Program-made: the position numbers and the translations under genes
Source: Candidatus Thalassarchaeum sp.
GTDB lineage: Archaea > Thermoplasmatota > Poseidoniia > Poseidoniales > Thalassarchaeaceae
Length of the DNA: 34,055 nt
Assembly: GCA_022449845.1 (NCBI GenBank)
Contig: JAKUOE010000005.1
Span: 1 to 34,055 of the forward strand
Reading direction: 5' to 3'
Shown here: piece by piece, positions 1 to 34,055 of the stretch
How positions within the stretch are numbered: position 1 is the first letter of the stretch
How the letters are laid out: each line of letters opens with the position of its first letter
The notes under the pieces: generated by a model
What the model was told of the DNA's origin: nothing
What the model saw: only the letters and a program-made list of their open reading frames with translations
Database searches by the model: none

Positions 1-116
1 GCGGGGATGGTGGGGTCATACAATTTCTTGGGCCCATAATCCCCAGGTTTTGCACCCAAATGTATTCGGTCACGAGGGTGTCCAGGCAAGTGTTGAAAAC
101 TGCGTATGTAAGGCAT
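1..116 (-). CDS. 5' part of a hypothetical protein running off the window edge (MPYIRSFQHLPGHPRDRIHLGAKPGDYGPKKLYDPTIP...)
   Basis: ATG at 114-116 on the minus strand; frame open to position 1; AT-rich TATA-like sequence near 147-155. No recognisable motif. Confidence 0.4.
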   Translation of the reverse strand, partial: MPYIRSFQHLPGHPRDRIHLGAKPGDYGPKKLYDPTIP

Positions 117-161
117 ACAACCCAGAATGGGTTGACTTATCGCCCTTGAATATATTGGGAT

Positions 162-830
162 TCAATCTTCAGTTTCCCCTGGTGTCATTTTGTCCCAAAG
201 GAGTACACCGAGCAAGGCACCCATGATTGGACCCACGGTGTAGATGATGAGATCGATATTGTTCTCCATGTCACCAAAGACCCACACGCCAGCCCAGCGA
301 GCTGGATTCATTGCCGCACCGGTGAGTGGACCACCCATCAGGATGTCCGCCATGACCACCAGACCAATGCCGAAGCCGGCAATGCCTGCTGGGGCGCGGT
401 CATCCACAGCAGTCCCCATGATGACGGTCATCAACAGGAATGTCAGGACGGCTTCAATGAGAATGGCTGGCTGAGTACTAACTTCGATAATCGTGTCACC
501 TGGGGCAGGAGTTCCGACACCCCCTGCGCCGATGGAATAGAGAATGCCACCTGCGATGAAGGCACCAGCCAATTGTGCTGCGATGTACTTTGCACCGAGT
601 TTGGAATCGATTCGATTGGTCGCCATGAAGCCGATTGTGACGGCCGGATTGATGTGTGCTCCTGAGATGTTCATCGTCGCAGTGACCATGACAGAGAGGA
701 TGATACCGTGAGCAGCAGCGACGGCGAGAAGATCACCACCGACGACCCAGATTGAGCCCGCGCCAATGAACGTCAAGGCGAACGTGGCGATTCCTTCAGC
801 ATACAACTTGGCTTGTGTTTCTTTGCACAT
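162..830 (-). CDS. MIP family channel (aquaporin/aquaglyceroporin)
   Basis: Both NPA boxes present (SGAHINPAVT, GAAMNPAR) with six hydrophobic segments. Start moved to ATG 830 (MCKETQ), which is preceded by a GAGTGA SD-like sequence. Confidence 0.93.
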   Translation of the reverse strand: MCKETQAKLYAEGIATFALTFIGAGSIWVVGGDLLAVAAAHGIILSVMVTATMNISGAHINPAVTIGFMATNRIDSKLGAKYIAAQLAGAFIAGGILYSIGAGGVGTPAPGDTIIEVSTQPAILIEAVLTFLLMTVIMGTAVDDRAPAGIAGFGIGLVVMADILMGGPLTGAAMNPARWAGVWVFGDMENNIDLIIYTVGPIMGALLGVLLWDKMTPGETED

Positions 831-926
831 ATGATCACTCTGAATCTTAGATTCAGACAGGACCCATCGAAATGCGTCTAAGAACAATGCGGGTCGACAA
901 AGGGGTCGTCGATGGAAAATGCAGAA

Positions 927-2009
927 TCAGTGTACACCCGAGAGGGCCATGATACAACCGAATAAACCGATGATTGGATACGAGGCAAGCGCCACCGTTG
1001 CGCCAATTCCCATCGCTTTTCCACCGCTCGCAGCAAAACCATAGATGATCATTGCGATGGCGGCGAGAGGTGCGGCCATGCACATCAACGACGAGATTAC
1101 TTGCAATGCTTCTAATATGGCCCAGTTGGCATCCGCTTCCTCCATTGCTTCCCGATCATAGGTCTCGACACTGATGTCGAAGGTGTTTCCATGATCTTCC
1201 CCGTCATCATAATGGATGATTCCCGATTGCTGAGTCCAACCTCCGACCGTTTCGCGAATATTGTATTCCATTTCAAATTCTGAGTCGTGGTCTTCACCAT
1301 CATCGAAGTGCAGAACACCCTCGGAGGCATTCCAATGGCCCACTTGTTCTCTATTGTCGTCACCATTGTTCCAAGTCTCCTTGATGATTATGAGTCCACC
1401 ATCTGATTGGGTTTGACAGTCATACCAAGCATCCTCGGAATGCCAATATGGCAACTCACACCAGCCAACTGATTCGTTCTCGTCAAGAGTGAGGTTGGCG
1501 GAGTATGCTGTGCCATTCACGAGAACCAAATCAATCTCATGATCTGTAACTACATAGAGGGTCAAACTAGATTCGTCCGATTCACACTCATACCATTCAT
1601 TTTGCCCTTCATTCTCCTTCACCCAGCAACCCTCAAGGTGTCGGTCTTCAGATATACTGTAATTCGCTGTGTAGGACGTTCCATCGCCCCTTTCCATATC
1701 GATGTTGTCGTATTCATAAACGTCATCGTTCCACGGATCCATGGTGTCTGCAATCATCATTAGAATAATAGGGAGAAGCATGAGGAATAGGGGGACGCCG
1801 AGACCGATGAAGAATTTCTTCCAGATGAAGGGTTCCTTCTGAACCGCATACATTTGACCATCGGGGCCCGTGACATAGTTGTACTCGGCAGAAGCGTCGG
1901 GGGGATTCCCCGATAATGCCTCTACACCGGATAGGGCGCTAGGGGAACCAGTCAAACTAGAGGTGTCCGCAGAAATAATCGGGGAGTCGGGTGCGGACGC
2001 ATCACTCAT
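927..2009 (-). CDS. Acidic membrane protein with an extracytoplasmic internally duplicated domain
   Basis: 360 aa; one N-proximal TM helix and C-terminal hydrophobic helices; Asp/Glu-rich loop with A-A-B-B repeats; overlaps the upstream radical SAM gene by 8 bp. Confidence 0.8.
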   Translation of the reverse strand: MSDASAPDSPIISADTSSLTGSPSALSGVEALSGNPPDASAEYNYVTGPDGQMYAVQKEPFIWKKFFIGLGVPLFLMLLPIILMMIADTMDPWNDDVYEYDNIDMERGDGTSYTANYSISEDRHLEGCWVKENEGQNEWYECESDESSLTLYVVTDHEIDLVLVNGTAYSANLTLDENESVGWCELPYWHSEDAWYDCQTQSDGGLIIIKETWNNGDDNREQVGHWNASEGVLHFDDGEDHDSEFEMEYNIRETVGGWTQQSGIIHYDDGEDHGNTFDISVETYDREAMEEADANWAILEALQVISSLMCMAAPLAAIAMIIYGFAASGGKAMGIGATVALASYPIIGLFGCIMALSGVH

Positions 2010-3504
2010 CGGCGACCTCTCCTTGTGCCATGGGTAAACTGCCCAGTAAATTGCGCTTCTCCTCTGGTGTCAACAGTGCCATGCCTGCCAATGCAAGTTC
2101 ACGACGAATCGGTTCTAGGACCGTTTCTTCCAAATCTCCACGGTAAAACATGTTGAACGTGTCGAATGGAATCAGGCGCAAATCGGGACTGACGATGTGG
2201 ACACAGGTCTTCTTGACGCTGCGGAGATCGAAGGAATGGGCATCGATGAAATCCATGATGATGATGCGGAAGACATTGTCATACGAGAATTCGGTCGGCA
2301 TCTCGAGTTCTGGTAGACAGCACAGCAATTGGGCGAGAGAATGCCCGGCTGAATCGGGGCTGTGCGCAGTGGAAAGCAAATCCAGAATCTTGGCTTTCAA
2401 TTCCTGATCACGCTCAAACTGGATGGTCGAACGAGGTCCTGCGAGCAATGTCTCATCGTCGATATGGCGCGTGAGTGGAACGACGGTCTGACCCATGCGA
2501 AGCCCGTATGCCATGGCAATGGAATCTGGATGACAGGGAACTGGAAGCATGTCCTCAATCTCGAAGGAATCGGATTGTTCGCCAATCATTCGACGGACTT
2601 CGGAAAGTGTCAAGCGATCTTTGGCCATATCGTAATCTTCGTGTCTGCCCGCCTCCTGAATGGGTTGGAAAGTGACACCACGAACACATGTCCAAGACTG
2701 AGCATGCTCAATGATGGTACCAATCTCATGATCGTTGAGTCCCTTCTGTAGCGTCACGACCAGCGTTGTCGATACATTGTGGGCTTCTAGGTTCTCCAAT
2801 GCCCTCTGGCGTACGTCCCGAAGATCTGCACCTCGCAGCCGCATCAACGGTTCTCGCTCAAGACTGTCGAACTGAAGATAGAGTTCGAACCCAGGATTGT
2901 AATCGGCCAATCTAGCGGCGAATTCGGGTTCGTTGGCGATTCGGAGACCGTTGGTGTTGACCATCAGATGCTTGACAGGGCGTTCACGAACTGCATCGAG
3001 AATTTCAAAGAAATTCGGATGAAGGGTGGGCTCGCCACCCGAGATTTGGATGACGTCAGGTTCGAGTTCATTCTCGACGACGGCGTCGAGCATCTCGATG
3101 ATGTGCTCGAGTGTTCGGTAGTCTTCCTTGCGCTCTGGTCCGCTGTCCGCATAGCAAATTGGACACTTGAGGTTGCAATGATCTGTGACCTCGATGAGTG
3201 TCAGGCACGAGTGTTGCTCATGCGAGGGGCAGAGGCCACAATCGTAGGGGCAGCCGTACTTCATCGGCGTGTTCCAGCGTTCGGGCATCTCGCTCGGCTT
3301 GACGTAGACCTCACGGCAGCGACGATAGTAATCCGCATCGTCCGAGATGAGGACCTTTTCGCGCTTCGCACATGAATAGCAGAGTTTGTCCATGTAGACA
3401 TTGTTCTCCTGAATAATGATCTTGCCCTCTGCACGACGCAGACAGTCAGAGCACACGCTGGTGGCAGAATCGTAGAACAGGTAGTCCCGAATCTTGCCGC
3501 TCAT
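2002..3504 (-). CDS. Radical SAM protein of the MJ0619/Tes (GDGT-MAS)-like family
   Basis: N-terminal CSDC...CYSC metal site, auxiliary cluster motif GCPYDCGLCPSH, radical SAM CNLKCPIC, SGGEPTLHP, NTNG, YLQFD and VRGVTFQP; ATGA overlap with the lgt-like gene. Confidence 0.88.
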   Translation of the reverse strand: MSGKIRDYLFYDSATSVCSDCLRRAEGKIIIQENNVYMDKLCYSCAKREKVLISDDADYYRRCREVYVKPSEMPERWNTPMKYGCPYDCGLCPSHEQHSCLTLIEVTDHCNLKCPICYADSGPERKEDYRTLEHIIEMLDAVVENELEPDVIQISGGEPTLHPNFFEILDAVRERPVKHLMVNTNGLRIANEPEFAARLADYNPGFELYLQFDSLEREPLMRLRGADLRDVRQRALENLEAHNVSTTLVVTLQKGLNDHEIGTIIEHAQSWTCVRGVTFQPIQEAGRHEDYDMAKDRLTLSEVRRMIGEQSDSFEIEDMLPVPCHPDSIAMAYGLRMGQTVVPLTRHIDDETLLAGPRSTIQFERDQELKAKILDLLSTAHSPDSAGHSLAQLLCCLPELEMPTEFSYDNVFRIIIMDFIDAHSFDLRSVKKTCVHIVSPDLRLIPFDTFNMFYRGDLEETVLEPIRRELALAGMALLTPEEKRNLLGSLPMAQGEVADE

Positions 3505-4241
3505 GCATTCGTCTGAGGGACATCTTCTATTGAACGTTCACCCGGCTTGCCGTAGGTGAAGAACCACAGCAATCCGAGAACACAGGCCCATTGAATGGGA
3601 GTGAGACCCAGTAATTCGACCGGAGTCGTGTCCTTGATTGAATCCACGATGATGCGCCAGATGAGATACAGCACCATGAACATCTGGAAGCGTTGACCGA
3701 TGAGTGGAGTCTCCCATTTCTCAAGGAATGCCCAGATCGCCCCCAATGCTAGAATTCCATACAATTGAGTCGGATGTCGAGGGCCATCACCGAAATCAAC
3801 ACCCCATGGTAGATCTGTGTGGTATCCATAGGTTGCATCGGGTAGACCTGTCAAGAAGCAACCAATTCGACCGATGGCCATTGAGATGATGAGAGGGGTC
3901 ACGTAGACGTCCCCGGTTCGCACCGTGATTCCGAGGATCTTCTTGGTAATCTCAATCCCAATGGTGCCACCCAACAATCCGCCAACGATGGTCTTCCCAC
4001 CAACGAAAAGAATCGGGACATCAGAACCAATTTGATTTGAATGCTCGAGGAGAGCCAACAATCGAGCACCGAAGAGTGCACCCACCAAGGCAGCGAGAAT
4101 TAACCAGGCCCGATGTTCGCTGTCGACCGTGTCACCATGCAAGCGGCGCTCGCGCATCAGGAATGTGAAACCGGCCACATATCCCAGTAATTCGAAGACC
4201 AGATGGGCAGGAATACCCCAGAAGTCGACAGGGAAGTCCAC
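3501..4241 (-). CDS. Prolipoprotein diacylglyceryl transferase (Lgt)-family membrane protein
   Basis: Multi-TM protein with GGKTIVGGLLGG, IGRIGCFLTG, LPWGVDFGDG and HPTQLY. Start preferred at GTG 4241 (MDFPVDFWG), about 25 bp below a TATA-like box; the ORF track gives 4259. Confidence 0.85.
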   Translation of the reverse strand: MDFPVDFWGIPAHLVFELLGYVAGFTFLMRERRLHGDTVDSEHRAWLILAALVGALFGARLLALLEHSNQIGSDVPILFVGGKTIVGGLLGGTIGIEITKKILGITVRTGDVYVTPLIISMAIGRIGCFLTGLPDATYGYHTDLPWGVDFGDGPRHPTQLYGILALGAIWAFLEKWETPLIGQRFQMFMVLYLIWRIIVDSIKDTTPVELLGLTPIQWACVLGLLWFFTYGKPGERSIEDVPQTNA

Positions 4242-4263
4242 GCCTATCGGTCGGACCACCGGT

Positions 4264-4269
4264 CTTTAA
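4264..4269 (-). promoter_or_regulatory. Putative TATA box (TTAAAG) for the lgt-like / radical SAM operon
   Basis: Lies 23-28 bp upstream of GTG 4241, a spacing consistent with a leaderless archaeal transcript. Confidence 0.4.
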
Positions 4270-4291
4270 CGCTGAGCCGGCATGAATGTAG

Positions 4292-4333
4292 AAAAAGGCC
4301 CGCCAGAGGCACCGAAGCGCCTCTGACGTGCCT
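4292..4333 (-). terminator. GC-rich hairpin with C(UUCG)G loop followed by a U-tract, downstream of the MIP-like gene
   Basis: Minus strand AGGCACGTCAGAGGCGC-TTCG-GTGCCTCTGGCGGGCCT-TTTT: about 16 pairs including G-U, one mismatch, then a T run. Confidence 0.75.
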
Positions 4334-4366
4334 GTGTGTCATCGTGAGGGTTTGCCGAGGTTCGGC

Positions 4367-4963
4367 TCACTCTTCTTCGAATATCTGGTCGCCGAGCATC
4401 AATGCTGCAGCTGCGCCAATACCACCGACGATCATGGTCCCGAAGACCGTGACCATGTTCGCATCTGACCATGCAGATGTGACGATGATGCTGCCGATGC
4501 TGCTCGCTGTGGACAATTCCACGCCTGCGAGGATGAGGACGGCTGCGAAAGCAGCAGAACCCCATGCATCGAGTTTCGTCCAGACTGTCATCAGCAAGAA
4601 GCCGCCGACGAGGGCTGTAACCACATCGGGCATAGCCATGTCTGCTGCTCCACCGGTGGCCAATCCCGAGACATCCATGCCCCAGTACAGTACACCAGCA
4701 CCGATGAGGGCACCGAGAACCTGCATTGCAAAGTTCGATGCACCTGTTTCCCAGTCGGTTTCACCCGCAGCCATGCGGCCAATCGTGATTATTGGCAAAA
4801 TCTCGGATCCCTTGAAGGTCATCCACATGATTGCCAGAGTGACACCTGCGACTCCTGCAGCTGCTGCAGACCCGTGTTCACTTGTGCCTGCCCAATCTCC
4901 GAAAACCAGTAGCGTAACCGCCAAACTGCCGATGAGTTCACCCATCATTCCTTTTTCGTTCAT
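4367..4963 (-). CDS. Divergent MIP/aquaporin-fold membrane protein lacking NPA motifs
   Basis: GELIGS (helix 1 Glu), KGSEILPIITIG in place of SGxHxNPAVT, and QVLGALIGAGVLY match the first MIP half; the second half is degenerate. Confidence 0.7.
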   Translation of the reverse strand: MNEKGMMGELIGSLAVTLLVFGDWAGTSEHGSAAAAGVAGVTLAIMWMTFKGSEILPIITIGRMAAGETDWETGASNFAMQVLGALIGAGVLYWGMDVSGLATGGAADMAMPDVVTALVGGFLLMTVWTKLDAWGSAAFAAVLILAGVELSTASSIGSIIVTSAWSDANMVTVFGTMIVGGIGAAAALMLGDQIFEEE

Positions 4964-5015
4964 ATTTTTTCCATCCTACCCGATTGTATCGAGCGCTTGC
5001 GGCCTCTTTGACGAG

Positions 5016-5023
5016 TATTTAAA
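5016..5023 (-). promoter_or_regulatory. Consensus archaeal TATA box (TTTAAATA) for the 4367-4963 gene
   Basis: Matches TTTAWATA, 53-60 bp upstream of ATG 4963, in an AT-rich intergenic region. Confidence 0.6.
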
Positions 5024-5133
5024 GGAGGGGCATCTATAAAATACGAAAATAGCGGTTTATCGGCACTTTTCTACACGCGGACACGGAAGGGAATTCGTTC
5101 AAATCGTATATGATTTGGCTCGCAGTCACACGT

Positions 5134-5943
5134 TTATCGCTGACAACTCCCACAATAGAAGGTGGAGCGACCCGATTGAACGACCCTTTGAATCCAATTT
5201 GAGCACCCAAGAGAGATGCATTCCTCACCTTCTCTGTCGTACACTGCGAATTCGTGTGGAAAATAACCCAATGTCCCGTCGACCTGGCGAAATTGGCCGT
5301 CTCGAAGCGTCGAACCGCCCGCTTCGATTGCTGTCAACAAGACGGTGCGCGTCTCATCGTGAATGGCGGTGGCCTGTTTCTTTGAGATGTTCTTCGCGAG
5401 CCGTCTTGGTGAGATGCCGGCTCTGAACAAAATTTCGCTTGCGTAAATGTTGCCGATGCCGACAATGATTTTCTGATCCAGCAATGCGGTCTTGATGGAG
5501 ATGTTTCGGGCTCGCAGAGATTCGTGAAGATACTGAGCATTCCATTCATCGCCAAGGGGTTCAGGGCCCAAGTGGTCAAGCAAGGGATGATTGCTGCCGC
5601 CCCGAATCAAATCCTTGATTCCGAATCGACGAGGGTCGGTATACACCAGTCGTGAACCATCGACGAAGTCGACCACGACGTGGTCGTGCTTTCCCTCTAA
5701 TGAGTGACCGAAACGTCCAGTCATCCCAAGATGGGCGAGCCAAGTCAAATCGTTTTCCAATCGAATCAACAGATACTTCGCTCGACGATCGATGCCGAGG
5801 ATTTTGTGACCGGCGATGGAATCCATATCTTCTGGAAATGGGAAACGAAGGTCTGGGCGATTGAGTTCCACAGAAAGGATTCGCTTGCCGACATGAATCA
5901 AGAGACCGCGGCGCACCGTCTCAACTTCGGGCAACTCCGGCAT
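5134..5943 (-). CDS. mutM: Formamidopyrimidine-DNA glycosylase / AP lyase (Fpg)
   Basis: N-terminal MPELPEVET, RRAKYL, HLGMTG, DPRRFG, H2TH GIGNIYASE and C-terminal zinc finger ...RSTFYCGSCQR. Confidence 0.97.
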   Translation of the reverse strand: MPELPEVETVRRGLLIHVGKRILSVELNRPDLRFPFPEDMDSIAGHKILGIDRRAKYLLIRLENDLTWLAHLGMTGRFGHSLEGKHDHVVVDFVDGSRLVYTDPRRFGIKDLIRGGSNHPLLDHLGPEPLGDEWNAQYLHESLRARNISIKTALLDQKIIVGIGNIYASEILFRAGISPRRLAKNISKKQATAIHDETRTVLLTAIEAGGSTLRDGQFRQVDGTLGYFPHEFAVYDREGEECISLGCSNWIQRVVQSGRSTFYCGSCQR

Positions 5944-6610
5944 CAGTACACCACATGGAAAAGGACGTGTTGGTTTTCCCAGCCAGAGAGATCGATTCTC
6001 TCCACCAAGGTGAACCCTGAATCAATCAGGGATTGTTCTGCGTGATTGAACGCCCCGGCTGTATCACGCTCACTGGCGGATTTCAGAGAAAGTATTCCAG
6101 TTCCACCGGGAGCCAAGAATTGATGACAAGATTCGATGAACATCTCAACTTGACCTGATTGTGAGACATCTTGGAACAGCCATGGAACTTTGGTTGTGAC
6201 AAATGGAGAAATTTGAGTAGAATTGCGACAGTCCGCCAAAATCGGAAGGATGCCTGGGCGAGTCGAGGATAGACGAATGATATCACGAATGCATCGTGAA
6301 GAGATATCGACGGCAACAATCGACCCACCGAGGTGATTCTTGGACGCGCACACATGATCGTGCAGGTGACTGATGGTCGTCCCGTGCCTGAACCGAGATA
6401 CAGACATGTTGCGCCAGGTTCGGGGAGCAGGCCACGTTCGCTGGCTTTCAACAATCCAGCACCAAGTTTTGAGGCACGGGGATTCCATTGACGCCACTCC
6501 TTTCGTCCATCTCGCTTGAGACGCTCACCCCGGAGACTGGTGCCTTTCACGGCATTTCTAGACCACAAACTTCGGCCATCGATTCGGACTCGATCAGAGA
6601 AGGTTTTCAT
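5943..6610 (-). CDS. flpA: Fibrillarin-like rRNA/tRNA 2'-O-methyltransferase, interrupted by a 1-nt frameshift at about 6387
   Basis: N-half (WRQWNPRASKLGAG...CLYLGSG) is in ORF 6083-6721 from ATG 6610 with a GGTGA SD. C-half (HGTTISH...VAVDIS...PILAD...FQDVSQ...SLKS) is in ORF 5943-6497. It lies directly downstream of nop5. Confidence 0.9.
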
Positions 6611-6614
6611 TGAA

Positions 6615-7601
6615 TCACCGTCGACTTCTACGAGCCCGAATTTCACCCACTTTCTTCTCGACTTCGGCGACTTGTTTCGAAGTCCACGGTTCGCCCCCAA
6701 AGTGGTCCACTCGGGCGGCAATGGCTACCTTTGATGCAAGCATTCGGGCGATGGGACCGCGGGTCCATTTTGGGCTACGACTAATCCAATGATGTTGAAA
6801 GATGTGACCATGCTTGGGTGGATTGGTGCCTTGACGAAGGTGCATGAAGAAGGCCTTCTCTGCACCAAGAATCTGGATGGTACTGGCTGGAAGTCGGGCC
6901 AGACGAGCCCGCCCATGTGCGGTCGTACACAACTTGGCAGCCAATAGTGGTCCAATCAGAGCGGATAGTGAAGGTAAGTAAGCAAGCGATAATTCGCTAA
7001 CCGAATCCTCCAATTTCCCCACGATAGTGGTGAGATCCACTGCCGATTCAGCCAACGAATGGAGACCGGACCACTCCTTTGTGCCAACATCAACATCAGC
7101 CGATTTGACCTCTAGAAGTTCAGATAATTCCTGTAGATTCGATGAGGCGGCGATTGCGGAAACGATGGAAGGACGGTGTTCATCCAAATTCAAGGTTGGG
7201 AGAAAGAGACCGACCCATTCTACAAGGTTTGATTCAAGTGAGTTTTGGGATACACGAGCTTCATCCAACGCCCTTGAAAGATACTCTAGGCGGCGGTCAG
7301 GATCGGCGGCCGTCTCTGCAACACCCCGCTCTGCAAGTTTCAGTGATGCCTCCTGTAACAAAGCGGAGGAGGAGGCATCCAACTCTGGCCATGAATCGAA
7401 CGACACGGGTTGCGATGTCTTCGCGTCGGGAAAACGATCTGCAAGCGTTCGAGCCTCAGGGGTCATCCGACCTTCCATGAGCAAAGAGAGGCGCTCGACC
7501 AAGGCTGAAGTGCTTTGAACACCATCCCATATACACTCGTCAATGATACGTTCATCATCATCGTAAACGCGAGCCAATCGCCAATCCCACACCAGTTGCA
7601 C
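6615..7601 (-). CDS. nop5: Box C/D sRNP core protein Nop5 (Nop56/58)
   Basis: LPSLSALIGPLLAAKL, LARLPASTIQILGAEKAFF, PPKHGHIFQH and IARMLASKVAIAARVD; adjacent to fibrillarin. Confidence 0.95.
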   Translation of the reverse strand: MQLVWDWRLARVYDDDERIIDECIWDGVQSTSALVERLSLLMEGRMTPEARTLADRFPDAKTSQPVSFDSWPELDASSSALLQEASLKLAERGVAETAADPDRRLEYLSRALDEARVSQNSLESNLVEWVGLFLPTLNLDEHRPSIVSAIAASSNLQELSELLEVKSADVDVGTKEWSGLHSLAESAVDLTTIVGKLEDSVSELSLAYLPSLSALIGPLLAAKLCTTAHGRARLARLPASTIQILGAEKAFFMHLRQGTNPPKHGHIFQHHWISRSPKWTRGPIARMLASKVAIAARVDHFGGEPWTSKQVAEVEKKVGEIRARRSRR

Positions 7602-7701
7602 GCTTCACGCAGACCCCTCTCCTTCAAAGTCCGTGCGGAACGATACATGGGCAATACTGAACATCGTATGTTTCAAGTGTGATTAGTTCACCGGTGCGCC
7701 C

Positions 7702-8055
7702 ATGTTCTGTCCCGAATGTGGAACACTAGCATTCCCAGACCCCTCTGGGAAAATCAAGTGCCCCAATTACGAATGTGGTTATCACGGTGGTTCGGAAAAC
7801 AAGATTACAATGGAAGATGGGACAGAAATTGACATCTCTAAAGCAGCCTCTAGCAGCAAGGCGGAAGCTCGGGACCGAAGGGTCATTGAAGATGCGGACC
7901 AGCAGCGGGGTGTTCTGACAACGAACACCTATGTCTGCCCCAAATGTGACACAGACAAGGTCTACGCAGAACTACAGCAAACCCGCTCCTCAGACGAGCC
8001 TGAAACACGCATCCTGACCTGTGGTGAGTGCGGGCATGGATGGCGCGAATACTGA
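7702..8055 (+). CDS. tfs: Transcription elongation/cleavage factor TFS (RpoM/TFIIS family)
   Basis: Two Zn ribbons (FCPECG...CPNYECGY; CPKC...CGECG) and the catalytic hairpin QTRSSDEPET. Confidence 0.95.
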   Translation: MFCPECGTLAFPDPSGKIKCPNYECGYHGGSENKITMEDGTEIDISKAASSSKAEARDRRVIEDADQQRGVLTTNTYVCPKCDTDKVYAELQQTRSSDEPETRILTCGECGHGWREY

Positions 8056-8139
8056 GTTCTGCGCTTGAACACCGTAGGTGTTCTGAAGTGAACCCTTTTG
8101 AGCCCCCTCTGCTCAGAACTCGATGGATACGGTGGACGG

Positions 8140-8883
8140 ATGCTGAATATCACTGCCAAGCAAGACACCATGAGAACCATCGTGGAGATTCTCACGGTTC
8201 TCGTAGAAGATGCCAAATTCAAGTTTGAAGAAGGTCATATCGAGGTGCGTGCAGTCGATGCAATGCATGTTGCTATGGTCCGAATGGAAATCGATTCTGC
8301 AGCCTTTGAGGCATGGGAATGTGAACCCTGCACCATTGGGTTTGAATTGGTGAAACTTCGAGATTTGATTGGTTTGGCTGAACCCGGAGACCTCATTGAG
8401 ATGAACTACGATGAGAATGATGGGCGAGTCAACATCCAAGTCGGTGAGATCAATCGAACGATTCGCCCATTGGATCGGGCCACAATGCTTGAACCACGCG
8501 TTCCGGATGTAGAGTTGCACAGTTCTGTCAAACTCTCTGCAGTCAAGTTCAGTCGCGCTCTACGGGCAGCCAAACAGGTGGGTGACCTCGCAACAATCTC
8601 CCTCAACGCACAATCCTTTGGAGTCAACGTCAGTGGAGATACCGATACAGTCAACGTCTCTTACGATGCAGGGGAATTGGAAGATTTGGTCTGTGACGGC
8701 CCAGTCAAGAGCCAATACAGTCTCTCACTCCTCTATCCAATGGCCAAGCGAATGGAAGCAATCGTAGATAGTGTGACCCTGTTCTTCAACGAAAATCACC
8801 CGCTACGGTTGGAATTTGAATTTGCAGACGGAGCCGGACGCTGCGTCTACTTCCTCGCACCAAGAATTGAAGGCGATGCGTGA
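8140..8883 (+). CDS. pcn: DNA polymerase sliding clamp PCNA
   Basis: RAVDAMHVAMV, KSQYSL, PLRLEFEF and YFLAPRIE C-terminus; likely start ATG 8140; follows tfs as in many euryarchaea. Confidence 0.95.
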   Translation: MLNITAKQDTMRTIVEILTVLVEDAKFKFEEGHIEVRAVDAMHVAMVRMEIDSAAFEAWECEPCTIGFELVKLRDLIGLAEPGDLIEMNYDENDGRVNIQVGEINRTIRPLDRATMLEPRVPDVELHSSVKLSAVKFSRALRAAKQVGDLATISLNAQSFGVNVSGDTDTVNVSYDAGELEDLVCDGPVKSQYSLSLLYPMAKRMEAIVDSVTLFFNENHPLRLEFEFADGAGRCVYFLAPRIEGDA

Positions 8884-9994
8884 ACCCGCGCAGACCATGG
8901 CTAGTCCGCGTGTATGTGTCATCATACCGACTTTGCGCAATGCCAAAGAGTTGGAAATGGCTCTCGATGGCCTGACCAATCAAACTTGGGAGGGAGCTCT
9001 AGAGATAGCCATCGTCGGCCCGACTGGGGATCCCGGTGAGGCTGTGGCTAGCGCCAAAGGCGCGACATGGATTGATGATGCAGGAAGTCGAACGAGAGCC
9101 GATGCCTGTAACGTTGCACTCGGAATCGTCGATTGCGATATTGTTCTGTTCACTGATGATGATGTTTGGGTCCCGGAAGATTGGGTGGCGAATCTAGTCC
9201 CATGGTTTGAGCGGGAGGATGTTGCGGGGGTCGGAGGGCCGAATTTCGCACCCTCTGATGAACGGTCGACTTTCTGGCAGCGAGTCATCGATGTGACATT
9301 CTGTTCAAAGTGGGTCACAGCCGGAACAAACTATGGAAATCGTGGTACTGAGAGGTTGACCAAGGCAGAACAATTGCCCGGTGTCAACGCTGCGTATCGA
9401 AAATCTGTACTCGACGAAGTTGGAGGATTCGACAAAGGTGCGATTGGATGTGAGGACGCGATGATGGATTATCGAATCGAGAAAGCAGGGTATCGACTGT
9501 GGCAAGATCGCGACGCAATCATGTGGCATCGACGAAGAGACCCCGGGCGTGTTCGAAAGCAGATTCGCAACTACGGCCTTGTTCGTATTCTGGCCAGCGA
9601 TTTGCATCCAGGTATGAAATCATGGAGTCACACAGCCGTGGGGATGTTCCCGATCTTGATGATAGCTGCATTGGCCTCTTTCTTGTGCGGTGCATTCAAC
9701 GGTGGTTTGGCATGGCCAAATGTATGGGACATCTCACTTGAAACGGTCCCCATGGGCACATCTAGAACGATGGTTCATCTTCCAGTGAGTCTCGCAGGTT
9801 TGTATGTGATTCTGTGTTGGTTGGGAGCCGGGTTCGGCACGTCGCCCTCTCGAAGTATGTCGACGATTCTAATGGCCCCACTGATGACATTCCTGATGCA
9901 TTGGTCGTATGGTATGGGGGGCCTGACCGCTGGGTGGAGACTCTACATCACCAAGAACGCGGGGCTGCAAATTGACGACAAGGACCGGACCTAG
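8876..9994 (+). CDS. GT2-family glycosyltransferase with C-terminal TM helices
   Basis: VCVIIPT, ACN, LFTDDD (DxD), VAGVGG, VGGFD, CED and RKQIRNYG; start 8876 overlaps pcn (8897 is an alternative). Confidence 0.9.
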   Translation: MREPAQTMASPRVCVIIPTLRNAKELEMALDGLTNQTWEGALEIAIVGPTGDPGEAVASAKGATWIDDAGSRTRADACNVALGIVDCDIVLFTDDDVWVPEDWVANLVPWFEREDVAGVGGPNFAPSDERSTFWQRVIDVTFCSKWVTAGTNYGNRGTERLTKAEQLPGVNAAYRKSVLDEVGGFDKGAIGCEDAMMDYRIEKAGYRLWQDRDAIMWHRRRDPGRVRKQIRNYGLVRILASDLHPGMKSWSHTAVGMFPILMIAALASFLCGAFNGGLAWPNVWDISLETVPMGTSRTMVHLPVSLAGLYVILCWLGAGFGTSPSRSMSTILMAPLMTFLMHWSYGMGGLTAGWRLYITKNAGLQIDDKDRT

Positions 9995-10791
9995 AGTCTG
10001 CGCATCTGTTCGTCTTGAATTGAATAGGATGGGGAATTTGGTCGCCAAATCAATGCGGTCATGAGAGAAAAGAAAATTCCACCCACCGCAATGTTCAGCC
10101 AACTCTCCGAAAGGTATCGAGAACTGGCGTTGAAGTATGCCCAAGTGAAACTTGGAATGATGCCAATGAGCATTGCAATCATCGATTCGCGAATGATGAG
10201 TTCATTTCGTGGGGGCGCGACTGGCATGAGTAATTCACCCTCTGGAAGAGGAGAGCGGACCAATCGGAAACCCATCTGTGGTCGAGAGACGCCCCGTGGT
10301 GTTGCGCCGCGTATCGTACCTGTATTGCGCCAGATTCGAGTCACATGGGGTGTATGATCTGAAATTCCACCCCCTCGCATTGGAGCAAGCCAGGGTCGTC
10401 CGTCACACGGCGCACCCCAGTAACCACTTCGAGGTGGGCGGTCGCTCAACACCTCAATCTGAATGTCACCTGGTGCTATGGCACCCTGTGCTGATGCGAG
10501 GGCCCATTCAGCCTCCGAAGGAGGACGAGGATTCCCTTCAACTCCAAGAAGTCCAGCCTCAATCATCAGAGGTGTTAACCGATTCAGAGGATTCTCTGAT
10601 GTGTCGCCCGCTGCTGGCTGTCCCGTCAAGGCAGTCCATTGAGCGAACGTGATGGGAGATGCACTAATCTCGAATTCCTGTTCGATACGAATCTCGTGTC
10701 GGGGACCGTTGGCCGCATGCATAAGAGCGCCACGATTGTCCCCCAGCCATGCTTTGCCGGGATTGATGAGAATCCAATCAATCTCTGTCAC
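9991..10791 (-). CDS. FGE/sulfatase-modifying-factor-like domain protein with two C-terminal TM helices
   Basis: WILINPG, PRHEI, FEISASPITFAQW, RPPSEAEW and MGFRLVR. Start set at GTG 10791, just after the ABC gene stop, with a GGAGGAG SD. Confidence 0.7.
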   Translation of the reverse strand: MTEIDWILINPGKAWLGDNRGALMHAANGPRHEIRIEQEFEISASPITFAQWTALTGQPAAGDTSENPLNRLTPLMIEAGLLGVEGNPRPPSEAEWALASAQGAIAPGDIQIEVLSDRPPRSGYWGAPCDGRPWLAPMRGGGISDHTPHVTRIWRNTGTIRGATPRGVSRPQMGFRLVRSPLPEGELLMPVAPPRNELIIRESMIAMLIGIIPSFTWAYFNASSRYLSESWLNIAVGGIFFSLMTALIWRPNSPSYSIQDEQMRRL

Positions 10792-10795
10792 GGAG

Positions 10796-12664
10796 CTACT
10801 CCTCCTCAAGTGCTCCAGTTTGAATTGCCCATTGGCTGGAATAGACACCATTGTTGGCCACAAGGGTATCGTGTGTACCTCGTTCTACAACGGCGCCATC
10901 GACCATGGAGAGAATCTCGTCAGCATTCCGAATGGTGGACAAACGATGTGCGACAGCAATGGTGGTGCGGGATTCGCCTGTGCCTAGGAGATTGGATTGG
11001 ATCCGGCGCTCTGTCTCAGCATCCAATGCACTGGATGCCTCATCTAAAATCAACAAACTTGGCTTCATCAACATCGCACGAGCCAAGGAGATTCTGGCTC
11101 GCTGACCACCAGAGAGCATGACGCCTCGATCACCAACGAGGGTATCGATTCCTTGTTCCATATCGACAACGAATTCATCTGCACCGGCCAGATGGAGAGC
11201 CATCTCAATCTCATCCTCCGATGCTTCACGAGAATAGACGACATTGTCCCGGATACTGCCATAGAAGAGGAACGGGTCTTGACTGACGAAGCCCATCTGA
11301 TTACGAACGCTGTCCAAAGTAATGTCCTGTATGTTGCGGCCATTGACAAGAACTTCTCCAGAATCTGGCTCGTAATAGCGTAGAATCAATTTGAGAATTG
11401 TCGATTTACCTGCGCCAGTGTGACCCATCACACCGAGGAAACCACCGTGTCCAACCTTGAATGAGATGTCATTCAGTACAGGTGTATCTGTCCCTGGATA
11501 TGTGAACTGGACATGGGAAAACTCGATGCTTTCAATCGGTCCATCCAAAGCGGTTGCACCTTCTTTATCGACAATGCTCGGCTCCAAATCAACCATGGAG
11601 AAGACCCGGCGAGCAGCCGCCTCACCTCGTTGCAATTGATTGACCAGCATTCCAAAGATGAACAATGGCATCGACAGGCGTGTCATAATCAGTAGGAAGG
11701 TCACGAAGGCACCCGTCGAGATGTCACCGTCCTTCATCAGCCAACCACCGACTGAGACAAGCAGGCCATAGCAGATTCCAGCAACTGAATACAGACCGGG
11801 GATGAAGCGATTGCGATCCCGACTCGCGCCGATAGCCTGATCTCGGTAGCCCTCACTCTCATTCGAGACTCGGGTGGTCTCCCATTCCTGTGCATTGTAA
11901 GCCTGAACCACAGCAATGCCAGAGATGACATTCTCGAGAACAGCATTGATGCCACCTGTCGACTCTCGTTGTTTGCGATACTTGCGCTGCACACGGGTCG
12001 AAAAAAGATACACCATTGGGAAGATGACGACGAGCGGACCGAAGAGAACGGCTGTCAGTTTCCATGACATCATCATGAGAATGGCGAAGGCAGTGATGAA
12101 CGTGGTGAAAATTCGAATGATGGATGTGGAGGAGTCCGAGATGACATCTTCCAATTGATTGACATCTGAAGACAACACAGACATGAGAACGCCCGTTTGC
12201 CTCAAGTCGTAGTATGAAGCTTCCATGCGAATGAGATTGCGAGTCGCATCCATTCTTAGATCGTGCTGGACCTTGTAACCCAGTGTTTGCCAACAATACT
12301 CAGACAGACCTTGGAATATGGCGAGGCCGGCGAATCCAAGGAAAATCAGAACGCCATAAGAGAACGATTGATTATCGCTAATATGACCCAATAAGTGCTC
12401 ATCAAGGAAGGTTCGGAATTCACCTAGACGACCCTCGGAGGCGAGGCCGCTGTAGTAATCGACCGCGAAACCAATGAAGATGAATGGAACCAAATCGAAG
12501 ACTCGGGCGAGCATATTGGTTGCAATTCCGACCCCGGCACGACGGCGATAGGGGCGAACGTAAGGTAGAATTCGCCAAATCCTTCGACCTAGAATCTGAG
12601 TGTCATCCTCATCCCCTAGATTCGGCGAATTCCCAATCGAGACGCCATGGTGGCTTTGGGTCAT
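10796..12664 (-). CDS. ABC exporter, fused TMD-NBD (MsbA/MdlB-like)
   Basis: N-terminal TM domain; Walker A GHTGAGKS, Q-loop VSQDPFLF, signature LSGGQ, Walker B LILDEASSALD and AHRLST. Start uncertain (12664 chosen). Confidence 0.95.
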   Translation of the reverse strand: MTQSHHGVSIGNSPNLGDEDDTQILGRRIWRILPYVRPYRRRAGVGIATNMLARVFDLVPFIFIGFAVDYYSGLASEGRLGEFRTFLDEHLLGHISDNQSFSYGVLIFLGFAGLAIFQGLSEYCWQTLGYKVQHDLRMDATRNLIRMEASYYDLRQTGVLMSVLSSDVNQLEDVISDSSTSIIRIFTTFITAFAILMMMSWKLTAVLFGPLVVIFPMVYLFSTRVQRKYRKQRESTGGINAVLENVISGIAVVQAYNAQEWETTRVSNESEGYRDQAIGASRDRNRFIPGLYSVAGICYGLLVSVGGWLMKDGDISTGAFVTFLLIMTRLSMPLFIFGMLVNQLQRGEAAARRVFSMVDLEPSIVDKEGATALDGPIESIEFSHVQFTYPGTDTPVLNDISFKVGHGGFLGVMGHTGAGKSTILKLILRYYEPDSGEVLVNGRNIQDITLDSVRNQMGFVSQDPFLFYGSIRDNVVYSREASEDEIEMALHLAGADEFVVDMEQGIDTLVGDRGVMLSGGQRARISLARAMLMKPSLLILDEASSALDAETERRIQSNLLGTGESRTTIAVAHRLSTIRNADEILSMVDGAVVERGTHDTLVANNGVYSSQWAIQTGALEEE

Positions 12665-12717
12665 CAGGGTGGGCTCATGTCGATGGTTTTTCAATTCGCC
12701 CCTGTCATTTTCAGAAG

Positions 12718-12789
12718 TGCGGACGACGGGATTTGAACCCGTGACATGAGGTTGGAAACCTCAGGTGATAACCCCTTCACTACATCCGC
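12718..12789 (-). tRNA. tRNA-Gly (anticodon TCC), intronless, CCA not encoded
   Basis: GCGGATG/CGTCCGC acceptor stem, GTGA/TCAC D stem, TGAGG-TTTCCAA-CCTCA anticodon arm, ACGGG-TTCAAAT-CCCGT T arm and discriminator A. Confidence 0.95.
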
Positions 12790-12878
12790 GATAAATTGAC
12801 GGGGCGATGCCTCGGTCTTATCCAATTCGGTCTGGCCGCTCCCGCAAATTCAAGGTGTATAGGCTCTGGGCGCACCAC

Positions 12879-13061
12879 ATGCACTGGCGGCGCAAACTCG
12901 GAATCGGCATGTGTTTCATTTTCATGCCTGCCGTCGCTCCCCTCTGGGCTCTCGCCTTCGATGTTGAGGTAGAAACAATGATTCGAGTGTTGACGGTGCT
13001 GTTTGTTCCCAGTTTGATTATCGCACTGGGCGGGAAATCATCTCAACCAGATGACGAATGA
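12879..13061 (+). CDS. Small two-TM membrane protein (60 aa)
   Basis: MHWRRKLGIGMCF...GGKSSQPDDE: basic N-terminus, two hydrophobic stretches and an acidic tail; fills the gap between the tRNA and the PPTase gene. Confidence 0.6.
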   Translation: MHWRRKLGIGMCFIFMPAVAPLWALAFDVEVETMIRVLTVLFVPSLIIALGGKSSQPDDE

Positions 13062-13069
13062 AAATCCAG

Positions 13070-13831
13070 TCATACGATTTCAATCAAACGAGAAAAACCG
13101 AAGGCGAAGGCGCGGCCATCCAACAATTCTCTCCAATAATGTGCTTCAAGGCGATAGCCATGACCATCATGTGACAGCACGATTTCATCACGATTCAAAA
13201 CAGAAAAAGACTGAGGGGCAATGTGCATTCCCAATCCAGATGCCTTCTGAACGGCCTCTTTGACCACCCATGTGCGGGTCGCTTCCTGAATCCCCACTCT
13301 TTGATCGATGTCCCACAATTGTTCAAGATACTGCAATTCTTCTCCAGATGTCATCATCGTCAAGAGATTTCGTGGACGAGGTGCATCCAAGGGTTCGGCA
13401 TCCAAACCAATCATTGAACCATTCAGAGATACTGCGGCAATCGAAATACCGTTGGAATGACCCAAAGTAATCTCGGACAACTTCGGACTCAGTGGACCAC
13501 CAGCACGCTCTCTGGCCTCCTGGTCTCTCCACATCAAAATGGGTTTTCGATGCTCATCCCGCACCACCCGTAGATCGAAAGGGTCGAAGCCGAGGTCCCG
13601 AAGAAGAGTGGCCAATGCATAACGAGCAGAGGCGTGTTCCATGGCTCGCTTAGCTGTGGCAAAAGTCGATGCTTCAAATGGGTCCACGAGCGGTAAATCT
13701 GACAATGTTGGTGCAGAATCCTCAGGATTGGGGTGGCCAACAGGCATCCAAACTGCGATGACGGTGTCGCCGCCACACGATTCAGGAAGGGGGAGAGGAG
13801 AAACAAGGCCTGATGGTCGCCATTTCACCAT
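13070..13831 (-). CDS. 4'-phosphopantetheinyl transferase (Sfp-like)
   Basis: HRKP, ITLGHS, IGLDAE (GxDxE) and WVVKEAVQKASGLG (WxxKEAxxK); GGTGA SD; directly downstream of the megasynthase. Confidence 0.9.
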   Translation of the reverse strand: MVKWRPSGLVSPLPLPESCGGDTVIAVWMPVGHPNPEDSAPTLSDLPLVDPFEASTFATAKRAMEHASARYALATLLRDLGFDPFDLRVVRDEHRKPILMWRDQEARERAGGPLSPKLSEITLGHSNGISIAAVSLNGSMIGLDAEPLDAPRPRNLLTMMTSGEELQYLEQLWDIDQRVGIQEATRTWVVKEAVQKASGLGMHIAPQSFSVLNRDEIVLSHDGHGYRLEAHYWRELLDGRAFAFGFSRLIEIV

Positions 13832-13841
13832 AATAATTCAC

Positions 13842-13867
13842 CAATTGGAAAATCAATTTTTCAATTG
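13842..13867. promoter_or_regulatory. 26-bp AT-rich near-perfect palindrome between the megasynthase and PPTase genes
   Basis: CAATTGGAAAAT-CA-ATTTTTCAATTG: 12-bp arms with one mismatch, abutting the PPTase SD. Confidence 0.5.
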
Positions 13868-13868
13868 A

Positions 13869-16800
13869 TTATTTCTCCTTTCTATTGAGGTTGAATCTCA
13901 ATTCCTCAGGGACCGGAGCCATACCTTTGAGACGGAGGCCTCGAAGTGACACCAGAGGTTTCTGATTTCGATCGAACACCATCGCATCATGAATCGTGAT
14001 TCCGTCGCTCTCCTGTCCACGACGGTAGCTTCGAACTCGCAAATCATCACGTAGAGAGGGAATCTTCAGAATCTCGCATTCCTCAATTCCAATTGGTAGG
14101 CTCGACAGATTGTCCACTTCCATTGCAACCAAACCTGCATTCTGGAAGCAAGCCTCAATGAGAAGTGGTAATGATTCCAGAAGCACAGGTTCTTCCTCAA
14201 ATAATTGTGAATTCGGGAGTTGACTGCGGAGCAGGGCAATTCCATCAGCACCCAAATTATCTCCGTCCGATACACCCTTGATGAGTGCACCATGGACCTG
14301 GAAGCGCGGTCCATGGAAGAAGCGGTCGTAAACGAAACTCGGTTGGAATGAGGCCTTGCCCTTTCCAGGTAGATCCGTGAAAGCCATCGGTGAATCTCTC
14401 TGAGCACCCTCCTTGAGTAAACGAACCATGGCCTGATGATGGACGAGAGGTTCCCCGAATATCTCTCCTTTCGAATTCACAAGATCACTTTCAAGATGGC
14501 ACTGGATGAACAGGGAATTGTGATCTTGTCCACTGAATTGAGCCCGGACACGAACACGGGCTTCCTCTTTCATCAATTTGATTGGAAGACCAAATTGAAC
14601 ATCGGAGAATCCCTCCAAATTGCACATCGGATAAAGCAACAGAGAACTCTGAGCAAACATTTCCATTGCCATCACACCAGGGTGGTAGGGGGTGCCTTCA
14701 ATCGAATGATCAATGAGGAAAGGGAATCTTTCAGAAGAGAGTGTGCACTCTGTGATAATCTCGGAATACGGTTCGTGTGTGATGATTCGATCGACGAAGG
14801 GGAAGCGCTCGGGTTCAGCGAGGGCTCCAGCGGTATCGGTCGGAAATTTCTGAGGCGGAGCGCGCTTGCAATTCTCATCATCTAGGATGCCTAAGGCACC
14901 TGCAACAACCACGCGACGTTTCCCTCCAGAAAGCATCTCTTGTACGAACAAATCGACTCCTGTTTCAACCGGAATCATCTCAATCCCGGCTTGCTCAAAC
15001 ACAGATTCGACCGAACCTCGAGTTGCCATGCCTACATCACTCCAACCCGACCACGCAATTGCAACCGCACGAGGGGCATCTTCGTGATGTGCAATGCGGC
15101 ACATTTCAGCATCGAGAATGTTGTTAGCAGCTGCATAATCGACTTGGCCGCCGTTTCCGAATCTGCCCGCGATTGAGGTGAAGGCACAGAGAACGCGTAA
15201 CTGGTCGATTTCATCGCCTAAAGCGTCCACTAAAGCCCTCCAACCATCAATTTTCACAGATATTACCGATGAGAATGTCTGCCATGATTTGTCTCCAACG
15301 AGTTTGGAATCTTCAAGGCCTGCACCGTGTACAAGTCCAGTGATTGTGCCGCATTCCTTCCCCACCGCTGTGATTACCTTGGAGACGGAGCGAGAATTCG
15401 TGACATCGCAGGCATCGTACAAAGCACGGTTGCCCGTCGCATGAATGTCCCGCATCGTTCGATGAATCTCCAGACTGCGCAGTTGTTTGTTCCACTCACG
15501 ATCCCATTCGACCATGGTGACTTTCCCCGAATCACTCTGAGAAATCATGTCCTCACGAAGTTCCATCTTACGTGCTTGCAAAGTGGATTCATCGTCTTCT
15601 AGCCATTCCTCGATAGAAGAATCAAGACGGGTGCGACCAAGAAGAATGAAGGTTGCACCGACGTTTTGACTCGCCTCTGCAACGCCAACGATACACCGTG
15701 CTGTGACACCTGAACCCCCTCCAGATATGACCCATACATCATCATTCTGAAGGGATTGAATTTCGTCGGTAAGATCTTCCTCATACAAACATAGAGTCCA
15801 GCGATTTCCGTCTCGTGACAAACCTACTTCTAGAGGTGAATTTCGGCCAAACGCCTCAGCCCATATCTGATGAGCGAGGGCGGTGGGGTCCGACAGGAGT
15901 TCGGGATCCACGTCGATGGCGCGGCAACGCAAATGTGGCTGTTCCTTGGCATATGACTTGACGATACCATGGGAACCGGCCGCGAGGGCGTTGAAACGGC
16001 TACCAGCATTGCCATGGCGACCATCCATTGCGCTGACAGACATGATTGTGCCGTCGGCAATTGAACTGAAGTGGGAATCCAGGGATTTCAGTAATCCAAA
16101 CAAACCATGTGTCGTCGATGTGAGGTGAGCCTGCTGTGTCTCACTTTCCCAACCCACACCTGCAAGACGGAGAGGGGCGAGGTGGAGAAGTGCGGCAACA
16201 TCACCAATTCTTGCGAGATGAGAACTGACTTCAGCCAATTGATCATGATTGCCGGGGTCGACACGAATGATGTCGACGGGACCGTCCTTCTCAATCTTGA
16301 TTTTGGAGACAATACTGGGGTCTAGCATGATTCGGACGGTGTCGATACCAGCAGCTTCCAGAATATGACACAATGTGTCTGCAACACCCCACGGGTCGTC
16401 GGTTACTGCGATAACCCTGCCATCGATATCAAGTGGAGTATTGGCTTCAGGAGGAATCGCCTCCGCCTCAACCTGCCACCGTCGGACGCCAAGAGATTCT
16501 GGTTGGATGGAAGGAGTTGGTGGATCAGGTTCAGAGATGATTGGTGGGGCTTCTATGGATTCAGGAGGGTCAGAATGTGATTCATCCTGACCCAAATATG
16601 CAATCATATGATTGAGAGTCGGGTGCTCACTCAAAACGAAAGATTCGTCCACCGGTAATCCGTAGAAATCACGGAGTTCAGCCATAATTTCGGCCTGCTT
16701 CACTGTGTCAATTCCGAGTTCACCCTCAAGATCCTGATCCAATTCGATGAAATCTTCAGGGTATCCAGTGTGTTTGACCACAACCTCGACCACTTTCGCA

Positions 16801-19800
16801 GCAACATCACCAGAGATTGGAGCCGTTGACAGTTGAACAACTTCCTCTTCCACAATGGGTTCAGGCTCGGGAAGAGGGATATCTTCTTGTTTTGAAGGAG
16901 AGGATTTAGGGGGAGAGAATGTGGACCAAGTAGTTCCCTGAACACCACCAATTATTTTCTCATCCGGATTGATATAAGCGACAAGTTGTCGGTTGAGAAT
17001 ACGCAGATCCACATCTCCATCACTCGCTTTACTCGCCCAGATGGCTACGTGTTCCCGATCCACGCGATCGAGGTTCGTAGCCATGCGCTTGACCATCGTG
17101 AACGCCATTTGCGAGCCAAATCCAGCGGCATGTCGAACGACGTACTCAACATCCACAGGACCTCCAGTTGACAGGCGGAGATGGCCCAATTCCGGATCGG
17201 GTTCCTTGAAATTCGCGATGGGGGGGAATTCACCCTGACACAGACCGCGAATCGAGACCGCATCTTCGATTCCAGTTCCCATCGGGTGACCTGTGAATCC
17301 CTTCGTGTTCGTGATGATAATCTCCGATGCGCTGTCACCAAAGGTTCTGCGAAGAGCCTGAATCTCCGCTGATGCCGAGCCCCCACGTGGTGGAGTGGCT
17401 GGTTCATGGGACATGAAGGAGGTTCGGGCGGCGATTGTATGACGATTCAGGCCCCAATTCTCTTCCATTTTCGCGATGAAGGTCTCCAACGAATCCGAGA
17501 CATGGTCAACATCTAGGCGGGTTGGGTGGAAGGCTGAATTGGCAAGATGTGTGCCGAGAAGTTCAGCATAGGGTGTAACCCCACGCTCCATTGCTAAACT
17601 GTGACGTTCGAGGACGAATGCGGCCGCACCCATCCCGAGGAGCATGCCATTTCGACGGGCATCGAAGGGGACACTGACTTCATCGACAACATTGCCCATT
17701 GCATGAGCGCCTGCGGCAGCGAAGCCAGCACCAATCCACGTCATCAATTCATCACTGGTTGAATCATCGGCACTGACGATGATGACTCGGTCGCAACGAC
17801 CTGTAGCCAACCAATCTTCTGCGATGGCGATTGCAGAGGGTGTCGAGGCGCAGGCATTGTTGACGGAAGCATTGGGTCCCCGTGCCCCAATCCATTGAGC
17901 AAATTGCGAATGACCCATGGTGAGAATCTGCAGTAGGAAGCGCCGGTCGAAATTGCCATCCTCATCCGCTCCATTGTTCTGCGCGTGCCGCATCGCTTGA
18001 TCGATTCCAGGGAAGCATGAGGCGAAGAGGACACCGGTACGGTCCCTCTCTGAGTCGGGCAAATGCCAATGTTGAATCAAACGCTTACCGGCTTTGTTAA
18101 TCTGTTCAACAGCCAGCAATGGTAAGCCTGCGTCCTTGAGTGCTTCAAGCCCAGCAGCCAGAGCGAGAGAGGTTGTGATATCCATCGCTTCGACAATCTT
18201 CGGATCCAAGCCATACTGTTCGGCCAAATCGAAGTGGCCCCGCCGCCCTGCTAGTTGAGGAATCAAGGTGAAATCATCACAAGGAACGAATTCGGCAGAA
18301 CCATCGGGGTGTTTGATAATTCGAACTAGATTTCGATCGAGGAGGCGTTGTTTGACGTCATCAGAAAGTTCGGAAATGAAATTCTCTCCACGGATTATCC
18401 GATCCAATGCATCGGGTGAGAATACCTCCTCCATTCCAGGCAATCCAAGGCTGAGTCCACTGAATACATAGGGGTCTCTGCGCCGAGCAGAAAGCGGATC
18501 TTCCGAGGTATGTATTCGCCGGTCGCTGAGGGTCTGAACTGAGATAGAATGGCCTTGTGGAACCTCAGCCAACCATTCGACGAGGCCTGGCAGTGTTGTT
18601 GCATTTGTACTGCCTTTGACTTGGTATTTGGACTGAATTTTCTGATGAATCTCTGATATCTGTACATCATTCAATCCGATTGTAAGCAAATCTGTCGAGC
18701 CGTGAATCATTCGTACAGGGAAGCCACTAACATCAGATACGATTCTTGCAATCGCAGACTCCTTGGACATCCGGTTGGCTTCATCCTGCTCCTCTTCAGT
18801 CATCACTGAAACCGGTGGAGGTGAGGAAGTGGGTGGTGCCGCTGGAATGACATGAGTCGGGGTAGATGTTCGGACACCGGCTCGGAAAGCCTCAGTGAGA
18901 ATGTCACTATTTGCATCCGGAATCTGCGGTATGCGGCCGGATAGCGCATGCAGTGCGAGAGCAGCATGGAAGGAGGCAATGCCGCCAACCTTGGGATGAT
19001 TGGTATTGGCGATAATCTTCGGTCGATCTTCAAATATCTGTTCGGCAAAGAGAGCTAGGGCTCGCTTGGGGCCAACTTCGATGAACATGCGAGCCCCGCC
19101 CTCGTACATCGTCTCCATCTGCTGTGTCCATTCGACGGCGGAAGCCATCTGTGGAGCGAGTTTGGCCAATATTGCTTGCTTGGCACTGCTGCCTGCTGGA
19201 GCGACATTCGGGTACCAACCGCCATCGAAATTCGAGGTGATTGGAATATTCGGCAATCGAATATCCAAACCCTCAAGGAAAGCGCGCAATGGTTCGTTCG
19301 CTGGGGCTACGATTCTGGAATGGAATGCATGACTGGTTTGTAGTTGTACACAGGAGACTCCGGCGTCATCGAAAGCCTTCATCACCCGCTTCATCGGTTC
19401 GGTCTCTCCGGCAATGACGGTCATTTTCGGACTGTTCTTGTTGGCGGCAATGACGTAACCATCTTCTGCTTCCAACACGGCTTCAATCTGTTCATAGGGA
19501 GCGGAGACTGAAGCCATGATTCCAGTGTCCTGGACCTCGACGTTGCCCATCTCAGTACCTCGTGCTGCGACGGCACGAAGAGCCGAGTCGAAATCGAGAA
19601 TGTCTGCAACCATCAGGGCCGCATACTCCCCCAGTGAATGGCCAGCAACCATGTCGGGTTCAAGTCCGTGCGCCTTGAGGAGACGATGGATGCCGAGGTC
19701 GGCCGTGAGCATCGCGGGTTGTGTGTACTCTGTTTGTTTGAGTTTGAATTCTGCATCTTTCTTCTCATCCTCAGTCAGATTCTCTCGAAGCACGAAGGAG

Positions 19801-19985
19801 GACAGAGTTTCACCTTCGAGAACTTCAATCATGGTCTGATCCGCTTCATCCCAAGTCTCTCCAATACAACGATACCGTTTGGAGAGGTCAAGGGTCATGC
19901 CGACATACTGGCTACCCTGCCCTGGATAGAGTTGAGCAACCTTGGCCTGTTCGGGCAATGGTGCAGTGTCGGTAATCATGACCAT
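13869..19985 (-). CDS. Type I FAS/PKS megasynthase, C-terminal part: AT-(degenerate ACP)-KS2-ACP-KR-DH
   Basis: AT: YPGQGSQ, GHSLGE, SHAFHS. KS2: NACAS, [68 protein letters not shown]. Same frame as 20160-21812. Confidence 0.92.
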   Translation of the reverse strand: [2038 protein letters not shown]

Positions 19986-20159
19986 CTGTTTGGCGAGAAA
20001 ATCCCATTTCGAACGATCGTCAATAGACTTCTCAAGTAGATCAAAACGCTTTGCGAGTTGAAACCAATCGCTGGCGACAATTGCGCATCTGACACCTTCA
20101 GCAATGTATCCTTTACTCGCCTGTGGAAGAACGATGGAGAGACGCTTTCCATGAGGGTC

Positions 20160-21812
20160 TTAATCGAAATTCGAACCACTGAAAAGTTCAGCCCTTATGG
20201 AGGAAAGTTTGGCGGTTAGTGCTTCCAAATCGGGAGCGTTGACCAACAGGACGCCGCCTTCAATCTCCTTCAATTCAGCGTGTGAGAAAGTGGCTGTTGA
20301 TGAGAGTGTAGTTTGCGCAGAAGTCCCCGGGTTCAACCAAGCATTGCGACGGGTGTCGAACTCGTTGGCGAGAAGGGAATGGAAATCTCGATCGTAAGCT
20401 TCCAGTGCACAATGGAAATTCGTCCCTCCAAAACCGAAGGAAGAGACGCCAGCGCGGCGAGGGTGTCCGTTTGGAGCCAACCACGATTTGGGTTCAGTGG
20501 GAACATAGAATGGATTCGTTTCCCAATCGATGTTCTCGTTCGGTGTGGAAAATCCGGCACTTGGAGGAATCGTGCCTGTTTCAACTGCCCGAATCGCCTT
20601 GACAAGGCCGGCAATTCCGGCGGCGGCCTTGAGATGACCGATTTGACTCTTGATTGAACCCACGGCGACGTTGTCGCCCGGAGGTGTGTTGGTAAATGCG
20701 GCAGAGAGACTGGTCAACTCTGTTGCATCACCGACGACTGTGGAGGTCCCATGAGCTTCGATTAATTCGACTGTCGAAGAATCGTAACCAGCCTGCATGT
20801 ATGCCCGACTTACCGCTTGAATCTGGCCGCGGGTGCTCGGTGCAGTGATGCCTTTACCGCGACCATCACTACTCGCACCCACTCCACGGATCACCGCTTG
20901 AATGGAGTCGCCATCACGAATCGCATCGGAGAGTCGTTTCAATGCGAGGGCGCCCGACCCCTCACCCATGACAAAACCGTTCGCCTGAGAATCGAAGGGT
21001 GTTGAATGCGTGGCTGAAAGTGCGCCAATGGCGCTGAATTTTGCAAATGTAGCTGGATCCATGGTTCGATCGCTAGCGCCTGCAATCATCATGTCCACTT
21101 GGCGTGTCTGTAGTAGCCTGCAAGCGTCTAGAATGGCAGCAAAGGTGGATGCACAAGCAGCATCCGTGGAATAATTCGGACCTTGAAGGTCGAGGAGGTT
21201 GGCGACCCTACCAGCCACAACATTCGCGAGTTCGCCTGGCATTGTATCCTCAGTGACAAGGGGGAGGCCGTCGAGAATCGCGTCCTTGAACGCCGCCTTT
21301 CCTTCACTCGGCATCCCTCCCGCCTCGACAGCGTGACGTGCGAACTGATCAGCCCACACACGATGATTGGTCAGATTTCGATTCTCTCCTCCTAGAGCAT
21401 TTGCGAAGATTACACCGGTCCGCTCCCGAGGTAATTCACGGGCTCCTTCACCCATGTATCCTGCATCTTCCAAAGCGGCTGCACTGACGGTGACTGCCCA
21501 CTGTTGTGTTGGATCAATTTGAGGAAGAGAACCAGGGGGGATTCGCCAGCGGCGCCAATCAAATTCAAAATTTTCAACCCATCCACCAATCTTTGAGTAG
21601 GTCTTGTTCTCATCGACATTCTTTGGTCCCCCCTCAACCCAGAAATCAGAAGATACCCATCTGTTTTCGGGAACCTCCTTGAGTGAGACATGAGCAGACA
21701 AGATATTCGCCCAGAATGTTTGAAGATTCGGTGCATCGGGCAACAGAGTCCCGACACCGATTACGGCAATCGGTTCAAACGGATCCTGTGGATGTTCGTC
21801 AGGGATTGTCAA
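20160..21812 (-). CDS. Type I FAS/PKS megasynthase, N-terminal ketosynthase (KS1, PfaA-like); continues in frame past one TAA into 13869-19985
   Basis: EPIAVIG, IDPTQ, TDAACAS (Cys), EAHGTST, GSIKSQIGHLK and GVSSFGFGGTNFH. TTG start with a GAGGCGA SD; 58 open codons link the stop to the next ORF. Confidence 0.92.
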   Translation of the reverse strand: MTIPDEHPQDPFEPIAVIGVGTLLPDAPNLQTFWANILSAHVSLKEVPENRWVSSDFWVEGGPKNVDENKTYSKIGGWVENFEFDWRRWRIPPGSLPQIDPTQQWAVTVSAAALEDAGYMGEGARELPRERTGVIFANALGGENRNLTNHRVWADQFARHAVEAGGMPSEGKAAFKDAILDGLPLVTEDTMPGELANVVAGRVANLLDLQGPNYSTDAACASTFAAILDACRLLQTRQVDMMIAGASDRTMDPATFAKFSAIGALSATHSTPFDSQANGFVMGEGSGALALKRLSDAIRDGDSIQAVIRGVGASSDGRGKGITAPSTRGQIQAVSRAYMQAGYDSSTVELIEAHGTSTVVGDATELTSLSAAFTNTPPGDNVAVGSIKSQIGHLKAAAGIAGLVKAIRAVETGTIPPSAGFSTPNENIDWETNPFYVPTEPKSWLAPNGHPRRAGVSSFGFGGTNFHCALEAYDRDFHSLLANEFDTRRNAWLNPGTSAQTTLSSTATFSHAELKEIEGGVLLVNAPDLEALTAKLSSIRAELFSGSNFD

Positions 21813-21821
21813 TATCTCGCC

Positions 21822-22613
21822 TCAGTCACTGATGCTATCTGGAACCATCGTGCTGGAGTATCCAGCATCGACGTGAATCACTTGTCCTGTCACGCCGGAA
21901 CCTAGCGGGCTTGAAAGCCAAACTGCACAACCGGCAACATCGTCTTGGTTGACATTGCGGCGCAGAGGAGAATTGCGTTCGACATGATCCAATATGTCGT
22001 CGAAACCAGGGATGCCGCTCGCAGCCAAGGTTCGAATCGGACCAGATGAAATGGCGTTGACACGATGGCCGTCCTCACCGACTCGCATCGCCAATTCTCG
22101 AACCCATGCCTCAAGGGCGGCCTTGGCGATGCTCATGACACCATAATTGGGGACATAACGAGTGCTCGCAGCATAGGTGAGGGTGATCGTCGATGAATTC
22201 TCTGCTAGATGGGGCAAGGCATGACGCATGACACGTTGAAGAGAATGGGCGGAAATCGTCATCGCGATATTGAGGGGTTCATCTTCAACGAATAGCATGT
22301 GTCGATCAAAACATTCGCTCGGTGCGAAACCAATCGCATGGATGATGATGTCTGCCTTTGAACCGGGCGCTGCCTTCTGCCATTCCTGGAAAAATTCCGC
22401 TGTTGTCTCTTCAGAACCGACATCGATAGGATAGAATGCCTCGATGGCCGAAAGTTTGTCTTTGAGTTGGAAAACACGGCTCATGAATCGCTTCTGATAT
22501 CCAAGGATGAGTTTGCATCCGGCTTGCGCCAATCGATTGCAAATTGCCCAGGCAATTGAATCCTCAGATGCAACACCAAACACCAGTGCAGTTTTTCCTT
22601 CAAGTTGCAACAT
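21822..22613 (-). CDS. fabI: Enoyl-ACP reductase (FabI-type SDR)
   Basis: GVASEDSIAWAI, HAIGFAP, ISAHS, TLTY, PNYGVMSIAKAALE (YxxMxxxK), RVNAISSGPIRTLAASGI and VTGQVIHVDAG. Confidence 0.95.
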   Translation of the reverse strand: MLQLEGKTALVFGVASEDSIAWAICNRLAQAGCKLILGYQKRFMSRVFQLKDKLSAIEAFYPIDVGSEETTAEFFQEWQKAAPGSKADIIIHAIGFAPSECFDRHMLFVEDEPLNIAMTISAHSLQRVMRHALPHLAENSSTITLTYAASTRYVPNYGVMSIAKAALEAWVRELAMRVGEDGHRVNAISSGPIRTLAASGIPGFDDILDHVERNSPLRRNVNQDDVAGCAVWLSSPLGSGVTGQVIHVDAGYSSTMVPDSISD

Positions 22614-22624
22614 GAAACCACGTT

Positions 22625-22697
22625 CAGCCCTATGGGCTGTGGGCGTCGACAGCCGACGGGTTTTGAGGGTGCCCCTCAGAAGTGACCCTACGGGTCA
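22625..22697. repeat. Four tandem 15-bp inverted repeats (6-bp stem, 3-nt loop) at 19-20 bp spacing
   Basis: CAGCCC-TAT-GGGCTG (22625), CGTCGA-CAG-CCGACG (22644; sixth pair is G-U on the minus strand), TGAGGG-TGC-CCCTCA (22664) and TGACCC-TAC-GGGTCA (22683). Confidence 0.8.
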
Positions 22698-23591
22698 AAT
22701 TCCACCATAGAGTGCGCTGGGCCAGATACGGTGTACATGATTCATCAATTCTTCAACTTCATCGGCCCCCTCAATGTCCAGAAGTGCAGAAACTAGGGCA
22801 TGGGTGCGTTTGGGGACTGTTTTGGGTCCAAGTACAGCACCTGGACGGGATGGGTCGTCAAGATAATCCGTCTCCATCGTCCACGTCGAAGTGCAATTTC
22901 GATAGGTCTCTAGAAGAGTGGATACACTGTGTTTGCCCATGCTGACAGAGGAAGAGAGGTCATGTGTGAAATCAACAGCAACGTTTGCAGGAGCATAATG
23001 ATGAATGGCGCGCTGGCGTTGTAATCCAGAACGATCGCAGAGGATGGACAATTCCTCATTGGTTTGGGCCCCAGCATCCTCAACGTGCAATTGTATGGGG
23101 AAACCCGCTTTGGAGGCCATGCGCATGACCGTCTCCAGTTGCTCATTGGCTGCAGACCAAACCTCCTCAGATACTGGATAATGTGGCCGACCAACCTCAC
23201 CCAAAGCAACCGCGTCCCCTTGAGCACAGTATTCCAATGCCAGTGCCACAGAATCGAGGTGAAGTTGTGTGGATGCCTCCATACCCAATGTGTGTATTTG
23301 TTTCTCCCAAACCACAGGGTGAGGACCGAGAATCACTCGGACATCGATGCCCACTTCACGACGGACCGCGGCCGCCATATCCAACGTACCGATGTAAGCT
23401 TGTTTTACTGCATCAAGAGACTCGGGAAGTTCATTTGGAAATCCCGGCTTGTGAACCAAGCAGAGGTGAGTCCCCCCTGCATTGGCAAAGTCCTGCGCTG
23501 CTGCCAGACCACGCCCTCTGCTGTCTAGATGCATGTGGGTATCCCAAATGGGGCCGGTCCAACGGCCCTCGACGATTGTCATGTTCCTCAT
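22695..23591 (-). CDS. TatD-related metal-dependent hydrolase (archaeal type)
   Basis: DTHMHLD, LGPHP, ALGEVGRPHYPV, QLHVE, HHYA and METDYLDDPSRPGAVLGPKTVPKR. Confidence 0.9.
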   Translation of the reverse strand: MRNMTIVEGRWTGPIWDTHMHLDSRGRGLAAAQDFANAGGTHLCLVHKPGFPNELPESLDAVKQAYIGTLDMAAAVRREVGIDVRVILGPHPVVWEKQIHTLGMEASTQLHLDSVALALEYCAQGDAVALGEVGRPHYPVSEEVWSAANEQLETVMRMASKAGFPIQLHVEDAGAQTNEELSILCDRSGLQRQRAIHHYAPANVAVDFTHDLSSSVSMGKHSVSTLLETYRNCTSTWTMETDYLDDPSRPGAVLGPKTVPKRTHALVSALLDIEGADEVEELMNHVHRIWPSALYGGI

Positions 23592-24103
23592 CCCAGTAGA
23601 TTCTCATCGGAAAGTCGCTGCTTCCATCGACGAGCCGCCATTGAAACCAATTTTCCATGGCGGGCTTCAGTTGCAATACCTCGACCGTTGCGGAACAATA
23701 GCATCTGAATTTCATGGCGTGTGTCATTGATTCTAAGACAATCCAATTCTGCATCCATGACAGCTTCGGGATACAAATCTGGTACACCTTCGAGAGAAAT
23801 GGACGACTCAAAATCGAATGATGCGACCACAGGGCCGACCTCAAAGGACATCCCAGATTCATCCTCACCCATTCGCAAGAGAACCTCTTTTGCCGCAAGA
23901 TGAGCGAGGTCCTGTTTTCGACAACCGTGGACAATGATACGACCATCTTGATCGACCAAGAGGGTTGCACGTGGGGCGACCAGAGAGAGGGTGACATATC
24001 GGCCACTTCGCTTCCCTCCAATCTCATCGACAACCCGCTGTGGGTCGATGGGTGTAGCAGGGGTGAATCGGAACAATTGATTCTCAACGCGTGATTCCGT
24101 CAA
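23588..24103 (-). CDS. Highly divergent TATA-binding-protein (TBP)-fold protein
   Basis: 171 aa with two TBP-like half-repeats (RVEN...IDPQRV...PRATLLVDQDGRIIVHGCRK; VVASFDFESSISLE...MLLFRNGRGIATEAR); 4-bp overlaps with both neighbours. Confidence 0.65.
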   Translation of the reverse strand: MTESRVENQLFRFTPATPIDPQRVVDEIGGKRSGRYVTLSLVAPRATLLVDQDGRIIVHGCRKQDLAHLAAKEVLLRMGEDESGMSFEVGPVVASFDFESSISLEGVPDLYPEAVMDAELDCLRINDTRHEIQMLLFRNGRGIATEARHGKLVSMAARRWKQRLSDENLLG

Positions 24104-24918
24104 CTTCTCTCCTCCTCAACATGTTCTGGTAATGGGGAACTCTCCAGTGCGGAATGGATGTCGGGCATCCAAGCCTGCATGACTGGCACGAGGAGCACAG
24201 GTGTGCCCGTATCATCAACCTGTCCCCCACAAAGTGTTCCCAATGCTCCTCGAAGGCGTGATGCAAGACGCTGGTCTCTTCGTAAACGAAGTTCCTCATT
24301 GAGTACGGATTCCGAACGATACCACCATGCTGCTGCAAGTGCACTGGCCTGAGCGAGACCATGCGCCTTGGCATCATCTCTCTCACAATCGGGTGGCCCC
24401 GTTTGGTGCATGGCCTCACGTAGTGTACGCTTCCAAGCCCGTCCACTGAAGATAGAGCGAGTCAGGTTTCGTAAACGCACCATCTCATCTGCACAATCTT
24501 CGACCCATTCAGTCCATTCTTCATCCTCGGGTTCGACAAAGAATACTGGACGAGTACCTTTGCCCGAGGGGCTCTCAGCTGCCTGCAACAGGCGACGAGG
24601 TTCTGGATCAGGGAAACGACAGGTTTGGATTGACTCGATAGCGGATTGACCCATCATCATTCTCGCCAGTGTTCCACCACTTGCTGAGATAGAATCTCGA
24701 TTAATTCCAGGGGATGCCTTCTCTTGTTCTGCTTGGTCATTCCAAACTTCGGGCTCGTCATCCGGAAGAAGGAAGGCGAGTCCATCCCACTTTCCAACTG
24801 ATCGACGAAGAGAATCCGTCAACACAACGTTGGGCAAGAACGGCCACAGGCGAATGACTCCGCCACAGGGATCCTCCCATTCGACTGGCGACCAACTCAA
24901 GGGCGCCGAATCGGTCAT
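24100..24918 (-). CDS. Hypothetical protein
   Basis: 272-aa ORF with a GAGGTTG SD, tightly packed in the operon; no motif recognised. Confidence 0.8.
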   Translation of the reverse strand: MTDSAPLSWSPVEWEDPCGGVIRLWPFLPNVVLTDSLRRSVGKWDGLAFLLPDDEPEVWNDQAEQEKASPGINRDSISASGGTLARMMMGQSAIESIQTCRFPDPEPRRLLQAAESPSGKGTRPVFFVEPEDEEWTEWVEDCADEMVRLRNLTRSIFSGRAWKRTLREAMHQTGPPDCERDDAKAHGLAQASALAAAWWYRSESVLNEELRLRRDQRLASRLRGALGTLCGGQVDDTGTPVLLVPVMQAWMPDIHSALESSPLPEHVEEERS

Positions 24919-24927
24919 GGTTCAACC

Positions 24928-27900
24928 TCATTCTTGGCTGGCGAGCCACTCTTCGAGTTGCTCAACATTCCAGCCTTGATCGAAGTAGCCCTGAATCGTC
25001 GCCTCATCCCAGAACGGGAATTTCTCCTTGGCGATGTCCATCGGGCTCTTCGCAGCCGCAGGTGGGCCACGTGAAGCACCAGGTGGACCACGTCGGTCAC
25101 CGGCTCGGGTCGCGGGTGGACCCCGACTTCGCATCGGTTCAACGGCCTGGGCGGCTGGGAGGAAATCATCTTCCTCGATGTATTCGAGTTCATCGTCCTC
25201 AACGGTTCGGTTGAGAACGAGCAGTACGATGACGACAGCGACGATGAGGAGGGCAACGATGCCAGCAATACCAACGAGCAGCATGGTGTTCCCACCTTCA
25301 TCACTTTCAGCGAACTTCGCAACATTGAACGAATCGATAGAAGCGATTTCTTGATTATTCATGTCCAAAATAACGTAACTGACATTGATTGCCGCATTCG
25401 GGAATTGATCCATCGAAATTCGCCAACGTGTATCTTCTCCAGGTTGTACACTGAACGGACAAGTGTAAGTGACTGGGGAACTGGCTTCATCGCCAATCCA
25501 TGTCACGATTTGAATCTCCAGAACACCTTCCTTGTTGCCATCATTCTGGAAGTCAATCAACAGATCAAAGTCTGTCTGAGCCATGGGTTTGTCGACCGAC
25601 ATATCGACCCGACTGATGGTGAACTGTGCAGACTCATACGCCAACTCATAGGTACCTGCACCACTGTTGACTGAGGTTCCAAAGGAACCCGCGCCACCGA
25701 TGGTTTGTCCAGATGAATCATAACCAGTCAACCAGAATTTGACAATCACATTGTCCATGTCCTCAGGAATGGGTTGTGTTGAGGGCCATAGATCGAAACA
25801 AGTGGATGTCGCCCGAATCTGACCTTGTGACGATTCAAGGTACAGTGGAGTGCTTTCCCAACCTTCACCGTCTTCAAATGTGTTCAGATATTCAGTCCAG
25901 TTATACTCGAATCCACCGACTTCCTGTGTCTTATAGAACATCCAGTTCAATGAAACAGAATCCGTATCCATGCCTTGTAATTCGTCAATGAGAACCTCTG
26001 CATCGAGACAATTCATGACCGATGAAGAGATGCTCCCTTCTAACGTCTCACCCGTCACAGAATTCGAAAGATCCCACGACCCGAACACTGTGTCAGGCCT
26101 GTCACCATCGACCTTCACGATGAATGAACGCGATGGGGCAGGCGTATTGTCAACTGCACCATTGGGCAGACCGAGCAATTCCAATGTGTAACTGTACTCA
26201 TTGGTAGCATATGCTGCGGGCACCACCAATTGGAAAGAACCGTTCTCAAAGTCGTATTCGTTCACTTCGACCAGTGCGGGTGAATAACCACTGTCGGGCA
26301 AACCAGCTGGATAGAGAGGGGAGCGAGTGACCTGCAGACTGAGAGGAATCTCGGGGCTGACGAAGATCAAATCATTCATCCCTGCGCTGAACACATATCG
26401 GCCTTCAATGACCAAGATGTCGCCTTGATAGACGAAGCCACCAGATGCTGTGCCGACGCCGTCGGTCGGGAACCCGGAGGTGTCCTCAACAGAGAAAGTC
26501 GTTGTATCGAGTTCAATTCCACTCGAGTACGACCATCGCTGTGGATTTCGAGAGGCACTGATGTGGACCTCGTTGTTGTTCAAATCCTTGTCCTTCATTG
26601 CGATATCTGGTGTCTTCACACCACCGACGTAGCCAATGGGTATAGCCCACTCCATTCGAATTGGTACATCGAGGGTGAATTGCTGTTCGAAGGGTGAAAT
26701 CAAGATATTTCCTTCGCGCGTCAGCATGCGTGGTTTGATTCCTGTATTTTCATAATCATCTAGAATTTCAATCCAGGTGCTTTCAGTCCATGCCGTGTCA
26801 TTCTGTGGTGAATAGAACATCTGGATACAACCCTCTGGGTCGTAGGATGCTCCGGCTTCGTTGCAGATTTGTGGATTGAGGGTGATGGTAATCGTCTCAA
26901 CATCCTGCCAACCGTTGTCATCCTTTCCATCGACCAGCAAGTGATACACGTTGCCAGCGTAAAGGGACCGATTGTTTTCATTCAACATCGTGCCATGCGA
27001 ATCCGAGATTCGGAAGGCTTCGACAAGAGGTGTGCGGCTTTCCATCGCAATGTAGGTGACCGTGTCCGCGTTGATTCCAGGTCCACCGCCATCGATTTGA
27101 TTGCCACCGATGTCTGAACCGGAGACGAATAGACTGACCATCTGAGGTGGATCGATTCCACTGTTGGCATAATCACTGATACATTCACACGGATGATCAA
27201 TGAGGTAGTATGAGGTGTCCGCTTCAGTTTGACGTGCAAGGGTCATCTGCGAATACTCGTTCAGTTGTGCTTCTCGGTCCATCTCGCCCGTATCGGGCGC
27301 AACGTATGAGGGTACACCTGGACAGAGGCCGTCGAGTCCACAGTCATCCGATGCCTCGACCCAATAATTGAGGGTCAGAGTCTCGGGGGCGAGAGGTAGG
27401 TCCTGAGCAGCCACTCGGAATTTCTGGTTGTTACTCGCCTTCACCCAAGTGTCGTCAGTGAGTTCTCGCCAATCGCCCTGCACACTGTACACGGAGATAT
27501 TCATCAGATGAGGTGAGAAGGGGTCCAATGTGATTGTGAATCGAATCGCACAGTCACTGTCTGGATTGAAACTCTCAGGAGGACAGAGCAAATCGCCATC
27601 GGTGTAATTGTGAATCAACAATCGATACTGTTCCACACCAGCCTCTGATGCTGGAAGATTTGGTTGCCATGAATAATCGCCATCGATGGTCGCAGGTGTG
27701 GAATCCACAAACAACCAATCTTCAAACATGATTTCGGATTGGTTCCGCTTCTCCAACTTGACCGTGTAACTGTTCGGATTTGGAGCAACATCCAGATCTT
27801 CGTATCGAACATTGAAGTCCAGTGTAATCGTGTTGCTTGAGAAGGCATTGGTCAAATCAGTCTGTTCAACACCACCTTGGTTGAAGAGGGTGAAGTCGGT

Positions 27901-30807
27901 CATTCCTGCGTCATTCTCAACAGCATTGCCGTAATCGGGTTGGATTAGATTCCCCGCAGGCAGACCACTGACACCCGTGTTGGATATCGCGGATGCGTAC
28001 AGGCGCACGTTGGGAGTATCCTCCCATGTGGGGTTGACTCGGAAGCGCCAGTTGAGTTGCTTGGCACCATCATCTCCATCGGTCGCAAGAGATTGCATGT
28101 ACATGAAGTCTAGATTATCATGGACATCGCTCTCTTCCCAGAAGCTGCCGTTGGATGCATCCCATCGCAATTCCATGTTTCCGTTGGCCGTCTCAAACAG
28201 AAGGCTAGCCCCACCCAAGGTTTGACCTGTGGATGCAGCGACAGAGTGCGTGGTCACAATCTCAATGATGTCACCATTCGGGTACATTCCCGTGATTCCA
28301 CCGTCACCATAGGTTGAATCGTAACCACTCGTGGTCGAGATGGATAGAGAGGACAAGGAGATTGAACCACCCGAGCCACCGACGATTCGCATCGGGACAA
28401 TCACGTTTCCAGTGGCGCCTCCACTGCTTGCGAGTGCGACACCTTGATTCAGTTCACGTGCGATATTGTTGGAACCGCTGATTGCACGTTCCCAGTCGTA
28501 AATGATGTCGAGATCACGGAATGTGATACTCCCACCGCCCGAAGACGGTGCGTCGATACTCAAACGGAACAAACACCATTCATTGCCATATTGGTCAATC
28601 CAAGCCACCGGCACCAATGGGTTGTCGAGTAGGCTCTGGATGTTGTCCTGAATCGATGCTAGAGGGCTCTGGGGGTAGGGTATGAGTATAGGACCTTCGT
28701 CGATTGAACCCAGACTCACTTCCTCAGTACCACTGAGAAGAGACAAATCGAAGGCACCGATTCCATTATTCTCAAAATTCAATTCTGCATAATGTACAGT
28801 CGCGCCCTTGGGGAGGAGGAAGGGGGCACCTTGACCTTGATTATTGGTACCGAGACTGATTGTACGATTGGGTGAACCTTCATTCACACCATTGACAACC
28901 CCCGTTCGGAACATGTCCTGGCGACCGAAGCTACCGAACGCTGGATCGGTCATCCCCCATTCGATGTCGCTATCTGCCGCAACATCGAGTGTGATACCAC
29001 GCGAGTGGTGGGCAAAGCGGTATTCAACATGGAATGAGTAAACCTCACACATGGATGTGTAATTCGCCAAAACACCTACCATGAAACTCGGGGCTGAGAG
29101 TTCTGACCACGTATCGTTGGCCAGTTGGATGGAAGACTCATCAGCATTCAGACTCATTCCCATCAAGAAATTGGGACCGCCACAATTGTCCACGATGACG
29201 GGCTTCATGGCAACAACAGGCATTGAGAAATCAGTCCGAACCACAGGATCTGGGGATACGATAGAACCGTCGTGAATCGCCGATGAAATCATCACATACG
29301 AGCCTTCACTCATGGCTGATGTCCATTTATCACCACTGTACATCCCTCCATCCCAGAACACGCCATCCGTGTTGCGGAAATTGGTTCCAATGATTGTACC
29401 CAATTGGAATCCATACAATATCGGAGTCGACAGACGAGCCGAACCAGAACCGAAAGTGAACTTGAAATCAATCAGTGGGTAAGTATCTGCATTGATATCC
29501 CACAATTCGATGAGGCTCCCTTGGAGATTCGTCATCGCGTCACCATTTCGGTCGATGACAACATTCCCTGTTCCTGCCTCAAGCACATCAACACCGAAAT
29601 CAGCCGATGCGGATTTTTGGAGTTCAAGATTGAGGAGGCCGTATCCATCCGGGAACCCAACTTGACCAGAGGATTGAGGGGCAAAGGAACTCATGATGAC
29701 GTGGCCCTGAGCAGGGAGTGGGTCACCGACACGGACGCCATCGATATACCAACCAGCATTCATCATCTCCTCAGGGAATGCACCCTGTCGAGGATTAACT
29801 TCGTGGATGAAGAGCAATTTTACGAAGCGACCAGCATGTGTCGAAAGGTCGATGCGGATGTCAGACCATCCACTTGGAGAGTTGGAAGTGGTCGAACCAT
29901 TTCCTCCGAGGACATAAGCACCGGCGCCAGGGCCATTGGTCCCAAGGTAATCACATCGATTGGTGGGGACTTGGTTGACAGATGTACCCAATTGGTACAT
30001 GCCATCGCCTACAGAGACTCCGGTGGTGGCTCCGACATCGATGGGTGCGAAAACCGCATTCTGGAAATCGACATCGTTCGTAGAATTCTGTACGGCAACA
30101 TAGGCACAATCATCGTAGTAGTACGTTTGTGAACCCTCAGATGCCTCACGGTAGAACAGAGAATGGAAACTCTGGAAGGAAAGATCCGCCTTACCGGGGT
30201 GAACGAAGAAGGAGGCACTGGTGAGAACCATCTCAAATTGGCCATCGGGAAGACTTGCAGTGTAATCTGGATTTTCAAAATCCGTACCCCAACACCAATC
30301 ACCGACTCCACAACCCGTTGATAGAACGTTGTTGTCTTGGTGATCATGTGCCCAATTTGCAATCAGAGGCTGAATTCCTTGATCGGGGCCAGCAGACCAG
30401 CCCTCTGGATTCGCTTCAAAATCAGCGTTGAAACCTTGACTGGTCAGTTTCAGGTATTCTTGGTCTACAGTGAAATCGATTCCAGAAGAGAACTGAGTCA
30501 TCCCTCCATTGTAAAGTGGATTCCAAATCTCACCATTGGCGACCAGTGAACTGTCAATGACCTGAACGTCATCATGTTCAGCATAATCGGTGCCTACAAT
30601 GAAGCCGGCGGCATTGACCGTTTCACCGGCTGGCATACTGATGCCAGCCGTCAAGTCATCGCCCCAAGTTCCTTGATCACGGAGTTCAACATCCACTTCG
30701 GAATCGCCATTTGCAAATGTGCTAATCGTAGCCGCATGAACCAAGGTGGTAGAGAATACCATCAAGCAAATCATGGCCAACGATAGTGTGCGCGTTCGGG
30801 TTATCAT
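24928..30807 (-). CDS. Giant acidic cell-surface protein: signal peptide, beta-rich domains, C-terminal TM anchor and cytoplasmic tail
   Basis: 1959 aa; N-terminal signal peptide (MITRTRTLSLAMICLMVFSTTLVHA); Asp/Gly/Ser/Thr-rich body; CARDB/Ig-like segment (FQNDGNKEG); TM helix; acidic and Pro/Arg tail ending GYFDQGWNVEQLEEWL. Confidence 0.88.
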   Translation of the reverse strand: MITRTRTLSLAMICLMVFSTTLVHAATISTFANGDSEVDVELRDQGTWGDDLTAGISMPAGETVNAAGFIVGTDYAEHDDVQVIDSSLVANGEIWNPLYNGGMTQFSSGIDFTVDQEYLKLTSQGFNADFEANPEGWSAGPDQGIQPLIANWAHDHQDNNVLSTGCGVGDWCWGTDFENPDYTASLPDGQFEMVLTSASFFVHPGKADLSFQSFHSLFYREASEGSQTYYYDDCAYVAVQNSTNDVDFQNAVFAPIDVGATTGVSVGDGMYQLGTSVNQVPTNRCDYLGTNGPGAGAYVLGGNGSTTSNSPSGWSDIRIDLSTHAGRFVKLLFIHEVNPRQGAFPEEMMNAGWYIDGVRVGDPLPAQGHVIMSSFAPQSSGQVGFPDGYGLLNLELQKSASADFGVDVLEAGTGNVVIDRNGDAMTNLQGSLIELWDINADTYPLIDFKFTFGSGSARLSTPILYGFQLGTIIGTNFRNTDGVFWDGGMYSGDKWTSAMSEGSYVMISSAIHDGSIVSPDPVVRTDFSMPVVAMKPVIVDNCGGPNFLMGMSLNADESSIQLANDTWSELSAPSFMVGVLANYTSMCEVYSFHVEYRFAHHSRGITLDVAADSDIEWGMTDPAFGSFGRQDMFRTGVVNGVNEGSPNRTISLGTNNQGQGAPFLLPKGATVHYAELNFENNGIGAFDLSLLSGTEEVSLGSIDEGPILIPYPQSPLASIQDNIQSLLDNPLVPVAWIDQYGNEWCLFRLSIDAPSSGGGSITFRDLDIIYDWERAISGSNNIARELNQGVALASSGGATGNVIVPMRIVGGSGGSISLSSLSISTTSGYDSTYGDGGITGMYPNGDIIEIVTTHSVAASTGQTLGGASLLFETANGNMELRWDASNGSFWEESDVHDNLDFMYMQSLATDGDDGAKQLNWRFRVNPTWEDTPNVRLYASAISNTGVSGLPAGNLIQPDYGNAVENDAGMTDFTLFNQGGVEQTDLTNAFSSNTITLDFNVRYEDLDVAPNPNSYTVKLEKRNQSEIMFEDWLFVDSTPATIDGDYSWQPNLPASEAGVEQYRLLIHNYTDGDLLCPPESFNPDSDCAIRFTITLDPFSPHLMNISVYSVQGDWRELTDDTWVKASNNQKFRVAAQDLPLAPETLTLNYWVEASDDCGLDGLCPGVPSYVAPDTGEMDREAQLNEYSQMTLARQTEADTSYYLIDHPCECISDYANSGIDPPQMVSLFVSGSDIGGNQIDGGGPGINADTVTYIAMESRTPLVEAFRISDSHGTMLNENNRSLYAGNVYHLLVDGKDDNGWQDVETITITLNPQICNEAGASYDPEGCIQMFYSPQNDTAWTESTWIEILDDYENTGIKPRMLTREGNILISPFEQQFTLDVPIRMEWAIPIGYVGGVKTPDIAMKDKDLNNNEVHISASRNPQRWSYSSGIELDTTTFSVEDTSGFPTDGVGTASGGFVYQGDILVIEGRYVFSAGMNDLIFVSPEIPLSLQVTRSPLYPAGLPDSGYSPALVEVNEYDFENGSFQLVVPAAYATNEYSYTLELLGLPNGAVDNTPAPSRSFIVKVDGDRPDTVFGSWDLSNSVTGETLEGSISSSVMNCLDAEVLIDELQGMDTDSVSLNWMFYKTQEVGGFEYNWTEYLNTFEDGEGWESTPLYLESSQGQIRATSTCFDLWPSTQPIPEDMDNVIVKFWLTGYDSSGQTIGGAGSFGTSVNSGAGTYELAYESAQFTISRVDMSVDKPMAQTDFDLLIDFQNDGNKEGVLEIQIVTWIGDEASSPVTYTCPFSVQPGEDTRWRISMDQFPNAAINVSYVILDMNNQEIASIDSFNVAKFAESDEGGNTMLLVGIAGIVALLIVAVVIVLLVLNRTVEDDELEYIEEDDFLPAAQAVEPMRSRGPPATRAGDRRGPPGASRGPPAAAKSPMDIAKEKFPFWDEATIQGYFDQGWNVEQLEEWLASQE

Positions 30808-30889
30808 ATCATGTCACATCCAAGACGAACCACATAGTGGTTCTACGCTGTCCACTCAAGGCCCGCATATAACACCCATCATTCGCTGG

Positions 30890-30909
30890 TTGGCCCCATA
30901 GGGGGCCAA
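30890..30909. terminator. Inverted repeat just downstream of the thiI-like stop codon
   Basis: TTGGCCCC-ATAG-GGGGCCAA, a perfect 8-bp stem; terminator function is inferred. Confidence 0.45.
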
Positions 30910-30916
30910 AATAGAC

Positions 30917-31582
30917 TCAAACAGTGTTCAATGAACGGATTCTCAATGATTTGAGGCAATCTTCAACCAAGCCATCGAGTCCGCCTTGAGTGTTCTCATT
31001 GCGGCGTAGGCGATTCAAGTCTGCAACCGTCGTGGGGCGATCAGGACCGAGGGCGTCACACAGTTCTGGGCCCGCGGCAATGTCGTACGTACCAAGTTCA
31101 CGTGCTTCATCGATAATCTCTTGCTTGTCCAATCCAAGTAATGGGCGAAGGATTCGCAAGTGACTCGCTTCCTCAACTGCTCCGAGGTTTCCGAGAGTCT
31201 GACTGCTCACTTGACCAAGGTTTTCACCCGTAAGAATCGCAGTTGCACCGACTTCAGTGGCTAGGGCGCAGCCAATGGCATTGAACAGGCGTTTCATGTG
31301 AACAAAATAGTCGCGGTGTGCTTCCGGTTCTGTAAACTTGGCCAGCGTCTCCCCGACGGTGACGACACGGAGATTCGAATCGATGGAATCGGTCTCCTCA
31401 AGATGGGTAATCAAATGAGATAGGCTGGCCGCGGTCTTGTCCTCAGCCTCACTGCCGGTGATGGGTTCCTGAGAACAGTGTACAGGCACAATATGCCAAC
31501 CGGATCGGGCCATGCGTGCAACGGCAACTGGAGAATCGATGCCCCCGGAAACCAGAGCGATGCAGATCTGTGCATTGGCCAT
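30917..31582 (-). CDS. thiI: ThiI-like PP-loop sulfurtransferase, catalytic domain only
   Basis: SGGIDSPVA PP-loop, TGENLGQVSSQTLGNL and LRPLLGLDKQEII; only 221 aa, with no THUMP or rhodanese domain. Confidence 0.8.
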   Translation of the reverse strand: MANAQICIALVSGGIDSPVAVARMARSGWHIVPVHCSQEPITGSEAEDKTAASLSHLITHLEETDSIDSNLRVVTVGETLAKFTEPEAHRDYFVHMKRLFNAIGCALATEVGATAILTGENLGQVSSQTLGNLGAVEEASHLRILRPLLGLDKQEIIDEARELGTYDIAAGPELCDALGPDRPTTVADLNRLRRNENTQGGLDGLVEDCLKSLRIRSLNTV

Positions 31583-31681
31583 GATGCTGCGTATGGCTTG
31601 ACCTCCATAATGGGATGGGTTGGAGGAAACAAGGTGACAGGCTCAAGAGGGAGGGGCGCAGCCCAATACTCGGAGAGAGAC

Positions 31682-32137
31682 ATGTCCGGCCCCTATTCAA
31701 CCGAACCTGTGACCAAGATTGACGAGGTTTTTCCCCAAGATACGAATGCCTACAACACACTCTTTGGTGGGCGATTGATGAGTATCATGGATACAGCCGC
31801 AGGAATGGTTTCCAGCAAATTTGCACACCGAGAATTCGTCACTGTTTCTGTGGACGCCTTGAAATTCAAGCGCCCGGCGTACCAAGGAGACCTCATCGAA
31901 ACCACGGCCCGCGTTGTTCACACGAGTACGCATACTGCAGGCGTACACGTGGTTGCAAAGAGACTGAATCGCAGTGAGTGGGTGACGGAGGAGATCTGCT
32001 CAGGATTCTTCTTCATGGTCGCCATCGATTCACAAATGCGACCAATCCCTATCCCTCAATTCACACCGGAAAGTGAGGAAGAGCAGAAGATGTGGGCTCG
32101 TGCTCAAGCAGCTAGAGACGCCATGAAGGCAGACTGA
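31682..32137 (+). CDS. Acyl-CoA thioesterase, hotdog fold (YciA-like)
   Basis: VFPQDTNAYNTLFGGRLMSIMD, VTVSVD, FKRP and FFMVAID; start at ATG 31682 after GGAGAG. Confidence 0.92.
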   Translation: MSGPYSTEPVTKIDEVFPQDTNAYNTLFGGRLMSIMDTAAGMVSSKFAHREFVTVSVDALKFKRPAYQGDLIETTARVVHTSTHTAGVHVVAKRLNRSEWVTEEICSGFFFMVAIDSQMRPIPIPQFTPESEEEQKMWARAQAARDAMKAD

Positions 32138-32171
32138 ACGAAATCCACATTGAACAGTAGGCGGTCGGCAA

Positions 32172-33155
32172 ATGCCAGTATTGAACGTCGCCTTCGTTGG
32201 TTCAGAAGAGATGGCCAGAACATTGGCAAAGAAAGGGGATGTGCGAGATATCGAATCCTATGTTCACAAGGAAATCATTGATGGTCAAACACGAATCTTC
32301 TCGTTGTTGAGACCATTGCGACACCCTGAGAGGCTGCGACCTTTGTTGAGTGTACTCAATGTGGCCAAAGCGGGAATTGTCGAGATATCCAGGGTCGATG
32401 CGGCTCTTGGAGAAGTTTTGGTTGCTTTCGGGTCCGCGAATATTCAAGACGGGCACGCCATAATTTCTCCAGATGAAGGAGAATGGATTGACCCGCAACA
32501 GGTGAGAATGATTCTCGACCAAGCCGGACTTGAGAAATGGAATCTACACGAAGAGATTCCAGACGAGCATACCCTTCGTGATTCCTTGCTGTCAAATCTA
32601 CAGACAGGCGCGGAAAATGCACCACTCGTCATCCCAATCGATCAGCATTTCAATGTCAAAGGGGTTGGATTGGTGGCGATTGGGTACGTGCAAGCAGGAA
32701 CTGTGTCCAAACATGATGAGATTCACGTTCTCCCGGCTCAAGAAAATGGAATTGCACGAAGTCTCCAAGTCATGGATGACGATGTCGAACAGAGTATCGC
32801 GGGTGATCGGGTCGGTGTTGCACTCCGAAATCTGAGAGAAGAGGCCCTCCATCGTGGATGCATCCTGACCCATATTGATGCAGGGGCGCTCACTCGCCAC
32901 AATCACTCAACATTCATGCTTCAGAGGGCCCCGTTTCAAAAGCGTGAACTATCGAAAGGGGACATCGTTCATGCGGCTGTCGACCTGCAGTTCCAAGTCG
33001 GACGGATTGTCGGAATCGATGGAGGCAATTTCACAGTTGAATGGGAACAACCCCTCTGGATACAGAATCGTGACTCTGCGCCAGTAATCATCGCCCAATT
33101 GGATGCGGAGAATATGCGAATAATGGGTGTTGCCCACAGCATCGCGCCCGCGTGA
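32172..33155 (+). CDS. Archaeal SelB-like / EF-Tu domain II protein with a degenerate G domain
   Basis: IDQHFNVKGVGLVAIGYV, RSLQVMDDDV and AGDRVGVALRN; no intact GxxxxGK P-loop. Confidence 0.85.
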   Translation: MPVLNVAFVGSEEMARTLAKKGDVRDIESYVHKEIIDGQTRIFSLLRPLRHPERLRPLLSVLNVAKAGIVEISRVDAALGEVLVAFGSANIQDGHAIISPDEGEWIDPQQVRMILDQAGLEKWNLHEEIPDEHTLRDSLLSNLQTGAENAPLVIPIDQHFNVKGVGLVAIGYVQAGTVSKHDEIHVLPAQENGIARSLQVMDDDVEQSIAGDRVGVALRNLREEALHRGCILTHIDAGALTRHNHSTFMLQRAPFQKRELSKGDIVHAAVDLQFQVGRIVGIDGGNFTVEWEQPLWIQNRDSAPVIIAQLDAENMRIMGVAHSIAPA

Positions 33156-33238
33156 GGAGATGGGCCCGAAACTGTGGGTCTAATGGTGAAGATTGGAGAT
33201 AAACTGTATAAGCAGCAGTTAGCGCTGCACTATTTGGG

Positions 33239-34055
33239 ATGCATCAACAGGAAGAACCCTTGGGGGTTCAGCCTGAGCAGCGTGGGCATGAAATCCTCGC
33301 TATGTTCAGGCTGGCCGGAGTCGGCGGTAGCGTCAAGGGCATATTAAGTGAGAAATCGTTCCTTCTGGAACGTCGTGACGGGAAGGGGCTTCGTGTCGAC
33401 ATCGATACGATTCGACGCGTTCGTCACCACCACATTCCGATTACCCCGCAAGGAGTAACTTGGATTGGATTCATCACACTCATTCTCGCAACAAGGGTTC
33501 TGTCTGGAACCATTCAGATCTACGCTCTTGCAGCCGGTGCAATCACGATTTTCACATGGTTAATGGGGCGAAGGCCAACACTTTGTATCGATACGAAGCA
33601 AGGAGATCGACATATTCTCCACGGACCTGACAGTCTTCTATTACGAACACAGATGATGGTGAATCGACTCTGTGAGGGGAAGACATTGGAGGAAGCACGA
33701 GAGGGCCTTGAAGAAATTCAACTTCATCCTAATTTCCCTTCAATCTCACCATTGGAGACGATTAAATTACAATCGGCTGCAATTCAAACTGAGCGTGTGG
33801 AAGATGCGGAAATTCTTCCTGAGATTGGAATCTTCGATGAAGCAGATCTCGAGCAGGCCCTCAAGGCGATGTATCACGGCAGCGCAGGAGAAATTCCAGA
33901 ACCGCAGCCAGCCGAGACTGTAGTTCCAACCAATGCTTTGCCTGCAACTGAAGCATTCGCCACCGACAGCCCCGCTGATCATGCAGGAAGGGGATTGTTG
34001 GATCGAGCGCGAGATTCATTGCAAACAGCTCGTTCCGAGAACGATGAATGGAATC
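33239..34055 (+). CDS. Hypothetical membrane protein, truncated by the window end (absent from the ORF track)
   Basis: Manual translation from ATG 33239 (MHQQEEPLGVQPEQRGHEILAMFRLAG...) is open to 34055; two hydrophobic helices then an acidic Pro-rich region; TATA-like TGTATAAG about 26-33 bp upstream. Confidence 0.8.
   Translation, partial: MHQQEEPLGVQPEQRGHEILAMFRLAGVGGSVKGILSEKSFLLERRDGKGLRVDIDTIRRVRHHHIPITPQGVTWIGFITLILATRVLSGTIQIYALAAGAITIFTWLMGRRPTLCIDTKQGDRHILHGPDSLLLRTQMMVNRLCEGKTLEEAREGLEEIQLHPNFPSISPLETIKLQSAAIQTERVEDAEILPEIGIFDEADLEQALKAMYHGSAGEIPEPQPAETVVPTNALPATEAFATDSPADHAGRGLLDRARDSLQTARSENDEWN

Follow-up and report, generated by a model that had tools for sequence, protein, structure and literature searches.

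An Lgt paralog and a Tes-fold radical SAM protein form the core of a proposed bacterial-type membrane module in some Poseidoniales

The window analyzed here is a stretch of 34,055 nucleotides from a Candidatus Thalassarchaeum sp. of the order Poseidoniales (GenBank assembly GCA_022449845.1, contig JAKUOE010000005.1, positions 1 to 34,055 of the forward strand). Near one end it carries three overlapping reverse-strand genes (Table 1): an Lgt-like gene, a radical SAM gene and a gene for a further membrane protein, hereafter the third protein. An earlier, unaided reading of the sequence, the original prediction, had reported that the radical SAM gene overlaps an Lgt-family gene through ATGA, as is indeed the case, but overlooked the third gene, which bears the cysteine that tracks the pair. 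The first GTG of the Lgt-like reading frame gives an ORF of 3501-4259; the GTG at 4241, already taken as the end of the gene in that prediction, is the likelier start, since homologs are 246-248 aa long and open with a conserved M-x-F-P-V.

Table 1. Features of the three-gene locus, in window positions
Feature	Position	Strand	Details
Hairpin	4289-4346	-	GC-rich, 12-bp, then U-run; between MIP-like stop and Lgt-like start
Lgt-like gene	3501-4241	-	246 aa from GTG 4241; or to GTG 4259, 252 aa
ATGA overlap	3501-3504	-	Lgt-like stop / radical SAM start; read directly
Radical SAM gene	2002-3504	-	500 aa, Tes-fold
Third gene	927-2009	-	360-aa membrane protein; 8-nt overlap with radical SAM stop

Judged by its sequence, the hairpin looks like a terminator at the upstream edge of the module. 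Further copies of it occur elsewhere in the same genome and in related genomes, and the neighbor on its far side is the MIP-like gene. An Rfam scan of the window returned a tRNA at 12718-12789 as its only match. Four metatranscriptome contigs from two studies (155-204 nt, at least 95% alike) map to 2064-2335, to 3421-3578, which spans the ATGA junction, and to 4068-4219; they document presence in RNA libraries rather than proving a transcript, its ends or co-transcription. With a GC content of 0.52 the module matches the window, and composition is therefore uninformative on transfer.

Pfam recognizes Radical_SAM and Zn_ribbon_HMPTM domains in the radical SAM protein. Its motifs comprise a rubredoxin-like Zn-ribbon (C18xxC21...C42xxC45, position 45 being H in bacteria), an N-terminal auxiliary cluster motif (GC85PYDC89GLC92PSH95EQHSC100), the radical SAM core (C110xxxC114xxC117) and the C-terminal KKTC434VH and IPFD448TFN, together with a rewired C-terminal cysteine set of C324, C395, C396 and C434. 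Position 45 excepted, the residues of the N-terminal metal sites (rubredoxin, [4Fe-4S]N and CX3CX2C, with ligands named after GDGT-MAS as in the available part of PMC9433317) are invariant across 33 aligned rows. The top Foldseek match of the predicted structure (pLDDT 82.6, with low confidence at residues 356-398, which adjoin the family-specific CC) is 7TOL, the lipid-bound GDGT-MAS structure, at E 5.9e-35 and TM 0.75/0.76 over ~510 columns. Second-tier matches by sequence and structure are the peptide maturases SkfB and SuiB, which cover the radical SAM core only at TM 0.33-0.35.

Resemblance to Tes/GDGT-MAS (Methanocaldococcus jannaschii MJ0619, PDB 7TOL/7TOM; NF045702) thus extends over the whole-protein fold, the rubredoxin-like CX2CX20CX2(H/C), the N-terminal CX3CX2C...H cluster and the CX3CX2C core, and a Met equivalent to the labile Met439 is retained. 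The difference lies toward the C-terminus. In the numbering of the window's protein, positions 433 and 448 are both Cys in all 12 Tes, TrsS and other Tes-like rows, versus T or S and D, respectively, in 21 of 21 rows of the window's family, so that the contrast between IPFD and IPFC drawn in the original prediction does separate the clades. From their placement beside Met439, the two Tes cysteines would be ligands of the C-terminal cluster. Position 437, the equivalent of GDGT-MAS Tyr459 (strictly conserved according to the available text of PMC9433317), is Tyr in 4 of 4 true Tes and Ile in the window protein. Where Tes has Cys 433, Cys 448 and this Tyr, the window protein has T, D and I, and C395-C396, C434 and C100 appear instead in its family. 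As modeled, the radical SAM protein is a complete GDGT-MAS fold with a different C-terminal cysteine set, and is not Tes.

Profile scores concur. Against NF045702 (Tes; cut-off 450) the protein reaches 264.3 bits, or 226.7 in the genome scan, versus 475-691 bits for true Tes in Thermoplasmatota; 71 of 151 Thermoplasmatota genomes exceed the cut-off, as does none of the Poseidoniales genomes searched. The best-scoring curated family is TrsS (NF045646; 302.3 bits over residues 14-452, cut-off 490), whose members are similar in length and architecture and likewise contain C100, but retain C433 and C448. An Lgt-like gene lay within ~1.5 kb in 0 of 10 TrsS loci; those checked have a DVU_1556-type methyltransferase, a DVU_1555 C_GCAxxG_C_C protein and a DVU_1553 AMP-ligase as neighbors. 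With the score below cut-off and the DVU_1553-1556 neighborhood replaced by a different context, identity as TrsS was rejected. Every motif listed in the original prediction is present in the translations of the two genes, but the N-terminal set, there taken to mark tail-to-tail lipid coupling, is common to Tes, TrsS and other Tes-like clades and is therefore insufficient as such a marker.

The upstream protein is a paralog of the lipoprotein diacylglyceryl transferase Lgt. It scores 83 bits against Pfam LGT (PF01790; cut-off 24.9) and 33 bits against TIGR00544, the housekeeping Lgt model (cut-off 118.9). A family profile matches E. coli Lgt (5AZB) at E 5.5e-14, a profile being needed, as phmmer with the single sequence found no match in the PDB; 5AZB is also the sole Foldseek match of the predicted structure at E <= 0.001 (E 3.1e-5, TM 0.52). 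The LGT domain and fold are thus shared, although the protein is ~40 residues shorter than the E. coli enzyme. Alignments show the altered motifs as first described, GRIGC134F for GRLGNF and H162PTQLYG for HPSQLYE; the final G of the latter is confined to the marine-archaeal subclade, E being found in most bacterial members. Among residues that the available part of PMC4728403 gives as essential in E. coli Lgt, R143, R239, Y235 and H196 are kept as R131, R202, Y198 and H162, all invariant in 22 aligned Lgt-like rows, and E243 is kept as the acid D206; the equivalent of R246 is also conserved. Substituted are H103 (V92, turning HGGL into VGGL), Y26 (H19) and N146, whose place is taken by C134, an invariant Cys of the family. 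Since H103A/N/Q/R/Y and Y26A/F/Q were all inactive in E. coli Lgt, per the same source, a paralog without equivalents of His103, Tyr26 and Asn146 may not perform Lgt chemistry.

Bacterial partners in the module score 28-50 bits against TIGR00544, versus 240-290 for canonical copies in the same genomes, and 4 of 5 genomes checked encode a canonical Lgt in addition to the paralog. PF01252 (Lsp) had no match in the source genome, whose completeness is 81%. The proposed attachment of lipid to a cysteine of an archaeal membrane protein recalls AliA/AliB, the lipoprotein biogenesis proteins of Haloferax, which, going by the available text of PMC12462473, have no detectable PF01790 membership, whereas the Lgt-like protein of the window is a clear, diverged and bacterially acquired PF01790 paralog.

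The two genes occur together in different phyla and are paired beyond chance. Of 80 related loci, 73 have an Lgt-like ORF upstream in the same orientation, and 4 of the 7 exceptions have less than 410 nt of upstream DNA; the Tes and Tes-like Thermoplasmatota loci retrieved have no Lgt paralog, save two that group with the window's family. One 733-aa fusion protein, found by profile search, combines LGT, Zn-ribbon and Radical_SAM. A protein search over 876-2500 aa returned no fusion, and none of ~730 aa was among the 120 matches listed; in high-GC genomes, some Lgt-like ORFs seem extended at the N-terminus, but these extensions look like ORF-calling artifacts rather than fused Cys proteins. Clustering of neighbors across the 80 loci gave no further broadly conserved gene. 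A profile search for the Lgt paralog returned 498 clusters at 50% identity (E <= 1e-30), and of 600 pattern matches to its radical SAM partner, 579 came from species genomes. Our literature search found no paper describing an Lgt-like plus Tes-like module.

Several observations bear on where the pair came from. Poseidoniales loci are 93-97% identical to the window, and relatives outside the order, mostly bacteria with some other archaeal MAGs, are 60-66% identical, versus 28% for GDGT-MAS, bearing out the suggestion of a bacterial, uncharacterized branch rather than archaeal Tes. Tree inference places the window protein in the Lgt-partnered clade, whose branch has SH-aLRT 100, and true Tes far off; inside the Lgt-partnered clade, the marine-archaeal sequences make up a single clade (98) nested among bacterial ones, which agrees with the horizontal acquisition originally proposed. 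The diagnostic family residues (T/S433, C434, I437, D448 and C395-C396) are all found in the window protein. Only 25 of 301 Poseidoniales genomes have the pair, and two genomes of the same genus without it have ~220 bp in its place. We are in little doubt that the radical SAM protein belongs to this Lgt-partnered bacterial family, gained by transfer, and is not Tes. The pair forms the core of a previously undescribed membrane module that came from bacteria and entered some Poseidoniales by horizontal transfer, and the pair probably acts as one unit on a lipid.

What that lipid may be joined to is suggested by the third protein. Profile searches found no family match for it; it begins with one helix, continues in a large acidic domain on the outer side and ends in two further helices, the last of which bears a Cys (..LFGC..). 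This Cys is present in 11 of 11 Poseidoniales orthologs encoded next to the pair, versus 0 of 16 from genomes lacking the pair, a co-variation of a downstream membrane protein with the pair that is new here. Cys and pair switch together at three points of the Poseidoniales tree, giving three independent contrasts of which only one falls on strongly supported branches, too few for a test. More widely, of 74 loci with room for a downstream membrane protein, 41 encode one with a Cys-bearing last helix, including 10 of 10 marine-archaeal loci, and its target-like Cys is 4-14 residues short of the C-terminus; in 30 of the 74, including all Comamonadaceae and many Acidobacteriota, the filter for such a neighbor found none. 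Read by eye, only 15 of 30 bacterial tails have a strict lipobox ahead of the Cys, and among marine-archaeal tails 1 of 10 does. Over their last 75 residues, archaeal and bacterial third proteins share only 5-27% identity, and their homology is therefore not established. An uncontrolled complex prediction that paired the Lgt-like protein with the 75-residue tail of the third protein gave no verdict (score 0.00). On balance, the chances that this cysteine is the target of the pair appear about even.

The best reading, and one that we consider evenly poised between right and wrong, is that the three proteins make up one membrane module, which places a lipid modification on the cysteine of the third. 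The retained Arg-Arg-acid-Tyr-His pocket of the Lgt paralog would bind a glycerolipid donor, as in E. coli Lgt, and the paralog would transfer a glycerolipid unit to the Cys at the outer membrane face. The candidate acceptor would belong to the C-terminal end of a polytopic protein, whereas that of Lgt lies in a signal peptide at the N-terminus. The radical SAM enzyme, on the cytoplasmic side, could then abstract hydrogen from an unactivated carbon of the lipid tail, forming a C-C or C-S bond and yielding a specially lipid-linked membrane protein. In its fullest form, a new protein lipidation in which the Lgt paralog S-alkylates the Cys and the Tes-fold enzyme welds the tail to another lipid or the protein itself, the proposal becomes rather unlikely.

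Alternatively, the pair may act on bulk membrane lipid and not on protein, the third protein being a mere scaffold or regulator. The Lgt paralog would bind or present phospholipid, and the radical SAM enzyme would couple or modify acyl or isoprenoid tails, perhaps giving membrane-spanning or branched lipids. The end-to-end match to the GDGT-MAS fold is in keeping with such a role, as are the 30 loci with room but no Cys-tailed neighbor and, in the available portion of PMC9433317, the use of free lipids and binding of bacterial phospholipids by GDGT-MAS. Members of the family are also found in Acidobacteriota, from which branched tetraethers derive according to the part of PMC8941075 available, but Tes homologs are reported in only 3 of 14 acidobacteria that produce iso-diabolic acid in the accessible text of PMC13159169. 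Against bulk modification stand the cysteine that tracks the pair and the replacement, in all 21 members, of the cysteines that would ligate [4Fe-4S]C, the cluster that Tes employs for C-C coupling. The family is, moreover, common in Paenibacillus, Rhodanobacteraceae and Comamonadaceae, none of which is known for spanning lipids. We regard this alternative as possible but doubtful.

A peptide maturase that introduces a RiPP-like thioether or other cross-link on the Cys tail of the third protein, with the Lgt paralog as only a membrane dock or exporter, would suit the position of the Cys close to the C-terminus and the matches to SkfB and SuiB. Those matches are confined to the radical SAM core at less than half the TM of GDGT-MAS, profile searches found no SPASM/twitch or RiPP-recognition domain, and the invariant lipid-pocket residues of the Lgt paralog argue for a catalytic role; the idea is improbable.

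That the protein is a true tetraether synthase, making GDGTs or macrocyclic archaeol in these Marine Group II archaea, seems very improbable: overall fold and three N-terminal metal sites are those of GDGT-MAS, and some databases name relatives "tetraether lipid synthase", but the sub-threshold Tes score in an order where no genome searched exceeded the cut-off, the absence of two invariant C-terminal cysteines and a conserved Tyr, the mostly bacterial nearest relatives, the restriction to 25 of 301 genomes and, in the available text of PMC8941075, Halobacterial homologs in strains without GDGTs all weigh against it.

A role in tailoring or transferring the product of the neighboring PKS/FAS cluster (13869-22613), as the original prediction suggested, is hardly credible and largely refuted by distribution: the two share one 34-kb window, and a spacing of ~18-20 kb recurs in four same-genus genomes, but this is synteny within one genus only, as module and PKS lie on different contigs in other genera, genes for Fpg, fibrillarin, Nop56/58, TFS, PCNA, a glycosyltransferase and an ABC transporter intervene, no KS match was found in 6 of 25 pair carriers, the pair is missing from 178 of 197 KS-positive genomes, and bacterial loci of the module share no PKS neighbor.

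For Marine Group II, the radical SAM enzyme gives no evidence for tetraethers. Its only Tes-like gene, carried by roughly one genome in twelve, encodes a bacterial-type enzyme that lacks the C-terminal site of Tes, and so cannot serve as an argument for a GDGT contribution of these abundant archaea to TEX86; the bacterial-type family is a candidate explanation of the single weak match among 231 MG-II genomes in the available part of PMC8941075. The upstream gene, in turn, places a bona fide PF01790 protein in archaea, contrary to the statement, in the text available from the 2025 paper PMC12462473, that no archaeal Lgt homolog had been identified. More broadly, a widespread, unstudied module that joins two lipid enzymes of known chemistry predicts a novel lipid or lipoprotein product, and the co-variation of Cys and pair offers a concrete and cheap experimental handle. 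If the fullest form of the lipidation proposal is borne out, the C-terminal tail would represent a "reverse lipobox", located where the final transmembrane helix of a dedicated membrane protein reaches the outer face, the protein would be tethered by a membrane-spanning or cross-linked lipid, and the Lgt paralog would be the first enzyme of its family with demonstrated activity in an archaeon, its substrate being a resident archaeal membrane protein that gained an acceptor Cys.

The radical SAM gene and its Lgt-like partner share an ATGA in which the Lgt-like stop overlaps the radical SAM start, and every motif quoted in the original prediction is found in the translated window ORFs. In Pfam, one product matches Radical_SAM and the HMPTM zinc ribbon, the other LGT (83 bits versus a cut-off of 24.9). 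Because Lgt-like homologues are 246-248 aa long with a conserved M-x-F-P-V at the start, the second of two GTG codons is the likelier Lgt-like start. A TBP-like gene and genes for Nop56/58, fibrillarin, TFS and PCNA mark the window as archaeal, and its closest public loci (93-97% identity) are from Poseidoniales.

Features of the window discussed in the text
Feature	Position	Strand	Details
Aquaporin Z-like MIP-family gene	162-887	minus	module flank
Third gene, 360 aa	927-2009		N-terminal helix, ~210-aa acidic domain, two C-terminal helices
Radical SAM ORF, 500 aa	3504 to 2002	minus	ORF calling
Lgt-like ORF	4259 (first GTG) or 4241 (second GTG) to 3501	minus	ORF calling
Hairpin, 12-bp GC stem + U-run	4283-4346		after upstream MIP-like gene stop, just before Lgt-like start; -39.7 kcal/mol, z -3.0
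Divergent MIP-like gene, 198 aa	4367-4963	minus	other module flank; below Pfam cut-off
PKS/FAS cluster	13869-22613		
AT-ACP-KR-DH ORF, 2038 aa	13869-19985		same frame as KS ORF, stop-to-stop contiguous
In-frame TAA	20160-20162	minus	splits PKS
KS ORF	20160-21812		
ORF, 272 aa	24100-24918	minus	no Pfam match at E <= 1e-4; follows 1959-aa ORF
ORF, 1959 aa	24928-30807	minus	no Pfam match at E <= 1e-4

The radical SAM protein has the fold of tetraether lipid synthase, yet scores short of its family. Its best NCBIfam matches, TrsS (302 bits) and Tes (264 bits), both lie below their cut-offs (490 and 450). The only close solved structure is GDGT-MAS, matched by sequence in two stretches (E 1.9e-64), and an AlphaFold model (pLDDT 82.6) matches this structure, 7TOL, along the whole chain (E 5.9e-35, TM 0.75, 28% identity); structures ranking after it match the radical SAM core only. 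In protein searches, marine-archaeal relatives at 70-97% identity are followed by a great many proteins of ~470-480 aa that are 60-66% identical; their sources include Paenibacillus, Planctomycetota, Acidobacteriota, Myxococcota and Proteobacteria. A relative is encoded in 579 of 600 pattern matches in the species-genome collection, whose best 80 loci include 67 from bacteria, 12 from marine archaea and one from a Halobacteriales MAG.

An alignment of 33 sequences (21 from this family, four true Tes, four TrsS and four other Tes-like proteins of Thermoplasmatota) locates the divergence. Three sites vary little or not at all across the rows: the CX3CX2C core, the rubredoxin-like site and the His95-bearing N-terminal cluster motif. 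The C-terminal half differs between family and non-family rows. Positions 433 and 448 are Cys/Cys in 12/12 non-family rows and Thr or Ser plus Asp in 21/21 family rows, and the 'IPFD versus IPFC' distinction drawn earlier is therefore a real clade marker. [quoted passage not shown] In their stead the family carries C395-C396 and C434, which are invariant, as well as C100, and putative cysteine ligands of the [4Fe-4S]C cluster can be placed by inference from the alignment around the labile Met439.

Phylogeny agrees with a bacterial affiliation. In a quick IQ-TREE analysis (LG+C20, SH-aLRT support; 64 of 107 sequences, bacterial near-duplicates thinned), all Lgt-partnered sequences fall on one long branch (support 100), with true Tes opposite them in the tree (98). 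One clade (98), nested among bacterial rows, holds the 12 marine-archaeal sequences; it neighbors Proteobacteria and a Holophagaceae sequence with support that is not strong (90). Sequences from Halobacteriales and one other Thermoplasmatota family make up a second archaeal clade (98), placed among Acidobacteriota. This topology fits at least two bacteria-to-archaea transfers. Both the bacterial branch and the horizontal origin originally proposed are thus upheld, the former by its largely bacterial 60-66% relatives and the distance of Tes, the latter by the nested marine-archaeal clade.

Within Poseidoniales, distribution is patchy. A phylum scan found Tes above cut-off in 71/151 Thermoplasmatota genomes and in no Poseidoniales genome, and no other Tes-like gene was found in the window's own genome, which is 81% complete. 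The radical SAM gene itself occurs in 25 of the 301 Poseidoniales genomes searched (6/66 of high quality; 9/26 genera), and in 11/16 of the window's genus, its own genome not counted. Two same-genus genomes without the pair have collinear flanks in which ~220 bp replaces window 1875-4307, so that the pair constitutes a discrete presence/absence unit. Both flanking MIP-family genes are still in place in same-genus genomes lacking the pair. The accessible text of PMC8941075 reports one weak hit among 231 MG-II MAGs, as well as halobacterial 'Tes homologs' in strains without GDGTs; the occurrence of this family would account for both. The hairpin beside the pair, without an Rfam match, recurs as GC-rich copies of 55-64 nt (78-93% identity) in the window's own genome (C1:8061-8115) and on contigs of the related genomes G233, G273 and G105, and probably represents a terminator-like element or small repeat that these genomes share. 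Two metatranscriptome studies contain short contigs that lie on module genes, one of them spanning the ATGA junction, which demonstrates presence in RNA libraries only.

The Lgt-like partner usually accompanies the radical SAM gene. Of the best 80 loci, 73 have it upstream in the same orientation; among the seven exceptions, four have <410 nt of upstream DNA and two others a second radical SAM gene there. In the Thermoanaerobaculia loci L054:4848-6008 and L062:1610-2770, the immediate upstream neighbor of the Tes-like gene is a different 386-aa radical SAM gene and not an Lgt-like one. The two genes are separated by 260-1364 nt in 13 loci, mostly Acidobacteriota. At L101 (G372:C35), a locus of a sister lineage in another Thermoplasmatota family, the Lgt-like gene follows the radical SAM gene at ~1.2 kb downstream instead of lying upstream.

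Against the PDB, the Lgt-like family profile finds only E. coli Lgt (E 5.5e-14), and its structure, 5AZB, is the sole match at E <= 0.001 to the predicted model (pLDDT 82.4; TM 0.52). The family never varies at the equivalents of E. coli R143, H196, Y235 and R239, retains an acidic residue (D or E) at E243 and has an invariant Lys (K209) at R246, whereas H103 is replaced by Val, Y26 by His and N146 by an invariant Cys. Substitution of H103, Y26 or R143 inactivates E. coli Lgt, according to the accessible part of PMC4728403. Judged from these residues, the predicted lipid-donor pocket is therefore kept and the proposed peptide-binding HGGL site lost. The protein is no housekeeping Lgt but a paralogue whose specificity has probably changed. 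Four of five bacterial carriers encode a canonical Lgt elsewhere (240-290 bits, versus 28-50 for the module copy). A profile search of 1.84 billion representatives returned 498 clusters at E <= 1e-30, the best 150 of which include one natural 733-aa fusion of LGT, Zn-ribbon and Radical_SAM with the family motifs, its radical SAM domain C-terminal to the last Lgt helix. Pailler et al. 2012 reportedly placed the C-terminal end after the last helix of E. coli Lgt in the cytoplasm.

A third component, overlooked in the original prediction, lies downstream. The start of this ORF lies only a few bases from the radical SAM stop codon, most often in a 4- or 8-nt overlap; its product terminates in a hydrophobic helix that bears a single Cys, 4-14 residues before the C-terminus. 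Among 74 loci with >= 300 nt available, 41 have such a Cys-tailed ORF, and in 30, including all Comamonadaceae, none was detected. One additional example sits between the two genes of the pair; two other matches proved spurious and are not counted. Typical tails are LVAACFG (Proteobacteria), LNAACFG (Bacillota) and FFGC (the window's relatives). With a basic loop ahead of the helix, this part of the protein looks like an internal lipoprotein signal peptide; by eye, a strict lipobox is present in 15/30 bacterial and 1/10 marine-archaeal tails. The proteins match no Pfam or NCBIfam family. At locus L148 (G291:C22), two tandem third-gene paralogues (265 and 213 aa), each with a Cys-bearing last helix, lie downstream of the radical SAM gene.

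The cysteine tracks the pair. Third-gene homologues occur in 34/301 Poseidoniales genomes, many without the pair. Among orthologues with a readable C-terminus (two are cut off by contig ends), Cys is present at this position in 11/11 beside the pair and also in a twelfth that lies on a fragmentary contig from a carrier, versus 0/16 from genomes without the pair; one weak homologue of the latter kind has a Cys seven residues earlier. Same-genus genomes without the pair keep the third gene, with Thr-Met or Leu-Ala instead of Gly-Cys. In a tree of 27 third proteins, the three points at which the pair comes or goes are also those at which Cys does. One other-genus genome has a third gene whose sister is a same-genus copy without Cys (support 94), and its radical SAM gene nests in the window's genus. 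As only three independent contrasts exist, one on strongly supported branches, and relatives are not independent, we make no statistical claim for the association.

The suggested link to the nearby FAS/PKS is not borne out: housekeeping genes separate the two, a KS orthologue occurs in 19/25 carriers against a background of 197/301 (65%), six carriers in two genera lack KS, 178 KS-positive genomes lack the pair, and module and KS share a contig, ~18-20 kb apart, in the window's genus only. The PKS itself is split by a single TAA, for which a nonsense mutation, read-through and a sequencing error are possible explanations; same-genus genomes have KS within open frames of about 2650-2770 aa. TrsS, above cut-off in 12/201 Bacillota genomes, is a different system: no Lgt-like gene lies within ~1.5 kb in 10 loci, and its neighbors in the loci checked are a DVU_1556-type methyltransferase, a DVU_1555 C_GCAxxG_C_C protein and a DVU_1553 AMP-ligase.

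Our literature search found no paper treating Lgt, radical SAM and tetraether synthase together. In their accessible sections, neither the paper on GDGT-MAS nor a 2026 review covering radical SAM enzymes that modify lipids mentions Lgt, and both state only that bacterial Tes homologues exist; the accessible text of PMC12462473 states that an archaeal Lgt homologue has not been identified. Of the original prediction, then, family branch and horizontal origin survive and the PKS link does not. The evidence best fits a membrane module of three parts, in whose inferred chemistry the Lgt paralogue and its radical SAM partner with the Tes fold would put a lipid modification on the C-terminal cysteine of the membrane protein encoded next to them.

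What the first reader, a model, noticed from the sequence alone, without database searches (positions are those of the whole stretch)
13070..22613. Complete ACP-dependent fatty-acid/polyketide assembly line (FabI + type I megasynthase + PPTase) in an archaeal chromosome
Seen: three co-oriented, closely spaced genes (gaps of 9 and 37 bp) supply KS, AT with the malonyl-type HAFH motif, ACP, KR and DH, plus a stand-alone FabI enoyl reductase and an Sfp-like PPTase. They sit among archaeal core genes and use archaeal-style SD sites. Established: these activities cover a full reductive elongation cycle, while archaea build isoprenoid-ether membranes and generally lack ACP-dependent FAS. Inference: this archaeon may make long acyl chains or a lipid-like polyketide de novo, which bears on proposed mixed bacterial/archaeal lipids in Marine Group II. 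No thioesterase or release domain is visible, so the chain may be handed to another acceptor.
Basis: partly seen in the sequence, partly recalled or inferred. Interest (0 to 1): 0.92.

Follow-up and report, generated by a model that had tools for sequence, protein, structure and literature searches.

The report
Archaeal acyl-chain synthase with threonine carrier
Marine Group II archaea carry a conserved three-gene operon of bacterial origin that should build reduced acyl chains, and its carrier domain has a threonine where every studied acyl carrier protein has the cofactor-bearing serine.

Summary
On the minus strand lie FabI (21822-22613), one PfaA-like megasynthase (13869-21812) and an Sfp-type PPTase (13070-13831), flanked by archaeal core genes. 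There is a second, motif-complete ketosynthase, so the order is KS-AT-KS2-ACP-KR-DH. An in-frame TAA is private to this genome. The carrier domain has Thr, not Ser, at the pantetheine site.

The operon is not an assembly chimera. It was found in 40 of 41 related genomes of the order, and sits beside the TBP gene in both families examined. The Poseidoniales sequences form one clade nested among bacterial ones. The family matches the bacterial "Type R secondary lipid synthase" of Shulse and Allen (2011), whose product is still unknown. About 90% of its members examined have threonine-only carriers.

FabI lies next to the synthase only in Poseidoniales, and the two are present or absent together in 64 of 64 genomes of the window's family. 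The synthase holds the only carrier domains, and the operon the only PPTase, in 5 of 5 genomes searched.

The best reading is a self-contained synthase of a fully reduced acyl chain. Product, release step and expression are not shown. The link to membrane lipids is untested, and six genera of the same family lack the operon.

The parts
21822..22613 (-). FabI-type enoyl reductase (263 aa), acting in trans
   Evidence: PF13561 4.8e-68. Best solved relative is Thermus FabI 1ULU at 4.7e-57, with Y-x6-K (YGVMSIAK) kept. Directly upstream of the synthase in 37 of 40 relatives. Present or absent together with the synthase in 64 of 64 family genomes.
20388..21776 (-). KS1 domain of the megasynthase (ORF 20160-21812, TTG start)
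   Evidence: PF00109, PF02801 and PF16197. Best NCBIfam model is the PfaA subfamily TIGR02813 at 363.6 bits, below its cut-off of 1010. Cys and both His motifs present.
20160..20162 (-). In-frame TAA in the KS-AT linker, private to this genome
   Evidence: Homologues have D (45), E (30), N (27) or another residue (15) in the 117 aligned at this column. Relatives with a whole copy show one open frame of 2653-3051 aa.
19029..19931 (-). Acyltransferase domain, malonyl-type motifs
   Evidence: PF00698 3.2e-34. GHSLGE at 19626-19643 and HAFH at 19320-19331.
17082..18215 (-). KS2, a second FabF-like ketosynthase (the 'CLF' of Shulse and Allen)
   Evidence: PF00109 2.9e-14. TIGR03150 fabF 7.6e-39. 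Best solved relatives are FabF enzymes, 1J3N at 4e-25. Cys and two His are present here and invariant in 12 of 12 diverse members.
16593..16796 (-). Single carrier (ACP) domain with Thr at the attachment position (codon ACA at 16704-16706)
   Evidence: PF00550 1.1e-11. The Thr aligns with the Ser of PigH, 2N98, 1F80 and 1KLP.
15039..15461 (-). Ketoreductase catalytic part
   Evidence: PF08659 4.4e-23. DYAAAN at 15123-15140.
13926..14768 (-). PKS-type dehydratase
   Evidence: PF21089 and PF14765. The HxxxGxxxxP motif reads HSIEGTPYHP at 14679-14708.
13070..13831 (-). Sfp-type phosphopantetheinyl transferase (253 aa)
   Evidence: PF01648 1.5e-10. The family profile's best solved match is Sfp, 1QR0/4MRT, at 8e-17. 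Invariant D144, E146, W188, K191 and E192. It is the only PF01648 match in each of 5 genomes.

Best explanation
This is a vertically inherited three-gene operon of Marine Group II archaea (Poseidoniales), acquired long ago from bacteria.

It encodes an iterative, PfaA-like 'Type R' secondary-lipid synthase with the order KS1-AT-KS2-ACP-KR-DH. With it come a FabI enoyl reductase that works in trans and a dedicated Sfp-type PPTase.

Inferred mechanism:
1. The PPTase puts phosphopantetheine on the carrier domain, at a threonine rather than a serine.
2. The AT loads malonyl units.
3. The two ketosynthases share priming and elongation.
4. KR, DH and FabI reduce each beta-keto group fully.
5. The product is therefore a saturated or nearly saturated long acyl chain held on the carrier.

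How the chain leaves is unknown. The best lead is a 550-aa PlsC-family acyltransferase elsewhere in the genome.

The copy in this window carries one TAA, which is probably a recent change or a consensus error.

Shown: gene content, catalytic motifs, conservation, co-distribution, and the family it belongs to. Inferred: pantetheinylation of Thr, the division of labour between the two KS, the degree of reduction, the product and the release step.
For: Domains and motifs. Catalytic residues of KS1, AT, KS2, KR and DH are invariant in 12 of 12 diverse members.

Conservation in Poseidoniales:
- KS1 was found in 40 of 41 related genomes, covering 3 families and 7 genera.
- FabI is adjacent in 37 of 40 relatives, and the PPTase lies on the same contig downstream in 25 of 40.
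- The upstream order 1959-aa gene, 272-aa gene, TBP, TatD is shared with Poseidoniaceae loci. TBP and TatD match in 8 of 8, the 272-aa gene in 7 of 8, and the 1959-aa gene in 6 of 8, the other loci being cut short by a contig end.
- Poseidoniales form one clade (support 100) whose inner branching follows the families.

Self-contained system: PP-binding domains occur only inside the synthase, and there is one PPTase, in 5 of 5 genomes. Each genome has three carboxyltransferase genes that could supply malonyl-CoA.

FabI is tied to the synthase. The same 20 of 64 family genomes have both, and the other 44 have neither.

Family:
- 809 representatives match at E <= 1e-30, and the same domain order recurs.
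- It matches the Type R description: KS-MAT-CLF-ACP(3-6)-KR plus a downstream PPTase.

Thr is likely functional:
- 136 of 149 representatives have Thr-only carriers, as do 90 of 101 loci.
- Ser replaces Thr in an otherwise unchanged motif at least 3 separate times on the tree.
- A PPTase is fused or adjacent in 72 of 101 loci.

The stop:
- Private amino-acid changes at otherwise conserved positions downstream of it number 22, against 336 private codon changes whose residue others share. Genus mates show 11/311 to 27/287.
- The same contig also has a frameshifted fibrillarin gene, which is whole in 3 of the 4 other genomes searched and cut by contig ends in the fourth, G007.
Against: - No product, no release enzyme and no expression data are in hand.
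- Thr at the attachment site could mean that the carriers are not modified. PPTases are known as serine enzymes, and E. coli ACP S36T is reported unmodified (recalled, from no call).
- The TAA may be real and inactivating here.
- The operon was not found in 44 of 64 genomes of the same family, so it is dispensable.
- FabI scores lie below NCBIfam equivalog cut-offs: 227 bits against 391.
- The 550-aa acyltransferase is missing from 6 of 20 synthase-positive genomes, and related genomes are not independent samples.
- Bacterial relatives have no FabI next to the synthase (0 of 72 non-Poseidoniales loci), so full reduction may not be a family trait.
Confidence: 0.68

Rival explanations
1. The window's copy is a pseudogene. 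The TAA is real, the KS is separated from the rest, and this lineage is losing the system as other Thalassarchaeaceae genera have.
For: - TAA at 20160-20162.
- Six genera of the same family (43 genomes) and one genome of a seventh have no synthase and no FabI.
- A second genome, G022, has a frame break in its copy.
Against: - The ratio of private amino-acid to private same-residue codon changes downstream of the stop is like that of genus mates with whole copies.
- FabI and the PPTase are intact.
- All 4 other genomes of the genus in the family sample keep the KS2 domain, each in a frame with no stop inside the match.
- The contig also has a frameshift in the core fibrillarin gene, which points to consensus errors.
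Confidence: 0.17
2. The product is a specialised polyketide, such as a polyene or an enediyne-like precursor, and not a lipid acyl chain.
For: - The order KS-AT-ACP-KR-DH with a C-terminal PPTase is that of enediyne PKSE (recalled, from no call).
- The PPTase is fused to the C-terminus in 8 of 101 loci.
- The KS1 domain's best solved relatives are PKS ketosynthases.
Against: - A FabI is strictly co-distributed with the synthase and adjacent to it.
- A FabF-like second KS is present.
- No tailoring, thioesterase or resistance genes are in the conserved neighbourhood.
- In other lineages the neighbours are lipid-type genes: acetyl-CoA carboxylase carboxyltransferase, and acyl-CoA dehydrogenase with ETF.
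Confidence: 0.1
3. It is a polyunsaturated fatty acid (Pfa) synthase.
For: Best NCBIfam model is the PfaA subfamily TIGR02813. Relatives have tandem carriers.
Against: - Scores of 363.6 and 410.4 bits are far below the 1010 cut-off.
- There is no further KS gene in the genome that could be PfaC. The other PF00109 matches are weak hits in frames of about 400 aa.
- No FabA-type dehydratase/isomerase domain is in the synthase.
- The reductase is FabI, not PfaD.
Confidence: 0.04
4. It is bacterial DNA joined to an archaeal contig by mis-assembly or mis-binning.
For: The family is mostly bacterial. One homologous contig sits in a bin titled as a Roseobacter (L085).
Against: - Archaeal core genes lie on both sides.
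- G+C is even across the window.
- The same neighbourhood occurs in both families, TBP and TatD matching in 8 of 8 Poseidoniaceae loci.
- The operon is present in a single-contig 2.06-Mb genome.
- Contigs from 4 runs of 4 studies cover the cluster and run over both its ends.
Confidence: 0.01

Closest known systems
Type R secondary lipid synthase (Shulse and Allen 2011, PMC3098273; passages read)
   Same: - One pfaA homologue with KS-MAT-'CLF'-ACP(n)-KR, followed by a PPTase gene.
- An acetyl-CoA carboxylase gene is sometimes adjacent.
- Relatives of the named hosts (Korobacteraceae, Bryobacteraceae, Elusimicrobiaceae, Chloroflexota) sit in the same KS2 tree.
- The product is uncharacterised.
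   Different: - The host here is an archaeon; the paper contains the word 'archaea' 0 times.
- A FabI gene is added upstream.
- There are 1-4 carriers rather than 3-6.
- The 'CLF' keeps Cys-His-His and so reads as a second active KS.
- A C-terminal PKS-type DH is present.
- The paper contains the words serine and threonine 0 times, so it does not mention the Thr carrier.
PfaA of bacterial PUFA synthases (NCBIfam TIGR02813)
   Same: KS-AT-tandem ACP-KR-DH order. The carrier motif LGID(S/T)(I/V)K is of the same type. It is the best-scoring curated model.
   Different: Scores are below the cut-off. There is an extra KS between AT and ACP. No PfaB, PfaC or PfaD partners were seen. The reductase is FabI. 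The carrier has Thr for Ser.
Enediyne PKSE (recalled, not tested)
   Same: An iterative KS-AT-ACP-KR-DH enzyme with its own PPTase, which is fused in some relatives.
   Different: A second KS, an enoyl reductase partner, and no enediyne accessory genes nearby.
Bacterial type II FAS parts (FabI, FabF, Sfp)
   Same: - FabI resembles 1ULU at 4.7e-57 with Y-x6-K kept.
- KS2 resembles FabF.
- The PPTase profile resembles Sfp at 8e-17.
   Different: The parts are built into, or dedicated to, one megasynthase. No free ACP was found, and no further KS gene beyond weak PF00109 hits; FabH, FabG and FabZ were not searched for.

Membership tests
Type R secondary lipid synthase | Single pfaA homologue with KS-MAT-CLF-ACP(n)-KR | tested here: met
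   Pfam order KS, AT, KS, PP-binding, KR, DH. The same order recurs in the representatives over 2500 aa listed.
Type R secondary lipid synthase | PPTase gene directly downstream | tested here: met
   13070-13831, 37 bp after the synthase. A PPTase was found in 72 of 101 loci of the family.
Type R secondary lipid synthase | Common descent with the named Type R hosts (Koribacter, Solibacter, Elusimicrobium, Roseiflexus) | tested here: inconclusive
   Relatives titled Korobacteraceae, Bryobacteraceae, Elusimicrobiaceae and Chloroflexota are in the same KS2 tree. The four type genomes themselves were not fetched.
PfaA / PUFA synthase | Score over the curated cut-off of TIGR02813 | tested here: not met
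   363.6 and 410.4 bits against 1010.1.
PfaA / PUFA synthase | Partner genes PfaC (KS-CLF-DH-DH) and PfaD | tested here: not met
   No strong KS match outside the synthase in 5 of 5 genomes. The operon's neighbours are FabI and a PPTase only. PfaD itself was not searched genome-wide.
Acyl carrier protein (PP-binding) | Match to PF00550 over its cut-off | tested here: met
   45.2 bits against 20.8; 39.6 bits.
Acyl carrier protein (PP-binding) | Serine at the start of helix II that bears phosphopantetheine | tested here: not met
   Thr (ACA, 16704-16706) aligns with that Ser in all 4 alignments shown.
Acyl carrier protein (PP-binding) | Carries 4'-phosphopantetheine | not testable with these tools
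   Needs mass spectrometry of the carrier co-expressed with the PPTase.
FabI enoyl-ACP reductase | Score over an NCBIfam FabI equivalog cut-off | tested here: not met
   Best is 227 bits against 391 (NF005615). All 12 top models are FabI.
FabI enoyl-ACP reductase | SDR fold family with the Tyr-x6-Lys catalytic pair | tested here: met
   PF13561 at 229.7 bits. YGVMSIAK aligns with the same motif of 1ULU.
Sfp-type (group II) PPTase | ACPS domain, about 230-250 aa in two halves, with the Mg-binding and catalytic motifs | tested here: met
   PF01648 at 41.5 bits against 25; PF17837 is weak at 17 against 27. G-x-D-x-E and W-x-x-K-E are invariant in 28 of 28 sequences. The profile's best solved match is Sfp.

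The most novel reading that the evidence does not exclude
A large family of megasynthases, which includes the only carrier-protein system of the ocean's most abundant planktonic archaea, carries phosphopantetheine on threonine rather than serine. It is loaded by a PPTase that travels with the synthase and is specialised for it. With it, Marine Group II archaea make fatty acyl chains de novo and hand them to a co-distributed PlsC-family acyltransferase.
Probability: 0.35. Interest if true: 0.85.

Novelty: new variant of a known kind. Interest (0 to 1): 0.68.

Why it matters
Marine Group II archaea are among the most abundant microbes of the surface ocean and have never been cultured. Their membrane chemistry is part of the debate on the "lipid divide" between archaea and bacteria.

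A conserved, self-contained, ACP-dependent synthase with its own reductase and PPTase gives that debate a concrete and testable gene set. It also defines natural controls: six sister genera that lack it.

Separately, the threonine at the cofactor site is shared by about 90% of the family members examined, across many bacterial phyla. If it is modified, it would be an unreported form of a textbook modification, and possibly a carrier and PPTase pair that does not cross-react with the usual ones.

The family's product has been unknown since 2011.

Tried and rejected
- Expression: no RNA holder was listed.
- Checking the TAA in public runs: contigs of 4 runs span 20160. The stop could therefore not be checked.
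- PPTase against solved structures as a single sequence gave only E = 0.16. A profile of 28 sequences was used instead.
- A shared reductase next to the synthase in other archaea and in Elusimicrobia: Pfam on 10 neighbours gave none.
- ABC exporter 10796-12694 as part of the system: a homologue was found in 1 of 8 Poseidoniaceae loci, and there about 8 kb away. Rejected.
- PlsC-type acyltransferases as a family linked to the synthase: present in 64 of 64 genomes regardless. Rejected for the family as a whole; one 550-aa paralogue is kept as a lead.
- PlsY: 0 of 5 genomes.
- A degenerate ACP between AT and KS2: only 3.8 bits, E = 0.006 against a single target. Left as a note.
- Literature: ten searches found no paper that describes this operon in Marine Group II or a threonine-type carrier. 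The library lacks most subscription journals. Villanueva et al. 2017 was not seen.
The supplements of Rinke et al. (Figs S13-S15, Tables S5 and S6) may list these genes.
- No structure prediction, fold search, complex prediction or atlas search was run. A PPTase and ACP pair would tend to pass by likeness to solved pairs and would say nothing about the threonine.
Full report
**What is there**

The minus strand of 13070-22613 holds three co-oriented genes.

- FabI (21822-22613, 263 aa) matches PF13561 at 4.8e-68. It aligns over its whole length with solved bacterial FabI enzymes. The best is Thermus 1ULU at 4.7e-57, and the Tyr-x6-Lys pair is kept.
- Nine bases downstream a TTG opens the megasynthase.
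- 37 bases after the megasynthase stop, an ATG preceded by GGTGA opens a 253-aa PPTase (PF01648 1.5e-10).

The megasynthase frame runs from 21812 to 13869 with one in-frame TAA at 20160-20162. Pfam and NCBIfam give the order KS1, AT, a second KS, one PP-binding domain, KR and a PKS-type DH. The expected motifs are all present:
- Cys and two His in both KS domains.
- GHSLGE and HAFH in the AT.
- YAAAN in the KR.
- HxxxGxxxxP in the DH.

These catalytic residues are invariant in 12 of 12 diverse family members. No thioesterase was seen.

**Is it archaeal?**

The flanks encode fibrillarin, Nop5 and PCNA on one side and TBP on the other. G+C is even across the window.

Close homologues carry source names such as Marine Group II euryarchaeote, Candidatus Thalassarchaeum and Candidatus Poseidoniales.

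Conservation across relatives:
- KS1 was found in 40 of 41 related genomes, covering 3 families and 7 genera. The one miss is 78% complete.
- FabI lies directly upstream in 37 of 40 relatives. The other three are two contig breaks and the genome without a match.
- The PPTase lies downstream on the same contig in 25 of 40, on another contig in 13, and was not found in 2.
- Eight loci of the other large family, mostly titled Poseidoniaceae or Poseidoniales, share the upstream order 1959-aa gene, 272-aa gene, TBP, TatD. TBP and TatD match in 8 of 8, the 272-aa gene in 7 of 8 and the 1959-aa gene in 6 of 8; the misses are loci that begin at a contig end.
- One relative is a single 2.06-Mb contig that holds the operon.
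- Contigs from four public runs of four studies cover the cluster and run over both ends of the stretch.

A chimeric join is excluded.

**What family is it?**

A HMMER search of the KS2-ACP part against 1.84 billion representatives gave 809 proteins at E <= 1e-30. The order KS1-AT-linker-KS2-ACP(n)-KR-DH recurs in the representatives over 2500 aa listed.

A scan of species-representative genomes found 593 confirmed loci. The best 80 come from these groups:
- Bacteria: Acidobacteriota, Elusimicrobiota, Chloroflexota, Actinomycetota, Myxococcota, Thermodesulfobacteriota and proteobacteria.
- Archaea: Poseidoniales, other Thermoplasmatota and a Heimdallarchaeum.

This fits the "Type R secondary lipid synthase" of Shulse and Allen 2011 (PMC3098273; passages read). 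That type is one pfaA homologue with KS-MAT-CLF-ACP(3-6)-KR plus a downstream PPTase, found in Koribacter, Solibacter, Elusimicrobium and Roseiflexus. Its product is unknown. The paper contains "archaea" 0 times.

The best curated model is PfaA (TIGR02813), but at 363.6 and 410.4 bits against a cut-off of 1010. KS2 is FabF-like and keeps its catalytic triad, so "chain length factor" is a misnomer here.

**History**

In a KS2 tree of 86 rows the Poseidoniales form one clade with support 100. Its inner branching follows the family codes. The clade includes two contigs whose bins are titled Methanobacteriota and Salipiger. Its sister group is a Myxococcota row plus two rows from bins titled Enterobacterales, with support 92.

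Other Thermoplasmatota and the Heimdallarchaeum fall elsewhere on long branches, so their placement is unsure.

Across the phylum, KS2 was found in 132 of 401 sampled genomes and 42 of 161 genera.
- In the family read as Poseidoniaceae it was found in 58 of 58.
- In the window's own family, at 85% completeness or more, it was found in 20 of 64. Seven genera have it (19 of 20 genomes, plus the window's own genome) and six genera have none (0 of 43). The six include a single-contig genome.

The operon is therefore old, vertically inherited and dispensable.

**The reductase**

By tblastn, FabI lies next to the synthase in 8 of the 80 named loci. Six are titled Poseidoniales, Poseidoniaceae or Poseidonia, and the other two fall inside the Poseidoniales clade. 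It lies next to none of the other 72. It is also adjacent in the 20 operon regions fetched from relatives.

In the window's family the same 20 of 64 genomes have FabI and the synthase, and the other 44 have neither. Related genomes are not independent samples, but the agreement is complete.

Many bacterial loci instead carry other genes:
- a 559-aa acyl-CoA dehydrogenase directly upstream (33 of 80 loci);
- ETF alpha and beta and an Fe-S protein beside it (15-17 loci);
- an acetyl-CoA carboxylase carboxyltransferase downstream (15 loci).

**A closed system**

In the window's genome and four relatives:
- PP-binding domains were found only inside the synthase (1, 2, 3, 3 and 3 matches).
- PF01648 was found once, in the operon.
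- Strong KS matches were found only in the synthase.
- Three carboxyltransferase genes are present in each genome.
- PlsY was found in 0 of 5.
- PlsC-type acyltransferases are present in 5 of 5 and in 64 of 64 family genomes, so as a family they do not depend on the synthase.

One 550-aa PlsC-family paralogue is a lead. Full-length orthologues (E <= 1e-99) were found in 14 of 20 synthase-positive genomes and 0 of 44 synthase-negative genomes. An orthologue at 39% identity exists in a Poseidoniaceae genome. The six positive genomes without it are four of one genus and two incomplete genomes, one being the window's own.

**The threonine carrier**

The window's carrier motif is DLEGELGIDTVKQAEIM. 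In all four HMMER alignments shown against solved carriers (PigH, 2N98, 1F80, 1KLP), the Thr stands where the modified Ser stands.

The same holds across the family:

| Set examined | Thr only | Ser only | Mixed | No carrier motif |
|---|---|---|---|---|
| 111 full-length Marine Group II sequences | 102 | 9 | 0 | 0 |
| 149 representatives at 50% identity | 136 | 3 | 1 | 9 |
| 101 loci | 90 | 1 | 1 | 9 |

The pattern used also catches one GIDTV outside the carrier, so it does not count domains.

On the KS2 tree the Ser and Thr states need at least 3 changes. The motif around the residue stays the same when Ser replaces Thr.

A PPTase is adjacent or fused in 72 of 101 loci (fused in 8), and many of the rest end at a contig edge. 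In 28 of 28 aligned PPTases the Mg-binding and catalytic motifs are invariant. The profile's best solved match is Sfp at 8e-17.

I infer that the Thr is the attachment site and that the travelling PPTase accepts it. This is not shown. That serine is otherwise universal at this site, and that E. coli ACP S36T is not modified, are recalled and come from no call.

**The stop codon**

At the TAA column the 117 aligned homologues have D (45), E (30), N (27) or another residue (15), so one base change from GAA would give the stop. It lies in the KS-AT linker.

Whole copies in the same genus have single frames of 2653-2767 aa. Downstream of the stop the window has 22 private amino-acid changes at positions where the six compared copies agree, and 336 private codon changes whose residue is shared with at least one other copy. 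Four genus mates with whole genes show 11/311 to 27/287. No relaxed selection is visible.

The same contig has a frameshift in fibrillarin near 6377-6386. That gene is in one frame in 3 of the 4 other genomes searched, and is cut by contig ends in the fourth (G007). A recent change or a consensus error is more likely than an old pseudogene.

Public contigs span the site, but the difference table was cut off before it.

Depth in the bin that holds the carrier-coding stretch (16564-16887) was about 2 to 4 times that of the flanks in all four runs. This may be cross-mapping from other strains or collapsed carrier repeats, so one carrier may be an undercount.

**Literature**

The two large comparative studies of Marine Group II were read as passages only: Rinke 2018 (PMC6461757) and Tully 2019 (PMC6336850). 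Neither contains "polyketide" or "acyl carrier". Both discuss fatty acid degradation, and Rinke discusses the G3P backbone.

Damashek 2020 (bioRxiv 10.1101/2020.09.16.299958; passages) likewise contains neither term.

[quoted passage not shown] I did not see the 2017 paper, so part of the idea may be in print.

Ten searches found nothing on this operon in Marine Group II or on threonine carriers. Supplements were closed.

**Verdict**

This is a real, ancient, self-contained ACP-type synthase operon in Marine Group II, able on paper to run full reductive cycles. It belongs to a known but uncharacterised bacterial family, is absent from part of the group, and has no shown product or link to membranes.

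What is new is the FabI partnership, the archaeal distribution and the family-wide threonine carrier.

Noticed in passing
window 5943-6721 (-): The fibrillarin gene is split between two frames near 6377-6386: profile positions 21-84 in one frame and 82-225 in the other. It is in one frame in 3 of the 4 other genomes searched and is cut by contig ends in G007. This is likely a consensus error in this contig.
   Followed up: yes
window 24928-30807 (-): A 1959-aa ORF has no Pfam match. It is conserved at 34-35% identity over about 1500-1860 aa in 5 of 8 Poseidoniaceae loci and in two pieces in a sixth, at the same place upstream of TBP.
   Followed up: partly
window 3501-4259 (-) and 2002-3504 (-): There is a homologue of bacterial prolipoprotein diacylglyceryl transferase (PF01790, 2.6e-23), overlapping by 4 bases a radical SAM gene with an HMPTM zinc ribbon. 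An enzyme that uses diacylglycerol lipids is unexpected in an archaeon.
   Followed up: no
window about 18540-18750 (-), residues 470-540 after the stop: The stretch between AT and KS2 aligns weakly and in register with the carrier domain (3.8 bits), with Asp at the attachment position. The sister clade has a true carrier at this place. It may be a decayed carrier.
   Followed up: partly
G014:C12:7925-9571 (locus L109 1926-3575): A 550-aa PlsC-family acyltransferase has full-length orthologues in 14 of 20 synthase-positive and 0 of 44 synthase-negative genomes of the family. It is a candidate acceptor enzyme. No HxxxxD motif was found in it; the nearest stretch reads H-x5-D.
   Followed up: partly
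L048 4341-8229 and L082 34-1713 (bacterial loci): An acyl-CoA dehydrogenase lies directly upstream of the synthase in 33 of 80 loci, with ETF alpha and beta and an Fe-S/CCG protein beside it in 15-17 loci. This may be an alternative enoyl reductase acting in trans.
   Followed up: partly
L085 and L055: Two contigs carry the Poseidoniales-type operon and neighbourhood but sit in bins titled Salipiger bermudensis and Methanobacteriota archaeon. They are likely mis-binned or loosely named.
   Followed up: partly
L095 (G022) about 6446-6770: A second genome of the genus has its synthase in two overlapping frames (1872 and 1018 aa), with the break after the carrier region.
   Followed up: no
L096 (G024) and L020: One Thalassarchaeaceae genus has Ser-type carriers (two) and a PPTase only 26% identical to the window's. 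The Heimdallarchaeum locus has a mix of Ser and Thr carriers and two PPTase copies, one fused and one free.
   Followed up: partly
window 16564-16887: Summed contig depth in the bin that holds the carrier-coding stretch is about 2 to 4 times that of the flanks in all four public runs. This could be cross-mapping from other strains or collapsed tandem carriers.
   Followed up: no

What the first reader, a model, noticed from the sequence alone, without database searches (positions are those of the whole stretch)
16594..16809. The megasynthase carrier domain has Thr, not Ser, at the phosphopantetheine site (LGIDTVKQAE)
Seen: the only intact-looking ACP reads DQDLEGELGIDTVKQAEIMAEL, with codon ACA at 16704-16706 where canonical ACPs have the invariant Ser of GxDS. 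Established: PPTases modify that Ser. Inference: either this family uses a threonyl-phosphopantetheine carrier loaded by the adjacent, divergent PPTase, or the domain is non-functional. Retention of a PPTase next door favours the first. Caveat: ACA is one base from TCA and the window has two other lesions. My recollection that DTVK-type carriers recur in related synthases is unverified.
Basis: partly seen in the sequence, partly recalled or inferred. Interest (0 to 1): 0.85.

Follow-up and report, generated by a model that had tools for sequence, protein, structure and literature searches.

The report
Threonine-type acyl carrier domains
The carrier domain of this marine archaeon's fatty-acid/polyketide megasynthase has threonine where textbooks put an invariant serine, and this holds across a large, old family found in archaea and many bacterial phyla, always next to its own activating enzyme.

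Summary
The minus-strand codon ACA at 16704-16706 puts Thr in ...ELGIDTVKQAEIM..., at the position where solved ACPs have the phosphopantetheine Ser.

It is not an error. The window's nearest relatives keep Thr with ACC, ACT and ACG. In a homology search driven mainly by the non-ACP domains, the 150 best representatives carry 400 Thr, 17 Ser and 9 degenerate or unscored sites. The exact GIDTVKQAE motif occurs 1-6 times in tandem in Poseidoniales, Heimdallarchaeum and about ten bacterial phyla.

This is the "Type R" pfaA-like synthase plus downstream PPTase described in 2011. That paper's main text never mentions serine or threonine.

Ser forms appear as scattered single tips inside Thr clades. 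One is the sister lineage of the window, and one Heimdall protein reads Ser-Thr-Ser. The hydroxyl therefore looks like the working group.

In 41 Poseidoniales genomes the only carrier domains are these, and the single PPTase travels with them.

Best reading (about 0.65): Thr-linked phosphopantetheine loaded by the dedicated PPTase. This is inferred, not shown. The window copy itself has one ACP, probably a collapsed repeat, and an in-frame TAA between KS and AT.

The parts
16704..16706 (-). Thr codon ACA at the canonical phosphopantetheine-Ser position (residue 1094 of the megasynthase)
16593..16796 (-). Acyl carrier (PP-binding) domain, motif QDLEGELGIDTVKQAEIMA. There is a single copy in this assembly; homologues have 1-6 in tandem.
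   Evidence: Pfam PF00550, 45.3 bits. ACP fold. Summed contig depth is 3-5x higher in bin 16612-16912 and contigs break at 16619 and 16793 in public runs.
13869..19985 (-). Megasynthase ORF, 2038 aa: AT, degenerate ACP-like stretch, second KS-like (CLF) domain, ACP, KR, DH
19029..19931 (-). Acyltransferase (malonyl-CoA:ACP transacylase-like) domain
   Evidence: PF00698 3.1e-34; TIGR00128 fabD 8.3e-58
18615..18755 (-). Degenerate ACP-like stretch between AT and the second KS; reads GLND where an ACP has GxDS/T
   Evidence: PF00550, 17.3-17.5 bits, under the cut-off; sequence
17082..18260 (-). Second ketosynthase-like domain. Shulse and Allen call this position CLF.
   Evidence: PF00109 2.8e-14; fabF-type NCBIfam models on residues 576-968
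15039..15461 (-). Ketoreductase domain
   Evidence: PF08659 4.2e-23
13926..14768 (-). PKS-type dehydratase domain
   Evidence: PF21089 and PF14765
20160..21812 (-). N-terminal ketosynthase, here a separate 550-aa ORF. It ends at an in-frame TAA (20160-20162) in the KS-AT linker. It is fused in relatives.
13070..13831 (-). Sfp-type 4'-phosphopantetheinyl transferase, the only one in the assembly, directly downstream of the megasynthase
   Evidence: PF01648 1.5e-10; sole genome hit; invariant H125, D144, E146, E192, K196 in 42 relatives
21822..22613 (-). FabI-like enoyl reductase directly upstream of the KS
   Evidence: PF13561 4.8e-68; FabI NCBIfam models around 1e-67, all under their cut-offs

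Best explanation
The domain is a working acyl carrier of an iterative type I FAS/PKS-like 'Type R' secondary-lipid synthase (KS-AT-CLF-ACPn-KR-DH, with a FabI-like ER next door). In this family the 4'-phosphopantetheine arm is attached to the hydroxyl of a threonine at the N-terminus of helix II, not to serine. The Sfp-type PPTase encoded directly downstream performs the transfer from CoA. The family trait is old and is kept by selection. Shown here: the Thr, its structural position, its conservation, its interchange with Ser, the co-inheritance with the PPTase, and the absence of any other carrier in these archaea. Inferred: that the Thr is actually modified and that the neighbouring PPTase does it. 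Why Thr is preferred over Ser is not explained. Ideas not tested here are orthogonality to housekeeping AcpS and a more stable phosphodiester.
For: (1) Position: the Thr aligns with the modified Ser of solved ACPs and opens helix II.
(2) Selection in close relatives: those with PPTase 76-83% identical use ACC, ACT, ACG and ACT where the window has ACA. In 120 loci found by the motif, the codons are ACG 157, ACC 131, ACT 19 and ACA 16. That search required Thr, so it shows only codon spread.
(3) Survey without a word index, using residues 500-1699, of which the ACP is about 7%: among the 150 best of 30,895 hits plus the window protein, 146 proteins had ACP domains. Sites were 400 T, 17 S, 6 degenerate and 3 unscored. 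Proteins were 129 T-only, 9 T plus degenerate or unscored, 5 S-only, 1 mixed and 2 with no scoreable site.
(4) On a tree of the CLF region (133 rows), every Ser or mixed row is a separate tip inside Thr clades: 7 changes for 7 non-T rows, one of which is a labelling artefact. The window's sister is a Ser form at support 99.
(5) That Ser lineage is real. Nine metagenome loci carry LGVDSVKQAE (TCT/TCA) in ACPs otherwise near-identical to the window's, and 7 of the 9 have a PPTase downstream in the fetched DNA.
(6) A Heimdallarchaeum protein has Ser, Thr, Ser ACPs in one frame with a PPTase domain.
(7) In 41 Poseidoniales genomes, PP-binding hits over the cut-off occur only inside the one long frame (28 genomes) and there is at most one PPTase (29 genomes). 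Both occur in 27, neither in 11, ACP only in 1 and PPTase only in 2. In 24 of the 27 they share a contig, about 3.3-3.9 kb apart.
(8) Of 38 Thr-type loci with at least 4.5 kb downstream, 25 have a PPTase 2.5-3.2 kb after the last ACP. The four bacterial genomes checked also hold a separate short AcpS-like gene and a small free ACP.
(9) The PPTase keeps the invariant H125, D144, E146, E192 and K196.
(10) The complex model (PPTase + CoA + Mg + ACP) scored ipSAE 0.94 against a best control of 0.27. That mark was reached by 58 of 80 solved complexes and 2 of 110 mismatched pairs. Runs agreed in at least 98% of contacts and partner pLDDT was at least 83. The interface includes ACP 44-46 (D, T, V) and PPTase 125-126, 146, 188 and 192. 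PPTase-carrier complexes are solved, so this pass may reflect likeness rather than binding of this copy.
Against: No modification was observed; nothing here measures chemistry.
E. coli ACP S36T is used as a carrier that 'cannot be post-translationally modified by 4'-PP' (passages of PMC3340395), so at least AcpS rejects Thr.
Ten literature searches found no report of a Thr-linked phosphopantetheine.
Some arrays contain plainly dead ACP-like domains (6 of 426 sites), so an array can carry non-functional copies.
If Ser and Thr were freely interchangeable, more mixing would be expected than 17 of 417 scored sites. The strong preference for Thr is unexplained.
The PPTase of the Ser sister lineage has lost the otherwise invariant His (H125 to T), which fits no simple specificity rule.
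The window copy has an in-frame TAA between KS and AT and only one ACP, so this particular allele may be damaged or misassembled.
Confidence: 0.65

Rival explanations
1. The Thr-type domains fold as ACPs but are never pantetheinylated. They act as spacers, docking or regulatory modules, and the synthase works on CoA thioesters or on an unrecognised carrier.
For: AcpS does not modify E. coli ACP S36T. Archaea in general are described as lacking ACP (recalled, from no call). Degenerate ACP-like domains exist in this family.
Against: The nine-residue GIDTVKQAE motif is identical across archaea and about ten bacterial phyla, which is far tighter than a spacer needs. The PPTase is co-inherited with these domains in genomes that have no other carrier, so it would have no substrate. 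Reversion is specifically to Ser, the other hydroxyl residue, never to Ala or Gly in otherwise intact motifs.
Confidence: 0.12
2. The Thr hydroxyl is the working group but carries something other than a standard CoA-derived phosphopantetheine arm, for example a direct O-acyl ester or a different phospho-linked cofactor.
For: Nothing direct. It is only that the chemistry is unobserved and that no Thr-phosphopantetheine precedent was found.
Against: The neighbouring gene is a PF01648 PPTase with the full set of invariant catalytic-motif residues. The KS, KR and DH partners are ordinary thioester-handling domains. The model places the Thr in the PPTase site with CoA and Mg present.
Confidence: 0.08
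3. The Thr in this window is an artefact or a private lesion (ACA is one base from TCA) in a decaying gene.
For: The same assembly has an in-frame TAA in the KS-AT linker and a fibrillarin gene split over two frames. Only one ACP is assembled.
Against: Relatives keep Thr with other codons. The family is about 96% Thr at this site. All ACP motifs in the Poseidoniales-named homologues examined carried T, except those of the one Ser lineage.
Confidence: 0.02

Closest known systems
'Type R' secondary lipid synthase cluster (Shulse and Allen 2011, PLoS One, PMC3098273; passages read)
   Same: One pfaA homologue with KS-MAT-CLF-ACP(3-6)-KR, followed by a downstream PPTase gene. It is scattered over distant phyla (Acidobacteria, Elusimicrobia, Chloroflexi) and its product is unknown. 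The exact GIDTVKQAE motif was found here in MAGs named Elusimicrobium minutum, Acidobacteriaceae, Chloroflexia and others.
   Different: The paper's main text has 0 occurrences of 'serine' or 'threonine', so the Thr site is not described there; its supplements could not be opened. The host here is an archaeon (Poseidoniales). A PKS-type DH is detectable after the KR, and a FabI-like ER sits next door. In the window the KS is cut off by a TAA and only one ACP is assembled.
PfaA of bacterial PUFA synthases (NCBIfam TIGR02813)
   Same: KS-AT-tandem ACP-KR-DH architecture. TIGR02813 is the best NCBIfam hit for both ORFs. As I recall it, the ACP motif there is of the LGIDSIK type, differing mainly by Ser; this comes from no call.
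   Different: Scores are 408.9 and 363.6 bits against a cut-off of 1010.1, so it is not a PfaA. There is an extra KS-like (CLF) domain and an ACP-like stub in the same polypeptide. It has Thr instead of Ser.
E. coli AcpP S36T mutant
   Same: Thr at the phosphopantetheine position of an ACP.
   Different: It is engineered, and it is reported as not modifiable and non-functional with E. coli's AcpS (PMC3340395, passages). The family here is natural, conserved, and paired with its own Sfp-type PPTase.
Sfp-type PPTases (Pfam PF01648)
   Same: The downstream gene matches PF01648 at 41.5 bits against a cut-off of 25. It keeps the invariant His, the Asp-x-Glu and the W..KEA..K motifs.
   Different: It is very divergent. 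It has no NCBIfam hit and no significant sequence match to any solved PPTase; the best is 7ed1 at E 0.16. Its only available substrate in these archaea has Thr.

Membership tests
Acyl carrier / PP-binding domain (PF00550) | Profile match above the curated cut-off | tested here: met
   45.3 bits against 20.8; 39.6 bits in the genome scan
Acyl carrier / PP-binding domain (PF00550) | Helical-bundle ACP fold with the attachment residue at the N-terminus of helix II | tested here: met
   AlphaFold model, pLDDT 84.8, with helix II starting at the Thr. Foldseek top hits are all ACPs, TM up to 0.88.
Acyl carrier / PP-binding domain (PF00550) | Serine in the GxDS motif as the phosphopantetheine acceptor | tested here: not met
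   Thr (ACA) in the window, and 400 of 426 sites in the family
Acyl carrier / PP-binding domain (PF00550) | Covalent 4'-phosphopantetheine on that residue | not testable with these tools
   Needs mass spectrometry. Only indirect support.
Type R secondary lipid synthase (Shulse and Allen 2011) | Single pfaA homologue with KS-MAT-CLF-ACPn-KR | tested here: met
   Domain order. Relatives are single ORFs of 2653-3054 aa. In the window itself a TAA separates the KS and one ACP is assembled.
Type R secondary lipid synthase (Shulse and Allen 2011) | PPTase gene directly downstream | tested here: met
   Window 13070-13831. 24 of 27 Poseidoniales genomes have it on the same contig. 25 of 38 Thr-type loci with enough flank have it.
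PfaA, PUFA synthase (TIGR02813) | Whole-protein score over the curated cut-off | tested here: not met
   408.9 and 363.6 bits against 1010.1
Sfp-type PPTase (PF01648) | Profile match over the cut-off, with the metal-binding and catalytic acidic residues and the His kept | tested here: met
   41.5 bits against 25. H125, D144, E146, E192 and K196 are invariant in 42 sequences. Their equivalence to named Sfp residues is recalled, not aligned here.
Sfp-type PPTase (PF01648) | Transfers phosphopantetheine from CoA to this carrier | not testable with these tools
   Complex model 0.94 against 0.27 supports docking only.

The most novel reading that the evidence does not exclude
A natural post-translational modification not found in any paper searched here: O-(4'-phosphopantetheinyl)-threonine. 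It would be used by a whole ancient class of tandem acyl carrier domains in Poseidoniales and Heimdall archaea and about ten bacterial phyla, and installed by a dedicated PPTase clade. The Thr-ACP/PPTase pair would be orthogonal to housekeeping AcpS/AcpP. Thr would be specifically selected over Ser for a reason still to be found, such as insulation from other PPTases or hydrolases, or a more stable linkage.
Probability: 0.55. Interest if true: 0.85.

Novelty: new variant of a known kind. Interest (0 to 1): 0.78.

Why it matters
The serine of the carrier-protein GxDS motif is treated as invariant. Ser-to-Thr is even used as the standard 'cannot be modified' control in E. coli. A large natural family that has Thr there, keeps it under selection and carries its own PPTase would do four things.

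1. It would add a new acceptor residue to phosphopantetheinylation.
2. It would offer a ready-made orthogonal carrier/PPTase pair for engineering and labelling.
3. It would flag a blind spot in motif-based annotation. These domains score only 27-36 bits on PF00550 in the four bacterial genomes checked, where free ACPs reach 52-62.
4. It would give a handle on a widespread synthase of unknown product.

That synthase is the only ACP-dependent system in the abundant marine group II archaea searched here. This bears on whether those archaea make fatty acids. The claim can be tested with one co-expression and a mass spectrum.

Tried and rejected
Sequencing error or private mutation: rejected.

'Thr is universal in the family': rejected. 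Five Ser-only and one mixed representative were found. A real Ser sub-lineage of Poseidoniales exists. Ser-type GIDSVKQAE arrays with the same ACP-to-PPTase spacing occur in Streptomyces, Firmicutes and others: 64 stretches, and 8 of 12 loci with enough flank have a PPTase 2.7-2.95 kb downstream.

A PPTase residue that tracks the Ser/Thr state: none found. Thr-partner and most Ser-partner PPTases share the same core motifs. The single H125-to-T change in the Ser sister lineage is one event among 53 fixed differences. L145 has Tyr there, and the other Ser partners keep His.

Another conserved Ser in the domain as an alternative acceptor: none among the invariant or near-invariant columns. The only other near-invariant hydroxyl residues are T24 and T74.

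Sequence match of the PPTase to solved structures: nothing significant.

Laying public runs to see the codon and the TAA directly: all runs were assembled contigs, not reads, and the difference table was cut (289 rows hidden). Neither the ACA nor the TAA could be confirmed or refuted from it. Depth there is no copy number.

Earlier-findings store: not open.

Beld et al. 2014 PPTase review: not held under the ids I tried.

Two papers pulled up by 'threonine' phrases were irrelevant.

The first homologue search picks candidates by shared 5-residue words, which include the motif itself. Its count of 389 of 391 T is therefore biased and is not used as the main count.
Full report
**The observation**

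On the minus strand the window reads GAA CTC GGA ATT GAC ACA GTG AAG CAG GCC GAA = ELGIDTVKQAE. The ACA codon is at 16704-16706. It is residue 1094 of a 2038-aa ORF (13869-19985, minus strand). Pfam gives the domains as AT (19-319), a KS-like domain (591-797 by Pfam, 576-968 by NCBIfam fabF models), PP-binding (1064-1131; 45.3 bits against a cut-off of 20.8), KR (1509-1649) and a PKS-type DH (1740-2020).

HMMER alignments to solved carrier proteins place the Thr on their phosphopantetheine serine: PigH lgvDSi and lgiDSv, and 2n98 gLDSv. An AlphaFold model built on 56 relatives (pLDDT 84.8) starts helix II at this Thr. Its best structural matches are all ACPs.

**The surroundings**

- Directly upstream, in the same frame, is a 550-aa KS ORF (20160-21812). 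It ends at a TAA in the KS-AT linker, where three close relatives read Asp or Asn and run on as single ORFs of 2653-2764 aa.
- Upstream of that is a FabI-like enoyl reductase (21822-22613).
- Directly downstream of the megasynthase is a 253-aa PF01648 PPTase (13070-13831).
- PCNA, fibrillarin, Nop56/58, TFS and TBP genes in the window mark an archaeon. Homologues carry Poseidoniales (marine group II) names.
- In the 1.65-Mb assembly (81% complete) this is the only PP-binding domain over the cut-off and the only PPTase.
- A second, sub-threshold ACP-like stretch between the AT and the second KS reads GLND instead of GxDS/T.

**Is the Thr an accident?**

No.

- The closest relatives (PPTase 76-83% identical) have ACC, ACT, ACG and ACT at this codon.
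- A word-seeded search found 503 homologues. In the 120 listed plus the window protein, 389 of 391 motif matches had Thr, with 3-4 tandem ACPs per protein. That search is biased towards the motif.
- I therefore ran a search without a word index, using residues 500-1699, of which the ACP is about 7%, against 1.84 billion representatives. It gave 30,895 hits at E<=0.001.
- Among the 150 best plus the window protein, 146 had ACP domains. Sites: 400 Thr, 17 Ser, 6 degenerate, 3 unscored. Proteins: 129 Thr-only, 9 Thr plus degenerate or unscored, 5 Ser-only, 1 mixed, 2 with no scoreable site.
The record titles name Poseidoniales, Heimdallarchaeum, Elusimicrobia, Acidobacteria, Chloroflexi, Actinobacteria, Myxococcota, Gemmatimonadota, Rhodothermales, Spirochaetes and others.
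- Those stretches hold 1-6 tandem copies and use all four Thr codons: ACG 157, ACC 131, ACT 19, ACA 16.

**What it is**

The architecture and the downstream PPTase match the 'Type R' secondary-lipid synthase cluster of Shulse and Allen 2011. That cluster is KS-MAT-CLF-ACP(3-6)-KR plus a PPTase, found in Koribacter, Solibacter, Elusimicrobium and Roseiflexus, with unknown product (passages read). The main text of that paper contains neither 'serine' nor 'threonine'.

It is not a PfaA: TIGR02813 scores 408.9 and 363.6 bits against a cut-off of 1010.1.

**Ser and Thr replace each other at this one site**

- On a FastTree of the CLF region (133 rows), each of the five Ser-only proteins and the mixed one is a lone tip inside Thr clades. 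The tool counted 7 changes for 7 non-Thr rows, one of which is only a labelling artefact. The window's sister, at support 99, is a Ser form.
- I fetched that lineage from metagenome contigs. Nine loci carry LGVDSVKQAE (TCT or TCA), eight of them with two copies.
- Their ACPs are otherwise almost identical to the window's. Compare ...FDQDLEGELGVDSVKQAEIMADLR... with ...LDQDLEGELGIDTVKQAEIMAELR....
- Seven of the nine have a PPTase directly downstream in the fetched DNA.
- One Heimdallarchaeum protein has Ser, Thr, Ser ACPs in one frame that also holds a PPTase domain.
- A scan for the Ser version of the motif found 64 stretches, mostly in Myxococcaceae, Streptomyces and Firmicutes. Where a PPTase was found it lay at the same distance after the last ACP.

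The residue at this site is therefore always a hydroxyl residue in intact motifs. Thr is the dominant and apparently ancestral state of the Type R-like clade.

**The PPTase**

- In 41 Poseidoniales genomes, PP-binding hits over the cut-off lie only inside the one long frame (28 genomes). There is never more than one PPTase (29 genomes).
- Both are present in 27 genomes, neither in 11, ACP only in 1 and PPTase only in 2. In 24 of the 27 the two are on one contig, about 3.3-3.9 kb apart.
- The PPTase therefore has no other detectable substrate in these archaea and is lost together with the synthase.
- In four bacterial genomes with Thr-type arrays, a short AcpS-like gene and a small free ACP are present as well. 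The cluster's PPTase is thus an extra, dedicated one.
- Of 38 Thr-type loci with at least 4.5 kb of downstream sequence, 25 show the PPTase 2.5-3.2 kb after the last ACP. My ad hoc profile may miss divergent ones.
- The enzyme is very divergent: no NCBIfam hit and no significant match to a solved PPTase. It nevertheless keeps invariant H125, D144, E146, E192 and K196 across 42 sequences.
- A complex model of PPTase, CoA, Mg and ACP scored 0.94 against a best control of 0.27. That mark was reached by 58 of 80 solved complexes and 2 of 110 mismatched pairs. Runs agreed in at least 98% of contacts and partner pLDDT was at least 83.
- The modelled interface includes ACP residues 44-46 (D, T, V) and PPTase residues 125-126, 146, 188 and 192.
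- PPTase-carrier complexes have been solved, so this pass shows likeness to them and not proof of binding.

**Mechanism and its weak points**

The best-supported reading is that the Thr hydroxyl receives phosphopantetheine from CoA through the dedicated PPTase, and that the arrays then serve an iterative KS/AT/KR/DH(+ER) cycle. Several points count against it.

- No chemistry was observed.
- E. coli ACP S36T is reported as non-modifiable (passages of PMC3340395).
- Ten full-text searches gave no report of Thr-linked phosphopantetheine or of the DTVK motif. In the listing, five MGII genomics papers show 0 occurrences of 'acyl carrier protein' and 'phosphopantetheinyl transferase'.
- Why Thr is so strongly preferred (400 against 17 sites) when Ser evidently works is unexplained.
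- I found no PPTase residue that tracks the Ser/Thr state. The Ser sister lineage's PPTase has lost the invariant His (H125 to T), but this is one event among 53 fixed differences.

**The window copy itself**

Only one ACP is assembled. In four public runs, contigs break at 16619 and 16793, and summed contig depth is 3-5 times higher in the 16612-16912 bin. This fits a collapsed tandem repeat, but contig depth is not copy number.

The TAA at 20160-20162 and a fibrillarin gene split over two frames suggest assembly errors, strain variants or real decay. The laid contigs could not settle this because their difference table was truncated.

**Verdict**

The gene cluster is a known kind (Type R). 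The threonine acceptor site appears undescribed in what I could search. It is a family-wide, selected trait that can be tested directly.

Noticed in passing
window 20160-20162 (minus strand): An in-frame TAA in the KS-AT linker splits the megasynthase into a 550-aa KS ORF and the 2038-aa remainder. Three close relatives read GAT or AAT there and are single ORFs.
   Followed up: partly
window 16593-16912: Only one ACP is assembled, where homologues have 1-4. Public contigs break at 16619 and 16793, and summed depth is 3-5x higher in this bin. This is probably a collapsed tandem repeat.
   Followed up: partly
window 18615-18755 (minus strand): A degenerate ACP-like stretch between the AT and the second KS-like domain (GLND instead of GxDS/T; PF00550 17 bits). 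A homologue (P0025) has a similar stub reading LGLDQ at the equivalent place.
   Followed up: partly
loci L196-L203 (metagenome contigs), PPTase genes: In the Ser-type sister lineage of Poseidoniales, the PPTase has Thr in place of the otherwise invariant His of the ..SHS.. motif (SISTS), among 53 fixed differences from Thr-partner PPTases.
   Followed up: partly
L017 / G045:C1:491546-495433 (Heimdallarchaeum record): Three tandem ACPs read Ser, Thr, Ser. A PPTase domain lies in the same 2729-aa open frame, and a second PPTase hit lies 2.5 kb further on.
   Followed up: partly
window 5943-6721 (minus strand): Fibrillarin is split over two overlapping frames: profile positions 21-84 in ORF 6083-6721 and 82-224 in ORF 5943-6497. 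This is an apparent frameshift.
   Followed up: partly
window 24928-30807 (minus strand): A 1959-aa protein with an N-terminal hydrophobic stretch, a C-terminal membrane anchor and a Pro/Arg/Gly-rich tail. It has no Pfam hit.
   Followed up: no
window 2002-4259 (minus strand): A prolipoprotein diacylglyceryl transferase (LGT) homologue lies next to a radical-SAM protein with an HMPTM-type zinc ribbon. LGT is an unusual gene to see in an archaeon.
   Followed up: no
window 31478-32137 (+ strand): A 4HBT-family thioesterase about 10 kb from the synthase. It is a possible chain-release enzyme, but no link was tested.
   Followed up: no
genomes G007, G011, G013, G019, G021, G023, G025, G027, G031, G033, G035 (54 handles): Eleven of the 41 Poseidoniales genomes searched, all in the window's own family and 91-97% complete, show neither the ACP megasynthase nor the PPTase. 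The cluster is apparently dispensable and is lost as a unit.
   Followed up: partly

Follow-up and report, generated by a model that had tools for sequence, protein, structure and literature searches.

Organization of the locus

The window, the whole stretch of 34,055 nucleotides that was analysed, belongs to a Marine Group II archaeon and carries a candidate lipid megasynthase on its reverse strand, preceded by a FabI-like enoyl reductase gene and followed, 37 bases past the synthase stop, by a gene for a phosphopantetheinyl transferase (PPTase) (Table 1). In the assembly the synthase is read as two ORFs, one of 2038 aa (13869-19985, reverse strand) that holds AT-x-KS2-ACP-KR-DH and a separate one (20160-21812, reverse strand) that holds KS1. 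The earlier note had placed the second ketosynthase at 17086..18480, and the domain does lie there, but those positions are one base out of frame.

Table 1. Features of the megasynthase locus, listed along the reverse strand
Feature	Positions	Strand	Details
FabI-like enoyl reductase gene, 263 aa	21822..22613	-	Directly upstream of synthase; Pfam adh_short_C2 E 4.8e-68
KS1, PfaA-type ketosynthase	20163..21812	-	550 codons before stop; Cys220, His354, Lys388, His393 (codons checked)
In-frame TAA between KS1 and AT	20160..20162	-	Frame common to both ORFs
KS-AT linker	19986..20159	-	58 codons without a start codon; relatives have it within their fused protein
AT, malonyl-type acyltransferase	19029..19931	-	GHSLGE Ser117; HAFH at 219
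'x', degenerate carrier-like domain	18546..18803	-	Asp440 at would-be attachment residue
KS2, second ketosynthase	17085..18479	-	Residues 503-967 of the 2038-aa ORF
KS2 Cys712 codon	17850-17852	-	
KS2 His860 codon	17406-17408	-	
KS2 Lys895 codon	17301-17303	-	
KS2 His900 codon	17286-17288	-	
KS2 Phe956 codon	17118-17120	-	
Single ACP carrier	16593..16796	-	LGIDTVKQAE; Thr1094 (16704-16706) at phosphopantetheine-Ser position; Pfam PP-binding E 1.1e-11
KR	15006..15743	-	GGGSG at 1422 to YAAAN at 1617; Pfam KR E 4.2e-23 (residues 1509-1649)
PKS-type DH	13926..14768	-	Motif H1760-x3-G-x4-P
Sfp-type 4'-phosphopantetheinyl transferase (PPTase) gene	13070..13831	-	Pfam ACPS E 1.5e-10

Among the domains, KS1 matches Pfam ketoacyl-synt (E 1.5e-54), Ketoacyl-synt_C (E 2.5e-35) and KAsynt_C_assoc, and AT matches Pfam Acyl_transf_1 (E 3.1e-34, residues 19-319) and the fabD model TIGR00128 (E 8.3e-58). 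DH is recognised by Pfam PS-DH (E 2.2e-05; 24.5 bits, above the cut-off) and reaches 24.1 bits on PKS_DH_N, below the cut-off of 27. The top NCBIfam matches of the reductase gene are all FabI models, at 227 bits and under their cut-offs of 299-477. A PPTase gene lies downstream of the synthase in related archaeal loci as well. No thioesterase domain was detected by Pfam, no other release enzyme was recognised in the archaeal gene set, and the archaeal locus contains neither a second AT nor an acyl-AMP ligase nor a dedicated carboxylase. A further ORF (orf272, 24100-24918) was considered as a lipid gene and rejected, having no family match and nothing suggestive.

The ACP is the sole PP-binding match in the genome, which is 81% complete. 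In alignment, its Thr1094 falls on the Ser of ACPs with solved structures, and carriers of the family carry Thr at the attachment site (DT/DS residues counted family-wide), for which we found no precedent in print. The 'x' domain falls under the PP-binding cut-off (E 0.015, 15.9 bits), its attachment position is variable among 78 homologues, and in the bacterial homologues P0128, P0130, P0140 and P0142 an intact carrier, LG(I/V)DTVK(Q/S)A(E/D), occupies the same place. The 'x' is a degenerate carrier domain. Relatives have 1-6 carriers per protein; the window has one PP-binding domain and one degenerate domain.

The in-frame stop codon between KS1 and AT

The earlier note had given the order KS-AT-x-KS-ACP-KR-DH by reading through the TAA. 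In the assembly this TAA cuts KS1 off from the other domains, but metagenomes have an open frame there: contigs from four of four runs, drawn from four studies and at least 99% alike over the stretch, have C instead of A at 20162 (forward strand), which yields GAA. Three relatives have GAT or AAT at the site, and the linker aligns with uninterrupted ORFs of the relatives L008, L010 and L011. Were the stop genuine, the locus would be a pseudogene or encode a two-subunit enzyme, and its domain order would be uninformative on function, a reading that draws on the TAA itself and on the 58 following codons, none of which is ATG, GTG or TTG. We regard this as highly unlikely given the GAA in the metagenomes, the absence of any other stop within 2096 + 550 codons, and the fused frame of same-genus relatives, whose open frames run to 2764-2776 codons against 2096 here. 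The TAA is private to this assembly, and a pseudogene or split gene was rejected. With GAA in the population, there is no need to invoke stop-codon recoding. In its natural form the gene is a single ORF of about 2647 codons.

KS2 is a second ketosynthase with a complete set of catalytic residues

The claim that a second, internal ketosynthase with a Cys-His-His triad follows the AT is borne out. KS2 carries the motifs NNACAST (Cys712), SHEPATP (His860) and TGHPMG (His900), and it matches Pfam ketoacyl-synt over the N-terminal half only (E 2.8e-14) and NCBIfam fabF over 388/465 residues (E 1.3e-40). A phmmer search of the PDB returned 80 distinct sequences at E<=0.01, headed by Thermus thermophilus KAS II (1j3n, E 6.4e-25), in whose alignment the Cys, the His and the K-x-x-x-G-H motif are in register. 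When KS2 is aligned with E. coli FabF by MAFFT, the residues C712, H860, K895, H900 and the gating F956 fall on C164, H304, K336, H341 and F401 (translated-gene numbering). From this alignment we took the rows of E. coli FabF, KS1 and KS2 alone, as some rows that bore the label FabF from bacterial loci were segments in a wrong frame. The resemblance greatly exceeds what chance would give, and by these criteria of sequence KS2 is a genuine second thiolase-fold ketosynthase. Separately, we note Atlas feature matches to diatom and Zoopagomycota KS clusters as a lead only.

The resemblance to FabF (KAS II) that had been proposed stands in part. FabF models are indeed the best profile matches of KS2, and KAS II its best match in the PDB, but KS2 scores 139.3 bits on TIGR03150, under the curated cut-off of 493.75, against 582-640 bits for five bacterial FabF proteins, and KS1 outscores KS2 on the same model (207 bits). 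KS2 is 27% identical to E. coli FabF and differs from it further in being embedded in a megasynthase and in the loop after the first His, which is peculiar to the family (S-H-E-x-x-T-P-x-R-G-G-S-A plus an insertion, where FabF has A-H-G-T-S-T-P); the chemistry or substrate of KS2 may therefore differ from that of FabF. KS2 is also strongly different from KS1, as had been remarked, with 31% identity over 191 aa by BLASTP (E 1e-10) and 22.9% over 410 aligned columns.

Conservation of the Cys and His residues among homologues had been set beforehand as a check on whether KS2 is active. The Cys, His, Lys and His of KS2 are invariant in 121/121 close homologues (60-89% identity) and in 44/44 diverse sequences (43-89% identity), bacterial proteins included, and the equivalent residues of KS1 are invariant in all 39 full-length homologue rows. 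The set kept in KS2 is the full set of a decarboxylating, malonyl-using KS, and from their residues both condensing centres look catalytically competent. KS2 could instead serve in transfer or release, passing a finished chain from its Cys to an acceptor or accepting a starter acyl group, without taking part in elongation. Such a role would suit an archaeal gene set that lacks a thioesterase and a second AT, and the family-specific loop lies beside the first His. However, the invariant His-His-Lys set for malonyl decarboxylation would be needless in a pure transferase, and no known acceptor-binding domain is attached to the protein, so that we consider this role distinctly improbable.

Breadth and phylogeny of the family

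The domain order had been thought unusual, and an architecture search was proposed in the earlier note; the same order turns out to be common. KS2 relatives form 543 clusters at E<=1e-30 and were counted within megasynthases of this kind in at least 564 species genomes. Homologues of 2650-2950 aa share the domain set, and the order was verified in 11 of them. Far from being unusual, the order is that of a very large family in which the layout is conserved; the design is widespread, mostly bacterial and uncharacterised. KS2 is among the parts best conserved between archaea and bacteria, at 47-54% identity, compared with 27-31% for ACP-KR-DH in most bacterial loci.

The earlier note had also proposed separate phylogenies of KS1 and KS2. 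In a KS tree that holds both, KS2 forms its own clade (SH-aLRT 100), outside the clade that holds KS1, PfaA-like KS and PfaC-like KS with their CLF-like partners. It is likewise separate from five true FabF proteins and has a long stem. The KS1 and KS2 subtrees contain one archaeal clade each, and KS1 and KS2 are always co-inherited.

Chain-length factors (CLFs) lack the catalytic Cys. KS2 is like a CLF, whether the KS-beta of type II PKSs or the CLF of PfaC, in being a second thiolase-fold domain beside a KS, and unlike one in that its Cys is present throughout. If it were a CLF-like partner, KS2 would form a heterodimer with KS1, as in PfaC and type II PKSs, and would set chain length and/or only decarboxylate malonyl-ACP for priming, without elongating. 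Pairing of a KS with a KS-like partner is found in PUFA synthases and type II PKSs, the co-inheritance of KS1 and KS2 is in keeping with such a pair, and Shulse and Allen labelled the corresponding domain of their Type R synthases a CLF (PMC3098273). We nonetheless consider a CLF-like role unlikely. The Cys, which CLFs lose, is kept in every sequence examined. Two PfaC-like genes (L115 and L107, the only such rows) have CLF-like halves that join the type I/Pfa clade (SH-aLRT 99) and do not group with KS2, and the KS tree rejects KS2 as a PfaC-type CLF. Moreover, KS2 does not directly follow KS1 but has the AT, and in some cases carriers, in between. The retained Cys, and a clade separate from that of the PfaC-type CLF-like domains, make "CLF" a misnomer for KS2.

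Relation to known systems

The domain order has already been catalogued as the Type R secondary lipid synthase, which is described as KS-MAT-CLF-ACP(3-6)-KR plus a PPTase, with a product that is not known (Shulse & Allen 2011, PMC3098273). That study is the only description of the order that we found in the main texts searched; it lists no archaea, and the word is absent from its main text. With the TAA counted as GAA, which makes the order continuous, and with domains assigned by Pfam and NCBIfam, the synthase described here shares with the published Type R description a single pfaA-like gene that encodes a KS, a malonyl AT, another KS-like domain, one or more carriers and a KR, with a PPTase gene downstream. 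The phyla in which KS2 relatives occur are shared as well (Acidobacteriota, and Chloroflexota including Roseiflexus MAGs). For homology of the internal domain itself, the comparison covered Roseiflexus sp. MAGs, whose proteins share 77% identity with a Chloroflexia KS2 that is itself in the KS2 clade of the window. An acetyl-CoA carboxylase gene lies beside an acidobacterial locus, and the same is noted in the paper for Koribacter (PMC3098273). On the other hand, the internal domain called a CLF in the paper here retains Cys, His, His and Lys, the synthase comes from an archaeon, and a FabI reductase lies next to it. The five genomes of the paper have 3-6 tandem carriers, and the window has one that looks functional. 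Because it has one carrier and one degenerate carrier instead of 3-6, we class the synthase as a Type R-related variant and not as a member in the strict sense.

Matches to the PfaA model lie in KS1 and in the ACP-KR-DH part; PfaA itself has the order KS-AT-ACPn-KR and lacks an internal KS. The synthase resembles the PUFA synthases PfaA/PfaC in its iterative design, with a malonyl AT, two Cys-bearing KS domains, the need for a PPTase and an ER that is separate or fused. In PUFA synthases, however, the second KS is on another subunit and is followed by CLF and FabA-type DH domains, whereas here KS2 comes after the AT in the same protein and belongs to another KS clade, and no FabA-type DH was found. 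On the PfaA model TIGR02813 the AT-x-KS2-ACP-KR-DH ORF scores 408.9 bits and the KS1 ORF 363.6 bits (profile positions 8-465), against a cut-off of 1010, and KS2 lies outside the coverage of the profile.

The earlier note had further suggested that KS2 might join two acyl chains head to head, in the manner of Pks13 or OleA, to give very long or branched lipids. There are two condensing centres within one protein, and some bacterial homologues have carriers on both sides of KS2. Nothing else speaks for such joining, and we judge it very improbable. The archaeal locus is without the second AT, acyl-AMP ligase, dedicated carboxylase and thioesterase, its carriers amount to one intact and one degenerate domain, and ER, KR and DH suit ordinary reductive cycles. 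Pks13 is likewise a type I KS-AT protein and acts on long acyl chains. Its N-terminal carrier, C-terminal thioesterase and carboxyacyl supply are missing here, and on the Pks13 model NF040607 the AT-x-KS2-ACP-KR-DH ORF reaches 72.5 bits and the KS1 ORF 272.5, far under the cut-off of 2100.

Reductases and genomic context

FabI adjoins the synthase in 49 of 55 archaeal loci, the remaining six being cut off upstream, and in none of 25 bacterial loci. An NMO-type ER is fused at the N terminus in four of nine non-MGII proteins scanned. All three bacterial loci examined have an acyl-CoA-dehydrogenase-like gene adjoining the synthase, one of them with ETF genes, and carboxylase genes beside it, of the acetyl-CoA-carboxylase type in two. 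Every synthase is accompanied by a reductase, the kind of which differs by lineage.

The synthase, its adjacent FabI-like reductase and the PPTase are the sole ACP-dependent acyl-chain system found in the host's own genome (81% complete), which yielded no FabA/FabZ and, besides those of the synthase, just two short thiolase-fold matches. The same genome has three carboxyltransferase genes that could supply malonyl-CoA. Across genera, the distribution of the PPTase tracks that of KS2, with the same genus-level gaps. Within the host's own family, six genera yielded no synthase (0/68 genomes, some more than 90% complete); 63 of these genomes have a PlsC-like acyltransferase. Coupling of the synthase to this acyltransferase was considered and rejected, as PlsC-like genes occur in 195 of 201 genomes, with or without the synthase. 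Since six genera do without the synthase while most of their genomes keep a PlsC-like gene, the synthase is dispensable and not tied to the PlsC-like acyltransferase.

Proposed function

The best explanation of these observations, and in our view a probable one by a small measure, is an iterative FAS-like synthase in which two active KS domains share out the elongation cycles. Joined by the PPTase and the neighbouring FabI-like reductase, the synthase would form a self-contained FAS-like machine. The AT would charge the carrier with malonyl units, decarboxylative Claisen condensations would take place at both KS1 and KS2, and each beta-keto intermediate would be reduced by KR, DH and FabI, giving a largely saturated fatty acyl chain. 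By analogy with PUFA synthases, elongation rounds would most likely be split between KS1 and KS2 by chain length or by the structure beside the thioester; PUFA synthases are described as using their two KS domains differentially, which provides a precedent for split elongation cycles (Ogata et al. 2025, PMC11962503). The two domains may instead divide initiation from elongation. The idea of two active condensing centres that share one AT and one carrier, already put forward in the earlier note, is consistent with the invariance of the catalytic residues in both domains and with this precedent, from which we infer the activity of both. We propose that iterative PfaA-like megasynthases with the layout KS1-AT-(ACP)-KS2-ACPn-KR-DH plus an ER and a PPTase, fused or adjacent, make up a large family that is defined by KS2.

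Significance

Among planktonic archaea, Marine Group II is one of the most abundant groups. Its members are reported to have no gene for the archaeal glycerol-1-phosphate backbone, and to possess a G3P dehydrogenase and PlsC-like acyltransferases (PMC6461757, PMC6962369). In the main texts searched, we found no published account of this gene in Marine Group II or Poseidoniales. The synthase may let these archaea make their own fatty acids, and the locus, with KS, AT, carrier, KR, DH, FabI and PPTase, is a complete candidate for expression that makes fatty-acid synthesis in Marine Group II directly testable. More generally, the internal KS of a family present in at least 564 species genomes has been mislabelled as an inactive-type CLF.

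It is tempting to go further, although we hold the following tentatively and think it rather less likely to be right than wrong. KS2 might mark a widespread, uncharacterised and self-contained type I FAS-like machine with two working KS domains, interchangeable reductases (FabI, NMO-type, or acyl-CoA-dehydrogenase/ETF-type) and a Thr-borne prosthetic group, which Marine Group II would have acquired once and which would be the sole de novo fatty acyl route there. If true, there would be a concrete enzyme behind the bacterial-type or mixed membranes that have been proposed for Marine Group II archaea.

Results

The DNA encodes, in frame at 17085-18479, a second, internal ketosynthase (KS2) with a Cys-His-His triad, as the earlier note had read it. 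Alignments by HMMER to T. thermophilus KAS II (E 6.4e-25) and by MAFFT to E. coli FabF place Cys712, His860, Lys895 and His900 at the FabF catalytic Cys, His, Lys and His, and Phe956 at the FabF gating Phe; the codons of the catalytic residues were verified. KS2 proved as strongly unlike the upstream PfaA-type ketosynthase (KS1) as had been claimed (31% identity over 191 aa by BLASTP; 22.9% over aligned columns), but the label FabF-like holds only in part: FabF models are its top matches, yet weak ones (139 bits; cut-off 494), and KS1 reaches a higher score, 207 bits, on that model.

Synthase domains and other features of the window (P0001, product of the synthase ORF; domain order of this ORF from Pfam and NCBIfam)
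Feature	Position	Strand	Remarks
Radical SAM protein, 500 aa	2002-3504	-	Best matches TrsS, 302 bits (cut-off 490), and Tes, 264 bits (cut-off 450)
Lgt-like prolipoprotein diacylglyceryl transferase gene	3501-4259	-	Pfam LGT E 2.6e-23; NCBIfam matches under cut-off
PPTase (4'-phosphopantetheinyl transferase) gene	13070-13831	-	After synthase
Synthase ORF (P0001, 2038 aa)	13869-19985	-	Contains KS2
AT	Residues 19-319 of P0001	-	Pfam/NCBIfam
'x'	18546-18803	-	Degenerate carrier domain between AT and KS2; Asp at attachment position
KS-like domain (KS2)	P0001: Pfam N half 591-797; NCBIfam fabF model 576-961	-
Carrier	Residues 1064-1131 of P0001 (domain 16593-16796)	-	Pfam/NCBIfam
Thr1094, functional-looking carrier	16704-16706	-	Motif LGIDTVKQAE
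KR	Residues about 1415-1660 of P0001	-	Pfam/NCBIfam
PKS-type DH	Residues 1740-2020 of P0001	-	Pfam/NCBIfam
KS1, PfaA-type KS (550 aa)	ORF 20160-21812	-	Upstream of synthase ORF
FabI-like reductase gene	21822-22613	-	Precedes KS1
1959-aa ORF	24928-30807	-	No Pfam match

The four KS2 residues are invariant in 121 of 121 sequences (the query and its best 120 homologues, mostly 2600-3000 aa, with KS2 60-89% identical) and in 44 of 44 rows of a family alignment spanning 43-89% identity and taking in proteins named from Bradymonadaceae, Polyangiaceae and an Asgard MAG; the loss of Cys or His that would have told against the earlier note's reading is thus seen in neither set. The catalytic residues of KS1 are likewise invariant in all 39 rows containing it. 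Some invariant features are peculiar to the KS2 family, above all the loop that follows the first His, S-H-E-x-x-T-P-x-R-G-G-S-A, in which there is an insertion when compared with FabF. Among the feature clusters closest to KS2 in the ESM Atlas are KS clusters that have diatom and Zoopagomycota members (scores 0.93-0.95); this only hints that eukaryotes, too, may have KS2-like domains.

Phylogeny sets KS2 apart from KS1. In a quick IQ-TREE of 69 domains (SH-aLRT only, midpoint root), comprising the family's KS1 and KS2 rows and every KS match from four bacterial genomes, KS2 forms its own clade on a long stem (support 100), distinct from a clade (support 99) uniting KS1 with one PfaA-like KS, two PfaC-like KS domains and the two chain-length factor (CLF)-like partners of the latter; five proteins passing the FabF cut-off make up a third group. 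A CLF-like or priming role for KS2 therefore ranks lower, since its clade lies apart from these CLF-like partners and its Cys is invariant in both sets, and KS2 as a PfaC-type CLF was rejected.

The earlier note had also assumed a KS1-AT-x-KS2-ACP-KR-DH fusion, which a single TAA at 20160-20162 interrupts by dividing KS1 from the rest, both ORFs being in the same frame. The 58 codons after it resemble the KS-AT linker and contain no start codon. The matching codon is GAT or AAT in three relatives, frames of 2764-2776 codons are open in same-genus genomes versus 2096 here, and position 20162 is C rather than A, giving GAA (Glu), in the contigs of all four metagenome runs (four studies), every run having a contig at least 99% alike. 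Either an error in this assembly or a rare allele accounts for the stop, and the natural protein is the assumed fusion.

The region 'x' is a relic carrier: it gives a weak PP-binding match, its attachment position varies among homologues, and in some bacterial homologues an intact carrier takes its place. Thr1094 of the functional-looking carrier occupies the position of the phosphopantetheine Ser in solved ACPs. The motif was found in 246 of 263 fetched proteins of at least 1200 aa, and D-T is the rule family-wide (203 proteins, 495 instances, versus 44 proteins, 88 instances, for D-S); the 25 bacterial loci with the motif all have D-T. Our literature search found no paper on Thr-linked phosphopantetheine. 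The S36T variant of E. coli ACP is not known to be modified by AcpS.

Neighbour genes (fibrillarin, Nop56/58-type, PCNA and TBP-like) and closest homologues named Marine Group II (MGII), Poseidoniales or Thalassarchaeaceae identify the host as an MGII archaeon. Elsewhere in the window, this archaeon has an Lgt-like gene; in bacteria, the Lgt donor is a diacylglycerol lipid. The radical SAM protein, whose matches to TrsS and the tetraether lipid synthase Tes both fall under cut-off, may bear on the debated MGII tetraether lipids. The 1959-aa ORF, with a hydrophobic N-terminus, a hydrophobic stretch on the C-terminal side and a tail rich in Pro/Arg/Gly, probably encodes a giant surface protein.

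Discussion

The best-supported reading of these sequences is an iterative FAS-like synthase in which KS1 and KS2 would both condense, in iterative cycles, served in common by one AT and one carrier. The invariant catalytic residues of both domains favour the two active condensing centres proposed earlier; the head-to-head joining suggested with them ranks lower, as does a transfer role for KS2. For an iterative synthase with two KS domains, the PUFA synthase is the sole precedent that has been tested; its KS domains act in different rounds by chain length and structure near the thioester (PMC11962503).

The domain order, earlier supposed to be unusual, is not so. At E<=1e-30, an HMMER library search with KS2 returned 543 clusters (50% identity); the top 150 all lie below 1e-113, and in most of them KS2 is within a protein of 2000-4000 aa. 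Ten such proteins scanned with Pfam read [NMO-type enoyl reductase (ER)]-KS-AT-(ACP)-KS2-ACPn-KR-DH-[PPTase], with carriers preceding the AT in some. Scanning one genome per species found a KS2 relative in at least 564 genomes, from Poseidoniales, Myxococcota, Acidobacteriota, Chloroflexota, Actinomycetota and others. This layout is described as Type R, a secondary lipid synthase class, by Shulse & Allen 2011 (PMC3098273), who give it as KS-MAT-CLF-ACP(3-6)-KR with PPTase downstream, in Koribacter, Solibacter, Elusimicrobium and Roseiflexus and without known product. Roseiflexus MAG proteins fall within the KS2 family, and a full-text literature search for the domain order found nothing besides that paper.

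The KS1 subtree and the KS2 subtree each group the archaeal rows in a single clade, and in a 53-row KS2 tree a branch with support 100 separates all MGII rows, together with one unnamed protein, from the rest, which fits a single acquisition of the synthase by MGII, in a direction that unrooted trees do not give. A 3592-aa protein named from an Asgard-group MAG (P0126) carries ER-KS-AT-KS2-ACP-KR-DH-PPTase in a single chain; its KS2 groups with bacterial sequences rather than MGII, so that the gene was either transferred separately or binned in error.

Poseidoniales conserve the order orf272-TBP-like-TatD-FabI-synthase-PPTase, FabI adjoining the synthase in 49 of 55 loci, with the remaining six truncated upstream. 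None of 25 bacterial loci has an adjacent FabI, which is replaced by a fused NMO-type ER or an adjacent acyl-CoA-dehydrogenase-like gene. In the three bacterial loci examined for the latter (L080, L087 and L067), a gene of this kind (544-558 aa) lies immediately upstream of the synthase. In L080, the one locus of the three with ETF genes, ETF alpha/beta and an Fe-S/CCG protein come before it. On the downstream side, L080 and L067 have multidomain acetyl-CoA carboxylase genes and L087 has a carboxyltransferase gene. Such loci may combine an enoyl reductase of ACAD/ETF type with a malonyl-CoA supply of their own. Because a reductase is always there, yet not always of the same kind, enoyl reduction appears to be needed, and the product would be a largely saturated acyl chain.

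The host assembly (1.65 Mb, 233 contigs) is 81% complete, which limits every absence: FabA/FabZ and PlsY were not found, the synthase carrier is the only PP-binding match, and thiolase-fold matches elsewhere number only two, both short. Three carboxyltransferase genes, a GpsA-like gene and two PlsC-like acyltransferase genes are present. Among 201 sampled Poseidoniales genomes, 126 have KS2, including 95 of 99 in one family; the host's own family has it in 28 of 99, and in six small-genome genera there the synthase was not found (0 of 68 genomes). PPTase shows the same six gaps and, with the query used, also went undetected in a further genus that has KS2. Since the PlsC-like gene is near universal (195 of 201 genomes, including 63 of those 68), the synthase is dispensable and not coupled to PlsC. 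It may supply de novo fatty acids where scavenging is insufficient, or make a specialised lipid.
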